DNA of 58,119 nucleotides from a virus (lineage: Duplodnaviria; Caudoviricetes): positions 1 to 58,119 of IMG/VR virus record IMGVR_UViG_3300046167_000289, one strand, 5' to 3'. A model generated the notes under the pieces. It did no database searches. It was not told the origin of the DNA and was given only the letters and a program-made list of their open reading frames with translations. This document shows positions 1 to 58,119 of the stretch, piece after piece. Every line of letters starts with the position of its first letter. The stretch's first letter is position 1. The translations under genes were made by a program, and so were the position numbers.

Positions 1-408
1 TTGTGCTTTATCTCCAAACATCCAAGGTTGAATTATTTGTTCTGGTTTTCTAATATTACTACTAATAACACTTATTGGATTTTCAATAGCAATTTTATGT
101 ATCGGTGCATCCATTAACCTTTGTACAAAATCTAATGCTTCTGCTTGGTTCTTCCATCTTTCTTCATTCTTACTCCCATCTTTATTGTATAACCATCTTG
201 CACCACTAACTGCTAAAAATGTACAAGGAGGATGAGCAATCATCATATCCCAACCTTTATTTATAACCTCAAAAACATCTTGTTGATAATGCCATCCTGG
301 ATAACCTCCACTACAAGGCATTAAATCACAACTAAACGCTTCGTGTCCTAACTTTCTTAATTCTTTTGTTACTGCTTGACTTTCTTCACAAGCCACTAAT
401 ATCTTCAT
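1..408 (-). CDS. DNA cytosine-C5 methyltransferase-like protein (3' end outside window), copy A only
   Basis: Manual translation MKILVACEESQAV...DMMIAHPPCTFL...IAIENPIS; catalytic PC and EN motifs. Confidence 0.75.
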   Translation of the reverse strand, partial: MKILVACEESQAVTKELRKLGHEAFSCDLMPCSGGYPGWHYQQDVFEVINKGWDMMIAHPPCTFLAVSGARWLYNKDGSKNEERWKNQAEALDFVQRLMDAPIHKIAIENPISVISSNIRKPEQIIQPWMFGDKAQ

Positions 409-419
409 TTTATTTGTTT

Positions 420-737
420 TTAGCTATAGTAGTAATAGTTGTCTTGCTGACCTCTTTCAGCCTCGTAATAGTTCTTTGTAATCTCTATTTGGTACTCCAA
501 CAGACCTGACAAGTAACCACATATAAAAGTCAAATCTGCATCAGATAAGTCATAAGTATCTTCTCCCTCTAATATGTCTATCCTTAGCACTTCGTTTATG
601 TCAAGGAATAAGTCTATTGTATAATCTTCTCCTTCATAATAGATAGAAACCTCGTTAGGAAGTGGGTTCGAAGAAAAGCCTTCTGTTGAATATTCTGGTC
701 TTATTGATAATATCTTATCCTTTAGTTGTTCTTTCAT
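420..737 (-). CDS. Hypothetical protein (105 aa, acidic)
   Basis: ORF conserved in copy B (39154-39471). Confidence 0.8.
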   Translation of the reverse strand: MKEQLKDKILSIRPEYSTEGFSSNPLPNEVSIYYEGEDYTIDLFLDINEVLRIDILEGEDTYDLSDADLTFICGYLSGLLEYQIEITKNYYEAERGQQDNYYYYS

Positions 738-949
738 TGTTCTAATTGTTTTATTTTTAATCGAAGTGTTTCTATCTCTTTATAAAGCCTATCTTTAGTA
801 CCTGAGCCTCTTGGTGGAGGTACTGGCTTGTCTTCTGCAAAGAATGCGTAGGTAGCTTCAGTAAGCCATTCTCTATGCTCTTCGTCTCCGTGAAGTACTC
901 CATCTAAGTACTTCTCTATCAGTTCTACTGTAATCTCTTTAAATCTCAT
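734..949 (-). CDS. Hypothetical protein (71 aa), copy A only
   Basis: ORF coupled by ATGA overlap to the downstream gene. Confidence 0.7.
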   Translation of the reverse strand: MRFKEITVELIEKYLDGVLHGDEEHREWLTEATYAFFAEDKPVPPPRGSGTKDRLYKEIETLRLKIKQLEQ

Positions 950-951
950 AA

Positions 952-2583
952 TTATACGTTTAATAGGTTAAAAATAGTTTTATTAGTAATATTTAAGTTA
1001 AGTTGTCTCTTTGTCATATGCGAATCTCTGACCGCAATATAGAACATTTTATCGTTATTATCATACAAAACACCAACTTTTATTGCTTTAGCATAATCTT
1101 TATTAGAATCACCACCCTTCAATCCACCTCTTCTTCTACCCTCTGAGGTATTAGCAAACCTATGGAATATGGATGTAAAGTTAATTCTATCACTCATTTT
1201 GTTTATGTAAGAGTTAAACTGTTTTCTATGCTTAAACTTTTCACTTTGAATTGTGTTTATTCTATCTGTATTGCAAGGATAGTCTGATGACTTTAAAACA
1301 TATTGACCATTGCTATCTTTAATTTTAATCATAAGTTTAGCTATTTTGTCAAGGTATCTGTCATCATAACCAGCAAACCATTCTTTTTTAAGTTCCAATA
1401 TTGAACTAACTTTATAAGAGTTACCTCCATAGTAATATTCACTCTTAGTGTTAAACTTGCTCTTGAATGAAAAGTTAGTAGCTAACCTCTTTGAGTTTTC
1501 TGAGAAACACTTAGATAAAAAATCCTCATTAACAACTCTATGGTCATTCTCATAAGCAGCTTGTAAAGCTATAGCTTCTGGGTCTGCTACAAATAAACAA
1601 GATGTGTTATTGTGATAACCACATATCCTACCTACCAAACCTTGAGACACAGATGCACAAGTTTTATAAGTCTCTACCACAAACCTAATGTATTCTTTTG
1701 CATCACCTAAATCAATACCAGCTTTCAATGATTGACATACAATTAATATAACTCTTTTATTCTTGCATAGTATTTTAGCATCTTTTATTGACTCTGATAT
1801 AGACGAGCCTCCGTTACCTGATACTGCAACAAAAACTTTAGCATAAGGAAACCTATTAGCTAAACTACGTTTTAAAACACTTGCAGATGCTCTTGAACGA
1901 ACCCTAAGAATACCTAATCCATTCTTAAATGATTTTAAGTGATTAAGTACATTCATCATCTCATCGTTAACAATAACACCATAGTCTACCTTATTCTTTT
2001 TTCTAATCTTAGAATCTAACTCAGACAAGTACTCAAAGTTCTTAGAGTCTATAACGTTACCTGACTTTATTATATCTGAAACACCATAGTAATTACTTGG
2101 AACTTCCATCTGTATAGTATCATCAATAACACTACTGTTTATTAACTGGTAACCTGTAGCTCCAACCCATATGATAGTAACATTAGGACAGTTACTATGC
2201 AAGTCTTTTATAAATAAATCTAATCTTGAATCTTCACCTATACCAAAATGATTCTCATCAATAACAATGTACTTTATATTAAGGTCTTTAACTATCTTCT
2301 TAGGATTAGGTTCTTTAAGTAAGTTATGTATCTTTATAGCTCTAATGTTGTTAGCAGCAACTTCTGCAATATAACTATTCTGATTAAACAAATGATTGTC
2401 CATCATTCCTGATGTCAATATAAAGTTGTCATTAGGAAGCATATTAGCTAAATGAATAATAGTTCCTGTCTTACCTGACTGTGTAGGTGCAACTAAGTGT
2501 ATTCGTCTATTACCAAGACTAATTGAGTTAAACACTTTTTGTGCAGTTTTCTTTTGGTTGTCGTAAATTTTGTAATGTAACAT
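952..2583 (-). CDS. Superfamily 2 helicase/ATPase-like protein, copy A only
   Basis: APTQSGKT (Walker A), IVIDENH (DExH), GAT (III), AGIDL (V), QGLVGRICGY (VI). Confidence 0.8.
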   Translation of the reverse strand: MLHYKIYDNQKKTAQKVFNSISLGNRRIHLVAPTQSGKTGTIIHLANMLPNDNFILTSGMMDNHLFNQNSYIAEVAANNIRAIKIHNLLKEPNPKKIVKDLNIKYIVIDENHFGIGEDSRLDLFIKDLHSNCPNVTIIWVGATGYQLINSSVIDDTIQMEVPSNYYGVSDIIKSGNVIDSKNFEYLSELDSKIRKKNKVDYGVIVNDEMMNVLNHLKSFKNGLGILRVRSRASASVLKRSLANRFPYAKVFVAVSGNGGSSISESIKDAKILCKNKRVILIVCQSLKAGIDLGDAKEYIRFVVETYKTCASVSQGLVGRICGYHNNTSCLFVADPEAIALQAAYENDHRVVNEDFLSKCFSENSKRLATNFSFKSKFNTKSEYYYGGNSYKVSSILELKKEWFAGYDDRYLDKIAKLMIKIKDSNGQYVLKSSDYPCNTDRINTIQSEKFKHRKQFNSYINKMSDRINFTSIFHRFANTSEGRRRGGLKGGDSNKDYAKAIKVGVLYDNNDKMFYIAVRDSHMTKRQLNLNITNKTIFNLLNV

Positions 2584-2620
2584 AATTATTTATTTTATGG
2601 CAATCTGCCTGATTATTATA

Positions 2621-2650
2621 CAAATCTACAATACTTTTTTAAAATGACAA
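2621..2650 (-). promoter_or_regulatory. Bacteroidota-type primary-sigma promoter
   Basis: TTG-N19-TAGATTTG on minus strand; kept in copy B at 39500-39529. Confidence 0.75.
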
Positions 2651-2656
2651 TACTTT

Positions 2657-2683
2657 TTAACAAATTTTAACATTTCTTTAACA
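2657..2683 (+). promoter_or_regulatory. TTAACA direct-repeat box (3 units, 10-11 bp period)
   Basis: TTAACA at 2657, 2667, 2678; same motif inverted at 10143-10159. Confidence 0.5.
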
Positions 2684-2684
2684 T

Positions 2685-2900
2685 TTACCTGTCTACCCTA
2701 TCTTTACTTCTCAACAGTTCTATCTCCCTATTTAAGTAGTCTTGTGCCTTAATTAAGTCAAGTAGTTCATCGTGTTTCTTACCTGCTCTTGCAATATACT
2801 TGATGATATTACCTCTACAGAAGTTTAAATCGTAATCTCTTATAACATCTATGATGTCGTAATCTTTTCCGTTCTCGTAATGTGGTTGTGTTCCTCTCAT
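2685..2900 (-). CDS. DUF3310-like protein
   Basis: HY...DIIDVI...FCRGNIIKYIARAGKK...DLIKA..YL signature. Confidence 0.8.
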   Translation of the reverse strand: MRGTQPHYENGKDYDIIDVIRDYDLNFCRGNIIKYIARAGKKHDELLDLIKAQDYLNREIELLRSKDRVDR

Positions 2901-2988
2901 AATTAATTCTCTTTGATTGTAACTATTATTTTTATTATCACTATAATAAGTATTGTTATAAATATTCCCATAATATATAATTTATTGA

Positions 2989-3534
2989 TTAAAAACAGTA
3001 ACCCTCCATAGAGGTTTCTCCTAAAAAAACTTGACATTCATCTTTAGTTTTCCAACTCCAAGATTTAATCCTTAAACTAACAATCTCTCGCACTTCTTCT
3101 CTTCTATCCTCTGGAATAGTGTCTATAAGCACTTCTAAGGCATCTTTATCTTTGTTTAGTGTATTTGTATAGATATTCTGTTTAGAGTCGTTTAAACGCT
3201 TCTTTTGTGCTTGTTCTATTGTAAGAAACTCTTCAGCCTTATCATTAAAGTATACATTATATATATTTCTAAACGATGCAAATGATTTATAGTAGATACC
3301 TATTTTTTTTACTGCGTGAGTTATAGAAGAACGACCTTTTTGCACACCTCTTGTGTTAAACCAATCAGAAATCATCTCATCAGTCATAAAGTTCAAATCT
3401 TTTAGTATTTTATAGAATAATGTTCGTGTAATCATTATCTCTGTCTTCCTTGAATTGCTATTTAGCTCAATTCCTGTTAACTGTTCGTAATCTTTAGCTA
3501 AATCATCTGCTATTTGTTTATTATATCCTCTCAT
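2989..3534 (-). CDS. Putative DNA-binding protein, DnaA domain IV-like N-terminus
   Basis: SRKTEIMITRTLFY...RSSITHA resembles the DnaA C-terminal HTH pattern. Confidence 0.5.
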   Translation of the reverse strand: MRGYNKQIADDLAKDYEQLTGIELNSNSRKTEIMITRTLFYKILKDLNFMTDEMISDWFNTRGVQKGRSSITHAVKKIGIYYKSFASFRNIYNVYFNDKAEEFLTIEQAQKKRLNDSKQNIYTNTLNKDKDALEVLIDTIPEDRREEVREIVSLRIKSWSWKTKDECQVFLGETSMEGYCF

Positions 3535-3544
3535 CTTGTTTGTT

Positions 3545-3787
3545 TTAATTTAATTTGTTATTTTCTTTTATTTTATCTATTTCTATCATTGTTTTAGTGA
3601 AAGTATTGGTCTCATACCAATCTAAAGCCTTTTTTATACCAGCACAAGCCAAATAATACTCTTGTTCCTCGTAATATTCTAAAATTTCTTCTAAAATATA
3701 CTTAGGTAGACCCTCTTGAATCTCTATTATTGAATTCGAGAAGTACAACTCCACAATATACCTATCATCATCGCTTAATGTTTTCAT
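3545..3787 (-). CDS. Hypothetical protein (80 aa)
   Basis: Identical protein in copy B. Confidence 0.75.
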   Translation of the reverse strand: MKTLSDDDRYIVELYFSNSIIEIQEGLPKYILEEILEYYEEQEYYLACAGIKKALDWYETNTFTKTMIEIDKIKENNKLN

Positions 3788-4504
3788 AACAGTCTGTTTT
3801 AAGTGTTAGTAATGACTTAGCTTCATTAAACATAGATTTAGCATCGTCTCCATATATCTCCTTATACAATCTATAGGTTCTATTGACTAATGAATACTTG
3901 TTTTTAGAGTCTTTAAACAACTTTTTAGCATAAGCCTTACCATACCCCTTACAGTAGTTTATATTGTCAGCAGTATCGCCAATTATCATCTGATAGTAGA
4001 AGTTCTCATTTGCTTCTTGCTCTGAAATCTTAATTAGCTCTCTACTCTTGTAGTTGTAGTTATAAAACCAACAGGGGAATTGCTTATAGTCTTTGTCTAA
4101 TGACATTATTATTACAGAGTCAACACCATTCTTCTCTACCTCTTCTGCCCACAATGTAGCTACAACATCATCTGTTTCTACCCCATCACCATAAATTGAA
4201 TCATATGCAAGTTTAACCATATCGTGAAGTAGAGGTAGTATCTCTGGTCTCTTCTGTGTTCTGTTTAACTTGTATGTAGGAGATATATCCTTTCTAAAGT
4301 TATTCTTAGAACCATTACAAACGATAATCTCATCTATCTTTACCAATTCCTCTAAGAAAGAAATTAACTTATCAAAGCTATCCTCAAACTTATCGAAAGC
4401 TACATTTACATCAGTCTCAAATATATCATCTGAGACTCTCTATCATCTTTCCTCTTAAAGCAAGAGGCATAGATTAAACTGTCTGCATCAAATATTACCT
4501 TCAT
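3768..4504 (-). CDS. 5'-3' exonuclease (FEN/T7 gp6-like); 1-nt deletion near 4432, probably an error
   Basis: DADSL, ETDD, DKD, GDTADNI motifs; intact in copy B. Confidence 0.85.
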
Positions 4505-4651
4505 AGCTTGGTATTGATTTATTACTCTTAGGTTTTCTATAGACTCTTTTGTCATCAACCCATCCTGTAATTGGGTTTATATTGTTCTTCCAAAACTTGG
4601 TCAATCGTTGCTCTTTAGTTCGCTTCATAATGTTTTATGTTTTATTTAAAG

Positions 4652-4682
4652 CAAATCTACAAAACTATTTATAAACTTGCAA
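4652..4682 (-). promoter_or_regulatory. Bacteroidota-type promoter
   Basis: TTG-N20-TAGATTTG upstream of the exonuclease operon. Confidence 0.6.
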
Positions 4683-5162
4683 GTACTTTTTAAGTTTATT
4701 CACTACTCCTGATATACAAGGAGAGCAGCTTGTGTTAGTTTTCTGATTGGTATTGAAGATGTTATTGTGTATGGTAATCAATCTTACTTTCTGCTCATTA
4801 GTTATTTTTCTTGTATTGCTATCTACAAAATCACTTAAGTAAGTATAATCATCTTCTGAGATACAGTTTATCTTTTTATAAGTAAACAACTTGTTTAGCT
4901 TAATTTTTCTCTCATCACAACCACAATCCTCACCAGCTATAAACTTGACTAACTTGTCTACTCCTGTAGCCTTAGTAATCTTAGCTACTGTATCACCTAC
5001 ACCTTTTGATTGTGCTTCTACATTCTGCTTTAACTTACTGTAGTCTTCACTTCTCTTAGATGCTTTCCATTCTTTATACTCTCTGTAATCTTTAGACCTC
5101 TTGTCTATAGTTTCGTAGTATCCTTGTTTCTCTAATTCTAAATAATAATTATCTGGTCTCAT
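4665..5162 (-). CDS. Cys-rich hypothetical phage protein (165 aa)
   Basis: GDTVAKITKATG...DCGC...CSPC; conserved in copy B. Confidence 0.8.
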   Translation of the reverse strand: MRPDNYYLELEKQGYYETIDKRSKDYREYKEWKASKRSEDYSKLKQNVEAQSKGVGDTVAKITKATGVDKLVKFIAGEDCGCDERKIKLNKLFTYKKINCISEDDYTYLSDFVDSNTRKITNEQKVRLITIHNNIFNTNQKTNTSCSPCISGVVNKLKKYLQVYK

Positions 5163-5689
5163 ATCTTGTCAAAATCTTGGTTAAAGTAATCTATTAAATC
5201 TTCTGATAAATGTTCTCTTAATATAGCTTTTTGGTTTAGTATAGAATTATGTATAGAAGTTAATCCTATCTTAGCACCTTTAGATATTGCTCGTAACGAC
5301 AAGCCTTGTATAAAGTATAACTCAAACAACCTCCTGTCATAAACAGTCCAATCGGATATTATATTTTCTACTTGCTTCATTATAGCACTAAACGCATCGT
5401 CTTCTGCTATATCATATGGTGATTCAACAACCTCATCATTCTCTAATATCTCATAGAAAATACTATTTCTTTTATCTTTTAAATAAGAATAGTAAAGGTT
5501 TCTCAATGTAATCCATACAAAGTACCTGTTAACATCATCCTTATACATAATCCTACTCTCATCTTTCACAAGTCTGTGCATCCTCAGATACATATCTTGA
5601 ACTAAGTCTTTAGCAACATCAGTCTTACAACCTAAATTCACTAACATCTTAATCCATAACTCGTGATGAACTGCTAACTTTTCTAACAT
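5159..5689 (-). CDS. ECF-like RNA polymerase sigma factor
   Basis: Region 2-like AKDLVQDMYLR and region 4 HTH (LSLRAISKGAKIGLTSIHNSI); 176 aa. Confidence 0.8.
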   Translation of the reverse strand: MLEKLAVHHELWIKMLVNLGCKTDVAKDLVQDMYLRMHRLVKDESRIMYKDDVNRYFVWITLRNLYYSYLKDKRNSIFYEILENDEVVESPYDIAEDDAFSAIMKQVENIISDWTVYDRRLFELYFIQGLSLRAISKGAKIGLTSIHNSILNQKAILREHLSEDLIDYFNQDFDKI

Positions 5690-6084
5690 TAAATTTCTTT
5701 TATAATTATTTCTACTCTTGGGTTATCTCTATCTAATTCTGTCGGCATTATAGTCTCTTTCTTTACATAATCATCATTATCATCTTCCCAACAACCATAC
5801 TCGGTTATAGAGTCTAATAAGAACTTACTTACTACACTAATTACATTCATCTTATCTAAACGTCTTTTAGAGCCTTTATAGACCTTATAAGTTACCTCGA
5901 CAGGTGTTTGTATAGACAAGCCTTCTAACTGCTCTCTAAGAGCCTCTGAATAGGCTTTCTTGGCATCATTACTTATTCTATGATGTAAGTTCCTATATGT
6001 ATTCATATTCAAAGCAATCCTCTTATCTTTAACAGTCTTTCTCGGTAGCGTTACAAATAGAGGAGATATAATCTTATGAGTCAT
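5689..6084 (-). CDS. RusA-like Holliday junction resolvase
   Basis: RRLDKMN..SKFLLDSI...WEDD. Confidence 0.7.
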   Translation of the reverse strand: MTHKIISPLFVTLPRKTVKDKRIALNMNTYRNLHHRISNDAKKAYSEALREQLEGLSIQTPVEVTYKVYKGSKRRLDKMNVISVVSKFLLDSITEYGCWEDDNDDYVKKETIMPTELDRDNPRVEIIIKEI

Positions 6085-6475
6085 ATTCTATATATTTAGC
6101 CATTGACTCAGGTAGTTCATAAGAATACTTATCTATCTTACTGTTGTCATTAAAATCTGTAGTCTTAGGGCATTTAAAGGCTTTTACAGGTGTTTTAACG
6201 ATAGATGATATGTTCTTGGATATATTGAATACCCAAACTCCTTTTTCGTCTGTTACAACGTATAAAAACGTCTTTCCCTTTATTTGTGCTTCTTGATAAT
6301 TTCTATACATTTTCATAGCTTCAATAATTTTATCAGAATAATACTTTCTTCTGTTCTTTATTTCAACTATGTAATTAACGTCAAAAGCATCGTAACAACT
6401 ATAAGTGTCCGATGCTAATGAAAGGTTAATACCTTTAATGTTATTTAATAAATCTATAGTAGATTGCTCTGTCAT
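6074..6475 (-). CDS. PD-(D/E)XK-like nuclease
   Basis: YDAF...IVEIKNR motif. Confidence 0.6.
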   Translation of the reverse strand: MTEQSTIDLLNNIKGINLSLASDTYSCYDAFDVNYIVEIKNRRKYYSDKIIEAMKMYRNYQEAQIKGKTFLYVVTDEKGVWVFNISKNISSIVKTPVKAFKCPKTTDFNDNSKIDKYSYELPESMAKYIEYDS

Positions 6476-7191
6476 TACAAGTCCATCTTTACATTAAAAG
6501 CAGTATGACCACCTAATACAATACCGATACCAACTGCTTCTTTCTTACCTCCTTGCATATATCCCATAGCATATGATTTACTATCTATACCACAACCTAC
6601 TGCCATACCGAAGATAGCTCTTGTCTTACCAAACATCCATTCACAATAAAAGTCTGTATGGTAGTGTCCAGATACAGTAGACACCATATCTCTCTTTGCA
6701 GCCATTCTTGCTTTACCACTTTTATCTCCGTGAACATACCTAACACCATCGTAATAAACCTCTGTTACAAAGTTCCAATTAGGTGTCTCTAATACCTCAG
6801 AGAATTCCTTAATCCATTTACTTGGAATGTTAGATGATTGTGCTTTACGGATAATAATTCTATCGTGATTACCTAAAGTAACATCTGCATCTGGAAATGC
6901 TTTATACCATTTAGCTAATTTCTTTACGGCTTGTTCTAACTCAAACTTACCTCCCATACCATCTGCCGATGATTCGTGATAGCTTGAATAATGATTGTCA
7001 ATAACGTCTCCAATAAAAACAACCTTGTTACAGTTATGTATAGCATACTGTTCTTTACAGAAATCTAAATAACCATCTAAGCAAAATGGCTCGTGTAAAT
7101 CACCTATAACAAGAACTCTGTTCTCTACTTTAGTTAGGTTCTGGTAGGCTTTTAATATCTTACCTTTTAATCTTGGTCTAAAATCTTTCAT
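6475..7191 (-). CDS. Calcineurin-like metallophosphoesterase
   Basis: GDLH, GDVID, GNHD, HG, GHYH motifs. Confidence 0.9.
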   Translation of the reverse strand: MKDFRPRLKGKILKAYQNLTKVENRVLVIGDLHEPFCLDGYLDFCKEQYAIHNCNKVVFIGDVIDNHYSSYHESSADGMGGKFELEQAVKKLAKWYKAFPDADVTLGNHDRIIIRKAQSSNIPSKWIKEFSEVLETPNWNFVTEVYYDGVRYVHGDKSGKARMAAKRDMVSTVSGHYHTDFYCEWMFGKTRAIFGMAVGCGIDSKSYAMGYMQGGKKEAVGIGIVLGGHTAFNVKMDL

Positions 7192-7259
7192 AATTATATC
7201 TTATGTTATAAATATAATGCTTATTGCATAGTTTTTATTGAAAGTTATCAACATACTTA

Positions 7260-8117
7260 TTAGAAAGTAAGTATTTCGTCAGCACTAATTATCTTAGGTA
7301 GTCCATTTTCATTTAACATAAAATCAAATGATTCAAATGGTGTGTTTCTACTCCTCTTACAAGATACTGTTATACAACCAAACTTATTCTCATCTTTTTC
7401 TAATTGTATTTGTGTCTCTGCTTTCTTCTCTAAGAAACTACCTAAGTGTCCTGTTGGTTTATCTGAACCAAAGTTACTATGGATTACAGTTACAATATGA
7501 CAATTATAGACAGTTGACCAAGCCATTACTTTTTGTACAATTAAATTAGACTCCTCTAAATTATTGGCATCGCTCACTAAATCTGCAATTCCGTCAATTA
7601 CGATTAAACCTATTTCTTTACCTTCCTCTCTCATACAGTCTAAGTAATACTGTATAAAATCTATCCTATCTTTATACCCTATTTTTCTTAAAGCAAATGT
7701 ATGGTAGAAATCTAAGTTCAATCCCTTGTTCATCCATTCTATTCTTTTAAACACTCTCTGTGAGTGCCAGTCCCCTTGCTCTGTATCAAAGTGTACAAAG
7801 TGTTTATTACCTCTAAAAGAACTCATACCTTTAGTAAAATCACCATTAGGGTTACAGAATGCTGAACCTAATAAACTAACAAAAAATGTCTTCATTGACT
7901 TTGGAGGGGCTTGTATGAAGCTAAAGTTACCATAAGTTCCAATAGGTATAGGGAACTCCTTAACACTACCATCTTTAGTAACTACCTCTTTGTTCTTAAA
8001 GCTAATTGCTACAGGAGGATGTTCTATCTTTTTATTTATATCTATAGCACATTCTTCTTCTATAGATTGCATATACATTATGTGGTCGTTCTGTTCTTGT
8101 AATTCTTGTTCTGTCAT
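7260..8117 (-). CDS. AAA/RecA-family (AAA_25-like) helicase/ATPase, allele A
   Basis: APPKSMKT, FDTEQG, IVIDGIAD, VIH..GHLGS..EKKAET. Confidence 0.8.
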   Translation of the reverse strand: MTEQELQEQNDHIMYMQSIEEECAIDINKKIEHPPVAISFKNKEVVTKDGSVKEFPIPIGTYGNFSFIQAPPKSMKTFFVSLLGSAFCNPNGDFTKGMSSFRGNKHFVHFDTEQGDWHSQRVFKRIEWMNKGLNLDFYHTFALRKIGYKDRIDFIQYYLDCMREEGKEIGLIVIDGIADLVSDANNLEESNLIVQKVMAWSTVYNCHIVTVIHSNFGSDKPTGHLGSFLEKKAETQIQLEKDENKFGCITVSCKRSRNTPFESFDFMLNENGLPKIISADEILTF

Positions 8118-8257
8118 TTCTTTTTGTTTTTTTTCTTAATATACTTTAGTGCCTTAATCATTTGAATTGTAATAAATATATTTCCTAATAATGACAATAG
8201 TATTATTGACAACGATAATGATATAATTAGTATTTCTAAAATTAATTTTTGTATCAT
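8114..8257 (-). CDS. Small membrane peptide (47 aa), copy A only
   Basis: MIQKLILEILIISLSLSIILLSLLG...; hydrophobic with basic tail, overlaps helicase start. Confidence 0.45.
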   Translation of the reverse strand: MIQKLILEILIISLSLSIILLSLLGNIFITIQMIKALKYIKKKNKKK

Positions 8258-8270
8258 ATTGTTTGTTTTA

Positions 8271-8597
8271 TTAATAATTATCTCCGTTTGTAATAGTCTT
8301 AAGCCTATGACAATTAGCACATAAAGTCTGAAGATTACTTAATTTGTTGTTGTTATGATTTCCATCTATATGGTCAACATCCAACTGACAACTATGAACA
8401 GCTTTAAAGCCACAGGACTCACAGGTGTCTTTTTTATGAGACTTGTACTTAAACTTTGACCTATATTTTTTAGAGTGGCAAGACGAACAAGTCGCTCTAT
8501 ATATTTTCACTCCTTTAATAGTCTGTCTAAGTGTCTGAACGTTTTTATTACATTCGATACAAATACCTTTTATATGTGCAGGTTCTTTTTTTATCAC
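8271..8597 (-). CDS. HNH endonuclease, copy A only
   Basis: CESC...DVDHIDGNHNNN..SNLQTLCANCH. Confidence 0.9.
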   Translation of the reverse strand: MIKKEPAHIKGICIECNKNVQTLRQTIKGVKIYRATCSSCHSKKYRSKFKYKSHKKDTCESCGFKAVHSCQLDVDHIDGNHNNNKLSNLQTLCANCHRLKTITNGDNY

Positions 8598-8611
8598 TAT
8601 TCAATAATAAA

Positions 8612-8629
8612 GGGAGGCTTTCGCCTCCC
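8612..8629 (-). terminator. Hairpin terminator after SSB
   Basis: GGGAGGC/GCCTCCC stem; U tail weaker than in copy B. Confidence 0.6.
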
Positions 8630-8639
8630 AATAGTTTAA

Positions 8640-8978
8640 TTAAAATGGTAAATCGTTAGTCGCTAACTCCTCTGTTGGCACACCAATATCTGTTGCAGGT
8701 GCATTAGCTCCTGATTTAAATACTTTCCAAGCCGAAAGACTCACATAGTACTTACCATTGTATTCATTACCTCTAACGTTGAAATCTACGTCTACAGATG
8801 CTCCTACTTTGTTGTACTTGATAAAGTCATCTACCTTATCTTGTACTATTTCAAACTTAACATCTTGAGGGTACTTCTCATCATTTGTTGTAATAACAAA
8901 TTCTACTTTCTGAAATCCAGAGTCAAATACTTGTTTCTCTCCGATTAATTTAATTGTTCCTGTTAATTGTAAACTCAT
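8640..8978 (-). CDS. Single-stranded DNA-binding protein (DUF3127-like)
   Basis: YPQDVKFE, FNVRGNEYNGKYY, C-terminal DLPF. Confidence 0.85.
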   Translation of the reverse strand: MSLQLTGTIKLIGEKQVFDSGFQKVEFVITTNDEKYPQDVKFEIVQDKVDDFIKYNKVGASVDVDFNVRGNEYNGKYYVSLSAWKVFKSGANAPATDIGVPTEELATNDLPF

Positions 8979-9007
8979 AATTCTAATTTTAATTTAATTG
9001 TTAATAT

Positions 9008-9154
9008 TTATATTCCTACTTCTATTCCGTTATCTATGGTCTCTATAATGTGTCTAAACACACTTCTCTCTTGTTCACCTGTTACATCTACTCCGTTTAA
9101 GATAAGTCTGTAATGGTCTTCGTTCTCTGTTGGCTTTAGCTCTATACTATTCAT
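9008..9154 (-). CDS. Hypothetical protein (48 aa)
   Basis: MNSIELKPTE...; tightly packed and conserved at 45417-45563. Confidence 0.65.
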   Translation of the reverse strand: MNSIELKPTENEDHYRLILNGVDVTGEQERSVFRHIIETIDNGIEVGI

Positions 9155-9155
9155 A

Positions 9156-9701
9156 TTATTTAATTAAGATTTGTTTAACTTGTTTTGACATAGTGTATCT
9201 TGCTTCTACTGCTTCCATAGAACCTCCATCCTTTAAGTATTTCTTTACTTTATCAAACTCACTACTTGTTTGTGTTAATACAGTCTTAGTACTCTTAGAA
9301 TGATTGTTTGTAGCATCACTATCTTTAGTATCGTCTAATAACAATAAGTTACCTAAAGCATACTTCTTAGCGTAAGATGAGGCAGCTCCTGTTCTCTGTG
9401 GCATCTGCATACCTTTAGATTGGAAATCTATAATAGCTTGTGCAGTAGATGATACTGAACTCTCTCTATCTATAGACTCAATGTCTATAATCTTAGCTTC
9501 TGAATCTACACAAACGTGGTCTCCTAATTGAACTAACTTATCGTTAATCTTAAATACTACCTTATACTTCTCTTCGTATGGTTTAATCGCTTCTAAGATG
9601 TCTTCTGCTGAACGATAGTTGTACTTACCAAAATTGTTTCTTTGGTTCTTAGGTGCTTTTAGCTCTAATTGGATTCTCTGTAATTTTTCTAAAATGGTCA
9701 T
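9156..9701 (-). CDS. erf: ERF-family ssDNA annealing recombinase
   Basis: LKAPKNQRNNFGKYNYRSAEDILEA, GAASSYAKKYAL..L..DD.KDSD. Confidence 0.9.
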   Translation of the reverse strand: MTILEKLQRIQLELKAPKNQRNNFGKYNYRSAEDILEAIKPYEEKYKVVFKINDKLVQLGDHVCVDSEAKIIDIESIDRESSVSSTAQAIIDFQSKGMQMPQRTGAASSYAKKYALGNLLLLDDTKDSDATNNHSKSTKTVLTQTSSEFDKVKKYLKDGGSMEAVEARYTMSKQVKQILIK

Positions 9702-9704
9702 AAT

Positions 9705-9878
9705 TTACTCTGGTTTTAATAATTCGTTTTTAACTATTTGTTTGTACTCCTGTGGGCAATCCTTATCTGTTAGTTCAAAGATGTAGGTTTCATACTCACC
9801 TACCTTAGTCTCTAATTCAAATAATCTTTTCTGTAATGCAGTAATCTGTGCATTTTTAAAATCTATCAAGTCTTTCAT
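9705..9878 (-). CDS. Hypothetical coiled-coil protein (57 aa)
   Basis: MKDLIDFKNAQITALQKR...; conserved at 46656-46829. Confidence 0.65.
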   Translation of the reverse strand: MKDLIDFKNAQITALQKRLFELETKVGEYETYIFELTDKDCPQEYKQIVKNELLKPE

Positions 9879-9881
9879 TAT

Positions 9882-10067
9882 TTAGTTGTTTATATTTACG
9901 TTTAATCCTAAGTAGTTTCTTGTACCTCTTTCTGGTATCTTTACTTGGTAGTTAATCTTTATATCAGTTAGATTACTGTCTTGTTCTAAATGATACTCAA
10001 TCTGTTTCTTTAGCTTATCCCAAGCTGAATCGTTTATCGCTTTAATACTATTACTTTGTTCCACCAT
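9882..10067 (-). CDS. Hypothetical protein (61 aa)
   Basis: Homologue in copy B (46833-47015). Confidence 0.7.
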   Translation of the reverse strand: MVEQSNSIKAINDSAWDKLKKQIEYHLEQDSNLTDIKINYQVKIPERGTRNYLGLNVNINN

Positions 10068-10114
10068 TGCTTTAATTTAATTATTAATATTCTCATTTGT
10101 TTAATTGTTCTATG

Positions 10115-10159
10115 CAAACATACAAATAATTATTTAATAAAATGTTAAAGAAATGTTAA
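10115..10159 (-). promoter_or_regulatory. Promoter with -7 TATGTTTG and TTAACA-N5-TTAACA box over the -33 position
   Basis: Motifs read directly; conserved in copy B about 47196-47241. Confidence 0.6.
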
Positions 10160-10164
10160 AGTTA

Positions 10165-10191
10165 AAAAAGGAGAGGCTTTTACACCTCTCC
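10165..10191 (-). terminator. Intrinsic terminator
   Basis: GGAGAGG/CCTCTCC stem plus U run on minus strand. Confidence 0.7.
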
Positions 10192-10234
10192 ATCATTAAA
10201 AACAAACATATAATAATAAAAACAAAAAAGAAAA

Positions 10235-10690
10235 TTAAACGCAAATAAACTCAGGGTCTTTTAAATAGTTATCTGTATCAAAGTATATCCATTCATTAGT
10301 AACTTGTATTCTCTCTATTCCATATTGAATAAGACCCCTAATCATCTTAAACCTCTTAGTCTTGTTGATACACCTAAATTTAATTGACTTACCAACTCTA
10401 TGACCACTATTACTCGGTAGTGCTATCTTATCAGCATAAGTCTTACTCGTATACCCTTGAAGTATGAATCCTGACATTCTATCTTTCCTAAATACCTCAT
10501 CTAATATGAAAACTGGTTCACTTTCCATAAAGTATTTTCCACTACCCAATTTGTCAGGACTATCAAACATACTCCACTTCAAAACAGATAAACCTTCGCA
10601 ATCCATTTCTTCAGTATAGGAATCAGTATAATCAACCTTATGTAAAGAAAAACTATATTGTTTTCTTTTATATTCCTTAGACATATACAA
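10235..10690 (-). CDS. Degenerate peptidase M15-like protein (probably inactive)
   Basis: Aligns to the endolysin (GY, SGH, RF...GIERI..WIYFD) but lacks the Asp and second His Zn ligands. Confidence 0.65.
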   Translation of the reverse strand: MYMSKEYKRKQYSFSLHKVDYTDSYTEEMDCEGLSVLKWSMFDSPDKLGSGKYFMESEPVFILDEVFRKDRMSGFILQGYTSKTYADKIALPSNSGHRVGKSIKFRCINKTKRFKMIRGLIQYGIERIQVTNEWIYFDTDNYLKDPEFICV

Positions 10691-10699
10691 ATATAATCA

Positions 10700-10917
10700 T
10701 TATAGGACAAATAAAAAACTCTTTGTTAATAAGTATGTATTTTTTTTATTGAATAGAGGTCAAATATCTTATATTTATTTTTATACTATAATAGTATTAT
10801 TTTTAAATATAATATTAATTATTATTATTATTTTTTTATAATTATTTTTATAATAGTGAAGTATTAATAAATTACAAAGTTATATATTTTTTTTTAAATA
10901 ACCTAATAAAATATAAT
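10700..10917. other. Very AT-rich intergenic region, possible replication origin
   Basis: About 200 bp nearly devoid of G/C, conserved in copy B. Confidence 0.3.
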
Positions 10918-11310
10918 TTATTTTTTAAACGTAATGTTACCTGCTATCTTTTCAGCACTTCTACCAACTACATAACCTCCAATACCTAACTGTAATAAGT
11001 TCCAAAACTCATTCTCTAAAGGAGGAATAGGTAAGTTAAATAAAGGTGCAATGAACTTAACATAGATAACTATAAAACCAAATGCTAACATAAGTATTGG
11101 TCGCCAACTTCTCTGTAACCAATTACCATTTGCTTCTGTAACAATTATTTCTGTTTGTAGTTTCTGTAATTCTAATTGTTGTTCTTGTAGTACCTTGAAT
11201 ATCTCATTCTTGGCTTTTAAGCGTTCTTCTTCTGTGGTAAATAGTTTATCTATCGCATTACCTATTTCTTTAATTACACCACCAGTAAACCAATTTAGTA
11301 TCTTTTTCAT
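10918..11310 (-). CDS. Holin-like protein (3TM/GTA-holin type)
   Basis: LFTTEEERLKA, WLQRSWRP, TM helices, LGIGGY..GRS.EK. Confidence 0.8.
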   Translation of the reverse strand: MKKILNWFTGGVIKEIGNAIDKLFTTEEERLKAKNEIFKVLQEQQLELQKLQTEIIVTEANGNWLQRSWRPILMLAFGFIVIYVKFIAPLFNLPIPPLENEFWNLLQLGIGGYVVGRSAEKIAGNITFKK

Positions 11311-11355
11311 CTGTATAAGTTTAGTTATTTACCCTTGTTCGATTAACGAGAGTAA

Positions 11356-11493
11356 TTACTCCCATCGTACTTGTATCTGACCAAAGAATAAAAACAGATT
11401 AAGTTCTGAATATTCAAATCCTTTCTCTGGTTCGTGATACTGCCATCCTAACATCATTGCGTTAGGTACTAATAAAATTAAGTTTATTTCCAT
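11356..11493 (-). CDS. Hypothetical protein (45 aa)
   Basis: MEINLILLVPNAMMLGWQY...; conserved at 48438-48575. Confidence 0.55.
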   Translation of the reverse strand: MEINLILLVPNAMMLGWQYHEPEKGFEYSELNLFLFFGQIQVRWE

Positions 11494-11694
11494 AATAACT
11501 TTTGGTTATAACTATTAGTTAATATAATCTTGATTTCTTATCATATTAAATCCCTTTTGTAAAGAGAATTAATTTTTTTATACTTAATACTATTATTAAT
11601 AACCAACCAAATAACATTAGTAGGTTTGGATATTTAACACAGTCAGTTCTTATGATTGCTCCCATAATAAACATAACCGTATGAAATAATCCTC

Positions 11695-12023
11695 TTAATA
11701 TGTCCAAATTACATTGTCTCGCTTTTTCTTTGTCATCATCTACGTGGATGAATGAACTTGCAACACCTATTCTATTAAAGCCGACACTTATAAGAGCGTT
11801 TAAGACAATATATCTTGTACTGCTATCATTTGCCCTTATATCTACCGCAAGTCCTTTTAAATGGCTTGAATTAGGTTTACCACCTACTCTTGCATTTTGG
11901 TCTGCATTTCTGTAAGCAGAATTAATTGTAAAAGGTATGTTAGCCAACTCTCTTGCCTTCATCTAATTTAGCAAGAAAGTCAGCATCCATTTTATACTCT
12001 ATTTCTTTAAAGTATTTACTCAC
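11695..12023 (-). CDS. Endolysin, peptidase M15; two 1-nt insertions in this copy, probably errors
   Basis: SAYR...SSHLKGLAVDI...FIHVD; intact in copy B. Confidence 0.85.
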
Positions 12024-12166
12024 TCTTATTTTTTAAGTTAAAAATCTTTAGAACTGTATATGCAATAGACACCTACTAAAAGCGTTAATTTTAGCCATTG
12101 CTCTGCATCAGAGAAACTCACTGTGAAAGTAAGGAAATTTATAAACGCTAATTTTAGGTCTTGCAT
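12016..12166 (-). CDS. Small hydrophobic holin candidate (1-nt insertion in this copy)
   Basis: MQDLKLAFINFLTF...; intact 49 aa at 49096-49245, directly upstream of the endolysin. Confidence 0.55.
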
Positions 12167-12175
12167 ATCCACTTT

Positions 12176-12577
12176 TTACAATTTTAGTGAATCATAGCTT
12201 AACCCAAAGAAAGAATGTACTCCATCACCCTCGATTTCTACTGCGTAAGATTTCCAACCATAAGGATGGTCTACTGATGTTACTTCTGGTGTTACAATCA
12301 TACCCTCATCATCTAAAACAGCTTCCTCTTCTACTGTTGTGATTTCTGCATCATCCCAAGCAACATCTAAATGCCATTTGTCAGATAATACTGGAGCAGT
12401 AATTTCTTCTCCCTCTTCATCGTATTCCCCTTGTTCTAAAACGATGTTCCCTAATTGTACAATAGTACTTTTGTGAGTTGGATATTCGTTTCCGTTTTCA
12501 TCTGTTGCAGTTCCTAAAGCATCAATCTTTTCTTGTGCTTGTTCTTTACTGTTAAACTCGTATTTTGAAATTCTCAT
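12176..12577 (-). CDS. Acidic tail-fibre-associated hypothetical protein
   Basis: Follows the receptor-binding cluster; identical protein in copy B. Confidence 0.7.
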   Translation of the reverse strand: MRISKYEFNSKEQAQEKIDALGTATDENGNEYPTHKSTIVQLGNIVLEQGEYDEEGEEITAPVLSDKWHLDVAWDDAEITTVEEEAVLDDEGMIVTPEVTSVDHPYGWKSYAVEIEGDGVHSFFGLSYDSLKL

Positions 12578-12598
12578 TGTATATAATTTATATTGTTA

Positions 12599-13843
12599 TT
12601 AGTTGCTTGTTAATGCTTGTAATTCGCTATTTGATAATCTTGTGTTGTAAAGTTTAACCTCTTTGTAAGGTTTATTTAAGTTAGCAGTACCACTAAAACT
12701 ACCTAAATGTACCTTACTACAAATAGGAGTTGTAGCACTATTATCAACCCCTGCTAAAACACCATTTACATAAAGAACACAATCATTATTTTTATAACCA
12801 AGTGCAACTTTCAAATTACCTCTTCTTCCTGATGGTGTAGTTTCTTGAATTTCACAACCACCTGTTGTAATAGCATACATTGCACCTGATGATAATTGAG
12901 CAACATATATCCTGTTTGTTGAAGTTCCATCTGATAAAGTAATTCCTCTTGCAATGGAAGAGTAAGAATAATCTAAATCCTTAAATTCAAAATATACACT
13001 TCCCTCTGTTTGTCCTATAACACCACTTGGTGGAGTTTGAATTGTACTTTCTGCAACCCTCGTTACTGCACTTCCAGATGTAGGAATATACGATGTAGCG
13101 TAACTGCCTTCTTCTACTTGTGCGCCATAAATGTAAACCCCATCACCAATGTTTCCATTGTAAGATGCATCTCTACCATCTGTTGCTGAATTAATTAAAT
13201 CAATAGAAAGATTTCCTCCAGAAGCGGTTTTTGTAGCAGTAAAAGAACATCTGTACCAACCATTTCCGTAGTTTTCAATAGAACTTGAAATTGCACCAGA
13301 ACCAATATTACCAACAATACCATTTTCTAAATCAAAATTAGCAAAAGTATTTCCAACCCATCCAGCACCACCACCTTGTAATTGTATAAATGAAATTTCT
13401 TTCTTTTTAGCAAACACACTCATTGTGTAAGTTGTGGCATTCAAAAAACTTATATTCTTATAAATACCTTGTACATTCCCATTACCACCAGAAACTAATA
13501 ATTCAGCATTTAAAGTTCCATCTGGCGAAATTACATCTGTTGTATCTGATGCACTTGCACCATTTACTTGTGTCCAAATTGAAAAAATAGAAGAATAAGT
13601 AACTAAATTACTCCTACTCGGCTCTAACAACAAAGCACCTTTAGTATTATCCTTATAATCTACTCTTGATTCTCCACTACCAACAGTTTCAATTAAACCA
13701 TCTTTATTTACAACAGTAGCTGAACTTCCTCTACTAAAGTCAAAAGGTAATGGCTTATAGTTGTTATTTTCATCATTGTAAGCAAGTATAGTATCTTTCT
13801 TCCCATACCATTCTCCGTTACCAAATTTTAATGTATTCGCCAT
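12599..13843 (-). CDS. Receptor-binding/tail fibre paralogue 3, allele A (C-terminal LamG-like)
   Basis: FDFSR.S.AT..NKDGLIE, SPDG, ATSYIPTSG, LYVNG...LYNTRLS. Confidence 0.75.
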   Translation of the reverse strand: MANTLKFGNGEWYGKKDTILAYNDENNNYKPLPFDFSRGSSATVVNKDGLIETVGSGESRVDYKDNTKGALLLEPSRSNLVTYSSIFSIWTQVNGASASDTTDVISPDGTLNAELLVSGGNGNVQGIYKNISFLNATTYTMSVFAKKKEISFIQLQGGGAGWVGNTFANFDLENGIVGNIGSGAISSSIENYGNGWYRCSFTATKTASGGNLSIDLINSATDGRDASYNGNIGDGVYIYGAQVEEGSYATSYIPTSGSAVTRVAESTIQTPPSGVIGQTEGSVYFEFKDLDYSYSSIARGITLSDGTSTNRIYVAQLSSGAMYAITTGGCEIQETTPSGRRGNLKVALGYKNNDCVLYVNGVLAGVDNSATTPICSKVHLGSFSGTANLNKPYKEVKLYNTRLSNSELQALTSN

Positions 13844-13844
13844 C

Positions 13845-15083
13845 TTATAATGTGTTTAAATTTAATTCTGTTACTAATTCGTTTAATGAACGATAACTTG
13901 TCATATATTCTAATTCTTCGTCTGTTAGTGCTGTATCGTAGTAGCCAATTTCTTTTGTTTTTCCGTAGAATTCTGATGCTGTTGAAGAGAAATTTACTTC
14001 TTTTAAAACACCATTTGCAAATGTATTACCTACATTACTTGAACCTACCTCAAAACCATTTAAAAATAAACTAAAATCATTTTGTTTGTACTTTAAAATT
14101 ATTTTATTTGATAACGTAGCATTAAAAGATGTTGCATTAAATAAAAATTGTTGGCTACCATTGTTTACAATGGCATACAAAGAACCATCTCCATTAGCAA
14201 TCTGAAACCTAACATATTGAGAAGCAACTACTGCATTTGATACTTCAATTCTTCTTGTACCACCTCCAGCACCAACAAAAGCACTTATATCAGCAAACAA
14301 TACACCCTCACTATCATTAAACACTTCACTATTACCAGAACCAGTAGCGGTTTCAGCAGCACGTTGTACTGTTGAGCCAGAGGTTGGGATGTAGGAGGTG
14401 CTAAATGAATTTGTTCTAACTGAAAACCCCAAGCAGTATGTCAGCAGTTTCTCCATTTGAACCAGTTAAACCAATTCCATATTTATCTGGAGATGTCATT
14501 AACATTTGTAAAAGCTAAATCTTTGCCATTCGCTCCTAACCCATTCAGTTGTTATTTGTTGTGATACATAAGTTCCATTATTATTAGCAATAAGTATTGT
14601 AGGTGTACCATTTAAAGATTTTAACCAAACACTTAAACCTCTATTAGAACTTGATGTTGTAATTGATTTATAAATAGAACTATAATCTCCAACACCACTT
14701 GCTCTTGAAACTTGTATTCTATCTGCATTTTGTGTTCCATCTGGAGAAATTCCATAATCAGAAGTGATAATTGGTGAAGAACTTCCAGAACTATTAACTT
14801 TATTCCAACTTGAATCACTAAAATCTTCTGAATAAGTAGCCAAGTTAGTAGCACTATTCTCTAACAAAAGAACACCATCTGCACTATCTGTATAATCTAT
14901 TCTTGGTATATTATTACCTACTACTTCTATTAATCCCTCTTTGTTTACTCTTGTAGCAATACTATCTCTTTCAAAATTGAAAGGTAGAGGTTTATAGTTT
15001 TCGTTCTCTGAATTGTATGCAAGTAAAGAATTTTTCTTCGTTGCCCAATTTCCATCTGTTCCTAAATTAAGTGTATTACTCAT
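13845..15083 (-). CDS. Receptor-binding paralogue 2, allele A; frame broken at about 14400-14540
   Basis: N- and C-terminal parts match the 427-aa copy B protein; middle domain differs. Confidence 0.7.
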
Positions 15084-15096
15084 ATATTTAATATTA

Positions 15097-15771
15097 TTAT
15101 TTTGTCCAATTTAATTTTGCTCCTTTACTTATATTATCTATTGCCCACAATGGTCTTAAGTTTGTATAATGACAAAGTTGTTTTAATTCTTGTTCTGTTT
15201 TTGCAGAAGCTAAAGGTATATTGTGGTCTATATGCCACTTTCCTTGATTATCCCAATTCATACCATTACTAAATTGATTTTCTATATGTTGTTTAGCAAC
15301 TTTCCAATCTACACCTAACATTTCTTGAGTTTTAGTGTTTTTAGAATAACCTTTGTTTTTAAAAGCATAATAAGTTCTTGACCTTAAATTATGTTTCATT
15401 TTAAATAAAGGCTCTGTTTCTTTTCTTTTTCTTTCGTATTCTTTTCTATATTCTCTATTAGCCTCTCTATATTCTTTTTGATACTTTTTATAATGCTCTT
15501 TATTATCTTCTTTATATACTTTATAATGTTCTTTAAGATACTCTTTATTTTCTTCTCTGTATTTCTTTTGATATTTCTTTATATCTTCTTTATTATCTTC
15601 AACGTATTTTTTACTACGTTCCTTTATAATTTCTGTATTTTTTTCGTAATATTTTTGATTGTATTTTTTTTTACAGCATTTACATTCATTTCTGTATCCA
15701 TCTTTAGATGATTTACGTTTAGGAAATTCAGTTAATAGTTTCTCTATTTTACAATGCTTACAAGTTTTCAT
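15097..15771 (-). CDS. HNH-type endonuclease with N-terminal Zn ribbon, copy A only
   Basis: CKHC...CKCC, K/E/Y-rich linker, WHIDHNIP...HYTNLRPLWAIDN. Confidence 0.8.
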   Translation of the reverse strand: MKTCKHCKIEKLLTEFPKRKSSKDGYRNECKCCKKKYNQKYYEKNTEIIKERSKKYVEDNKEDIKKYQKKYREENKEYLKEHYKVYKEDNKEHYKKYQKEYREANREYRKEYERKRKETEPLFKMKHNLRSRTYYAFKNKGYSKNTKTQEMLGVDWKVAKQHIENQFSNGMNWDNQGKWHIDHNIPLASAKTEQELKQLCHYTNLRPLWAIDNISKGAKLNWTK

Positions 15772-15800
15772 AAAATCAATATTTTTTCTTATAATTCATA

Positions 15801-17075
15801 CTATTCAACCGAATATAATTGAGAATTAGCCATATCTTGAAAAGATACCCAAGACGTTAGTGTTTCTAATTCGCTATCTGTTAATGCAGTATCAAAGTAT
15901 TGTAGTTGTTTAGTGTTTCCGTAGAAAGGAAAAGAACCAGTAAACTGCTTGAAATCTAAACTATCTAAAGATGAATTACCAGTTGAACCACTTAATTGCT
16001 CATCAACTTTAAATCCATTTACATACAAGTTAAAATCAGAATTCGACCATTTAAAAGATATTTTATTGTAATCAGTAATATTAAAATCATCATAAGTAGC
16101 AACATAAATTGCAATACTATTATTAATATAAGCAACTTTTATCCTATTACCAGCGTTATCATATCTTAAGAATAATCTTTGAGAGATGTTTTGGCTGTTA
16201 TATATCTGTAAATATCTTATAGAACCATCATCAACAAACCCACTTATCTCTGCCATCAAAACACCCTCACTATCATTAAAAGTAGCTGCATCTCCAGAAC
16301 CAGTAGCAGTTTCAGCTGAACGAGTAACTGCACTTCCGTTAGTTGGAATGTATGATGTTGGATAAGAACCATTTTCGAATTGCAAACCAAAAATATATAA
16401 ACCATCTACACCATTAGCAACCCAATCATCTTGATAACTTTCATTAGTTACTCTAACTGTATAATTACCTACTGAATAAGTTACGTTTGTAGCAGTTACA
16501 GAATATCTATACCAACCATTACCATAACTTTCAACTTTTACTGTTGAATTAGTTGAATGAATAGTACCGTTTGAAGAATCTCCTTTAACTTCGTGTGCAG
16601 TAGTTCCATCATAAAAATATAATCTAAATTTACTATAATTTCCAGCTTTTATAAAAACAGATAATGTATTAGTTCCAGCAGTTAAAGAAGCATTTTGATA
16701 TATTTGATGCCTACTATTAGCTGTTGTTGGTCTTAAAAAAGTTCCGTTTAAAACACCGCTTGGAGATATATTTTGATTACTTATTATATCTAAATTAGTT
16801 GATGAATAACCACTCAAATCTTCACTATTTGTAATTAAATTAGTTCTCTGTGGCTCTAAAATATGATGCGGACATCCACTTACAACACCATCAATCATTG
16901 GATAGTTTAATCTTGATACTCCGTTTCCAACTGTTTCAATCAGTCCATCTTTATTTATTCTTGTTGCTGAACCACTACGTGAAAAGTCAAAATCCCCTAC
17001 ACCACTTGATGGTAGTACGGAATAAAACTTGCTTCCTTGTGCAGCTGGTATTAATGCTAATTTTGGTTTTGCCAT
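15801..17075 (-). CDS. Receptor-binding/tail fibre paralogue 1
   Basis: Same architecture as paralogues 2 and 3; identical protein in copy B. Confidence 0.75.
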   Translation of the reverse strand: MAKPKLALIPAAQGSKFYSVLPSSGVGDFDFSRSGSATRINKDGLIETVGNGVSRLNYPMIDGVVSGCPHHILEPQRTNLITNSEDLSGYSSTNLDIISNQNISPSGVLNGTFLRPTTANSRHQIYQNASLTAGTNTLSVFIKAGNYSKFRLYFYDGTTAHEVKGDSSNGTIHSTNSTVKVESYGNGWYRYSVTATNVTYSVGNYTVRVTNESYQDDWVANGVDGLYIFGLQFENGSYPTSYIPTNGSAVTRSAETATGSGDAATFNDSEGVLMAEISGFVDDGSIRYLQIYNSQNISQRLFLRYDNAGNRIKVAYINNSIAIYVATYDDFNITDYNKISFKWSNSDFNLYVNGFKVDEQLSGSTGNSSLDSLDFKQFTGSFPFYGNTKQLQYFDTALTDSELETLTSWVSFQDMANSQLYSVE

Positions 17076-17080
17076 TGTTT

Positions 17081-17263
17081 TTAATTTTGTATGTCTTGTA
17101 TTCCTATTCTATGTATTGAATCAGCTAAACATTTCTTTGCTTCAACTTCTTGTCTATCCTCCATATTAAACTGACCTTGTATCATTTCAGTAGATGTCCC
17201 TATTGAAGATGCAGTATCAATCGTAACTCCCCACCAAGTACTATCGTATATTTCGTTTGCCAT
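17081..17263 (-). CDS. Small putative virion protein (60 aa)
   Basis: In late operon; identical in copy B. Confidence 0.65.
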   Translation of the reverse strand: MANEIYDSTWWGVTIDTASSIGTSTEMIQGQFNMEDRQEVEAKKCLADSIHRIGIQDIQN

Positions 17264-17318
17264 CTTTCTTTTTCTTATCTTTGTTAAACTCTTTATAAAA
17301 ACTATTTAACTTTATTAT

Positions 17319-17346
17319 GTTAACTGTTTTTGTTTTATATGTCTTT
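17319..17346 (-). promoter_or_regulatory. Putative late promoter
   Basis: AAAGAC-N16-GTTAAC. Confidence 0.5.
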
Positions 17347-17359
17347 TTTTTTAAACTCA

Positions 17360-17872
17360 TTACAAAACAAAACTTGAAAACTCATTAGCATCCTTATCAG
17401 GGTACATATCTCCGTTACTGTTATTATTATACTCAGGATATTTATTACTATTAAAGCAAATGTAATCTAAGAACCTCTTCGTATAAAACTCAGCTCTATC
17501 ATTTATCTTACTCATCATTCTATCAACATCACTATAATTAACAGAATCCGAATCTTCCCCTCTATGCTTCGATATACCTCCATTATCAATTTTAAACATA
17601 GAAAAAGGGAAGTATTCAGCTTGAGTAAACCAAATCAACATTGGCTTAATATAAACGTCTCTAAGGCTCTTATAATCACTATTAGCAGGTAAGTCTATAT
17701 CACCTGATATTATTAAAGCCTGTAACTTGTCGTATAAGTTACCACCTAAATAATTTTGTATGTGTATATCCTGTGCCACTTCAACAAAGTGAATTAACTT
17801 GTCAGCATCAGTACTACCACTAATTATTGACTTAGCTTTTAAATCTTGTATTGTTATGAATAATGCTTTCAT
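17360..17872 (-). CDS. Putative head-tail adaptor
   Basis: 170 aa directly after the portal; AQDIHIQNYLG..LY. Confidence 0.6.
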   Translation of the reverse strand: MKALFITIQDLKAKSIISGSTDADKLIHFVEVAQDIHIQNYLGGNLYDKLQALIISGDIDLPANSDYKSLRDVYIKPMLIWFTQAEYFPFSMFKIDNGGISKHRGEDSDSVNYSDVDRMMSKINDRAEFYTKRFLDYICFNSNKYPEYNNNSNGDMYPDKDANEFSSFVL

Positions 17873-19635
17873 ATGCCTAAAGTCTTTCTTATTTTATTTA
17901 AAGTACTTCTATAAGCACCTCTATCTGCTCTATCTATCATTCTTTCACCCATCTCGCTTGGGTTCTTAGGTTCTTTTAAACCCTTTCCGTAAGCATTAGA
18001 TGAATCAACTTGCTTACCATCTTTCTTTTTGTAAACTCTTAACTCCCAATAGTGATGACAGTTCTTACCGCCTTTGTATTTTAGTAAACTGTAGTTTCTA
18101 CCTTTATGACCTAACTCTTTGTTTACACCCCTAAAAGACATCATATTAATATCTTCCTTTCTAAATACAACCTTTCTACCTGTTAATATTTCCATTCTCT
18201 TACAGAAATCTCTACTGTTTGGAGACTTTCTCTCTGGCATATAAGCGTATCTAATTTTATACACACCATCGTCTTCAGATGACGCTTTATCAGAATACTT
18301 GATTTCAGCCATTTTAACGGACTCATTTTCGTCTTGGTATATCTCACTATGGATTACCTCCCAATCATCGCTTAAAACCTCTCCTAAAGCCTCTAATTGG
18401 CTAATCATATCATCACCCTCCTCTTCAGAAAAGTCTTTATTGTCTTCAGCAGATAATTTCTCTCCTGTTTCCTCTTCTTTTCTAATCTTAGTAGATACGT
18501 TGTCTAACTCTGTAAATTCGATTGGTTGTAATGTAACGAAATATAAATCTTGGTATATCTTGTTAAATTCAAGTATCTCTGTTAATCCATAGATAATACC
18601 ATCTTGAAATGGTCTGATAATTACGTTATCCATTAATACAGATGCAGTTCTTAATTCTTCTGCATTGTTACCAAAACCTGTGTTGTCTTTAATACCTAAA
18701 AGTATTGGAGATACAATTCCGTGTCCTAACATTATCTTCTCTCTTGCCTCATCAGATAAGAATTGATATTGTGCGTGAGCATCTGGTAAGTGTATAGCCT
18801 CTATATCAGCTTTAGTTTCTGCTGATTCGTTAAATGCAATAATAGCTTTACCACTATTAGAGCTACCACTAAACTTTTGGTTAATCTTGCTCTCTATAGA
18901 CTGTTGAGTCTCAGCATTAGGTATACCATTATTAAAGTTTACAAATAAACTCGGTTGTAATCCATTCTCTATATTCGATAAATGATAGTTAGATACTTCT
19001 GATTCTAACTCACTATATTGCAAAGATGCTTGATAATCTACTGTAGAGTAGTAATAGAAACCACTTCTGTAAGGTTTAAACACATAAAGTTCGTTTACTT
19101 GAGATTTACTACCATTACCAAATGTAGGTATTCTTTTAGGATTATCTGAGTTTTTACAGTCCTTCCAGGATGGATGATAGTAATAAGCCTTTATAACACC
19201 TTTAGTAGCCTTCTCAGCTCTAAGAGTCTCCATAGGAAAGTGAGATACCTTTAGTATTTTTGTTTTAGCTTTGTTGTATGTTAGTTGCATAACACCTTGA
19301 CCTAACAACTTGTAATCATTAACAAGTCTCTTAACTTCTCTTGGTCTAAGTAGTTTTTTCATTCTAACATAATCTTCAGGAAATAAATCTGAATTAGTAG
19401 ATTCTAAACCTCTACCGTAAATCATATCAACAATACCGTTAATACATCTACCATTAGTAGGACTGTCAAGGTATCTATCTATAAGATTATCAAAATAATC
19501 GTTATTATCCCCAAATGCAACCCACTCTTTATTGTGAACCTCTTTGATTGTAGGAACTTGGTAAGAAGACATATTGACAACTCTAATGCTATCTTTGTAT
19601 TCTTTACTAACTGTATTTTTCTTATTTGAACTCAT
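17869..19635 (-). CDS. Portal protein with C-terminal extension
   Basis: 588 aa; FGDNNDY, NIENGLQPS, IMLGHGIVSPILLGI; extension SRDFC...GGKNCHHYW. Confidence 0.8.
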   Translation of the reverse strand: MSSNKKNTVSKEYKDSIRVVNMSSYQVPTIKEVHNKEWVAFGDNNDYFDNLIDRYLDSPTNGRCINGIVDMIYGRGLESTNSDLFPEDYVRMKKLLRPREVKRLVNDYKLLGQGVMQLTYNKAKTKILKVSHFPMETLRAEKATKGVIKAYYYHPSWKDCKNSDNPKRIPTFGNGSKSQVNELYVFKPYRSGFYYYSTVDYQASLQYSELESEVSNYHLSNIENGLQPSLFVNFNNGIPNAETQQSIESKINQKFSGSSNSGKAIIAFNESAETKADIEAIHLPDAHAQYQFLSDEAREKIMLGHGIVSPILLGIKDNTGFGNNAEELRTASVLMDNVIIRPFQDGIIYGLTEILEFNKIYQDLYFVTLQPIEFTELDNVSTKIRKEEETGEKLSAEDNKDFSEEEGDDMISQLEALGEVLSDDWEVIHSEIYQDENESVKMAEIKYSDKASSEDDGVYKIRYAYMPERKSPNSRDFCKRMEILTGRKVVFRKEDINMMSFRGVNKELGHKGRNYSLLKYKGGKNCHHYWELRVYKKKDGKQVDSSNAYGKGLKEPKNPSEMGERMIDRADRGAYRSTLNKIRKTLGI

Positions 19636-20069
19636 TATATTATGTATGTGTTATCATCTACTGTACTGTAAGGCTTGTAAATTGTGCCATTACCTATCTC
19701 GTGTTTCTCAGTTACTCTTTCAGAAGCAGTCTGAGATGTTGCGTATATCTTATCTCTATACCACAATTTATCATTGTTAGTTATCTCTAAGTAATAAGTA
19801 GAGTCTTCCTCAAGAATTGTTGGACTAAACTTAAGATTAGTAAAGTTTGAATCACTTGCTATATAAATAACATCTAAAACCTCTTCTTTACCATCTCCAT
19901 CTCTCCTTAATTTAATAGAATAATCCATAGTTAGGATAAAATCTAAACAAGTAGATTCTTCAAAAACTCCTCCCTCAGACAATACTCTTGCCTTTAGGGT
20001 GTTGTTAAAGACACTTCTCGCTGCAATACTAATTGTCTTTTCTCCTAATGTCGGTTCTAATATTAACAT
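19635..20069 (-). CDS. Putative structural protein (144 aa)
   Basis: Directly behind a late promoter, upstream of the portal. Confidence 0.65.
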   Translation of the reverse strand: MLILEPTLGEKTISIAARSVFNNTLKARVLSEGGVFEESTCLDFILTMDYSIKLRRDGDGKEEVLDVIYIASDSNFTNLKFSPTILEEDSTYYLEITNNDKLWYRDKIYATSQTASERVTEKHEIGNGTIYKPYSTVDDNTYII

Positions 20070-20074
20070 ACTAT

Positions 20075-20102
20075 GATAACTAAATAATTTATTTTTGTTT
20101 TA
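20075..20102 (-). promoter_or_regulatory. Putative late promoter
   Basis: TAAAAC-N16-GTTATC, ATG 5 nt downstream. Confidence 0.65.
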
Positions 20103-20108
20103 TTTAAT

Positions 20109-20133
20109 AAAAAAACCCCACCAAATGGTAGGG
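20109..20133 (-). terminator. Intrinsic terminator after tail tube gene
   Basis: CCCTACCA/TGGTGGGG stem plus U run. Confidence 0.65.
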
Positions 20134-20157
20134 CTTAGTTTAATTGATAAATTACTA

Positions 20158-20703
20158 TTATGCAATAGTAAATCCAGCAGCAGTAATGTTTTCAGCAGGG
20201 GTATTTCCTGCAGCTGCAACGTTAATGAAGTTTGCAGGTGCTTTTTCCATACCTGTAAAACTTAGAGTATATCCACTCATATCAGCCATAGCTCCACCTG
20301 TTACTACAGTACCTCCTGTTACGTCAGCACCATACTCAGCTCCAGCTAAGAATACATTTCCGTTATTGTCTTCGATAAGAATGTTTGGTCTTCCGAAAGA
20401 TAATAATTTAATAGTATTGTGGTCTTCTTTAGTTAATTTTTTAAGTGTCAACTCTAACACTTGTTCAAATGCAGTAGTTCCATTCTCTCTACTTGATTGA
20501 ATGTTTTCTGTATAGGTAGAGTTTCCTCTAACTTCGTATTTGTAAGCACTTGGAGAACCAGCAACTGCATCAATTACATCTACATCTGTAGAATCGTATG
20601 TTATACCAGTTATGTCTCCAAAATTTACAAAATAAACAGCATTGATTCCTCCAACACTATCTTTACAAGGTTCTGTTCTACCTAAAGTAATATCACAAGC
20701 CAT
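20158..20703 (-). CDS. Major tail tube protein
   Basis: MACDITLGRTEPCKDSVGG..., SSRENGTTAFEQVL, SGYTLSFTGME; follows the capsid gene. Confidence 0.7.
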   Translation of the reverse strand: MACDITLGRTEPCKDSVGGINAVYFVNFGDITGITYDSTDVDVIDAVAGSPSAYKYEVRGNSTYTENIQSSRENGTTAFEQVLELTLKKLTKEDHNTIKLLSFGRPNILIEDNNGNVFLAGAEYGADVTGGTVVTGGAMADMSGYTLSFTGMEKAPANFINVAAAGNTPAENITAAGFTIA

Positions 20704-20730
20704 AATATTTATTTTTTATTTATTAGTTAT

Positions 20731-20763
20731 AAAAAAAGGGATAGATAGTAATTACCTACCCCT
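20731..20763 (-). terminator. Intrinsic terminator after capsid gene
   Basis: GGGGTAGGTA/TATCTATCCC stem plus U run. Confidence 0.7.
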
Positions 20764-20786
20764 CTTTTTGTTTATTTATTTGAATC

Positions 20787-21719
20787 TTAGATTCCGTAAG
20801 TTACGATGTCTTCAACAACTCCGTACTGTACTCCTGCGGTAAACCTCATTATGATTCTTACGTTTTGAGAACCATCTAAGTCTGCCATATCCAATACTTT
20901 TACTTCTTGGTGGTCTGATAATAAACCAGTTCCAAATTGTAAGTTATCTTTAGTAGTTGCTACGGCAGTATTTGCTGCTAATCCGTTAGCCATAAAGATT
21001 TTTACACCATCAAAGTATAAGATGTTGATGTCTTGGTTGTTTCCTTGAGAACCTACACCAGCAGCACCTTGTCCTCCAGATTGGAATCCTCCTAATGCTC
21101 TCTTGTATGCTCTAAAGATGTTTTGAGAAACATAGATAAACAAATCATCTCTACCATATAAAGCAGAAGGGATTTGGTCAACTACTTTTCCTAACTCGTC
21201 TATTACGTTAGCAGCAGTTACAGTAGTTCCTGCAATTTGTTGTGCAGCTGGTAAAGCAGCATCAGCAGCTAATAAAGTAGAGAATCCGTCAAATGAACCT
21301 TCTCCATCTGCTCCTGCCCATATGTTCTGCTCATTCTTTTGTGCTACTTTAGCAGCAACATAAGAGATTAAGTAGTCTTGGAAAGAAGATGGTAAGTTAT
21401 CAAATGCAGAATATCCCATTTGGATTGCATCCCAATCTGAACGGAAATCTTTCTTACATAATTCTAAGTTAACTTGTAATTCCTTTGGTTCAAGGATTCT
21501 TTCAGTTAAAGTCAAAGTTGAAGTGTCATTGAAGTCACAAGTACCATTCTTAGTGATACCATCTAATTCCAATCTTTTAACAACCTCTTTGAACTTTACG
21601 TTTGGTCGGATAGTTAGTCCACCATTTGCAATAGTGTTACCTGAAAGTAAAGCAGCAGAAATATATTTCCCTGCTGATTCTCCAGCGTAAGTTGTAGTAA
21701 TACTTGTAGTAGTAGCCAT
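20787..21719 (-). CDS. Major capsid protein
   Basis: 310 aa, TYAGE.AG.YI, downstream of protease and scaffold, followed by a terminator. Confidence 0.85.
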   Translation of the reverse strand: MATTTSITTTYAGESAGKYISAALLSGNTIANGGLTIRPNVKFKEVVKRLELDGITKNGTCDFNDTSTLTLTERILEPKELQVNLELCKKDFRSDWDAIQMGYSAFDNLPSSFQDYLISYVAAKVAQKNEQNIWAGADGEGSFDGFSTLLAADAALPAAQQIAGTTVTAANVIDELGKVVDQIPSALYGRDDLFIYVSQNIFRAYKRALGGFQSGGQGAAGVGSQGNNQDINILYFDGVKIFMANGLAANTAVATTKDNLQFGTGLLSDHQEVKVLDMADLDGSQNVRIIMRFTAGVQYGVVEDIVTYGI

Positions 21720-21730
21720 TTTGTCTAATT

Positions 21731-22207
21731 TTAATTAAATAACATTCTATTAACTCTTTGTTCAGTAGTCATAGATTTGTTTAGGTTTGATAATAAATTC
21801 TTTTTCTTTTCGATTTCAGCCTCTGGAGAATGTACAACTTCTTCTACATTTTCAGATAGTTCAACCTCTTCTTGTTTAGATAACTCCTCAGGAACTTCTT
21901 TAGCTTCTCCCATTGGTTTATCTTCGATTAATGCTTTAATCATAGAAAGTAGCTCTGATTTTACTGCTGCTAACTCATCAGAAGTAGCGTAACTCATAGC
22001 AGGTGCTTCAACTTCCTCCTCGATTACAACCTCTTCTTTAGGCTCTTCAGCAAGTACAACCTCTTCCACTTCCTCTTTTACTTCTTCAGTTACTTCCTCT
22101 GTAGATAACTCTACTGACTCTTCAACTGCAACGTCTTCTACCTTCAATTCTTCCTTAGAAAGATTTAAAAGGTCTTTGACATTGTTAAGGATTTCTGTCG
22201 CTTTCAT
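21731..22207 (-). CDS. Putative scaffolding protein
   Basis: Glu-rich, lies between protease and capsid. Confidence 0.65.
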   Translation of the reverse strand: MKATEILNNVKDLLNLSKEELKVEDVAVEESVELSTEEVTEEVKEEVEEVVLAEEPKEEVVIEEEVEAPAMSYATSDELAAVKSELLSMIKALIEDKPMGEAKEVPEELSKQEEVELSENVEEVVHSPEAEIEKKKNLLSNLNKSMTTEQRVNRMLFN

Positions 22208-22226
22208 ACTTATTGATTTATATTAA

Positions 22227-22254
22227 TATAACTATTTAAAAATTTACTGTCTTA
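22227..22254 (-). promoter_or_regulatory. Putative late promoter (scaffold/capsid)
   Basis: TAAGAC-N16-GTTATA. Confidence 0.65.
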
Positions 22255-22257
22255 TTT

Positions 22258-22392
22258 TTACTCCTCTTCTTGCTTGTGAATTGAGCCTATACCTTGCTTC
22301 CAATACTCATCTGCATTGCACTTTCTTTTCTTAGTGTACTTATCACATTCTATAGAGTAAGTATTCTTACATTTGCAATATTTAGCTCTCAT
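22258..22392 (-). CDS. Small Cys-rich protein (44 aa)
   Basis: MRAKYCKCKNTYSIECD...QGIGSI; overlaps the protease stop. Confidence 0.55.
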   Translation of the reverse strand: MRAKYCKCKNTYSIECDKYTKKRKCNADEYWKQGIGSIHKQEEE

Positions 22393-23275
22393 TGTCTATC
22401 TTTTTTAGTTTGCTGATTGCCCAATTAACACCTGCTGAACCACCCCAAGCATCCCACATAATACCACCACATCCTTCTGAATAAGGCACGTCTTTATGTT
22501 GCTGATGTCTTTTGAATGATGCCATTCTTGCAATAGTATCTCTACTTAAAGGCTCTCTGTTGGCTAATTGACTTGCTCTTGTCCATCCAACACTTGTACC
22601 GCAAGAACTTCCGTTCTCTTTCTTATACTTTAATGCTCTCTTAGCATTGTTAGTTGCACCTTGTGGATAATCACTATAAGACTTTAATTCTACATCTTCG
22701 GTTAATAGTTTCTTTATCTCTTCTAATACACTACTTGCTTCAACCTCTTCAATATCCTCTACATTGTCGCTAAACATACCTTCGATACTTAATCCTAAGT
22801 ATTTACCTTGCTTAACATCTTCCCATACCTCATCATTATCTATCTTCATAGTAACTGCCCAAGCACCTTTTACTGCGTTTAATCCATATAAAGCAGTTTT
22901 GTCTTTCTCTGGGTCTTCTACTATCCAAGATTCTATAACAGATACACCTCCTGTAAATTCAGCGTGTTCTAATGTTGTATTATTGTTTTTAAGACGTTTT
23001 AAGTATAGTTCAGACGCTTTTCTTACTGTTTCGGTAGAGAACGTTATATTGTACTCATAGTCTCCCTTACGTCTGTATATTAGCTTATTTGGCACTAATG
23101 CTAAACCAACGATTATTCTCTTTTCTGAATCAATAGTTTTGAACTCTACTTTATGTTTGCTTAAAGCTACAAAGTTCTCTTCAATAGCAGGAAACTCAAC
23201 TAAAGATATAGCTTCAATTCCATCTTCCTCTTTTGATTCGTCTATAAATAATTCTATTGTATCTAATCCTTCCAT
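22382..23275 (-). CDS. Prohead protease (XkdF-like) with C-terminal extra domain
   Basis: AISLVEFPAIE, TLEH, ESWIV, GLSIEG; extension YSDYP...WDAWGG. Confidence 0.8.
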   Translation of the reverse strand: MEGLDTIELFIDESKEEDGIEAISLVEFPAIEENFVALSKHKVEFKTIDSEKRIIVGLALVPNKLIYRRKGDYEYNITFSTETVRKASELYLKRLKNNNTTLEHAEFTGGVSVIESWIVEDPEKDKTALYGLNAVKGAWAVTMKIDNDEVWEDVKQGKYLGLSIEGMFSDNVEDIEEVEASSVLEEIKKLLTEDVELKSYSDYPQGATNNAKRALKYKKENGSSCGTSVGWTRASQLANREPLSRDTIARMASFKRHQQHKDVPYSEGCGGIMWDAWGGSAGVNWAISKLKKIDNES

Positions 23276-23295
23276 ATTTAACTTATTTATATTAT

Positions 23296-23324
23296 GTTAA
23301 CTTATTTTGTTTTATTTTGTTTTA
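23296..23324 (-). promoter_or_regulatory. Putative late promoter (protease)
   Basis: TAAAAC-N17-GTTAAC. Confidence 0.6.
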
Positions 23325-23326
23325 TT

Positions 23327-25468
23327 TTAAGTACCTGCTTGACCTACAATCATACCATCTAACTGTTGTTGGGTAGTAACATCTCTTGATACTACGTATG
23401 CTTTTAATGGCTTACCGAATTGTGCTTGTATAGCGTTTATAAGTAAGTTGTCGTTAGACCTGCCTACTATGTTAAACGAAGGCTCTGCACGTTCAGTAGC
23501 ACCTGCTCCACCACTTGCTGCTCCTACATTCATAGGTGTGGATGCTGCTTCTGGTTGAAATTTCTGTCTCGCAATAACTGCTACTTGAGCCATACCTGCA
23601 CCAATAACGGCAGTCATAGCCGCAATCTTTGCAAAAGCACCTCCATATGTTTGTTTAGAAGCGTTAATACCTGCTGCTATTGTGTCAGCGACTGCAATGG
23701 ATATGTTAAACGCTTTTTGTGTATCAAACGCTTTTTTCTTAATTTTGTTTTGTTTTTTCCTTAACTCTTCGTCATTTATAGCTATTTGATTTTGTATCTT
23801 AGCTCTTTCGTCCTTAGATAGATTTTCATTTAATAATCTATCATTTAATTCTTTATTTAAAACATTGGTTTTGTTTTGCTCTATGGTTAATTGCCTATCA
23901 GTTTCTCCTTGAAGAAAGTCGCTAACACCACTCATTAACTGCTTATATTTGTCTAAGTAAAAAGTTAAATCCTCGAGGTCTTCTGGGTCTGGATTGTCAA
24001 TCTTAGGTTTTAGTATAATTGTTCCTGTTATCTTCGCAGTATCACTTATTTCATCAAAATCTTCATCCTTTATTATTTCTGCAAGACCTGCGATTTCGTT
24101 GTAATAAGAATCTACAAAACTTTTTGGTTTAACTTTTGGAGTAATAGATTCTTCTAATTCTTTTTTAAGTCTCTCTATTATCTTAGTCTCATCTTTAAAT
24201 GCTTTAGAACCTACTTTAAGATTAGCATCTCTAAATTTTTCTAAAGAGGATATAGCATCGTTATACCAATCAACAGAACCAAAAACAAGAGGTTCTTTTA
24301 CATTTTTATTAAGTTCGCCTTTAATTTTCTTTATAGCTTCCTCAGCATTAGTTATCTTTAAAGTATATTTCTGCCATTGCTCACTGCTTTCAGATAATTT
24401 ATCTCTTTGTTTTTGTAATAGTGATATTTCTTGCTTTAAACCTTTTACAGTTTTTATTGAAGACTTGTTTTGCTCGTCTCTTTTTTGTTTAAATTCATTT
24501 ATTTTATCAGCAGAATCCTTATATATAGAATTTCTTTCTTCTATAAGTTCTTTTTCTCTATCAATTAATGGATTTAATCTTCTTAGTGTTCTTTCTTGAA
24601 CCTCTCCAGTAAGTTCTATTTGAGTTGCCTTTATTCCTTCCCAATAAGTTCTATCCTTAGAAATTTTTATCAATTCTTCCTCAATATCAGAAACCCTTTT
24701 AGAGCTATCAGCAATTTCTGCATCTATTATTGCTTTTTCCTTCATTAATTCGATATAGCCCTCAATAGAAGCACCAACGTCATCCCTAAGAACCCTTGCT
24801 AAACCTTCAAATTCAGATTTTAAATCACTTGTTGATTTTTCTACCTTTTTTTGCGCTCCAAAAAAACCATCAAACAAGGAAACAACTGTAGTGATAGCTA
24901 ATACTATACCCAACGGACCCATAAGAGCAGTCCACATTTGCCTCATTGCTGCTTTAAAACTACCTGCTGCTGTTGTGGCAAAACCTAATTGAGATACTAA
25001 CTGAGTAATGTTGTTAGCCATACCTCGAATACCATAAGGTGCATCAGAGATAACTCTACCTAATTCCATAGTTGCAGATGTTGCTGCTCCTGATGAGTTT
25101 TTAAGCATACCATTAGAATTCACTAATCCTTCAGTACTTCTTCTTAGAGAATCTTTCTTTTGGTTAAGTAAATCGATAGTATTACCCATCTCTACATACT
25201 CCTTAGACGATATATCTAAAGCAGACCTTAACGAATTTAATTTACTTATTTCTGCATTTAAAGTAATTTCAGAATTCTTGTGAGCAACTACATTTCCATC
25301 TGTAGCATTTTTGTTTTTATTAATTGAAACAGTAAGGTCGTTAAAGTTCTCTTTTAACTTATTAACAGGTACTTGGGTAGCTACTATCTGACCTTTTAAA
25401 TCTCTTATTGTAGCAGTTCCACTTTCACTATCTACAATTATCTTATAAACTATATTATTATCTGCCAT
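23327..25468 (-). CDS. Tape measure protein
   Basis: 713 aa, coiled-coil with Ala/Gly-rich amphipathic segments. Confidence 0.8.
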   Translation of the reverse strand: MADNNIVYKIIVDSESGTATIRDLKGQIVATQVPVNKLKENFNDLTVSINKNKNATDGNVVAHKNSEITLNAEISKLNSLRSALDISSKEYVEMGNTIDLLNQKKDSLRRSTEGLVNSNGMLKNSSGAATSATMELGRVISDAPYGIRGMANNITQLVSQLGFATTAAGSFKAAMRQMWTALMGPLGIVLAITTVVSLFDGFFGAQKKVEKSTSDLKSEFEGLARVLRDDVGASIEGYIELMKEKAIIDAEIADSSKRVSDIEEELIKISKDRTYWEGIKATQIELTGEVQERTLRRLNPLIDREKELIEERNSIYKDSADKINEFKQKRDEQNKSSIKTVKGLKQEISLLQKQRDKLSESSEQWQKYTLKITNAEEAIKKIKGELNKNVKEPLVFGSVDWYNDAISSLEKFRDANLKVGSKAFKDETKIIERLKKELEESITPKVKPKSFVDSYYNEIAGLAEIIKDEDFDEISDTAKITGTIILKPKIDNPDPEDLEDLTFYLDKYKQLMSGVSDFLQGETDRQLTIEQNKTNVLNKELNDRLLNENLSKDERAKIQNQIAINDEELRKKQNKIKKKAFDTQKAFNISIAVADTIAAGINASKQTYGGAFAKIAAMTAVIGAGMAQVAVIARQKFQPEAASTPMNVGAASGGAGATERAEPSFNIVGRSNDNLLINAIQAQFGKPLKAYVVSRDVTTQQQLDGMIVGQAGT

Positions 25469-25610
25469 TTGTTAGTTTTTTTCTTTTTATACTTGTTTTT
25501 AACTCTCTAAAACTTGAAGGCATTTCATATAGTCCTTTAGCTATATTGACATCCTTGTCTTCAATCAACCACTCGTTATTTCTTAGTAATTCTAATGTTT
25601 CTCTTATCAT
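25458..25610 (-). CDS. Hypothetical protein (50 aa)
   Basis: MIRETLELLRNNEW...IAKGLY; fills the gap and is coupled on both sides. Confidence 0.55.
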   Translation of the reverse strand: MIRETLELLRNNEWLIEDKDVNIAKGLYEMPSSFRELKTSIKRKKLTNGR

Positions 25611-27694
25611 TATATGTCGCTTAATAATTCTATCTCTGATTTACCTGTATAAAAATCTGTCTCTATCGAGTTTATCTTATAGCTTTTACCTGAAACTATA
25701 AACCTATCTGCTAACGTATACTTGTACAGTATTCTTAAAGGTAAGTAAGCAGTTATCTTAGTTAACCTATTAGACTCATTAAACACACTTGAGATATAGT
25801 TTATATGATAATTATTAAAAAGAGTCTCATTTGTTGTAACTAATTCCCATTCATCTGGCTCAGGACTAAAATTTAAAGATTGTCTATCTGATACTTGAGT
25901 TTTGCTTAAGTCAGAATTAGCAGGTGCATAGTAAGAACTAATTGGTGTATGGCTTGAAGGCTCGTTAGTTACAGGGTCTACTGAATTAACAAATGATATT
26001 CTTTCATCTGTAGCAAGTGTCTTTAAATCCATATAAAAAATCAAAGGCTTACCTATGTAACTTGATTCGTTATCGTCAACACAAAAACCCCATTGTATAT
26101 CTGTTAAATCACTTGTATTTAAATCTATTAACCTCTCGAACTTCATATGTTCGAAAGGTATCTTATAGTTATAAATACCTTCAGAAAATATCTTTAATGA
26201 ATCTCCACTATAAGTACTACCCTTGTATTCTTCTCTACCCCAATCTTTATTAAATAGTTGATTATGTTGTTTAGCTAAGAAAGTGCCTAACCCTTCATAT
26301 GTAAAAACTATTTCTCTAAAAGGTAATGCAACATTTGTCTGACTCTTGCTTACATCAACGTATTTTGTTATATCGTAAGAGTTATATGAAGAGTAAAAAG
26401 AATCTAATGTTTTAACAACCATTTCACCACCTTGAACGTAAGCAACTAAATTAAACATCCTAAATATAGATGTTAAAAAGTCAATAACCTTCATTTTAGG
26501 TATTTGTTGTTGTATATTAAATATAAATTCCTCAGCTACATTGAATGTGGTATCGTAAGTGTCTGATTGATTAGGAAACGTATCTACACTCCATCTAACA
26601 AGGTCAAAAGAAACTGCTTCGTTAGACGCTACTTGAACAGTATAACCTGCAAGTAAAGCTATAGGTATATTAAAACTTCTAATTCCTGAATCACTTGTAC
26701 TTTGATAAACAACGTTTCCAGACTGAAAAACAGTTACTGAGTATGATTTATTTATAGAAGCTGAATTTGGTTCTAACCTAAGCACCAAAGAATCTATCAC
26801 AGCATTGGTTAAAGTAAGTGCATTATTAGACATTCTACTTATACTACCTACATAATTACTCCATCCTTCTACAAAACTGACATATTCGGTAATTTGAGAA
26901 CCTGTTGTTACCCCACCTTTGGTTCTATGTAACCACATATATAAATTCTGAAAAGAATCATCATTATCAAAGAAATCTGAACTAAATACTATTCCGTATT
27001 GATTCTCTATTGCTTTTATTATTATCTTTAATTTTATAGCAAATTTTAATTCATTCCATTTAACTCCGTGGTCAAAAGGATTTCCGTTTTGGTGGTCATA
27101 GTAAAGATTACCTGTGTTTAATATAGATTCATTAGAATTATAATAAAGCCTTTGAGTATGTGTAATTAAAGGAACTTGAATTGCATTAGGATAAACTACA
27201 CCATCAACAGTCCTATCATCTACAGATTCTGTTAAATATTGTTCTATAAAGGCAGGATTCCATAGTAAATCATCACCATTCTCATCAACGCTAAAGTTAT
27301 TTAACCAATCTAAGTCAGACAACAAATCTTCACCTAATAAGTTTTTTAATGATATAGTGTTGCCAAAGAAAGTTATTCTATAGGTGTGTGCTTTATTACC
27401 TCTTAAATCAACTCCTTCAAGTTTAATATAACCAGTTTTAAAAGGTATAGAGTTTAGCTCAAGTTTAGCAGGTACTCGTATTCTTGCATCAAAACCACCC
27501 ACTATATCATTATTGTAATAGTGTTTAAATATTTTATTATTAGTTTTACTCGCAGGAAGACTAAATGTTTGAGAATATTCAGTAAATACTTTATTTACAT
27601 CTCTAACATCTTTTATAGTGTCAGTAATAGTAACACCAACATCATTAAACATTTCGGCTCTTTGTCCTTCTATGTATACTTCTACTTTCTGCAT
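25610..27694 (-). CDS. Tail tip/hub protein
   Basis: 694 aa; YSQTFSLPASKTNNKIF; adjacent to tape measure. Confidence 0.7.
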   Translation of the reverse strand: MQKVEVYIEGQRAEMFNDVGVTITDTIKDVRDVNKVFTEYSQTFSLPASKTNNKIFKHYYNNDIVGGFDARIRVPAKLELNSIPFKTGYIKLEGVDLRGNKAHTYRITFFGNTISLKNLLGEDLLSDLDWLNNFSVDENGDDLLWNPAFIEQYLTESVDDRTVDGVVYPNAIQVPLITHTQRLYYNSNESILNTGNLYYDHQNGNPFDHGVKWNELKFAIKLKIIIKAIENQYGIVFSSDFFDNDDSFQNLYMWLHRTKGGVTTGSQITEYVSFVEGWSNYVGSISRMSNNALTLTNAVIDSLVLRLEPNSASINKSYSVTVFQSGNVVYQSTSDSGIRSFNIPIALLAGYTVQVASNEAVSFDLVRWSVDTFPNQSDTYDTTFNVAEEFIFNIQQQIPKMKVIDFLTSIFRMFNLVAYVQGGEMVVKTLDSFYSSYNSYDITKYVDVSKSQTNVALPFREIVFTYEGLGTFLAKQHNQLFNKDWGREEYKGSTYSGDSLKIFSEGIYNYKIPFEHMKFERLIDLNTSDLTDIQWGFCVDDNESSYIGKPLIFYMDLKTLATDERISFVNSVDPVTNEPSSHTPISSYYAPANSDLSKTQVSDRQSLNFSPEPDEWELVTTNETLFNNYHINYISSVFNESNRLTKITAYLPLRILYKYTLADRFIVSGKSYKINSIETDFYTGKSEIELLSDI

Positions 27695-28831
27695 CTATCT
27701 AATATTGTTTATAGTATCGAATGATTTATCAAATTCTATTGTGTATTCTACTAATTTGTCATTTAAAGAAGTCTTGTAAGTAATATCACTTGTCTTAACA
27801 TTGATTGGTAAGACTTGCTCTCCATCTTCTGTGATGTTAGTAACCCATACCTTCTCAGATAACATCATCTGTTTAAACACCTCGTTATATTCTTCACTCA
27901 AAAATCCACTACTCAATGTAACAGATTCTTTACCTACTAAATTAAAATCTCTGTAAACGTGATTACTTCTATTGTATGTAGAGCCAGATAATATGTTTGA
28001 TTTATAAGATTCTTTTTCAACATTCATTCTTTCTACTGATTTCTTAAAGAAGTACATATCCTGTAAAGCACCAAACTTGTTTATAAACGTTACCTTTTTA
28101 GGTTCGTATTTACATTCTTCTAAAATCTCTACATTTATGATTTGAATACCATCACTATCTGAAACAACTATTTTATCTACTGCTCCTATTGAGTAATCAT
28201 TGAAGTATGCTTCTAAACATTTATTAGATTCATAATCTGTACCACCATTCTCTAAAACCCTCTCTTTAAAAGTATCCCAATTAGTAGTAGCTCCATAAAT
28301 AGAAACATACTTTATCTGTTCTGAACTTTGAGGATTTGATTGAAATATTGTAGTACCTACAATTTCATTATCTTTTAAAAATGTAACTGTTGGGCTTGAT
28401 TCGGTATAAATAGGTATTCTGAAAGTATTATCCTCTAAAACAAACAACTTTCTATTTGTAATCATTGTTGCGTCTTGCGATGTTGAAGATTGCTCAAAGT
28501 AATCATAACCATCTAAACATAAAGAAGTAAATCCATAGCCAGTAATTATATTACCACTTGCATTAAATGCTTGTAGTACAAAGTTTGCCCAAACTGGAGT
28601 AGATGAATAGTTACCATCAAAAGATGTTTCTATGTAATCTCTAATAAGTTCAGATACTTCAAATACTACTGTATCTCCTATATTTATAGCACTCTTACTT
28701 ATAACATAATCAGATTCTGGCGGAGGAGATGTTTCTATTCCAGTCCATATTTTTATAGTTAAAGTAACAGATGCTTGTAGGGCATTTGTAAATGGTATAT
28801 ATTTCGGACTTCTTACATTTATTATTGCCAT
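27695..28831 (-). CDS. Distal tail-like structural protein
   Basis: 378 aa; FINKFGALQ, TLSSGF, SEKVW. Confidence 0.6.
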   Translation of the reverse strand: MAIINVRSPKYIPFTNALQASVTLTIKIWTGIETSPPPESDYVISKSAINIGDTVVFEVSELIRDYIETSFDGNYSSTPVWANFVLQAFNASGNIITGYGFTSLCLDGYDYFEQSSTSQDATMITNRKLFVLEDNTFRIPIYTESSPTVTFLKDNEIVGTTIFQSNPQSSEQIKYVSIYGATTNWDTFKERVLENGGTDYESNKCLEAYFNDYSIGAVDKIVVSDSDGIQIINVEILEECKYEPKKVTFINKFGALQDMYFFKKSVERMNVEKESYKSNILSGSTYNRSNHVYRDFNLVGKESVTLSSGFLSEEYNEVFKQMMLSEKVWVTNITEDGEQVLPINVKTSDITYKTSLNDKLVEYTIEFDKSFDTINNIR

Positions 28832-29340
28832 TAGTTAATAGATTTTAATTTATCAAGGCTTAACAGTATATCCTTTCTGTAACCTTCTTTTAATATTGTT
28901 TTTATTTGTTCTTTAGTTTGTTCTTGTACTGCTTGTATAAATCCACTACCTTTATATCCAAATCTCTTAGAAATACCATTTTTCTTTATACCTCTCGCTA
29001 TTGCATTAGCTATAGACCTGTTGGTATAACTCTTTATTGAAACGTATCTTCCTTTCCTGTCTCTTGGTTGTATCCCTTTGTATTTCATCCAATTCAAGAT
29101 AGAATCTACAAACTTAGGACTGACTCCTTTAGAATTACTCTTATTTTTTATACCGTCAGATAAGGCATTTGCATACTGTTCTCCAAAAACGTATAACTCA
29201 TTATCCTCAACCCTATACTTAAAAGAACTATCTAATTTACCAGAAGCCTTGAACTTATCATTCTTAGCTTCTTGCTTTAGATTCTTTCTAATTAGCTTAC
29301 CAACCTCTCTCAAGGCTAATTTTAGGTTCTCTCCCTCCAT
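28831..29340 (-). CDS. Putative neck/tail completion protein
   Basis: Basic 169 aa, ASGKLDSS; in tail operon. Confidence 0.55.
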   Translation of the reverse strand: MEGENLKLALREVGKLIRKNLKQEAKNDKFKASGKLDSSFKYRVEDNELYVFGEQYANALSDGIKNKSNSKGVSPKFVDSILNWMKYKGIQPRDRKGRYVSIKSYTNRSIANAIARGIKKNGISKRFGYKGSGFIQAVQEQTKEQIKTILKEGYRKDILLSLDKLKSIN

Positions 29341-29798
29341 TAACAGATACTTATGCCATTAGGAATCTCTATTGATATATCTACACTCCAACCAGCTAAT
29401 TCGTTGCTAAAACGTTCTTTAAATGGTTGTGCAACAGGTTGTGTTGTTACTTGATAATTAATCTCAAACAAATCACCTCTCATCAACTTCATTATTAAAG
29501 AGTTTATAACCTCAAACTGAGTATTCATAACGTCTTGTAAGTTATCATTACCATAAAACAGTTCGTAATCAGATTTCTTAGTATTGTAATCAACTATGTC
29601 TGCACAAAGTAACTTAATATCAAAAACAACTGTTCTTTCCTTGTAATTAGCACTATCTATTAGCATATGCGATAATGGAAACATAGTTGTCTTATCTAAG
29701 TCAACATCAGTTATATCTCCGTAAGTAACAGTATTTACTGATGGGTTAGTTAATAACTCGTCTTTTATGACGTCTAATATGTCGTAAACGTGTGTCAT
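29340..29798 (-). CDS. Putative tail terminator protein
   Basis: 152 aa acidic; PFKERFSNELAGW. Confidence 0.55.
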   Translation of the reverse strand: MTHVYDILDVIKDELLTNPSVNTVTYGDITDVDLDKTTMFPLSHMLIDSANYKERTVVFDIKLLCADIVDYNTKKSDYELFYGNDNLQDVMNTQFEVINSLIMKLMRGDLFEINYQVTTQPVAQPFKERFSNELAGWSVDISIEIPNGISIC

Positions 29799-30564
29799 CT
29801 CATTTTTTGTTTTAACATTCTACTTTCTAATTCTGATTTTTCTTTTATAAACTCTAAATACATTAAACATTGGTGTAAAGGGAGTTCTGTAACTTCTCCG
29901 ATTCTTCTAACATCTTCTCCAGCGAGAGTAAATATTGCTTGATAGTCTCCCCATTTTTTACCGAATGCTCGTCCTGATGACCCTCCTGTTTCTTCTGTAA
30001 CTCTTTGAGTGTATAAGCCATCGTATAATTCCCTAATTTTGTCGCTAAACGATAAAAAAAAACCCTTGCACCAAGTGCAGCGTCTAATGGAGCGTCTCTC
30101 ATTACATCAGCCATATACTCTGTACCCTTGTAATCGTGTATAAGATACTTATCTTTACTCTTGAACTTAATTGGTCTGTAAAGAACTGCCATTGCTTTAT
30201 GGTAGTTGTCATTATCAAACATATATTTCTCTAAATCTATAAACTCACCATAACTCATTTTATCAAAGTTAGGTATCAAACCAAACTCAACAACAACATC
30301 ATCAGTTCCCTTTAAACTAAACTTATGTACAAGTTCTGGTTTCTCATTCAGTACAGATGATAAGTGGATTAAAGCATTGTCAAATACACTTAAACCTATC
30401 TTATCAACGTCTGATAACTTTATGTTACAGAATATCTCTAATACCTTTTTGTTTAGAAACTCAGCAGCATTCTCATCATCCTTATTCTTGTCGTAGACAT
30501 TAATATACTTTTGCCATTGACTCAACTTAATCCCTCTTAAATTTGCAGGTATAGTAAACTCCAT
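29795..30564 (-). CDS. Tail assembly chaperone-like gene with -1 frameshift (233 aa unshifted, about 256 aa shifted)
   Basis: Slippery GGGTTTTTTTTT at 30054-30065; -1 frame open to a TGA overlapping the next ATG. Confidence 0.7.
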
Positions 30565-30585
30565 AAATAATCAATCTTATATTAA

Positions 30586-30613
30586 GATAACTTAATTTAT
30601 TTTTTTTGTGTTA
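30586..30613 (-). promoter_or_regulatory. Putative late promoter (tail operon)
   Basis: TAACAC-N16-GTTATC. Confidence 0.65.
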
Positions 30614-30616
30614 ATT

Positions 30617-30648
30617 TTTGCTATAATGAATAATTTTAGTTATATTTG
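30617..30648 (+). promoter_or_regulatory. Bacteroidota-type promoter, divergent from the tail promoter
   Basis: TTTG-N20-TATATTTG. Confidence 0.7.
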
Positions 30649-30659
30649 CCTAAGAAGTA

Positions 30660-30908
30660 TTGACTATGAATATTTTAGATGAGAAGTTAAGTATTAGGTT
30701 TATGAAGTTTAAATGCTTAGACACTAATAGAATATACAGAGTAGTAGAAACTATCTCTACATTTGATTTAAAGAAGCCTCACTACTTCGATAAAGTTAAA
30801 GAATGTAAAGACACAGTAAAGAGAGATGATGGTGTTAGAAAGTCTTTTAAGAGGGAGCAGTTAGGTGATAGGTTTAAGAATATAGAAGGAATAATAAGTA
30901 AATACTAA
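30660..30908 (+). CDS. Hypothetical protein (start uncertain)
   Basis: First ORF of the plus-strand operon. Confidence 0.65.
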   Translation: MTMNILDEKLSIRFMKFKCLDTNRIYRVVETISTFDLKKPHYFDKVKECKDTVKRDDGVRKSFKREQLGDRFKNIEGIISKY

Positions 30909-30918
30909 AATAACAATT

Positions 30919-31284
30919 ATGAATGAACAACAAATAACAAAAGAATCCATTTCGTACCTAAAGTCAGTACTACTGTCTCAATTACTATTAGAAGCTAATG
31001 AGGAACTTGTAGCTACCAACAGGTATAAACAAAGCCTAAAACAACAACTAAACAGAACAAACAGTCTATTAGAGCCTATCGTAAGAGAAGAGTTTGATAA
31101 TATCTACAAGACAGACCCTGATATGGCAACCAATATACTAAACAAAGTAGAGTGTGTTATAGATAAAATAGCATCATACCAGATAGAAGAGTTGATAATA
31201 CTTGAATCTATTGTAGATAAATATGAGAACAATAAAGAATGGTTCTTGAAATATGCTGAATCTGATTTCCTAAGACTTGACTAA
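30919..31284 (+). CDS. Hypothetical protein (121 aa)
   Basis: ATG with A-rich leader, helical protein. Confidence 0.75.
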   Translation: MNEQQITKESISYLKSVLLSQLLLEANEELVATNRYKQSLKQQLNRTNSLLEPIVREEFDNIYKTDPDMATNILNKVECVIDKIASYQIEELIILESIVDKYENNKEWFLKYAESDFLRLD

Positions 31285-31285
31285 T

Positions 31286-32374
31286 ATGGAATTCAAGCTA
31301 AACAACCTTGAATATGCTTGGGTAGGCAATGAATTAAGACACATAGCAAGTGGAAATAAGTCTGATAAGTATTTCTTAGACGAAGACTTAACTATACCGC
31401 TTGTGTTCTGTAAGGGTGTTAAGATAAAGAGCTACTGGAGAAAAGAACCTAATATAGATGACTCTGTTATTAGAGACTTCTTTGGTTCATCTGAATCTGT
31501 AGAACATTACAATAAGAAGATAGAACTATCTAAATCTTTGGAGTTACAGTTCGGTAAGCATTTAATTATAGGAAACTCCTCTAAAGTAGAGTATAGAGTT
31601 AAATCTATAAATAAGATTATAGACCTAATATTCTTAGATAAGAATGGAGATATTCTTATAGGTATTGAGGTTTTATGCACAAACAAAAAAACATATAAAG
31701 ACATTAAAAAGTTTAACGAAGTAAAATTCCCAATATATGAGTATAATATTAACACAGGAGAAGTCTATCCAATTAGCTCAGGATGTACTAATACAGAAGA
31801 AATTAAAGTTTTGTCAAGACAGATTAGAGAAATTGAACAAAGTATCAGCGAAAATAAACCAAGACTTATTAGAGGCAAGGAATTCCTACTCAGACAACGA
31901 AATAGTATTAAAGGACTTAAAAAAGGAATTAAAAGAATTGATGATAAACGTAAGAAAATCTGGAGAGACTATTACAGATTTGAAGAACAAGAATCACACT
32001 ACGATTCAGAAGAAATCATTGAGAGTGAAATTAGAGAAACTAATAAAAGAAGAGAATATTTTAGAAGAGAAATTAATTTATTTAACGAAGTCGAGGAGGA
32101 ATCCCTTAGTAAAGAAATTGAATACTTTGCAGAAAAAGAAAGACAAGATATTAAGTCCGTTACAGAACAAATTGAAAACTTTGACGATAGCGAAAGAAGA
32201 GAGACTGAAGCCCTTAGAATTCAAATTGATAGACTCGAGAATCAAACTGGAGATGTTTCAAGGCTTACAAAAGGAGTATCAGCTCTTAATGCAAAACATT
32301 ACGAACATACCTCTATTGAAAATAGAAACAAAAAACTTAGAGAAGAAATTAAAAGAATTACAGAATCAAATTAA
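31286..32374 (+). CDS. CoiA-like PD-(D/E)XK nuclease with charged C-terminal tail
   Basis: ESVEHY...VEY...IIDL...IGIEVLCT. Confidence 0.55.
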   Translation: MEFKLNNLEYAWVGNELRHIASGNKSDKYFLDEDLTIPLVFCKGVKIKSYWRKEPNIDDSVIRDFFGSSESVEHYNKKIELSKSLELQFGKHLIIGNSSKVEYRVKSINKIIDLIFLDKNGDILIGIEVLCTNKKTYKDIKKFNEVKFPIYEYNINTGEVYPISSGCTNTEEIKVLSRQIREIEQSISENKPRLIRGKEFLLRQRNSIKGLKKGIKRIDDKRKKIWRDYYRFEEQESHYDSEEIIESEIRETNKRREYFRREINLFNEVEEESLSKEIEYFAEKERQDIKSVTEQIENFDDSERRETEALRIQIDRLENQTGDVSRLTKGVSALNAKHYEHTSIENRNKKLREEIKRITESN

Positions 32375-32378
32375 TTAA
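31737..32378 (+). CDS. Coiled-coil protein overlapping the nuclease gene in another frame
   Basis: 213-codon ATG-started ORF with L/K/E/Q heptad pattern. Confidence 0.5.
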   Translation: MSIILTQEKSIQLAQDVLIQKKLKFCQDRLEKLNKVSAKINQDLLEARNSYSDNEIVLKDLKKELKELMINVRKSGETITDLKNKNHTTIQKKSLRVKLEKLIKEENILEEKLIYLTKSRRNPLVKKLNTLQKKKDKILSPLQNKLKTLTIAKEERLKPLEFKLIDSRIKLEMFQGLQKEYQLLMQNITNIPLLKIETKNLEKKLKELQNQIN

Positions 32379-32388
32379 AACAATCATT

Positions 32389-32547
32389 ATGAAAAAAAGA
32401 CTAACACAAAAGTTACAACAACTAATAGATAACTTACCTACAGGTAACAAAAGAAAAGAAGCTAAAGAAGACCTACTAAGTCTTAAACTAAGCCAAAGCG
32501 ATTACCATTACATAATGTTAGCTGATAAGTATAAAGATAATCTATAG
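32389..32547 (+). CDS. Hypothetical protein (52 aa)
   Basis: MKKRLTQKLQQLID...; A-rich leader. Confidence 0.6.
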   Translation: MKKRLTQKLQQLIDNLPTGNKRKEAKEDLLSLKLSQSDYHYIMLADKYKDNL

Positions 32548-32581
32548 TACATAGATAAACTATATTATTTATTTATAGTAG

Positions 32582-32609
32582 CAAAACAAAAATTAATTAT
32601 TTAGTTATA
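32582..32609 (+). promoter_or_regulatory. Putative late promoter facing a non-coding region
   Basis: CAAAAC-N16-GTTATA; nearly identical to the promoter at 20075-20102. Confidence 0.65.
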
Positions 32610-32612
32610 TTA

Positions 32613-32835
32613 ATATACAGAGTTGTAGTTCTCTTTAACCTACCAAACTTTAGTCATAATCGTAAGGCTATTGGTTCAGATACATTAAGTCTCCTTAGTA
32701 ATTGCATCTATAACCTTTATAGTCTTCGTAGCACCCAATAGATATTCAAACTAACGAGCATACCAGTTATATCAGTTAACTAACAATTAACATACATTAA
32801 GACTTTAGGAGGGTGCATATCTAACCATCGAGCAT
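32613..32835 (+). ncRNA. Candidate late-expressed structured non-coding RNA
   Basis: Late promoter, no ATG for about 310 nt, several complementary segments. Confidence 0.4.
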
Positions 32836-32838
32836 ATA

Positions 32839-32961
32839 ATTATATTTTCAAAATTAGTTTACCTGTTTATAACAAAAAGATATTAGACTATAATCAGTCT
32901 TGGACTAATTATTATATTTTCAAAATTGATATGTCAGTTTTAAACGAAAAGATATTTGACT
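32839..32961. repeat. Two imperfect ~51-bp direct repeats, 72-bp period
   Basis: ATTATATTTTCAAAATT...AAAAGATATT(A/T)GACT at 32839 and 32911. Confidence 0.75.
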
Positions 32962-33389
32962 TATGGTTGAATTCATCGAAGTGACATACTACACAATCCT
33001 AATCTTTGATTTACGCCATTATCTCTATCTATGTGGTATGTTAGTATACATTTAATATTTGAGTGGCTTAGAATGGCTTATATTGAGTTTTGAATATCGG
33101 TTTAAATTCCTATAATATATCCCCATACAGAACCAAGCAATTAAAAAAATAACTGTATAAAAAAATACTATTACAAAATGAATTATAATAGTATTAATTA
33201 ATAGGTTAAAATGTAGTTTTAATTTTCTTTGTAAGCATCAAACCCTATAACCTCAACGAAACCCATATCTAAACTATTTAATAGTTGTTTATATATTTTA
33301 GTTCGTTTGGGATGTTTACAGTCTCTTATGCCTGCAATGTGTTTTGTACCGCCTTCTTTAAAGTAGTAGTGAAATTGTATTTTCATATA

Positions 33390-33593
33390 TTAAAAAGTTA
33401 TTTTATTAAATTGTTTTTTTATACAGCTTATTGCCTTGAAACTTTCGAACCTATTTTTATATCGATACAAATCATTTGTTAGTACATAGCTTTCGATATA
33501 AGTTTTATGCTCGTTTAAATTGTAGCAAATAAAACCTTTATTTGTTGTTAGTAATTTGATTGTTAAATTAGTGTTAGTTCTTATGGTATCCAT
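33390..33593 (-). CDS. Small early protein (67 aa)
   Basis: Shares LTNDL.R....F with 35364-35567. Confidence 0.6.
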   Translation of the reverse strand: MDTIRTNTNLTIKLLTTNKGFICYNLNEHKTYIESYVLTNDLYRYKNRFESFKAISCIKKQFNKITF

Positions 33594-33605
33594 ATTGTTT
33601 TGTTT

Positions 33606-34223
33606 TTAGTGATAGATTAATCCTACTTTGTTGTTATTTGGGTTGATGTATTTTGATGCAAACAAATCTATTTTTGAAGCGTTGATATATCCCGCTTTTT
33701 TTAGTTCTGTTTCTGTTTTAAAAATCTTTGTATGGCGGTCTTTATTTTTATCTATTAAATTAGTTTGTTTACCACTGTCCGAAAATATAAAATCAAAATT
33801 GTTTGGTATTGAATCGCTATTGTTTTTTACGATGGAAATGCTATTTGTATAAGCATAAAATTTAACGTTTGGCAATTGCTCGGCAATCTGCATCCAATCT
33901 AAAAAATACTTATTAGAATAAAAATCTCCGCTATCGTGTACCCTTAAAAAATCAACACGCTTTTTTATTATTTCCGCTTTCATTATCTCAATGAAATCTT
34001 TTTGCTTTGTTAAATTATATCTTTGCTCAAAAACCTTTGCAACGTTTGACCAAACATAAGCACCTTTTTTAGCGTAACAAAATTTAATACATTTATCCGC
34101 AAAAGGGCAAGTAATTTTCCCCTTACTTGTTTTATATGCCGTTATCCCAAAGTTAAAGACTCTTAATCCGAGTTCCTTTGATGTCTTTTTTAATTTACTG
34201 TTTTGTGTTATTATTGATTTCAT
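33606..34223 (-). CDS. GP88-like protein (Cys-triad, radical-SAM-like)
   Basis: TCPFADKCIKFCYA, RVHDSGDF, FYAYT. Confidence 0.75.
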   Translation of the reverse strand: MKSIITQNSKLKKTSKELGLRVFNFGITAYKTSKGKITCPFADKCIKFCYAKKGAYVWSNVAKVFEQRYNLTKQKDFIEIMKAEIIKKRVDFLRVHDSGDFYSNKYFLDWMQIAEQLPNVKFYAYTNSISIVKNNSDSIPNNFDFIFSDSGKQTNLIDKNKDRHTKIFKTETELKKAGYINASKIDLFASKYINPNNNKVGLIYH

Positions 34224-34234
34224 AATTATATGTA

Positions 34235-34390
34235 TTAAAAAGGTAATTCTACTAATTTATTAATAAGTTTTATTTTTTCGTTTGCTATTTCTGTTTGGAT
34301 TTCAATCTCTAATTTATCGATATGATGCAATAAATATAAATTGTCTGTTGCCGTTGCAAAATCTCTAATTTGTTGTATTGTTTCTTTCAT
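34235..34390 (-). CDS. Small early protein (51 aa)
   Basis: MKETIQQIRDFATA...ELPF. Confidence 0.55.
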   Translation of the reverse strand: MKETIQQIRDFATATDNLYLLHHIDKLEIEIQTEIANEKIKLINKLVELPF

Positions 34391-34394
34391 TGTT

Positions 34395-34538
34395 TTAATT
34401 TTTAAAATGTATTTTGTGAATACTTAAAGTTTTTAGTGTTGGATATATCCAATTTTGTTTTACTCCTTGAATCTGAAGAGATTGTATTAATAAAAATTTT
34501 AAGTTTAAAAAATCATTAATGTTTGATTGATTTGTCAT
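34395..34538 (-). CDS. Small early protein (47 aa)
   Basis: MTNQSNINDF...; first ORF after the promoter. Confidence 0.45.
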   Translation of the reverse strand: MTNQSNINDFLNLKFLLIQSLQIQGVKQNWIYPTLKTLSIHKIHFKN

Positions 34539-34579
34539 AATTTTTATTTTTAATTTGTTATTAATTCTTATTTACATTT

Positions 34580-34609
34580 CAAAGATACAACTTATTTTGG
34601 AATAAACAA
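34580..34609 (-). promoter_or_regulatory. Bacteroidota-type early promoter
   Basis: TTG-N19-TATCTTTG with AT-rich upstream region. Confidence 0.75.
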
Positions 34610-34814
34610 CAAAAAACCAAAAAAAATGTAAAAATAACACAAAAATAATTTTTCAACGTTTTTAGCTGATGTATCAAAACTTTAAATTTGAAGTATAATT
34701 TTAAAGTAATGAACGCATACGCAACTACAATAATTTTTTCACATACACAAATAAATTTACTATTTATTTTCAGTCTAAATAAGCTATTTAGAAGCGTTCC
34801 AAATAACAAAAATA

Positions 34815-34907
34815 CCCCCATCATATTAAACGACCCCCATTATATTAAACATAGGGCATCATATTAAACACCCCTCCATATTAAACAATCCCCATTATAT
34901 TAAACAT
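34815..34907. repeat. Iteron-like array 1: five CCCCATYATATTAAAC-type units
   Basis: ATATTAAAC cores end at 34831, 34850, 34869, 34886, 34905. Confidence 0.9.
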
Positions 34908-34912
34908 AAAGC

Positions 34913-34939
34913 AAAAAAAAAGCCTCGTTAAAGGCTTTC
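34913..34939 (-). terminator. Intrinsic terminator
   Basis: AAAGCCT/AGGCTTT stem plus U run. Confidence 0.65.
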
Positions 34940-34945
34940 TTTGTT

Positions 34946-35149
34946 TTAATACCATTCTAAAAAATTAATAATTGAATCGTATTCACTATAGATTGATTCG
35001 TTATTGTATTTAGACTCGTAAAACTCTTTATAGTATCCTTTAATGGATGGAAAGGCATCATCATAGGGTAACTCCTTTAGAGGATGTTTTGTGTCTGCAA
35101 ACTGCGTTAAATTGTAGAATAGAAATTCGTGATAATTTATTGTTGTCAT
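34946..35149 (-). CDS. Small early protein (67 aa)
   Basis: Packed ORF in early operon. Confidence 0.65.
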   Translation of the reverse strand: MTTINYHEFLFYNLTQFADTKHPLKELPYDDAFPSIKGYYKEFYESKYNNESIYSEYDSIINFLEWY

Positions 35150-35152
35150 ATC

Positions 35153-35359
35153 TTATAATTGTTTTAAGGTTTCTTTTAATCTATCTTTTAAATCTTTGTT
35201 TTCTTTGTTCACCTCTTTAATAGCTAAATAGAGTAAGGAATCTAAATCTTGTAGTAAATTACGAGCATTGAATACTACTGTATTATTGTCATTTTGAATA
35301 TGTACTTCGCCATCTTGCGACCAAATTGTGTGTGTTTCGTGTATATATGTATGTTTCAT
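35153..35359 (-). CDS. Small early protein (68 aa)
   Basis: Packed ORF. Confidence 0.7.
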   Translation of the reverse strand: MKHTYIHETHTIWSQDGEVHIQNDNNTVVFNARNLLQDLDSLLYLAIKEVNKENKDLKDRLKETLKQL

Positions 35360-35363
35360 AATC

Positions 35364-35567
35364 TTATAAATTTATATTAATTATTCTTAATTGTTTTTTT
35401 ACTATATCAGTCAGCAGAAACTTACTGTTGATGCCAAACTTTTTTCTATGCCTTGTCAAATCATTTGTAAGAATCATCTTATCAAGATTATTATTTGTTT
35501 CAGTATAGACTATAAAATCTTTTTTAGTAGTGTAGATTTGTACTGCTTTAAGGATGTTTATGTTCAT
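35364..35567 (-). CDS. Small early protein (67 aa)
   Basis: Packed ORF; similar to 33390-33593. Confidence 0.65.
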   Translation of the reverse strand: MNINILKAVQIYTTKKDFIVYTETNNNLDKMILTNDLTRHRKKFGINSKFLLTDIVKKQLRIININL

Positions 35568-35590
35568 ATTATTTAGTTTTATTGTTTCTA

Positions 35591-36028
35591 TTAATCTTCA
35601 AATAATGTTTCTATCTTATACTGCACATCATCTATTCCACTTAAAATATCTTGTACATCATCGTGGTAATCATCATTATGGCTTTTAGTTAAATCCATTA
35701 TAATTCTGTAGGCATCATCTAATAGTTCGATTGATGTTTTTATATTCTGCTTTTTATTCTGTACCGTATTATACGCTTGAGAACCCGATTTTATAAGTTT
35801 ATCCCAATTATCAACCTCTCTTACTAATATATCATCATCATCTCTTGTCTCTATAATCTCAACAACATATTGTTCATTTGAGATGCAGTTACAAAGTATT
35901 TGTATTTGATATAAATCATCTTCTGCTACCCAATCTTTACCAAATATTTTTTCTGCTTGTCTTTCTAAATTGTTTCTTCCAACGAAGCCATATGTAGATG
36001 TATATCTACCTTCTAAATTATTTTTCAT
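35591..36028 (-). CDS. Hypothetical early protein (145 aa)
   Basis: ATG with TAAATAAT leader. Confidence 0.7.
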   Translation of the reverse strand: MKNNLEGRYTSTYGFVGRNNLERQAEKIFGKDWVAEDDLYQIQILCNCISNEQYVVEIIETRDDDDILVREVDNWDKLIKSGSQAYNTVQNKKQNIKTSIELLDDAYRIIMDLTKSHNDDYHDDVQDILSGIDDVQYKIETLFED

Positions 36029-36039
36029 ATTATTTAGTT

Positions 36040-36453
36040 TTAATTATAATTATTTTCATATTTTACATTTAACTGTTTGTACATTTGATAATCCATACCT
36101 ATTTGTTCTAAAATGTATTGTGTTGTTTCGCCATCTAAATCAGCAGATTTAAGTTTACTTATTAATACTTCAATTTTATTTACTTTTATAAATTGGACTA
36201 CTGCATCGTATGTAGTTTTAAACTTACTACCTATTGTTTCTATATGAAATAACTCTTCTACAGAATGGTCAGTATTGTTGCTTACTTTACATCTACTCTC
36301 GACTATTGTAAATTCATAACCAAGACTTTCTATCTTCTCAACTACACGCATCAGCCAATCCCAAGAGGTGTTATAGTTAGGTGTGACATACTCGCCCATC
36401 TCTTGATGGTCTTCCATTCCCATAAATTCTGCTATTAGTTTATTGTTATTCAT
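36040..36453 (-). CDS. Hypothetical early protein (NKLIAEFMG/SWDWLM type)
   Basis: Likely start MNNNKLIAEFMG just after the upstream stop. Confidence 0.7.
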   Translation of the reverse strand: MNNNKLIAEFMGMEDHQEMGEYVTPNYNTSWDWLMRVVEKIESLGYEFTIVESRCKVSNNTDHSVEELFHIETIGSKFKTTYDAVVQFIKVNKIEVLISKLKSADLDGETTQYILEQIGMDYQMYKQLNVKYENNYN

Positions 36454-36454
36454 A

Positions 36455-36916
36455 TTATTTAGTTTTGATTCCATATTGTTTTTCAATGTTATAATTAATT
36501 GCTCCTTTTATGGTGTTTTTAGGTGATTTTACCAAAAGCAATAGTCTTGCAATCTCTTCCATAACTTCTTCCTCTTTTGTCTCCTCGCAATAACAATCAC
36601 TATATCTTTCTATAAATAATTTTCTAACTAAATCCATATGATACCAATCCAAGCAATTTCCATACATCTGATTAAAATCTTCTCCTTTGCCATCATTCCA
36701 TTGTTTAACCCAATTTAGATATGGGGAATTATCACTAAACATAACCTCGTTAACAAGTTCACATATTGTATCGTAGTACATCTGATGACCACCTCCTCCA
36801 TCTAACCAAGCAAAATATTCAAGCCTTACAAGAGGATACATATCTGATGCACACGCACACAGAATCATATCATAATTTTCTTTAGTAATTTGTTTTTGTT
36901 TTTCGTTTAATAACAT
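36455..36916 (-). CDS. Hypothetical early protein (153 aa)
   Basis: First ORF after the promoter at 36957. Confidence 0.7.
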   Translation of the reverse strand: MLLNEKQKQITKENYDMILCACASDMYPLVRLEYFAWLDGGGGHQMYYDTICELVNEVMFSDNSPYLNWVKQWNDGKGEDFNQMYGNCLDWYHMDLVRKLFIERYSDCYCEETKEEEVMEEIARLLLLVKSPKNTIKGAINYNIEKQYGIKTK

Positions 36917-36956
36917 ATTATTTAGTTTTAATAGATAACTTAATTGCTAACTGAGG

Positions 36957-36986
36957 CAAATATACATCTTTTTTTTAATTACACAA
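36957..36986 (-). promoter_or_regulatory. Bacteroidota-type early promoter
   Basis: TTG-N19-TATATTTG. Confidence 0.75.
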
Positions 36987-37161
36987 CAAAAAAAATAAAA
37001 AACTTCACAATTTAACTTTTTTTATGAATTGCTACCTCTTAATACTATTCTAAATTTGTAACAGAACTTAATAAAGGAACACGTGCATACGTCTACAACA
37101 ATTTTTTCATATAACAAAATAAATCTACTAATAAATTTTGGTATGAGTGATAACGAGTTGC

Positions 37162-37269
37162 ACCCCATTATATTAAACATAGGATTACCCCATTATATTA
37201 AACATACCCCATCATATTAAACAAAAAAAAAGGGAGACAAAATTAATTGACCCCCTTCATATTAAACAT
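37162..37269. repeat. Iteron-like array 2: four CCCCATYATATTAAAC-type units with embedded terminator-like hairpin
   Basis: Cores end at 37178, 37203, 37222, 37267. Confidence 0.9.
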
Positions 37270-37276
37270 TTTATTT

Positions 37277-38488
37277 TTATCTTATCACATAAACTCCAGA
37301 GTTTACTCCTTGAACTAAATACATTAATCCATAACGGATTGCATCCAAAAAATGATTAAACTTATCTATTGGTGCTTCACCCTTATCTTTCCATACATAG
37401 TTGTTTAGCTCTCTTATTATACCGTGAGAACCTCTATCTACTATTATCTCATAATCTTGCATAAGTGCTATACCAGATAATATACTACCTTTCTTCTTTA
37501 CTGTAGGTTTTATGTTAAGACCCAATGTTTTCATCTCTGATATTAAACGTGGCTCACTATTATCACAAATAATTAAATCCATACCACACTCTCTTCTATT
37601 CATACCTGCTATCTCAGATGTGTTTAGATTAGGTTTTCCGTAGATTTCCTTAACCCAAACCTTTCTTGCGTTCTTATCTACCGAAATCTTCACAAGTGTC
37701 GTTAAATCGGCTGAAAATCCAAAATCTTGTCCATAGCAAGTAAGTTCTGTAGGAATAAAGTCTCCAACTCTCCATTTTCTTATAATAGTACCCTCTGCTT
37801 TCTCAAGCCAACCTCCTAATATTTGGTGCTGGTATTTATCTGGTCTCTTACGTTTCATCTCGTAAATTCTCTCTAAGAATGATTGAGATAAGTTCTTCTT
37901 ATTATCTTTGTAAGTTGTATGAACATAAGTAACGTTACCTTTAATCATATTAGAAGCTGCCAATACGTTTTCATTTTGGAAGAACCTCTGATATATCCAA
38001 TGCTCTTTAGTTGTTGGATTCAGTATAAGAATAACTCTGTTCTGTTTAGTTTGTGAACGTATAGAGAAGTCAATCTTATCAAATGTACCCTCATCTACAA
38101 GTTCCTCTGCTTCATCTACAACAAATGTTGTTATACCATTCAAGGATTTAAGTGCAGCAGTTTGGTTACCAGATGACGTTCTAATACCTTTAAATATTAT
38201 AGAGCTACCTGTCTTTAGGTTCATAATCTCATCTTTAGTTATCCTAAAGTCATCGTGAACTCCCATTAAGTTAATCTTCTCAATAAATTCAGGTATAATA
38301 GATGTATGTGCTGACATCATTGTATAACGTGAGAACAGTATCTTATGACCTTGTTCATAGGTTAGGTTAAGTAAGAATACGTTTATACCAAACGACTTAC
38401 CACTACCCCTACCTCCTGTAACAACAAAATACCTGCTATCATTCTTGAAAACAGGTATGTATTTTTCGTGTATGTCTATCTTACTCAT
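37277..38488 (-). CDS. terL: Terminase large subunit (PBSX/XtmB-like)
   Basis: GGRGSGKS, VVDEAEE, LNP, GQDFGF, NHFLDAIRY. Confidence 0.95.
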   Translation of the reverse strand: MSKIDIHEKYIPVFKNDSRYFVVTGGRGSGKSFGINVFLLNLTYEQGHKILFSRYTMMSAHTSIIPEFIEKINLMGVHDDFRITKDEIMNLKTGSSIIFKGIRTSSGNQTAALKSLNGITTFVVDEAEELVDEGTFDKIDFSIRSQTKQNRVILILNPTTKEHWIYQRFFQNENVLAASNMIKGNVTYVHTTYKDNKKNLSQSFLERIYEMKRKRPDKYQHQILGGWLEKAEGTIIRKWRVGDFIPTELTCYGQDFGFSADLTTLVKISVDKNARKVWVKEIYGKPNLNTSEIAGMNRRECGMDLIICDNSEPRLISEMKTLGLNIKPTVKKKGSILSGIALMQDYEIIVDRGSHGIIRELNNYVWKDKGEAPIDKFNHFLDAIRYGLMYLVQGVNSGVYVIR

Positions 38489-38867
38489 CCTTTGGTGTTA
38501 CGTCTATAATCTTCTCTTTAATCTTCTTACCCTCGATACTATCTCCAAAGAAATTAATTACAGGAGCATTAGGTTTCTTAGTAGAGGTTTCCTTGTCTTC
38601 ATCATAAGCATAGTCCATAAGTAATTTCATATGATTGTAGCTACCTTCTTTTGCTTTCTCAGCTAAACTCTCAAAAGCATTTACCTCACTACCAAATACA
38701 TTCTTGATAGCTTTCTTAGCATATTGCTTCTTACGATTCTTCTTAGCAGTATTCATTGCAGGTTTGTTAGACCTCTCTTTATCTGGTACAGGTAGCTTGG
38801 GAATAGATTTCTTTCTACTATTCCCTTTTCTACCATCTGTTGGCTTAATCTCTTGTGAATTACTCAT
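38481..38867 (-). CDS. Probable terminase small subunit
   Basis: Basic 128 aa overlapping the terL start, behind a late promoter. Confidence 0.55.
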   Translation of the reverse strand: MSNSQEIKPTDGRKGNSRKKSIPKLPVPDKERSNKPAMNTAKKNRKKQYAKKAIKNVFGSEVNAFESLAEKAKEGSYNHMKLLMDYAYDEDKETSTKKPNAPVINFFGDSIEGKKIKEKIIDVTPKDE

Positions 38868-38872
38868 ATTAT

Positions 38873-38901
38873 GATAACTAATGTGTTGTTGTTTTGTTTT
38901 T
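38873..38901 (-). promoter_or_regulatory. Putative late promoter (terminase)
   Basis: AAAAAC-N17-GTTATC, ATG 5 nt downstream. Confidence 0.6.
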
Positions 38902-39143
38902 TACAAATCATCTAAACACCAAATAGGTGTCATATCTCCAACCCAAGCAGAACTAACATTGTATTCAAAATACTCTAAAGCATCTTCCTCTGTCATACCA
39001 TCTGACATAAGAATACTTATACATAAACTTTTAGAGTATATCAATCTCATACTTTGGTTATCTAATCCAATTATAGCATTATCAAAACCATCAGCTTTTA
39101 ATAACTCTTCCTCATCAATAAATTCTAATATTTTATCTAACAT
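38901..39143 (-). CDS. Hypothetical phage protein (80 aa)
   Basis: ADGFDNAIIG...EDALEYFEYNV...GDMTP; occupies the slot of the methyltransferase in copy A. Confidence 0.75.
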   Translation of the reverse strand: MLDKILEFIDEEELLKADGFDNAIIGLDNQSMRLIYSKSLCISILMSDGMTEEDALEYFEYNVSSAWVGDMTPIWCLDDL

Positions 39144-39153
39144 ATATTTGTTT

Positions 39154-39471
39154 TTAGCTATAGTAGTAATAGTTGTCTTGCTGACCTCTTTCAGCCTCGT
39201 AATAGTTCTTTGTAATCTCTATTTGATACTCCAACAGACCTGACAAGTAACCACATATAAAAGTAACATCTGCATCTGACAAAGGATAAACATCTTCTCC
39301 CTCTAATATCTCTATTCTTAACACTTCGTTTATGTCAAGAAATAAGTCTATTGTATAATCTTCTCCTTCATAATAGATAGAAACCTCATTAGGAAGTGGG
39401 TTCGAAGAAAAGCCTTCTGTTGAATATTCTGGTCTTATAGATAATATCTTATCTTTTAACTGCTCGGTCAT
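39154..39471 (-). CDS. Hypothetical protein (105 aa)
   Basis: Copy of 420-737. Confidence 0.8.
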   Translation of the reverse strand: MTEQLKDKILSIRPEYSTEGFSSNPLPNEVSIYYEGEDYTIDLFLDINEVLRIEILEGEDVYPLSDADVTFICGYLSGLLEYQIEITKNYYEAERGQQDNYYYYS

Positions 39472-39499
39472 AATATTTGTTTTAATTGTTAGTAATACT

Positions 39500-39529
39500 C
39501 AAATCTACAATACTTTTTTGAATTGACAA
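39500..39529 (-). promoter_or_regulatory. Bacteroidota-type promoter
   Basis: TTG-N19-TAGATTTG. Confidence 0.75.
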
Positions 39530-39553
39530 TGTTTTTTAACATTTCTTTAACAT

Positions 39554-39769
39554 TTACCTGTCTACCCTATCTTTACTTCTCAACAGTTCTATCTCCCTAT
39601 TTAAGTAGTCTTGTGCCTTAATTAAGTCGAGCAATTCATCGTGCTTCTTACCTGCTCTTGCAATATACTTAATGATATTGCCTCTACAAAAGTTTAGTTC
39701 GTAATCTCTTATAACATCTATGATGTCGTAATCTTTTCCATTCTCGTAGTGTGGTTGCGTTCCTCTCAT
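39554..39769 (-). CDS. DUF3310-like protein
   Basis: Copy of 2685-2900. Confidence 0.8.
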   Translation of the reverse strand: MRGTQPHYENGKDYDIIDVIRDYELNFCRGNIIKYIARAGKKHDELLDLIKAQDYLNREIELLRSKDRVDR

Positions 39770-39857
39770 AATTAATTCTCTTTGATTGTAACTATTATTT
39801 TTATTATCACTATAATAAGTATTGTTATAAATATTCCCATAATATATAATTTATTGA

Positions 39858-40403
39858 TTAAAAACAGTAACCCTCCATAGAGGTTTCTCCTAAAAAAACT
39901 TGACATTCATCTTTAGTTTTCCAACCCCAAGATTTAACTCTTAAACTAACAATCTCTCGTACTTCTTCTCTTTTCTCCTCTGGAATAGTGTCTATAAGCA
40001 CTTCTAAGGCATCTTTATCTTTGTTTAGTGTATTTGTATAGATATTCTGTTTAGAGTCGTTTAAACGCTTCTTTTGTGCTTGTTCTATTGTAAGAAACTC
40101 TTCAGCCTTATCATTAAAGTATACATTATATGTATTTCTAAACGATGCAAATGATTTATAGTAGATACCTATTTTTTTTACTGCGTGAGTTATAGAAGAA
40201 CGACCTTTTTGCACACCTCTTGTACTAAACCAATCAGAAATCATCTCATCAGTCATAAAGTTCAAATCTTTTAGTATTTTATAGAATAATGTTCGTGTAA
40301 TCATTATCTCTGTCTTCCTTGAATTGCTATTTAGCTCAATTCCTGTTAACTGTTCGTAATCTTTAGCTAAATCATCTGCTATTTGTTTATTATATCCTCT
40401 CAT
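39858..40403 (-). CDS. Putative DNA-binding protein (DnaA domain IV-like)
   Basis: Copy of 2989-3534. Confidence 0.5.
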   Translation of the reverse strand: MRGYNKQIADDLAKDYEQLTGIELNSNSRKTEIMITRTLFYKILKDLNFMTDEMISDWFSTRGVQKGRSSITHAVKKIGIYYKSFASFRNTYNVYFNDKAEEFLTIEQAQKKRLNDSKQNIYTNTLNKDKDALEVLIDTIPEEKREEVREIVSLRVKSWGWKTKDECQVFLGETSMEGYCF

Positions 40404-40413
40404 CTTGTTTGTT

Positions 40414-40656
40414 TTAATTTAATTTGTTATTTTCTTTTATTTTATCTATTTCTATCATTGTTTTAGTGAAAGTATTGGTCTCATACCAATCTAAAGCCTT
40501 TTTTATACCAGCACAAGCCAAATAATACTCTTGTTCCTCGTAATATTCTAAAATTTCTTCTAAAATATACTTAGGTAGACCCTCTTGAATCTCTATTATT
40601 GAATTCGAGAAGTATAACTCAACAATATACCTATCATCATCGCTTAATGTTTTCAT
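40414..40656 (-). CDS. Hypothetical protein (80 aa)
   Basis: Copy of 3545-3787. Confidence 0.75.
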   Translation of the reverse strand: MKTLSDDDRYIVELYFSNSIIEIQEGLPKYILEEILEYYEEQEYYLACAGIKKALDWYETNTFTKTMIEIDKIKENNKLN

Positions 40657-41374
40657 AACAGTCTGTTTTAAGTGTTAGTAATGACTTAGCTTCATTAAAC
40701 ATAGATTTAGCATCGTCTCCATATATTTCCTTATACAATCTATAGGTTCTATTGACTAATGAATACTTGTTTTTAGAGTCTTTAAACAACTTTTTAGCAT
40801 AAGCCTTACCATACCCCTTACAGTAGTTTATATTGTCAGCAGTATCGCCAATTATCATCTGATAGTAGAAGTTCTCATTTGCTTCTTGCTCTGAAATTTT
40901 AATTAGCTCTCTACTTTTATAGTTGTAGTTATAAAACCAACAAGGGAATTGCTTGTAGTCTTTGTCTAATGACATTATTATTACAGAGTCAACACCATTC
41001 TTCTCTACCTCTTCTGCCCACAATGTAGCTACAACATCATCTGTTTCTACACCATCACCATAAATTGAATCATATGCAAGTTTAACCATATCGTGAAGTA
41101 GAGGCAATATCTCTGGTCTCTTCTGTGTTCTGTTTAACTTGTATGTAGGAGATATGTTCTTTCTAAAGTTATTCTTAGAACCATTACAAACGATAATCTC
41201 ATCTATCTTTACCAATTCCTCTAAGAAAGAAATTAACTTATCAAAGCTATCCTCAAACTTATCGAAAGCTACATTTACATCAGTCTCAAATATATCATCT
41301 GGAGACTCTCTATCATCTTTTCTCTTAAAGCAAGAGGCATAGATTAAACTGTCTGCATCAACGATTACTTTCAT
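40637..41374 (-). CDS. 5'-3' exonuclease
   Basis: MKVIVDADSL..., ETDD, DKD, GDTADNI. Confidence 0.88.
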   Translation of the reverse strand: MKVIVDADSLIYASCFKRKDDRESPDDIFETDVNVAFDKFEDSFDKLISFLEELVKIDEIIVCNGSKNNFRKNISPTYKLNRTQKRPEILPLLHDMVKLAYDSIYGDGVETDDVVATLWAEEVEKNGVDSVIIMSLDKDYKQFPCWFYNYNYKSRELIKISEQEANENFYYQMIIGDTADNINYCKGYGKAYAKKLFKDSKNKYSLVNRTYRLYKEIYGDDAKSMFNEAKSLLTLKTDCYENIKR

Positions 41375-41534
41375 AACTTGGTATTGATTTAATATACACA
41401 GGTCTTCTATATACTCTTTTGTCATCAACCCATCCTGTGATAGGGTTTATTTTCTTTTCCCAAAACTTGGTCAATCTTTGTTGTTTAGTTCGCTTCATAA
41501 TGTTTTATGTTTTATTTAAAGCAAATCTACAAAA

Positions 41535-42032
41535 CTATTTATAAACTTGCAAGTACTTTTTAAGTTTATTCACTACTCCTGATATACAAGGAGAGCAACT
41601 TGTGTTAGTTTTCTGATTGGTATTGAAGATGTTATTGTGTATGGTAATCAATCTTACTTTCTGCTCATTAGTTATTTTTCTTGTATTGCTATCTACAAAA
41701 TCACTTAAGTAAGTATAATCATCTTCTGAGATACAGTTTATCTTTTTATAAGTAAACAACTTATTTAACTGAACTTGTCTCTCATCACAACCACAGTCCT
41801 CACCAGCTATAAATTTCACTAACTTGTCTACTCCTGTAGCCTTAGTAATCTTAGCTACTGTATCACCTACACCTTTTGATTGTGCTTCTACATTCTGCTT
41901 TAACTTACTGTAGTCTTCACTTCTCTTAGATGCTTTCCATTCTTTATACTCTCTGTAATCTTTAGACCTCTTGTCTATAGTTTCGTAGTATCCTTGTTTC
42001 TCTAATTCTAAATAATAATTATCTGGTCTCAT
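41535..42032 (-). CDS. Cys-rich hypothetical phage protein
   Basis: Copy of 4665-5162. Confidence 0.8.
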   Translation of the reverse strand: MRPDNYYLELEKQGYYETIDKRSKDYREYKEWKASKRSEDYSKLKQNVEAQSKGVGDTVAKITKATGVDKLVKFIAGEDCGCDERQVQLNKLFTYKKINCISEDDYTYLSDFVDSNTRKITNEQKVRLITIHNNIFNTNQKTNTSCSPCISGVVNKLKKYLQVYK

Positions 42033-42559
42033 ATCTTGTCAAAATCTTGGTTAAAGTAATCTATTAAATCTTCTGATAAATGTTCTCTTAATATAGCTTT
42101 TTGGTTTAGTATAGAATTATGTATGGAAGTTAATCCTATCTTAGCACCTTTAGATATTGCTCGTAACGACAAGCCTTGTATAAAGTATAACTCAAACAAC
42201 CTCCTGTCATAAACAGTCCAATCGGATATTATATTTTCTACCTGCTTCATTATAGCGCTAAACGCATCGTCTTCTGCTATATCATATGGTGATTCAACAA
42301 CCTCATCATTCTCTAATATCTCATAGAAAATACTATTTCTTTTATCTTTTAAATAAGAATAGTAAAGGTTTCTCAATGTAATCCATACAAAGTACCTGTT
42401 AACATCATCCTTATACATAATCCTACTCTCATCTTTCACAAGTCTGTGCATCCTCAGATACATATCTTGAACTAAGTCTTTAGCAACATCAGTCTTACAA
42501 CCTAAATTCACTAACATCTTAATCCACAGCTCGTGATGAACTGCTAACTTTTCTAACAT
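42029..42559 (-). CDS. ECF-like sigma factor
   Basis: Copy of 5159-5689. Confidence 0.8.
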   Translation of the reverse strand: MLEKLAVHHELWIKMLVNLGCKTDVAKDLVQDMYLRMHRLVKDESRIMYKDDVNRYFVWITLRNLYYSYLKDKRNSIFYEILENDEVVESPYDIAEDDAFSAIMKQVENIISDWTVYDRRLFELYFIQGLSLRAISKGAKIGLTSIHNSILNQKAILREHLSEDLIDYFNQDFDKI

Positions 42560-42954
42560 TAAATTTCTTTTATAATTATTTCTACTCTTGGGTTCTCTCT
42601 ATCTAATTCTGTCGGCATTATAGTCTCTTTCTTTACATAATCATCATTATCATCTTCCCAACAACCATACTCGGTTATAGAGTCTAATAAGAACTTACTT
42701 ACTACACTAATTACATTCATCTTGTCTAAGCGTCTTTTAGAGCCTTTATAGACCTTATAAGTTACCTCGACAGGTGTTTGTATAGATAAGCCTTCTAACT
42801 GCTCTCTAAGAGCCTCTGAATAGGCTTTCTTGGCATCATTACTTATTCTATGATGTAAGTTCCTATATGTATTCATATTCAAAGCAATCCTCTTATCTTT
42901 AACAGTCTTTCTCGGTAGCATAATAAATAAAGGGGATATTATCTTATGAGTCAT
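42559..42954 (-). CDS. RusA-like resolvase
   Basis: Copy of 5689-6084. Confidence 0.7.
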   Translation of the reverse strand: MTHKIISPLFIMLPRKTVKDKRIALNMNTYRNLHHRISNDAKKAYSEALREQLEGLSIQTPVEVTYKVYKGSKRRLDKMNVISVVSKFLLDSITEYGCWEDDNDDYVKKETIMPTELDRENPRVEIIIKEI

Positions 42955-43345
42955 ATGCTATGTGTTTAGCCATTGACTCAGGTAGTTCATAAGAGTACTT
43001 GTCTATTTTACTGTTGTCATTAAAATCTGTAGTCTTAGGGCATTTAAAGGCTTTTACAGGTGTTTTAACGATAGATGATATGTTCTTGGATATATTGAAT
43101 ACCCAAACTCCTTTTTCGTCTGTTACAACGTATAAAAACGTCTTTCCCTTTATTTGTGCTTCTTGATAATTTCTATACATTTTCATAGCTTCAATAATTT
43201 TATCAGAATAATACTTTCTTCTGTTCTTTATTTCAACTATGTAATTAACGTCAAAAGCATCGTAACAACTATAAGTGTCCGATGCTAATGAAAGGTTAAT
43301 ACCTTTAATGTTATTTAATAAATCTATAGTAGATTGCTCTGTCAT
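42944..43345 (-). CDS. PD-(D/E)XK-like nuclease
   Basis: Copy of 6074-6475. Confidence 0.6.
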   Translation of the reverse strand: MTEQSTIDLLNNIKGINLSLASDTYSCYDAFDVNYIVEIKNRRKYYSDKIIEAMKMYRNYQEAQIKGKTFLYVVTDEKGVWVFNISKNISSIVKTPVKAFKCPKTTDFNDNSKIDKYSYELPESMAKHIAYDS

Positions 43346-44061
43346 TACAAGTCCATCTTTACATTAAAAGCAGTATGACCACCTAATACAATACCGAGAC
43401 CAACTGCTTCTTTCTTACCTCCTTGCATATATCCCATAGCATATGATTTACTATCTATACCACAACCTACTGCCATACCAAAGATAGCTCTTGTCTTACC
43501 AAACATCCATTCACAATAAAAGTCTGTATGGTAGTGTCCAGATACAGTAGACACCATATCTCTTTTTGCAGCCATTCTTGCTTTACCACTTTTATCTCCG
43601 TGAACATACCTAACACCATCGTAATAAACCTCTGTTACAAAGTTCCAATTAGGTGTCTCTAATACTTCAGAGAATTCCTTAATCCATTTACTTGGAATGT
43701 TAGATGATTGTGCTTTACGTATAATAATTCTATCGTGATTACCTAAAGTAACATCTGCATCTGGAAATGCTTTATACCATTTAGCTAATTTCTTTACAGC
43801 TTGTTCTAACTCAAACTTACCTCCCATACCATCTGCCGATGATTCGTGATAGCTTGAATAATGATTGTCAATAACGTCTCCAATAAAAACAACCTTGTTA
43901 CAGTTATGTATAGCATACTGTTCTTTACAGAAATCTAAATAACCATCTAAGCAAAATGGCTCGTGTAAATCACCTATAACAAGAACTCTGTTCTCTACTT
44001 TAGTTAGGTTCTGGTAGGCTTTTAATATTTTACCTTTTAATCTTGGTCTAAAATCTTTCAT
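43345..44061 (-). CDS. Calcineurin-like metallophosphoesterase
   Basis: Copy of 6475-7191. Confidence 0.9.
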   Translation of the reverse strand: MKDFRPRLKGKILKAYQNLTKVENRVLVIGDLHEPFCLDGYLDFCKEQYAIHNCNKVVFIGDVIDNHYSSYHESSADGMGGKFELEQAVKKLAKWYKAFPDADVTLGNHDRIIIRKAQSSNIPSKWIKEFSEVLETPNWNFVTEVYYDGVRYVHGDKSGKARMAAKRDMVSTVSGHYHTDFYCEWMFGKTRAIFGMAVGCGIDSKSYAMGYMQGGKKEAVGLGIVLGGHTAFNVKMDL

Positions 44062-44130
44062 AATTATATCTTATGTTATAAATATAATGCTTATTGCATA
44101 GTTTTTATTGGAAAGTTATTAACATACTTA

Positions 44131-44988
44131 TTAAAACCCAAGTATTTCGTCAGCAGTAATTATCTTAGGTAGACCATTTTCATTTAAGATAAAATCAAAA
44201 GATTCAAATGGTGTATTTCTGCTTCTCTTACAAGATACTGTTATACATCCAAACTTATTCTCATCTCTTTCTAACTGTATCTGAGTCTCCGCCTTTTTTT
44301 CGAGGAAACTACCTAAATGTCCTGTGGGCTTGTCGCTCCCAAAGTTACTATGGATTACAGTTACAATGTGGCAATTATAAATAGATGTCCAAGACATTAT
44401 CTTTTGTACTATAGCAGAAGACTCCTCTAAATTATTTGCATCGCTAACTAAATCTGCAATTCCGTCAATTACGATTAAACCTATTTTTTTACCTTCCTCT
44501 CTCATACAGTCTAAGTAATACTGTATAAAATCTATCCTATCTTTATAACCTATTTTTCTTAAAGCAAATGTATGGTAGAAGTCTAAGTTTAGTCCATTGT
44601 TCATCCATTCTATCCTTTTAAACACTCTCTGCGAATGCCAGTCACCTTGCTCTGTGTCAAAGTGTACGAAGTGTTTATTATCTCTAAAAGAATTCATACC
44701 TTTAGTAAACTCGCCATCAGGATTACAAAATGCTGAACCTAATAAACTAATGAAGAATGTTTTCATTGATTTTGGAGGTGCTTGTACAAAGCTAAAATTT
44801 CCGTATGTACAAATTGCAGTAGGAAATTCTTGTACATTTCCATCTTTAAGTGTTACTTTATTTGTCTTAAATCCAATAGCTACAGGAGGGTGTTCTATCT
44901 TCTTACTTAAATCTATAGCACATTCTTCCTCTATAGATTGCATATACATTATGTGGTCGTTATGTTCTTGTAATTCTTGTTCTGTCAT
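44131..44988 (-). CDS. AAA/RecA-family helicase/ATPase, allele B
   Basis: Same motifs as 7260-8117, noticeably diverged. Confidence 0.8.
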   Translation of the reverse strand: MTEQELQEHNDHIMYMQSIEEECAIDLSKKIEHPPVAIGFKTNKVTLKDGNVQEFPTAICTYGNFSFVQAPPKSMKTFFISLLGSAFCNPDGEFTKGMNSFRDNKHFVHFDTEQGDWHSQRVFKRIEWMNNGLNLDFYHTFALRKIGYKDRIDFIQYYLDCMREEGKKIGLIVIDGIADLVSDANNLEESSAIVQKIMSWTSIYNCHIVTVIHSNFGSDKPTGHLGSFLEKKAETQIQLERDENKFGCITVSCKRSRNTPFESFDFILNENGLPKIITADEILGF

Positions 44989-45010
44989 ATTTGTTGTTTT
45001 GTTTATTAAT

Positions 45011-45041
45011 AAAAAAAAGGGAGGCTTTTAAACCTCCCCTT
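45011..45041 (-). terminator. Intrinsic terminator after SSB
   Basis: GGGAGG/CCTCCC stem plus U8. Confidence 0.7.
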
Positions 45042-45048
45042 GTCTAAT

Positions 45049-45387
45049 TTAGAAAGGTAAATCGTTAGTCGCTAACTCCTCTGTTGGCACACCAATATCT
45101 GTTGCAGGTGCATTAGCTCCTGATTTAAATACTTTCCAAGCTGAAAGGCTCACATAGTACTTACCATTGTATTCATTACCTCTAACGTTGAAACTAACGT
45201 CTACAGATGCTCCTACTTTATTGTACTTGATAAAGTCATCTACCTTATCTTGTACTATTTCAAACTTAACATCTTGAGGGTACTTCTCATCATTTGTTGT
45301 GATAACAAATTCTACTTTCTGAAATCCAGAGTCAAATACTTGTTTTTCTCCGATTAATTTAATTGTTCCTGTTAATTGTAAACTCAT
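45049..45387 (-). CDS. SSB (DUF3127-like)
   Basis: Copy of 8640-8978. Confidence 0.85.
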   Translation of the reverse strand: MSLQLTGTIKLIGEKQVFDSGFQKVEFVITTNDEKYPQDVKFEIVQDKVDDFIKYNKVGASVDVSFNVRGNEYNGKYYVSLSAWKVFKSGANAPATDIGVPTEELATNDLPF

Positions 45388-45416
45388 AATTCTAATTTTA
45401 ATTTAATTGTTAATAT

Positions 45417-45563
45417 TTATATTCCTACTTCTATTCCGTTATCTATGGTCTCTATAATGTGTCTAAACACACTTCGCTCTTGTTCACCTGTTACATCTAC
45501 TCCGTTTAAAATAAGTCTGTAATGGTCTTCTTTACCTGTTGGCTTTAGCTCTATACTATTCAT
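45417..45563 (-). CDS. Hypothetical protein (48 aa)
   Basis: Copy of 9008-9154. Confidence 0.65.
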   Translation of the reverse strand: MNSIELKPTGKEDHYRLILNGVDVTGEQERSVFRHIIETIDNGIEVGI

Positions 45564-45568
45564 ATTAT

Positions 45569-46105
45569 TTAATATTTTAATGATAATTCACATATTTCTA
45601 ACCACTTATTCTCTCCTTCTGGAGTCTTTCTAAATGGGAACGCATTTGATATAGTTTGCTGTAAATCCATATCACAATTATAAAGTTCACTTAAACTTAG
45701 TTCTCCAAATTTATTTACATTGTTTTCAAACCTATCTCTTATTCCGTATTTATCTAAAAAGAAACCTAATCTTGTCTGCCTAAACTCATCAGTGGTTTGA
45801 TACCCTTTAAAATAAATCTGTTGAGAATCACCAAGCCCATTATAATCTATGTTTACAGTATGTATTTGGTAATTTGATAAGAAATTACTAAAAGAGTCGT
45901 GATTAAAGAACTCTGGTCGAGTATCTTCTTCTATAAAAAATTCTACCTTATAAGTAAATAAATCCATATTATCATACATTTGAGGTATTAGTGTTTGAAA
46001 CTCAAAAACACCTTCACTTGTATAGTTAAATTTCATTGGTGTATCATAACCTATAAGATTAATAACATCTGCTTCTGACTGTAATTCTGTTAATTTGTAA
46101 TTCAT
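45569..46105 (-). CDS. Hypothetical protein (178 aa), copy B only
   Basis: Flanked by a 16-bp direct repeat. Confidence 0.75.
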   Translation of the reverse strand: MNYKLTELQSEADVINLIGYDTPMKFNYTSEGVFEFQTLIPQMYDNMDLFTYKVEFFIEEDTRPEFFNHDSFSNFLSNYQIHTVNIDYNGLGDSQQIYFKGYQTTDEFRQTRLGFFLDKYGIRDRFENNVNKFGELSLSELYNCDMDLQQTISNAFPFRKTPEGENKWLEICELSLKY

Positions 46106-46106
46106 A

Positions 46107-46652
46107 TTATTTAATTAAGATTTGTTTAACTTGTTTTGACATAGTGTATCTTGCTTCTACTGCTTCCATAGAACCTCCATCCTTTAAGTATTTCTTTACT
46201 TTATCAAACTCACTACTTGTTTGTGTTAATACAGTCTTAGTACTCTTAGAATGATTGTTTGTAGCATCACTATCTTTAGTATCATCTAATAACAATAAGT
46301 TACCTAAAGCATACTTCTTAGCATAAGATGAGGCAGCTCCTGTTCTCTGTGGCATCTGCATACCTTTAGATTGGAAGTCTATAATAGCTTGTGCAGTAGA
46401 TGATACTGAACTCTCTCTATCTATAGACTCAATGTCTATAATCTTAGCTTCTGAATCTACACAAACGTGGTCTCCTAACTGAACTAACTTATCGTTAATC
46501 TTAAATACTACCTTATACTTCTCTTCGTATGGTTTAATCGCTTCTAAGATGTCTTCTGCTGAACGATAGTTGTACTTACCAAAATTGTTTCTTTGGTTCT
46601 TAGGTGCTTTTAGCTCTAATTGGATTCTCTGTAATTTTTCTAAAATGGTCAT
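46107..46652 (-). CDS. erf: ERF-family recombinase
   Basis: Identical protein to 9156-9701. Confidence 0.9.
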   Translation of the reverse strand: MTILEKLQRIQLELKAPKNQRNNFGKYNYRSAEDILEAIKPYEEKYKVVFKINDKLVQLGDHVCVDSEAKIIDIESIDRESSVSSTAQAIIDFQSKGMQMPQRTGAASSYAKKYALGNLLLLDDTKDSDATNNHSKSTKTVLTQTSSEFDKVKKYLKDGGSMEAVEARYTMSKQVKQILIK

Positions 46653-46655
46653 AAT

Positions 46656-46829
46656 TTACTCGGTTTTTAATAATTCGTTTTTAACTATTTGTTTGTACTC
46701 TTGTGGGCAATCCTTATCTGTTAGTTCAAAGATGTAGGTTTCATATTCACCTACCTTAGTCTCTAATTCAAATAATCTTTTCTGTAATGCAGTAATCTGT
46801 GCATTTTTAAAATCTATTAAGTCTTTCAT
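46656..46829 (-). CDS. Hypothetical protein (57 aa)
   Basis: Copy of 9705-9878. Confidence 0.65.
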   Translation of the reverse strand: MKDLIDFKNAQITALQKRLFELETKVGEYETYIFELTDKDCPQEYKQIVKNELLKTE

Positions 46830-46832
46830 TGT

Positions 46833-47015
46833 TTAGTTGTTTATGTTTACGTTTAATCCTAAGTAGTTTCTTGTACCTCTTTCTGGTATCTTTACTTGGT
46901 AGTTGATTCTAATATCAGTTAAATTACTGTCTTGTTCTAAATGATACTCTATCTGTTTCCTTAACTTCTCCCAAGCAGAGTCGTTTATCTTCGTAGTACT
47001 TTCCATTGTTCCCAA
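46833..47015 (-). CDS. Hypothetical protein
   Basis: Homologue of 9882-10067; true start probably MESTTK. Confidence 0.7.
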   Translation of the reverse strand: MGTMESTTKINDSAWEKLRKQIEYHLEQDSNLTDIRINYQVKIPERGTRNYLGLNVNINN

Positions 47016-47170
47016 AAGTTTTTAAGTTTGTTAATAAATGATTTATTTGTTTTATTATACACCTGCTCTTCAAATTGCTCCCAATCAGCAAAGTCAGCGT
47101 GTTCTTTACATCTATTGCAAATATCGGTTTCCCATAATCTACTTGCACCACAACAATTTGATTGTTCCAT
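46985..47170 (-). CDS. Small Zn-finger-like protein, copy B only
   Basis: SNCCGA...ICNRCKEH. Confidence 0.7.
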   Translation of the reverse strand: MEQSNCCGASRLWETDICNRCKEHADFADWEQFEEQVYNKTNKSFINKLKNFWEQWKVLRR

Positions 47171-47316
47171 AATACTTTATTTAATAATTACTCTGCAAAC
47201 ATACAAATAATTATTTAAATAAAATGTTAAAGAAATGTTAAAGTTAAAAAAGGAGAGGCTTTTACACCTCTCCATCATTAAAAACAAACATATAATAATA
47301 AAAACAAAAAAGAAAA

Positions 47317-47772
47317 TTAAACGCAAATAAACTCAGGGTCTTTTAAATAGTTATCTGTATCGAAGTATATCCAATCATTAGTAACTTGTATTCTTTCTAT
47401 TCCATATTGAATAAGACCCCTAATCATCTTAAACCTCTTAGTCTTGTTGATACACCTAAACCTAATTGACTTACCAACTCTATGACCACTATTACTCGGT
47501 AGTGCTATCTTATCAGCATAAGTCTTACTCGTATACCCTTGAAGTATGAATCCTGACATTCTATCTTTCCTAAATACCTCATCTAATATGAAAACTGGTT
47601 CACTTTCCATAAAGTATTTTCCACTACCCAATTTGTCAGGACTATCAAACATACTCCACTTCAAAACAGATAAACCTTCGCAATCCATTTCTTCAGTATA
47701 GGAATCAGTATAATCAACCTTATGTAAAGAAAAACTATATTGTTTTCTTTTATATTCCTTAGACATATACAA
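47317..47772 (-). CDS. Degenerate peptidase M15-like protein
   Basis: Copy of 10235-10690. Confidence 0.65.
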   Translation of the reverse strand: MYMSKEYKRKQYSFSLHKVDYTDSYTEEMDCEGLSVLKWSMFDSPDKLGSGKYFMESEPVFILDEVFRKDRMSGFILQGYTSKTYADKIALPSNSGHRVGKSIRFRCINKTKRFKMIRGLIQYGIERIQVTNDWIYFDTDNYLKDPEFICV

Positions 47773-47999
47773 ATATAATCATTATAGGACAAATAAAAAA
47801 CTCTTTGTTAATAAGTATGTATTTTTTTTTATTGAATAGGGGTCAGATGTCTTATATTTATTTTTATACTATAATAGTATTATTTTTAATATAATATTAA
47901 TTATTATTATTATTTTTTTATAACTATTTTTATAATAGTGAAGTATTAATAAATTACAAAGTTATATATTTTTTTTTAAATAACCTAATAAAATATAAT

Positions 48000-48392
48000 T
48001 TATTTTTTAAACGTAATGTTACCTGCTATCTTTTCAGCACTTCGACCAACTACATAACCACCGATACCTAACTGTAATAAGTTCCAAAACTCATTCTCTA
48101 AAGGAGGAATAGGTAAGTTAAATAAAGGTGCAATAAATTTAACGTAGATAACTATAAAACCAAATGCTAACATAAGTATTGGTCGCCAACTTCTCTGTAA
48201 CCAATTACCATTTGCTTCTGTAACAATGATTTCTGTTTGTAGTTTCTGTAATTCTAATTGTTGTTCTTGTAGTACCTTGAATATTTCATTCTTGGCTTTT
48301 AAGCGTTCTTCTTCTGTGGTAAATAGTTTGTCTATCGCATTACCTATTTCTTTAATTACACCACCAGTAAACCAATTTAGTATCTTTTTCAT
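48000..48392 (-). CDS. Holin-like protein (3TM type)
   Basis: Copy of 10918-11310. Confidence 0.8.
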   Translation of the reverse strand: MKKILNWFTGGVIKEIGNAIDKLFTTEEERLKAKNEIFKVLQEQQLELQKLQTEIIVTEANGNWLQRSWRPILMLAFGFIVIYVKFIAPLFNLPIPPLENEFWNLLQLGIGGYVVGRSAEKIAGNITFKK

Positions 48393-48437
48393 CTGTATAA
48401 GTTTAGTTATTTACCCTTGTTCGATTAACGAGAGTAA

Positions 48438-48575
48438 TTACTCCCATCGTACTTGTATTTGACCAAAGAATAAAAACAGATTAAGTTCTGAATATTCAAA
48501 TCCTTTCTCTGGTTCGTGATACTGCCATCCCAACATCATTGCGTTAGGCACTAATAAAATTAAGTTTATTTCCAT
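48438..48575 (-). CDS. Hypothetical protein (45 aa)
   Basis: Copy of 11356-11493. Confidence 0.55.
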   Translation of the reverse strand: MEINLILLVPNAMMLGWQYHEPEKGFEYSELNLFLFFGQIQVRWE

Positions 48576-48776
48576 AATAACTTTTAGTTATAACTATTGG
48601 TTAATATAATCTTGATTTCTTATCATATTAAATCCCTTTTGTAAAGAGAATTAATTTTTTTATACTTAATACTATTATTAATAACCAACCAAATAAAATT
48701 AGTAGGTTTGGATATTTAACACAGTCAGTTCTTATGATTGCCCCCATAATAAACATAACCGTATGAAATAATCCTC

Positions 48777-49103
48777 TTAATATGTCCAAATTACTTCACT
48801 AGATTTTTCTTTATCATCATCTACGTGAATAAATGAACTTGCAACACCTATTCTATTAAAGCCGACACTTATAAGAGCGTTTAAGACAATATATCTTGTA
48901 CTACTATCGTTTGCCCTTATATCTACTGCAAGTCCTTTTAAATGGCTTGAATTAGGTTTCCCACCAACACGAGCATTTTGGTCTGGATTTCTGTAAGCAG
49001 AATTAATTGTAAAAGGTATGTTAGCCAACTCTCTTGCCTTATCTAATTTAGCAAGAAAGTCAGCATCCATTTTATACTCTATTTCTTTAAAGTATTTACT
49101 CAC
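48777..49103 (-). CDS. Endolysin, peptidase M15
   Basis: SAYR, SSHLKGLAVD, FIHVD Zn-ligand motifs intact. Confidence 0.9.
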   Translation of the reverse strand: MSKYFKEIEYKMDADFLAKLDKARELANIPFTINSAYRNPDQNARVGGKPNSSHLKGLAVDIRANDSSTRYIVLNALISVGFNRIGVASSFIHVDDDKEKSSEVIWTY

Positions 49104-49245
49104 TCTTATTTTTTAAGTTAAAAATCTTTAGAACTGTATATGCAATAGACACCACTAAAAGCGTTAATTTTAGCCATTGCTCTGCATCAGAGAAACTTAC
49201 TGTAAAAGTAAGGAAATTTATAAACGCTAATTTTAGGTCTTGCAT
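49096..49245 (-). CDS. Small holin candidate (49 aa)
   Basis: Two hydrophobic segments, basic C-terminus, overlaps the endolysin start. Confidence 0.6.
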   Translation of the reverse strand: MQDLKLAFINFLTFTVSFSDAEQWLKLTLLVVSIAYTVLKIFNLKNKSE

Positions 49246-49254
49246 ATCCACTTT

Positions 49255-49656
49255 TTACAACTTTAATGAATCATAGCTTAACCCAAAGAAAGAATGTACT
49301 CCATCACCCTCGATTTCTACTGCGTAAGATTTCCAACCATAAGGATGGTCTACTGATGTTACCTCTGGTGTTACAATCATACCCTCATCATCTAAAACAG
49401 CTTCTTCTTCTACTGTTGTGATTTCTGCATCATCCCAAGCAACATCTAAATGCCATTTGTCAGATAATACTGGAGCAGTAATTTCTTCGCCCTCTTCATC
49501 GTATTCTCCTTGTTCTAAAACGATGTTACCTAATTGTACAATAGTACTTTTGTGAGTTGGATATTCGTTTCCGTTTTCATCTGTTGCAGTTCCTAAAGCA
49601 TCAATCTTTTCTTGTGCTTGTTCTTTTGAGTTAAACTCGTATTTTGAAATTCTCAT
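49255..49656 (-). CDS. Acidic tail-fibre-associated protein
   Basis: Copy of 12176-12577. Confidence 0.7.
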   Translation of the reverse strand: MRISKYEFNSKEQAQEKIDALGTATDENGNEYPTHKSTIVQLGNIVLEQGEYDEEGEEITAPVLSDKWHLDVAWDDAEITTVEEEAVLDDEGMIVTPEVTSVDHPYGWKSYAVEIEGDGVHSFFGLSYDSLKL

Positions 49657-49666
49657 TGTATATAAT

Positions 49667-50854
49667 TTATATTGTTGTTAATGTAATTGCTTCTGCATCT
49701 GTAAAACCATTGTTATAAAGTTTCCAATCTTTTATTTTCATTTCTGCATCGTAGTTTTCACCAACGTTTAAAATTTCTGATGTTGTACTAAATGTTGTTG
49801 CACTTGCACTTGTCACTGTTGAAACTTGTATACCATTACAAAACACTTTTAAGGTAGTTCCAGTTTTAGTGTATAATAGTTTTCTTCTTAAACCAAAATC
49901 TTGTTCCGACATTGATGGTGTCATATCTACATTAACATTAGCAACACCAGTATATCTAAATTCGTGTGTATTTGAATTTGGAAATTGTATCATATAAAAA
50001 TTTGCGTTGTCATCATCTCTAAAACCAAGTTGATTTCTAAACCCAGAACTATTTCCATTTGGTAATTCATAATCTACAAACATAGCCATATCAGTTAAAC
50101 CAGACATTAAATTATTTTGATTATTAGCTTCTTCTCTCAACCTCGTTACTACACCTCCAGATGTAGGAATATACGATGTAGCGTAACTGCCTTGTTCTGC
50201 TTGAAATCCATATACTAAAATATCAGCAGTATCAACACCACTTGTACCACCTCTTAAACCTAAACCTGCCCAAGCATTTGAAACTCCGTTTCTACTGAAA
50301 GTAAATCTTTTCCATTCCCCAGTTACTATTGTTTCATTACTATCAGCATTTGTATGCCATAATATTTTTTGCTCTGCTCCATTAGTAGATTTCATCCATA
50401 CAGACAAAAACCAATAATTTTGAGCGCCTATGTTTTGTCTTATTACAGTCCTATCACTTGAAGTTGTTCCTCCATTTAAATCAAATTGTATTCTTTGTGC
50501 GTTTTGTGTACCATCTGGACTTATAGCATAATCATTAGTTACAATAGGAGCAATAACAGTTCCAGTAGTAACAAAACCCCAACCAGTTGAACCAAATGTT
50601 TCTGAATTAGTTATTGCATTACTCCTACTCGGCTCTAACAATAAAGCACCTTTAGTATTATCCTTATAATCAACTCTTGGTTCTCCACTACCAACAGTTT
50701 CAATTAAACCATCTTTATTTACAACAGTAGCAGAACTTCCTCTACTAAAGTCAAAAGGTAATGGCTTATAGTTGTTATTTTCTGAATTGTAAGCAAGTAT
50801 AGTATCTTTCTTTCCATACCATTCTCCGTTACCAAATTTTAATGTATTCGCCAT
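49667..50854 (-). CDS. Receptor-binding paralogue 3, allele B
   Basis: N-terminal ~79 aa shared with allele A; middle and C-terminal domains replaced. Confidence 0.75.
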   Translation of the reverse strand: MANTLKFGNGEWYGKKDTILAYNSENNNYKPLPFDFSRGSSATVVNKDGLIETVGSGEPRVDYKDNTKGALLLEPSRSNAITNSETFGSTGWGFVTTGTVIAPIVTNDYAISPDGTQNAQRIQFDLNGGTTSSDRTVIRQNIGAQNYWFLSVWMKSTNGAEQKILWHTNADSNETIVTGEWKRFTFSRNGVSNAWAGLGLRGGTSGVDTADILVYGFQAEQGSYATSYIPTSGGVVTRLREEANNQNNLMSGLTDMAMFVDYELPNGNSSGFRNQLGFRDDDNANFYMIQFPNSNTHEFRYTGVANVNVDMTPSMSEQDFGLRRKLLYTKTGTTLKVFCNGIQVSTVTSASATTFSTTSEILNVGENYDAEMKIKDWKLYNNGFTDAEAITLTTI

Positions 50855-50855
50855 C

Positions 50856-52139
50856 TTATAATGTGTTTAAGTTTAATTCTGTTACTAATTCGTTTAATGA
50901 ACGATAACTTGTTATATATTCTAATTCTTCGTCTGTTAGTGCTATATCGTAGTAGCCAACTTCTTTTGTTTTTCCGTAGAATTCTGATGCTGTTGAAGAA
51001 AAATTTACTTGTTTTAAAACACCATTTGCAAATGTATTACCTACATTATTTGAACCTACCTCAAAACCATTTAAAAATAAACTAAAATCATTTTGTTTGT
51101 ACTTTAAAATTATTTTATTTGATAACGTAGCGTTAAAAGATGTTGCATTAAATAAAAATTGTTCAGTACCATTATTTACTATCGAGTATAAACTACCATC
51201 TCCATTAGCAATCTGTAATCTAACATATTGAGATGCATTTATCCCATTAGATACTTCAATTCTTCTTGTTCCTCCACCAGCACCAGCAAAAGCACTTATA
51301 TCAGCAAACAATACTCCCTCACTATCATTAAACACTTCACTATTACCAGAATCAGTAGCTGTTTCAGCAGCACGTGGTACTGTTGAGCCAGAGGTTGGGA
51401 TGTAGGATGTAGCAAATGAATTGGCTTCAAGCATAGCTCCCCATACATAAACTCCACTTGTTCCGTCTCCTTGATAATTCCTAACCTTATTATCATTTAA
51501 TAAAAATAATTGAAATACATTAATACTTGTAAGTGTTGAATCCGCAGTAAAATTATTAGTTATCTTAAACCAACCATTACCATAATCCTTAATACTTCCA
51601 TTACCATTTAAAACAGTACCATTAAGTATATCAAAATCCGTTAAAGCATCTCCAGAACCAAAAGCACTTGCAAACCTAACATATCTTCTTTCTGCTTTTT
51701 TAACAAATATACTAACACTATAACTAACACCATTTGAAATACTTAAAACATTAGCCAACCTATGAAATGTATTTGTACTATCTTCTTTTAATTTATCAGC
51801 ATTTAAACTGCCATCTGGAGAGATTATGTTGTTACTTGTTATATTTGAATTAGATTTAGTCCAACTACCATTTGACATATCCTCACTATAAGCTACCAAA
51901 TTAGTAGATGCATTCTCTAACAAAAGAACACCATCTGCACTATCTGTATAATCTATTCTTGGTATATCTTTACCTACTACTTCTATTAATCCCTCTTTGT
52001 TTACTCTTGTAGCAATACTATCTCTTTCAAAATTGAAAGGTAGAGGTTTATAGTTTTCGTTCTCTGAATTGTATGCAAGTAAAGAATTTTTCTTCGTTGC
52101 CCAATTTCCGTCTGTTCCTAAATTTAAAGTATTTGCCAT
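50856..52139 (-). CDS. Receptor-binding paralogue 2, allele B
   Basis: 427 aa, intact. Confidence 0.75.
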   Translation of the reverse strand: MANTLNLGTDGNWATKKNSLLAYNSENENYKPLPFNFERDSIATRVNKEGLIEVVGKDIPRIDYTDSADGVLLLENASTNLVAYSEDMSNGSWTKSNSNITSNNIISPDGSLNADKLKEDSTNTFHRLANVLSISNGVSYSVSIFVKKAERRYVRFASAFGSGDALTDFDILNGTVLNGNGSIKDYGNGWFKITNNFTADSTLTSINVFQLFLLNDNKVRNYQGDGTSGVYVWGAMLEANSFATSYIPTSGSTVPRAAETATDSGNSEVFNDSEGVLFADISAFAGAGGGTRRIEVSNGINASQYVRLQIANGDGSLYSIVNNGTEQFLFNATSFNATLSNKIILKYKQNDFSLFLNGFEVGSNNVGNTFANGVLKQVNFSSTASEFYGKTKEVGYYDIALTDEELEYITSYRSLNELVTELNLNTL

Positions 52140-52141
52140 AT

Positions 52142-52684
52142 CTATTTTGTTATATTATATTCTTTTAATTTATCTAATTGCGTCAATGCAAAATTGTATG
52201 CTATTGATGCTCTTTCTTCTGTATCAAAAGAACCTAAATTTACAACCTTTCCATTAACGCTTGTTGTGGCTCTCCATCTATTAATTCCTTTATCATTATA
52301 GTAAACACCTACATATTTACTTGAATAACCTTTTCTATCTTTAGTAGTGTTAACTCTACTTGTTACTATTTGTAGGTTTTCTGCATTATTGTTTAAAGAA
52401 TTATTATCTATATGGTCAACTATTAATTTATGCCCACAAGGTTTGTGATTTAAAAAAGCCATAGCTACTAATTGATGAACTCTAAATTTTCTTCTTGTGT
52501 TATTTTTTGTTAATCCAACAATTGGGTAGCGTTCATTTTTTATATTTGATTTTAATATCATTTCTTTTACAAAATAACCACCATTACCTTTATTATCTAC
52601 CCATCTTTTTAACGATTTAACTCTACCTAAATCACTAACTTGATATTTGCCCTCGTATCCTTTTATGTCTTTCCAATTTTCCAT
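52142..52684 (-). CDS. NUMOD4-HNH-AP2 homing endonuclease, copy B only
   Basis: WKDIKGYEGKYQVSDLGRVKS, VHQLVAMAF, VDHIDNN..NN..ENL, LGSFDTEERA..AY. Confidence 0.9.
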   Translation of the reverse strand: MENWKDIKGYEGKYQVSDLGRVKSLKRWVDNKGNGGYFVKEMILKSNIKNERYPIVGLTKNNTRRKFRVHQLVAMAFLNHKPCGHKLIVDHIDNNSLNNNAENLQIVTSRVNTTKDRKGYSSKYVGVYYNDKGINRWRATTSVNGKVVNLGSFDTEERASIAYNFALTQLDKLKEYNITK

Positions 52685-52719
52685 ATTACTAATATAGTGA
52701 ATTTTTCTTATAATTAATA

Positions 52720-53994
52720 CTATTCAACCGAATATAATTGAGAATTAGCCATATCTTGAAAAGATACCCAAGACGTTAGTGTTTCTAATTCGCTATCTGT
52801 TAATGCAGTATCAAAGTATTGTAGTTGTTTAGTGTTTCCGTAGAAAGGAAAAGAACCAGTAAACTGCTTGAAATCTAAACTATCTAAAGATGAATTACCA
52901 GTTGAACCACTTAATTGCTCATCAACTTTAAATCCATTTACATACAAGTTAAAATCAGAATTCGACCATTTAAAAGATATTTTATTGTAATCAGTAATAT
53001 TAAAATCATCATAAGTAGCAACATAAATTGCAATACTATTATTAATATAAGCAACTTTTATCCTATTACCAGCGTTATCATATCTTAAGAATAATCTTTG
53101 AGAGATGTTTTGGCTGTTATATATCTGTAAATATCTTATAGAACCATCATCAACAAACCCACTTATCTCTGCCATCAAAACACCCTCACTATCATTAAAA
53201 GTAGCTGCATCTCCAGAACCAGTAGCAGTTTCAGCTGAACGAGTAACTGCACTTCCGTTAGTTGGAATGTATGATGTTGGATAAGAACCATTTTCGAATT
53301 GCAAACCAAAAATATATAAACCATCTACACCATTAGCAACCCAATCATCTTGATAACTTTCATTAGTTACTCTAACTGTATAATTACCTACTGAATAAGT
53401 TACGTTTGTAGCAGTTACAGAATATCTATACCAACCATTACCATAACTTTCAACTTTTACTGTTGAATTAGTTGAATGAATAGTACCGTTTGAAGAATCT
53501 CCTTTAACTTCGTGTGCAGTAGTTCCATCATAAAAATATAATCTAAATTTACTATAATTTCCAGCTTTTATAAAAACAGATAATGTATTAGTTCCAGCAG
53601 TTAAAGAAGCATTTTGATATATTTGATGCCTACTATTAGCTGTTGTTGGTCTTAAAAAAGTTCCGTTTAAAACACCGCTTGGAGATATATTTTGATTACT
53701 TATTATATCTAAATTAGTTGATGAATAACCACTCAAATCTTCACTATTTGTAATTAAATTAGTTCTCTGTGGCTCTAAAATATGATGCGGACATCCACTT
53801 ACAACACCATCAATCATTGGATAGTTTAATCTTGATACTCCGTTTCCAACTGTTTCAATCAGTCCATCTTTATTTATTCTTGTTGCTGAACCACTACGTG
53901 AAAAGTCAAAATCCCCTACACCACTTGATGGTAGTACGGAATAAAACTTGCTTCCTTGTGCAGCTGGTATTAATGCTAATTTTGGTTTTGCCAT
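52720..53994 (-). CDS. Receptor-binding paralogue 1
   Basis: Identical protein to 15801-17075. Confidence 0.75.
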   Translation of the reverse strand: MAKPKLALIPAAQGSKFYSVLPSSGVGDFDFSRSGSATRINKDGLIETVGNGVSRLNYPMIDGVVSGCPHHILEPQRTNLITNSEDLSGYSSTNLDIISNQNISPSGVLNGTFLRPTTANSRHQIYQNASLTAGTNTLSVFIKAGNYSKFRLYFYDGTTAHEVKGDSSNGTIHSTNSTVKVESYGNGWYRYSVTATNVTYSVGNYTVRVTNESYQDDWVANGVDGLYIFGLQFENGSYPTSYIPTNGSAVTRSAETATGSGDAATFNDSEGVLMAEISGFVDDGSIRYLQIYNSQNISQRLFLRYDNAGNRIKVAYINNSIAIYVATYDDFNITDYNKISFKWSNSDFNLYVNGFKVDEQLSGSTGNSSLDSLDFKQFTGSFPFYGNTKQLQYFDTALTDSELETLTSWVSFQDMANSQLYSVE

Positions 53995-53999
53995 TGTTT

Positions 54000-54182
54000 T
54001 TAATTTTGTATGTCTTGTATTCCTATTCTATGTATTGAATCAGCTAAACATTTCTTTGCTTCAACTTCTTGTCTATCCTCCATATTAAACTGACCTTGTA
54101 TCATTTCAGTAGATGTCCCTATTGAAGATGCAGTATCAATCGTAACTCCCCACCAAGTACTATCGTATATTTCGTTTGCCAT
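54000..54182 (-). CDS. Small putative virion protein
   Basis: Copy of 17081-17263. Confidence 0.65.
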   Translation of the reverse strand: MANEIYDSTWWGVTIDTASSIGTSTEMIQGQFNMEDRQEVEAKKCLADSIHRIGIQDIQN

Positions 54183-54278
54183 CTTTCTTTTTCTTATCTT
54201 TGTTAAACTCTTTATAAAAACTATTTAACTTTATTATGTTAACTGTTTTTGTTTTATATGTCTTTTTTTTTAAACTCA

Positions 54279-54791
54279 TTACAAAACAAAACTTGAAAAC
54301 TCATTAGCATCCTTATCAGGGTACATATCTCCGTTACTGTTATTATTATACTCAGGATATTTATTACTATTAAAGCAAATGTAATCTAAGAACCTCTTCG
54401 TATAAAACTCAGCTCTATCATTTATCTTACTCATCATTCTATCAACATCACTATAATTAACAGAATCCGAATCTTCCCCTCTATGCTTCGATATACCTCC
54501 ATTATCAATTTTAAACATAGAAAAAGGGAAGTATTCAGCTTGAGTAAACCAAATCAACATTGGCTTAATATAAACGTCTCTAAGGCTCTTATAATCACTA
54601 TTAGCAGGTAAGTCTATATCACCTGATATTATTAAAGCCTGTAACTTGTCGTATAAGTTACCACCTAAATAATTTTGTATGTGTATATCCTGTGCCACTT
54701 CAACAAAGTGAATTAACTTGTCAGCATCAGTACTACCACTAATTATTGACTTAGCTTTTAAATCTTGTATTGTTATGAATAATGCTTTCAT
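54279..54791 (-). CDS. Putative head-tail adaptor
   Basis: Copy of 17360-17872. Confidence 0.6.
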   Translation of the reverse strand: MKALFITIQDLKAKSIISGSTDADKLIHFVEVAQDIHIQNYLGGNLYDKLQALIISGDIDLPANSDYKSLRDVYIKPMLIWFTQAEYFPFSMFKIDNGGISKHRGEDSDSVNYSDVDRMMSKINDRAEFYTKRFLDYICFNSNKYPEYNNNSNGDMYPDKDANEFSSFVL

Positions 54792-56554
54792 ATGCCTAAA
54801 GTCTTTCTTATTTTATTTAAAGTACTTCTATAAGCACCTCTATCTGCTCTATCTATCATTCTTTCACCCATCTCGCTTGGGTTCTTAGGTTCTTTTAAAC
54901 CCTTTCCGTAAGCATTAGATGAATCAACTTGCTTACCATCTTTCTTTTTGTAAACTCTTAACTCCCAATAGTGATGACAGTTCTTACCGCCTTTGTATTT
55001 TAGTAAACTGTAGTTTCTACCTTTATGACCTAACTCTTTGTTTACACCCCTAAAAGACATCATATTAATATCTTCCTTTCTAAATACAACCTTTCTACCT
55101 GTTAATATTTCCATTCTCTTACAGAAATCTCTACTGTTTGGAGACTTTCTCTCTGGCATATAAGCGTATCTAATTTTATACACACCATCGTCTTCAGATG
55201 ACGCTTTATCAGAATACTTGATTTCAGCCATTTTAACGGACTCATTTTCGTCTTGGTATATCTCACTATGGATTACCTCCCAATCATCGCTTAAAACCTC
55301 TCCTAAAGCCTCTAATTGGCTAATCATATCATCACCCTCCTCTTCAGAAAAGTCTTTATTGTCTTCAGCAGATAATTTCTCTCCTGTTTCCTCTTCTTTT
55401 CTAATCTTAGTAGATACGTTGTCTAACTCTGTAAATTCGATTGGTTGTAATGTAACGAAATATAAATCTTGGTATATCTTGTTAAATTCAAGTATCTCTG
55501 TTAATCCATAGATAATACCATCTTGAAATGGTCTGATAATTACGTTATCCATTAATACAGATGCAGTTCTTAATTCTTCTGCATTGTTACCAAAACCTGT
55601 GTTGTCTTTAATACCTAAAAGTATTGGAGATACAATTCCGTGTCCTAACATTATCTTCTCTCTTGCCTCATCAGATAAGAATTGATATTGTGCGTGAGCA
55701 TCTGGTAAGTGTATAGCCTCTATATCAGCTTTAGTTTCTGCTGATTCGTTAAATGCAATAATAGCTTTACCACTATTAGAGCTACCACTAAACTTTTGGT
55801 TAATCTTGCTCTCTATAGACTGTTGAGTCTCAGCATTAGGTATACCATTATTAAAGTTTACAAATAAACTCGGTTGTAATCCATTCTCTATATTCGATAA
55901 ATGATAGTTAGATACTTCTGATTCTAACTCACTATATTGCAAAGATGCTTGATAATCTACTGTAGAGTAGTAATAGAAACCACTTCTGTAAGGTTTAAAC
56001 ACATAAAGTTCGTTTACTTGAGATTTACTACCATTACCAAATGTAGGTATTCTTTTAGGATTATCTGAGTTTTTACAGTCCTTCCAGGATGGATGATAGT
56101 AATAAGCCTTTATAACACCTTTAGTAGCCTTCTCAGCTCTAAGAGTCTCCATAGGAAAGTGAGATACCTTTAGTATTTTTGTTTTAGCTTTGTTGTATGT
56201 TAGTTGCATAACACCTTGACCTAACAACTTGTAATCATTAACAAGTCTCTTAACTTCTCTTGGTCTAAGTAGTTTTTTCATTCTAACATAATCTTCAGGA
56301 AATAAATCTGAATTAGTAGATTCTAAACCTCTACCGTAAATCATATCAACAATACCGTTAATACATCTACCATTAGTAGGACTGTCAAGGTATCTATCTA
56401 TAAGATTATCAAAATAATCGTTATTATCCCCAAATGCAACCCACTCTTTATTGTGAACCTCTTTGATTGTAGGAACTTGGTAAGAAGACATATTGACAAC
56501 TCTAATGCTATCTTTGTATTCTTTACTAACTGTATTTTTCTTATTTGAACTCAT
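54788..56554 (-). CDS. Portal protein
   Basis: Copy of 17869-19635. Confidence 0.8.
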   Translation of the reverse strand: MSSNKKNTVSKEYKDSIRVVNMSSYQVPTIKEVHNKEWVAFGDNNDYFDNLIDRYLDSPTNGRCINGIVDMIYGRGLESTNSDLFPEDYVRMKKLLRPREVKRLVNDYKLLGQGVMQLTYNKAKTKILKVSHFPMETLRAEKATKGVIKAYYYHPSWKDCKNSDNPKRIPTFGNGSKSQVNELYVFKPYRSGFYYYSTVDYQASLQYSELESEVSNYHLSNIENGLQPSLFVNFNNGIPNAETQQSIESKINQKFSGSSNSGKAIIAFNESAETKADIEAIHLPDAHAQYQFLSDEAREKIMLGHGIVSPILLGIKDNTGFGNNAEELRTASVLMDNVIIRPFQDGIIYGLTEILEFNKIYQDLYFVTLQPIEFTELDNVSTKIRKEEETGEKLSAEDNKDFSEEEGDDMISQLEALGEVLSDDWEVIHSEIYQDENESVKMAEIKYSDKASSEDDGVYKIRYAYMPERKSPNSRDFCKRMEILTGRKVVFRKEDINMMSFRGVNKELGHKGRNYSLLKYKGGKNCHHYWELRVYKKKDGKQVDSSNAYGKGLKEPKNPSEMGERMIDRADRGAYRSTLNKIRKTLGI

Positions 56555-56989
56555 TATATTATGTATGTGTTATCATCTACTGTACTGTAAGGCTTGTAAA
56601 TTGTGCCATTACCTATCTCGTGTTTCTCAGTTACTCTTTCAGAAGTAGTCTGAGATGTTGCGTATATCTTATCTCTATACCACAATTTATCATTGTTAGT
56701 TATCTCTAAGTAATAAGTAGAGTCTTCCTCAAGAATTGTTGGACTAAACTTAAGATTAGTAAAGTTTGAGATCACTTGCTATGTAAATAACGTCTAAAAC
56801 CTCTTCTTTACCATCTCCATCTCTCCTTAATTTAATAGAATAATCCATAGTTAGGATAAAATCTAAACAAGTAGATTCTTCAAAAACTCCTCCCTCAGAC
56901 AATACTCTTGCCTTTAGGGTGTTGTTAAAGACACTTCTCGCTGCAATACTAATTGTCTTTTCTCCTAATGTCGGTTCTAATATTAACAT
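56554..56989 (-). CDS. Putative structural protein; 1-nt insertion near 56770, probably an error
   Basis: Intact at 19635-20069. Confidence 0.65.
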
Positions 56990-56994
56990 ACTAT

Positions 56995-57022
56995 GATAAC
57001 TAAATAATTTATTTTTGTTTTA
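56995..57022 (-). promoter_or_regulatory. Putative late promoter
   Basis: Copy of 20075-20102. Confidence 0.65.
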
Positions 57023-57077
57023 TTTAATAAAAAAACCCCACCAAATGGTAGGGCTTAGTTTAATTGATAAATTACTA

Positions 57078-57623
57078 TTATGCAATAGTAAATCCAGCAG
57101 CAGTAATGTTTTCAGCAGGGGTATTTCCTGCAGCTGCAACGTTAATGAAGTTTGCAGGTGCTTTTTCCATACCTGTAAAACTTAGAGTATATCCACTCAT
57201 ATCAGCCATAGCTCCACCTGTTACTACAGTACCTCCTGTTACGTCAGCACCATACTCAGCTCCAGCTAAGAATACATTTCCGTTATTGTCTTCGATAAGA
57301 ATGTTTGGTCTTCCGAAAGATAATAATTTAATAGTATTGTGGTCTTCTTTAGTTAATTTTTTAAGTGTCAACTCTAACACTTGTTCAAATGCAGTAGTTC
57401 CATTCTCTCTACTTGATTGAATGTTTTCTGTATAGGTAGAGTTTCCTCTAACTTCGTATTTGTAAGCACTTGGAGAACCAGCAACTGCATCAATTACATC
57501 TACATCTGTAGAATCGTATGTTATACCAGTTATGTCTCCAAAATTTACAAAATAAACAGCATTGATTCCTCCAACACTATCTTTACAAGGTTCTGTTCTA
57601 CCTAAAGTAATATCACAAGCCAT
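57078..57623 (-). CDS. Major tail tube protein
   Basis: Copy of 20158-20703. Confidence 0.7.
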   Translation of the reverse strand: MACDITLGRTEPCKDSVGGINAVYFVNFGDITGITYDSTDVDVIDAVAGSPSAYKYEVRGNSTYTENIQSSRENGTTAFEQVLELTLKKLTKEDHNTIKLLSFGRPNILIEDNNGNVFLAGAEYGADVTGGTVVTGGAMADMSGYTLSFTGMEKAPANFINVAAAGNTPAENITAAGFTIA

Positions 57624-57706
57624 AATATTTATTTTTTATTTATTAGTTATAAAAAAAGGGATAGATAGTAATTACCTACCCCTCTTTTTGTTTATTTATT
57701 TGAATC

Positions 57707-58119
57707 TTAGATTCCGTAAGTTACGATGTCTTCAACAACTCCGTACTGTACTCCTGCGGTAAACCTCATTATGATTCTTACGTTTTGAGAACCATCTAAG
57801 TCTGCCATATCCAATACTTTTACTTCTTGGTGGTCTGATAATAAACCAGTTCCAAATTGTAAGTTATCTTTAGTAGTTGCTACGGCAGTATTTGCTGCTA
57901 ATCCGTTAGCCATAAAGATTTTTACACCATCAAAGTATAAGATGTTGATGTCTTGGTTGTTTCCTTGAGAACCTACACCAGCAGCACCTTCACCGTCTAG
58001 CTTGGAATCCTCCTAATGCTCTCTTGTATGCTCTAAAGATGTTTTGAGAAACATAGATGAATAAATCATCTCTACCATATAAAGCAGCAGGGATTTGGTC
58101 AACTACTTTTCCTAACTCG
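57707..58119 (-). CDS. Major capsid protein, 3' part (truncated by window; indel near 58000)
   Basis: Matches 20787-21198. Confidence 0.85.

What the first reader, a model, noticed from the sequence alone, without database searches (positions are those of the whole stretch)
32582..32835. Late promoter facing an ATG-free, potentially structured region: candidate novel phage ncRNA
Seen: AAAACAAAAATTAATTATTTAGTTAT differs by one base from the pre-portal promoter and continues AGTTATATTAATATA exactly like the capsid promoter, yet no ATG follows until about 32931. Complementary segments: ACCAA..TAGTC/GGCTA.TTGGT (32642-32675), CTATA/TATAG (32708-32722), GCACCC/GGGTGC (32731/32811), CTCCT/AGGAG (32691/32807), TGGTT(C)AGATA/TATCTAACCA (32672/32818). 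CGAGCATA and ATACATTAAG each occur twice. It is the only plus-strand instance of the late motif noticed. Inference: a ~220-nt RNA co-expressed with virion genes, perhaps in packaging/assembly (phi29 pRNA is a precedent), regulation of the convergent early operon, or anti-defence.
Basis: partly seen in the sequence, partly recalled or inferred. Interest (0 to 1): 0.8.

Follow-up and report, generated by a model that had tools for sequence, protein, structure and literature searches.

The report
Conserved non-coding RNA gene in marine phage
A marine Flavobacteriales phage carries a promoter-headed, ORF-free stretch that is far better conserved than its neighbouring genes and most likely encodes a previously undescribed small structured RNA of unknown role.

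Summary
The promoter-like motif is real: three copies against none expected. The gap has a single ATG, at 32931. All listed complementary words are at their coordinates. That complementarity is not above chance, however (folding z-scores -0.98 to +0.31 on either strand), and this is not the only plus-strand motif copy (a second TAGTTAT lies at 30637).

The element (about 32583-32965) occurs in 23 IMG/VR contigs of related marine phages. In 20 of them its core is 94-100% identical to the window, while flanks are 66-93% identical. It is non-coding and matches no Rfam family, tRNA or tmRNA. The few substitutions fit plus-strand base pairing: two compensatory pairs, five wobble-only pairs, and G-U asymmetry.

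The same motif heads the terminase, portal, capsid and tail operons. The phage also encodes a sigma-like protein. In one relative the slot holds an 83-aa gene behind the same promoter-like motif.

Homing-type nuclease genes insert just upstream. RNA-library contigs cover the element, and one carries a head-to-tail joint at 32802 to 32614.

Verdict: a probable new phage ncRNA gene (about 0.55). Its function is unknown, and no link to phi29 packaging RNA (pRNA) is supported.

The parts
32583..32616 (+). Promoter-like signal: AAAACA, 13 nt, TAGTTAT, then ATTAAT AT
   Evidence: Motif copies are far above chance. The TAGTTAT..TAAT.TACAGAG part is present with fixed spacing in all 17 homologues whose sequence reaches this far. 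The left edge of homology in L029 lies at AAAACA, and in L031/L036/L044 at TTTAGTTAT.
32614..32855 (+). Conserved body of the candidate RNA. The 5' end is inferred at 32614-32618; the 3' end is not established.
   Evidence: The stretch 32610-32855 is 94.2-100% identical in 20 loci and 85.9/86.7% in L048/L049. It has no ORF. Contigs of 4 RNA libraries cover it, and the joint 32802 to 32614 lies within it.
32619..32634 (+). Hairpin P1 (AGAG / CUCU, 8-nt loop)
   Evidence: All 4 pairs are invariant. The only changes (32623-32624) fall in the loop.
32642..32675 (+). Hairpin P2 (ACCAA..UAGUC / GGCUA.UUGGU)
   Evidence: Pair 32654-32667 is U-G in 10, C-G in 5 and U-A in 1 distinct sequence. Pair 32644-32673 goes C-G to U-G in 2. 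Two pairs have unpaired cells. The 3-nt deletion in L031-type sequences lies in the loop.
32696..32823 (+). Central domain: an interrupted long stem (UAG/CUA, UGCAUCU/GGGUGCA, CCU/AGG, AGUCUU/AAGACU) closing a junction with two hairpins (32752-32769, 32775-32791)
   Evidence: This is the RNAalifold consensus of 22 sequences. Compensatory changes occur at 32722/32803 (A-U 10, G-C 6, G-U 4, no A-C) and at 32779/32787 (A-U 12, G-C 8). Wobble-only changes occur at 3 further pairs.
32836..32889 (+). Copy 1 of a 54-nt A/U-rich repeat (degenerate hairpin)
   Evidence: Direct repeat D1, 80% alike, spacing 72. Copy number varies: L031/L036 and L044 have one copy.
32908..32961 (+). Copy 2 of the repeat, with hairpin AAAAUUGA-UAUG-UCAGUUUU (32922-32941). 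It is a candidate weak terminator of the unit.
   Evidence: The same element directly follows the 83-aa ORF in L011, where the 3' arm reads UCGAUUUU, so the U-G and U-A pairs swap places (read by eye). The consensus terminator scan finds none here.
32966..33218 (.). Less conserved right part of the gap, with short repeats and an A/T-flanked inverted repeat (33156-33203) at the end of the convergent minus-strand genes
   Evidence: The equivalent gap of distant relatives holds 49-nt tandem repeats.
32389..32547 (+). 52-aa ORF, last gene of the plus-strand cluster, upstream of the element
   Evidence: It is present upstream of the element in L007, L029 and L048. It has no family match. A homologue without the element occurs in L006.
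42029..42559 (-). Sigma-factor-like ORF (second copy at 5159-5689), candidate reader of the motif
   Evidence: phrog_1740 'RNA polymerase sigma factor', E 7.9e-8. Pfam Sigma70_r2 reaches only E 0.065, below cut-off. ESM Atlas neighbours are viral sigma-70/ECF clusters at 0.97-0.99. There is no PDB sequence match.

Best explanation
The stretch from about 32583 to 32965 is a self-contained, non-coding transcription unit of an uncultured marine Flavobacteriales phage.

A phage-specific promoter (AAAACA, 13 nt, TAGTTAT) drives it. The same signal heads the terminase, portal, capsid and tail operons. It is probably read by host RNA polymerase carrying the phage's own sigma-like protein.

Transcription of a plus-strand RNA starts about 6-10 nt behind TAGTTAT, at 32614-32618. 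The RNA has two 5' hairpins and a central domain (32696-32823) made of a long interrupted stem closing a junction with two hairpins. Long invariant unpaired stretches sit within this domain. One or two copies of a 54-nt A/U-rich hairpin repeat follow and probably end the transcript.

The unit is an accessory cassette. Close relatives share it almost unchanged, one relative has an 83-aa gene in the same slot, and more distant relatives lack it.

Shown: the conservation, the lack of coding capacity, the motif class, the plus-strand-compatible substitutions, and presence in RNA libraries.

Inferred: that the RNA is made late, and that it acts in trans as a protein-binding or decoy RNA in host takeover or anti-defence (my preferred mechanism, about 0.25 on its own).
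For: Non-coding, with no known family:
- No ORF, no Rfam match, no tRNA or tmRNA.

Conservation:
- 23 IMG/VR contigs hold the element.
- The core is 94.2-100% identical in 20 loci, against 66-93% for flanking DNA including coding regions.
- Even in the more distant L048/L049 the core is 86-87% identical.

Promoter class:
- 6 matches to TAGTTATMWTARTAT against 0.64 expected, and 0 of 100 shuffles reach 6.
- The matches lie before the terS-like ORF plus TerL, the pre-portal ORF, the capsid module and the 233-aa ORF.
- The motif is conserved before the same genes in relatives L053 and L056.
- The phage has a sigma-like ORF.

Cassette logic:
- L011 has a TAGTTAT motif, an 83-aa ORF and the same downstream hairpin element in this slot.

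Structure, on 42 curated pairs:
- 33 never vary, 2 show compensatory double changes (14 cells), 5 vary on one side only, and 2 depart only by unpaired cells.
- 99.0% of 784 cells are paired.
- The covariation score is 0.064, against 0.044 +/- 0.004 in shuffles (0 of 500 reach it) and at most 0.029 when partners are slid.

Strand:
- The same pairs are 99.0% standard on the + strand and 91.5% on the - strand, over 826 cells.

RNA libraries:
- Contigs of 4 of 4 marine metatranscriptome runs that were laid cover the element.
- One run (X15) has a joint from 32802 back to 32614 in its deepest contig. That places a molecule end at the expected start site.
Against: - Folding energy is ordinary on both strands.
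- On the unbiased single-sequence MFE structure (72 pairs), 11 pairs have unpaired cells, against 2 compensatory and 2 one-sided. Only part of any model is therefore supported, and the curated model was chosen with these same sequences.
- The homologues are few and closely related. The two 'compensatory' pairs could be linked haplotype sites: 32803 is fully linked to 32805, and 32779 to 32785.
- RNA-library contigs cannot show strand, ends or level, and may include DNA.
- Several RNA-library contigs run on upstream of the putative start: X17 record 21 begins at 32567, and X15 record 3 and X16 record 10 bridge from upstream genes.
- No consensus terminator is found.
- Homing-endonuclease genes directly upstream could homogenise the stretch by gene conversion without any RNA function.
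- Nothing is shown about function.
Confidence: 0.55

Rival explanations
1. This is a DNA-level element, not an RNA gene. The block would be the recognition and co-conversion region of the free-standing homing endonucleases that insert just upstream, or another protein-bound DNA site such as a regulatory region or origin. Repeated gene conversion among co-infecting phages would keep it nearly identical.
For: - A homing-endonuclease-like gene lies directly upstream of the motif in L007/L031/L036, L029 and L033 (phrog_314 E 4.3e-9 for L029).
- An HNH/EndoVII-like gene sits in the cluster in L048.
- Conservation is far stronger than a weakly folding RNA needs.
- There are internal direct repeats of 17-18 nt.
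- Iteron-like tandem repeats occur in the same gap of relatives.
- Many metagenome contigs break inside the element.
Against: - The block's left edge coincides with a promoter motif in all contexts, whether or not an endonuclease gene is present.
- Changes fit G-U-tolerant pairing on one strand only.
- The duplicated words are not kept in L048/L049.
- The slot holds an ordinary promoter-plus-gene unit in L011.
- The iteron-like part lies to the right of the block and exists in relatives that lack the block.
Confidence: 0.2
2. The unit makes a cis-acting transcript. Late transcription from the motif would run into the repeat-bearing right part of the gap. There it would either activate or prime replication (as with ColE1 RNA II or T4 R-loop origins; these comparisons are recalled), or act as antisense to the 3' ends of the convergent minus-strand operon.
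For: - The unit points at the short-repeat region 32966-33100 and at the convergent genes 33219 onward.
- No strong terminator is found.
- The X18 contig runs from 32583 through 33165 and on into the GP88-like gene.
- Relatives without the element still have a repeat-bearing gap.
Against: - The conserved, covarying part is not antisense to any ORF.
- Relatives do without it, and L011 puts a protein gene there.
- The promoter class is that of virion genes, not of the recombination and nuclease genes such as Erf and exonuclease.
- No replication initiator was identified near it.
Confidence: 0.15
3. The element is a packaging RNA of the phi29 pRNA kind, which would sit on the portal during DNA packaging.
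For: Only circumstantial: it shares the promoter class of the portal and terminase operons, and its size is of the same order.
Against: - No match to any Rfam model even at E up to 10.
- The phage has a classical large terminase and a terS-like ORF.
- The element is missing from relatives with the same portal and terminase.
Confidence: 0.03
4. The element is a small protein gene with a non-ATG start, or one read in another genetic code.
For: One frame is open for 60 codons (32559-32741), and the L031-type indel is 3 nt long.
Against: - From the putative RNA start (32614-32618) that frame has no ATG, GTG or TTG before its stop at 32741 (read by eye).
- Most of the substitutions in that frame would change the amino acid (read by eye).
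- The best-conserved part, 32742-32855, is closed in all frames.
- The rest of the genome reads normally in code 11.
Confidence: 0.02

Closest known systems
Phage T4/T6 tRNA-region RNA genes with the SegB homing endonuclease (PMC13096335; abstract, section 10 and three passages read)
   Same: - A free-standing homing-type endonuclease gene sits within 1 kb of a phage RNA gene.
- The RNA locus is accessory.
- In T6 the locus is amplified in tandem through microhomology. Here one RNA-library contig shows a head-to-tail joint with TATA on both sides.
   Different: - The RNA here is not a tRNA.
- Homology of these nucleases to SegB was not tested.
- Amplification at the DNA level is not shown.
- The host is a Flavobacteriales bacterium, not E. 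coli.
phi29 packaging RNA (pRNA)
   Same: A phage-encoded RNA of roughly 170-250 nt.
   Different: - No covariance-model match.
- This phage has a classical terminase.
- The element is dispensable in relatives.
- That pRNA comes from an early promoter is recalled, not tested.
Lambda late 6S transcript from pR' (recalled)
   Same: A late-type promoter followed by about 200 nt of non-coding transcript and a terminator-like hairpin.
   Different: In lambda the leader precedes the late genes and serves Q antitermination. Here no gene follows on the same strand.
Large phage-associated structured RNAs of unknown function (GOLLD, ROOL and the like) and the IMG/VR candidate structured RNAs of PMC10690425 (passages read)
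   Same: Conserved, non-coding, found in phage genomes, function unknown.
   Different: - No Rfam match.
- The element is much smaller than GOLLD or ROOL.
- It is longer than the 29-151-nt candidates of PMC10690425. That paper's lists are in supplements I could not open, so overlap with part of this element cannot be excluded.
ColE1 RNA II / T4 R-loop origins (recalled)
   Same: A promoter-driven structured non-coding transcript pointing at a repeat-bearing, possibly replicative region.
   Different: No evidence here for an origin, RNase H processing or a persistent hybrid. Relatives keep the repeats without the RNA.

Membership tests
phi29-type pRNA | Match to the family's covariance model | tested here: not met
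   cmscan of the whole window at gathering score found 0 matches. For 32500-33250 at E up to 10, the only hit was an irrelevant 12.7-bit REN-SRE.
phi29-type pRNA | A phi29-like packaging system rather than a TerS/TerL terminase (feature recalled) | tested here: not met
   ORF 37277-38488 matches large-terminase PHROGs (E 1.9e-42) and is preceded by a 128-aa ORF.
tRNA / tmRNA / tRNA-like | Cloverleaf or tmRNA architecture | tested here: not met
   ARAGORN found 0 genes in the window.
6S RNA and other Rfam bacterial or phage ncRNA families (including GOLLD, ROOL, HEARO, self-cleaving ribozymes, group I introns) | Match to a curated covariance model | tested here: not met
Group I intron carrying a homing endonuclease | Interrupts a host gene whose exons flank it | tested here: not met
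   No ORF is split here. The flanks are a complete 52-aa ORF and a convergent gene end. The endonuclease genes are free-standing.
Lambda pR'-type late leader (Q antitermination) | Late genes downstream on the same strand | tested here: not met
   The next genes (33219 onward) are on the opposite strand.
This phage's TAGTTAT promoter class | Sequence match to the shared motif | tested here: met
   0 mismatches to TAGTTATMWTARTAT at 32602-32616. There are 6 matches against 0.64 expected. The 26-nt upstream part is 1 mismatch from the pre-portal copy.
This phage's TAGTTAT promoter class | Intergenic, oriented toward a unit, conserved in relatives | tested here: met
   The motif is present in all 17 homologues that reach it, and before the pre-portal and capsid ORFs of L053 and L056.
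This phage's TAGTTAT promoter class | Mapped transcription start and dependence on the phage sigma-like factor | not testable with these tools
   There is only a hint: a joint with a molecule end at 32614-32618 in one RNA library. The sigma assignment rests on PHROG E 7.9e-8 and Atlas neighbours, while Pfam is below cut-off.
SegB-type endonuclease / RNA-gene association | Homing endonuclease gene within 1 kb of the RNA gene | tested here: met
   L029 (ORF 9289-10329, element from 10316), L007/L031/L036, and L033 (about 1.1 kb insert). The window itself has no such gene at that spot.
SegB-type endonuclease / RNA-gene association | Tandem amplification of the RNA locus in DNA | tested here: inconclusive
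   One head-to-tail joint in an RNA-library contig. None of the 23 IMG/VR contigs shows a duplicated core.

The most novel reading that the evidence does not exclude
The RNA is an anti-defence or host-takeover RNA whose dose is raised by head-to-tail multiplication. The joint from 32802 back to 32614 in the deepest RNA-library contig would reflect one of two things. Either it is a circular RNA of about 190 nt made from a phage gene, or it is a tandem amplification of the locus driven by the neighbouring homing endonucleases. The latter would be a non-tRNA counterpart of SegB-driven tRNA amplification.
Probability: 0.08. Interest if true: 0.85.

Novelty: new variant of a known kind. Interest (0 to 1): 0.55.

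Why it matters
Phage non-coding RNAs are few, and mostly of unknown role.

This one has a defined promoter class and a probable phage sigma-like factor. It sits in a cassette-like slot with an alternative protein cargo. It lies next to a hot spot for homing-type nucleases, and its sequence recurs in marine metagenome and metatranscriptome runs.

If it is a trans-acting RNA, it offers a tractable entry into RNA-based host takeover or counter-defence in Flavobacteriales phages, a group with almost no molecular genetics. If instead the conservation is a by-product of homing, it is a clean natural example of gene-conversion tracts shaping phage intergenic DNA.

The promoter motif itself is a useful annotation key for the late genes of this phage group. 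In the terS-like and pre-portal units the ATG lies exactly 6 nt behind TAGTTAT.

Tried and rejected
Searches that found nothing useful:
- Rfam at gathering score and at E up to 10: nothing.
- ARAGORN: nothing.
- BLAST of 32380-33220 against 50,697 phage records: no match.
- Consensus terminator scan: 0 found. Sigma-70 scan: 5 found against 8.3 expected.
- nhmmer and a covariance model of the central domain (R1) on the distant relatives L006 and L011-L026: only chance-level hits at E 2 and 6.9.
- R1 on the two MAG genomes that hold portal relatives: 0 of 2.
- R1 on 151 genomes of the order of G001: 0 of 151. No positive control genome exists, so this shows only 'not found in those searched'.
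- Exact 12-13-mers shared with the rest of the window, as possible antisense targets: 11 and 1 hits, judged by my own rough estimate to be near chance.
- The 15-mer scan gave three extra loci (L050-L052). These are chance SD-plus-ATG contexts.

Hypotheses rejected:
- Folding energy as evidence of structure.
- A coding reading.

Data not usable as evidence:
- Depth along the stretch in the RNA libraries. It is one figure per contig, the core is shared by many strains, and parts without cover (31674-32341) lie in an accessory gene.
- Shares of words in RNA against DNA runs, as evidence of expression.

Steps not completed:
- I did not search for the joint sequence itself, because that would have needed a joined sequence to be typed.

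Full report
**What the window is.** The window is a 58,119-nt IMG/VR virus record. It holds about 1.57 genome lengths: roughly 21 kb at the left end recurs at an offset of about 36.9 kb, with 94-99.8% identity. The finding lies in the single-copy part.

The nearest cultured relatives of the portal are Nonlabens (Persicivirga) phages P12024S/L, at 33% identity. Closer portal relatives sit on contigs binned into Flavobacteriales and Cryomorphaceae MAGs. The runs that hold the stretch are marine or seawater metagenomes by their records. This is therefore an uncultured marine Flavobacteriales phage.

**The observation.** The 26-nt motif is at 32583-32608 (+). One-mismatch copies lie at 20076-20101 and 56996-57021 (-), giving 3 matches against 0 expected. 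Those two minus-strand copies are the same locus in the duplicated part.

The motif's 3' half continues exactly as the sequence in front of the capsid-module ORFs at 22219-22239. Between 32609 and 32935 there is one ATG, at 32931. No start-codon ORF of 25 aa or more lies in 32548-32962, and all frames carry stops across the core.

Two points fail:
- The complementarity is not above chance. MFE z-scores range from -0.93 to +0.31 on the + strand and from -0.45 to -0.98 on the - strand over six sub-windows.
- This is not the only plus-strand copy of the motif. A TAGTTAT stands at 30637 (+), in front of the plus-strand gene cluster.

**The motif as a promoter class.** TAGTTATMWTARTAT occurs 6 times with at most 1 mismatch, against 0.64 expected, and 0 of 100 shuffles reach 6. 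After removing the duplicate this is five loci. All are intergenic and point at the unit behind them:

| Position | Strand | Unit behind it |
|---|---|---|
| 38866-38880 | - | 128-aa terS-like ORF and TerL |
| 20068-20082 | - | 144-aa ORF and the portal, just after a hairpin-plus-T-run |
| 22220-22234 | - | 158-aa and 310-aa ORFs of the capsid module |
| 30579-30593 | - | 233-aa ORF |
| 32602-32616 | + | the finding |

In the terS-like and pre-portal copies the ATG lies exactly 6 nt behind TAGTTAT. The same holds in relatives L053 and L056.

The phage has a 176-aa sigma-like ORF at 42029-42559. It matches phrog_1740 at E 7.9e-8. Pfam Sigma70_r2 reaches only E 0.065. Its ESM Atlas neighbours are viral sigma-70/ECF clusters at 0.97-0.99.

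'Late promoter' is thus a reasonable inference from the genes it heads. No timing data exist.

**Conservation.** Three word scans of IMG/VR found the element in 23 contigs. Three further 15-mer hits were chance.

Over 32610-32855, twenty loci are 94.2-100% identical to the window. DNA on either side, including coding DNA, is 66-93% identical in the eight long loci compared. L048 and L049 are more distant phages with the same gene order, and there the core is 85.9% and 86.7% identical.

The left edge of the conserved block is the motif in every context. In L029 homology starts at AAAACA, directly after an endonuclease gene. In L031, L036 and L044 it starts at TTTAGTTAT. To the right the block runs through one or two copies of a 54-nt repeat (32836-32889 and 32908-32961) and then decays.

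The element is absent from the more distant relatives L012-L024, from L006 and from L011. In L011 the same slot holds a TAGTTAT motif, an 83-aa ORF and then the same hairpin-repeat element. The locus therefore behaves as a promoter-to-terminator cassette with exchangeable cargo.

**RNA structure and strand.** The substitutions are few, so power is low.

On the MFE structure of the window sequence alone (72 pairs, chosen without seeing the variation), 57 pairs never vary. Two show compensatory double changes, 2 change on one side only, and 11 have some unpaired cells. The outer and 5' helices of that model are therefore not supported.

After adding L048 and L049, RNAalifold keeps a central domain, 32696-32823. 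A curated model of that domain plus two 5' hairpins has 42 pairs:
- 33 are invariant, 2 compensatory, 5 change on one side only, and 2 depart only by unpaired cells.
- 99.0% of 784 cells are paired.
- The covariation score is 0.064, against 0.044 +/- 0.004 in shuffles (0 of 500 reach it) and at most 0.029 when partners are slid.

The two compensatory pairs are 32722/32803 (A-U 10, G-C 6, G-U 4, no A-C) and 32779/32787 (A-U 12, G-C 8). The same pairs are 99.0% standard on the + strand and 91.5% on the - strand. This agrees with the direction of the promoter.

Three caveats apply:
- The curated model was selected on these same sequences.
- The sequences are closely related.
- Both compensatory pairs sit in blocks of fully linked sites, so haplotype linkage could imitate covariation.

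Long unpaired stretches (for example 32727-32751) are as invariant as the stems. That points to constraints beyond secondary structure.

**RNA libraries.** Six metatranscriptome runs hold 17-33% of the sampled words of 32400-33250. I laid four of them, as Logan contigs, on 28000-38000. Contigs of all four cover the element. Some also run on upstream of the putative start: X17 record 21 starts at 32567, and X15 record 3 and X16 record 10 bridge from upstream genes. Contigs show neither strand nor ends, and the libraries may contain DNA. This shows presence, not a defined transcript.

One item stands out. Run X15 has a joint from 32802 back to 32614, with one letter between, in a contig of depth 92.7. 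That is the highest depth among the X15 contigs shown, and the bin depths fit a contig covering only about 32614-32802.

Both sides of the joint share TATA, if the common 32803-T / 32805-A variant is assumed. The simplest reading is template switching by reverse transcriptase from the 5' end of an abundant RNA. That would place a 5' end at 32614-32618, which is 6-10 nt behind TAGTTAT and where the ATG stands in the terS-like and pre-portal units. A circular RNA or a tandem DNA duplication would give the same joint.

**Neighbourhood.** Just upstream of the motif is a hot spot for nuclease genes:
- A homing-endonuclease-like ORF in L007/L031/L036, L029 and L033. The L029 ORF matches phrog_314 at E 4.3e-9. 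The GIY-YIG assignment is by eye.
- An HNH/EndoVII-like 229-aa ORF in L048.
- A 365-aa ORF without family matches in the window.

SegB-type endonucleases are known to sit beside phage tRNA genes and to drive tandem amplification of such anti-defence loci (PMC13096335; abstract, section 10 and passages read). This is the closest described architecture, but the RNA here is not a tRNA, and homology to SegB was not tested.

The right part of the gap (32966-33218) has only short repeats in the window. Distant relatives carry 49-nt tandem repeats there. That part probably has a DNA-level role of its own.

**Conclusion.** The best reading (0.55) is a new accessory phage gene for a plus-strand structured non-coding RNA, driven by the phage's virion-gene promoter class. 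I prefer a trans-acting, protein-binding or decoy role late in infection. The reasons are the cassette behaviour, the invariant single-stranded stretches and the nuclease hot spot. That step is inference.

The rivals are:
- A DNA-level homing or gene-conversion or protein-binding block (0.2).
- A cis-acting transcript serving replication or antisense control (0.15).
- A pRNA-like packaging RNA (0.03).
- A cryptic coding region (0.02).

No paper among those listed by my four searches describes this element. For those listings I saw only titles and abstract starts, apart from the two papers I opened. A survey of IMG/VR intergenic regions reports 8,495 candidate structured RNAs of 29-151 nt (PMC10690425, passages read). 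Its lists are in supplements I could not open, so part of this element may already be catalogued there.

Noticed in passing
window 1-21198 vs 36900-58119: The record holds two non-identical copies (94-99.8%) of about 21 kb at an offset of about 36.9 kb. This looks like a concatemer or an assembly of two strain variants. The tail-protein region differs between them (12599-15771 against 49667-52684), and only the second copy has an HNH endonuclease ORF (52142-52684).
   Followed up: partly
window 38866-38880 (-), 20068-20082 (-); L053:2548, L056:275: In the terS-like and pre-portal units the ATG lies exactly 6 nt after TAGTTAT, which suggests leaderless or near-leaderless late mRNAs. The spacing is kept in relatives.
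   Followed up: partly
window 42029-42559 (-) and 5159-5689 (-): A 176-aa sigma-factor-like ORF lies among the recombination and nuclease genes (Erf, RusA, exonuclease). It is a candidate reader of the TAGTTAT promoters.
   Followed up: partly
L007:5664-6758, L029:9289-10329, L048:5039-5728, window 31277-32374: At least three different nuclease-type or unknown ORFs occupy the same spot in the plus-strand cluster just upstream of the element in different contigs. The 3' end of the L007 endonuclease ORF resembles the 3' end of the 52-aa ORF.
   Followed up: partly
L011:1911-2300 (- strand of the locus): A relative has a TAGTTAT motif, an 83-aa ORF (weak DUF6549 hit, E 0.0036) and the same downstream hairpin repeat, where the window has the non-coding element.
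   Followed up: partly
L015:2091-2188, L018:5424-5528: Distant relatives carry 49-nt tandem direct repeats (iteron-like) in the equivalent convergent gap. By eye they also have a host-type TAnnTTTG promoter (consensus recalled) followed by a hairpin-plus-T-run, which suggests a different small transcript there.
   Followed up: partly
window 35591-36916 (-): Three tandem paralogous ORFs (145, 148 and 153 aa) are joined by the same junction word AAAACTAAATAAT(G). None has a family match.
   Followed up: no
window 32802/32614 (run X15): A head-to-tail joint of a unit of about 190 nt appears in the deepest RNA-library contig. It could reflect template switching, a circular RNA or a tandem copy.
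   Followed up: partly
L053, L054, L055 (one Flavobacteriales MAG): Three separate contigs of one MAG each encode a portal relative (65-74% identity). These are probably several related phages binned with, or infecting, that organism.
   Followed up: no
window 32675-32692/32787-32804 and 32746-32762/32820-32836: Two pairs of internal direct repeats (18 and 17 nt) alternate inside the RNA body. The second copy of the 17-nt word is not kept in L048/L049.
   Followed up: partly
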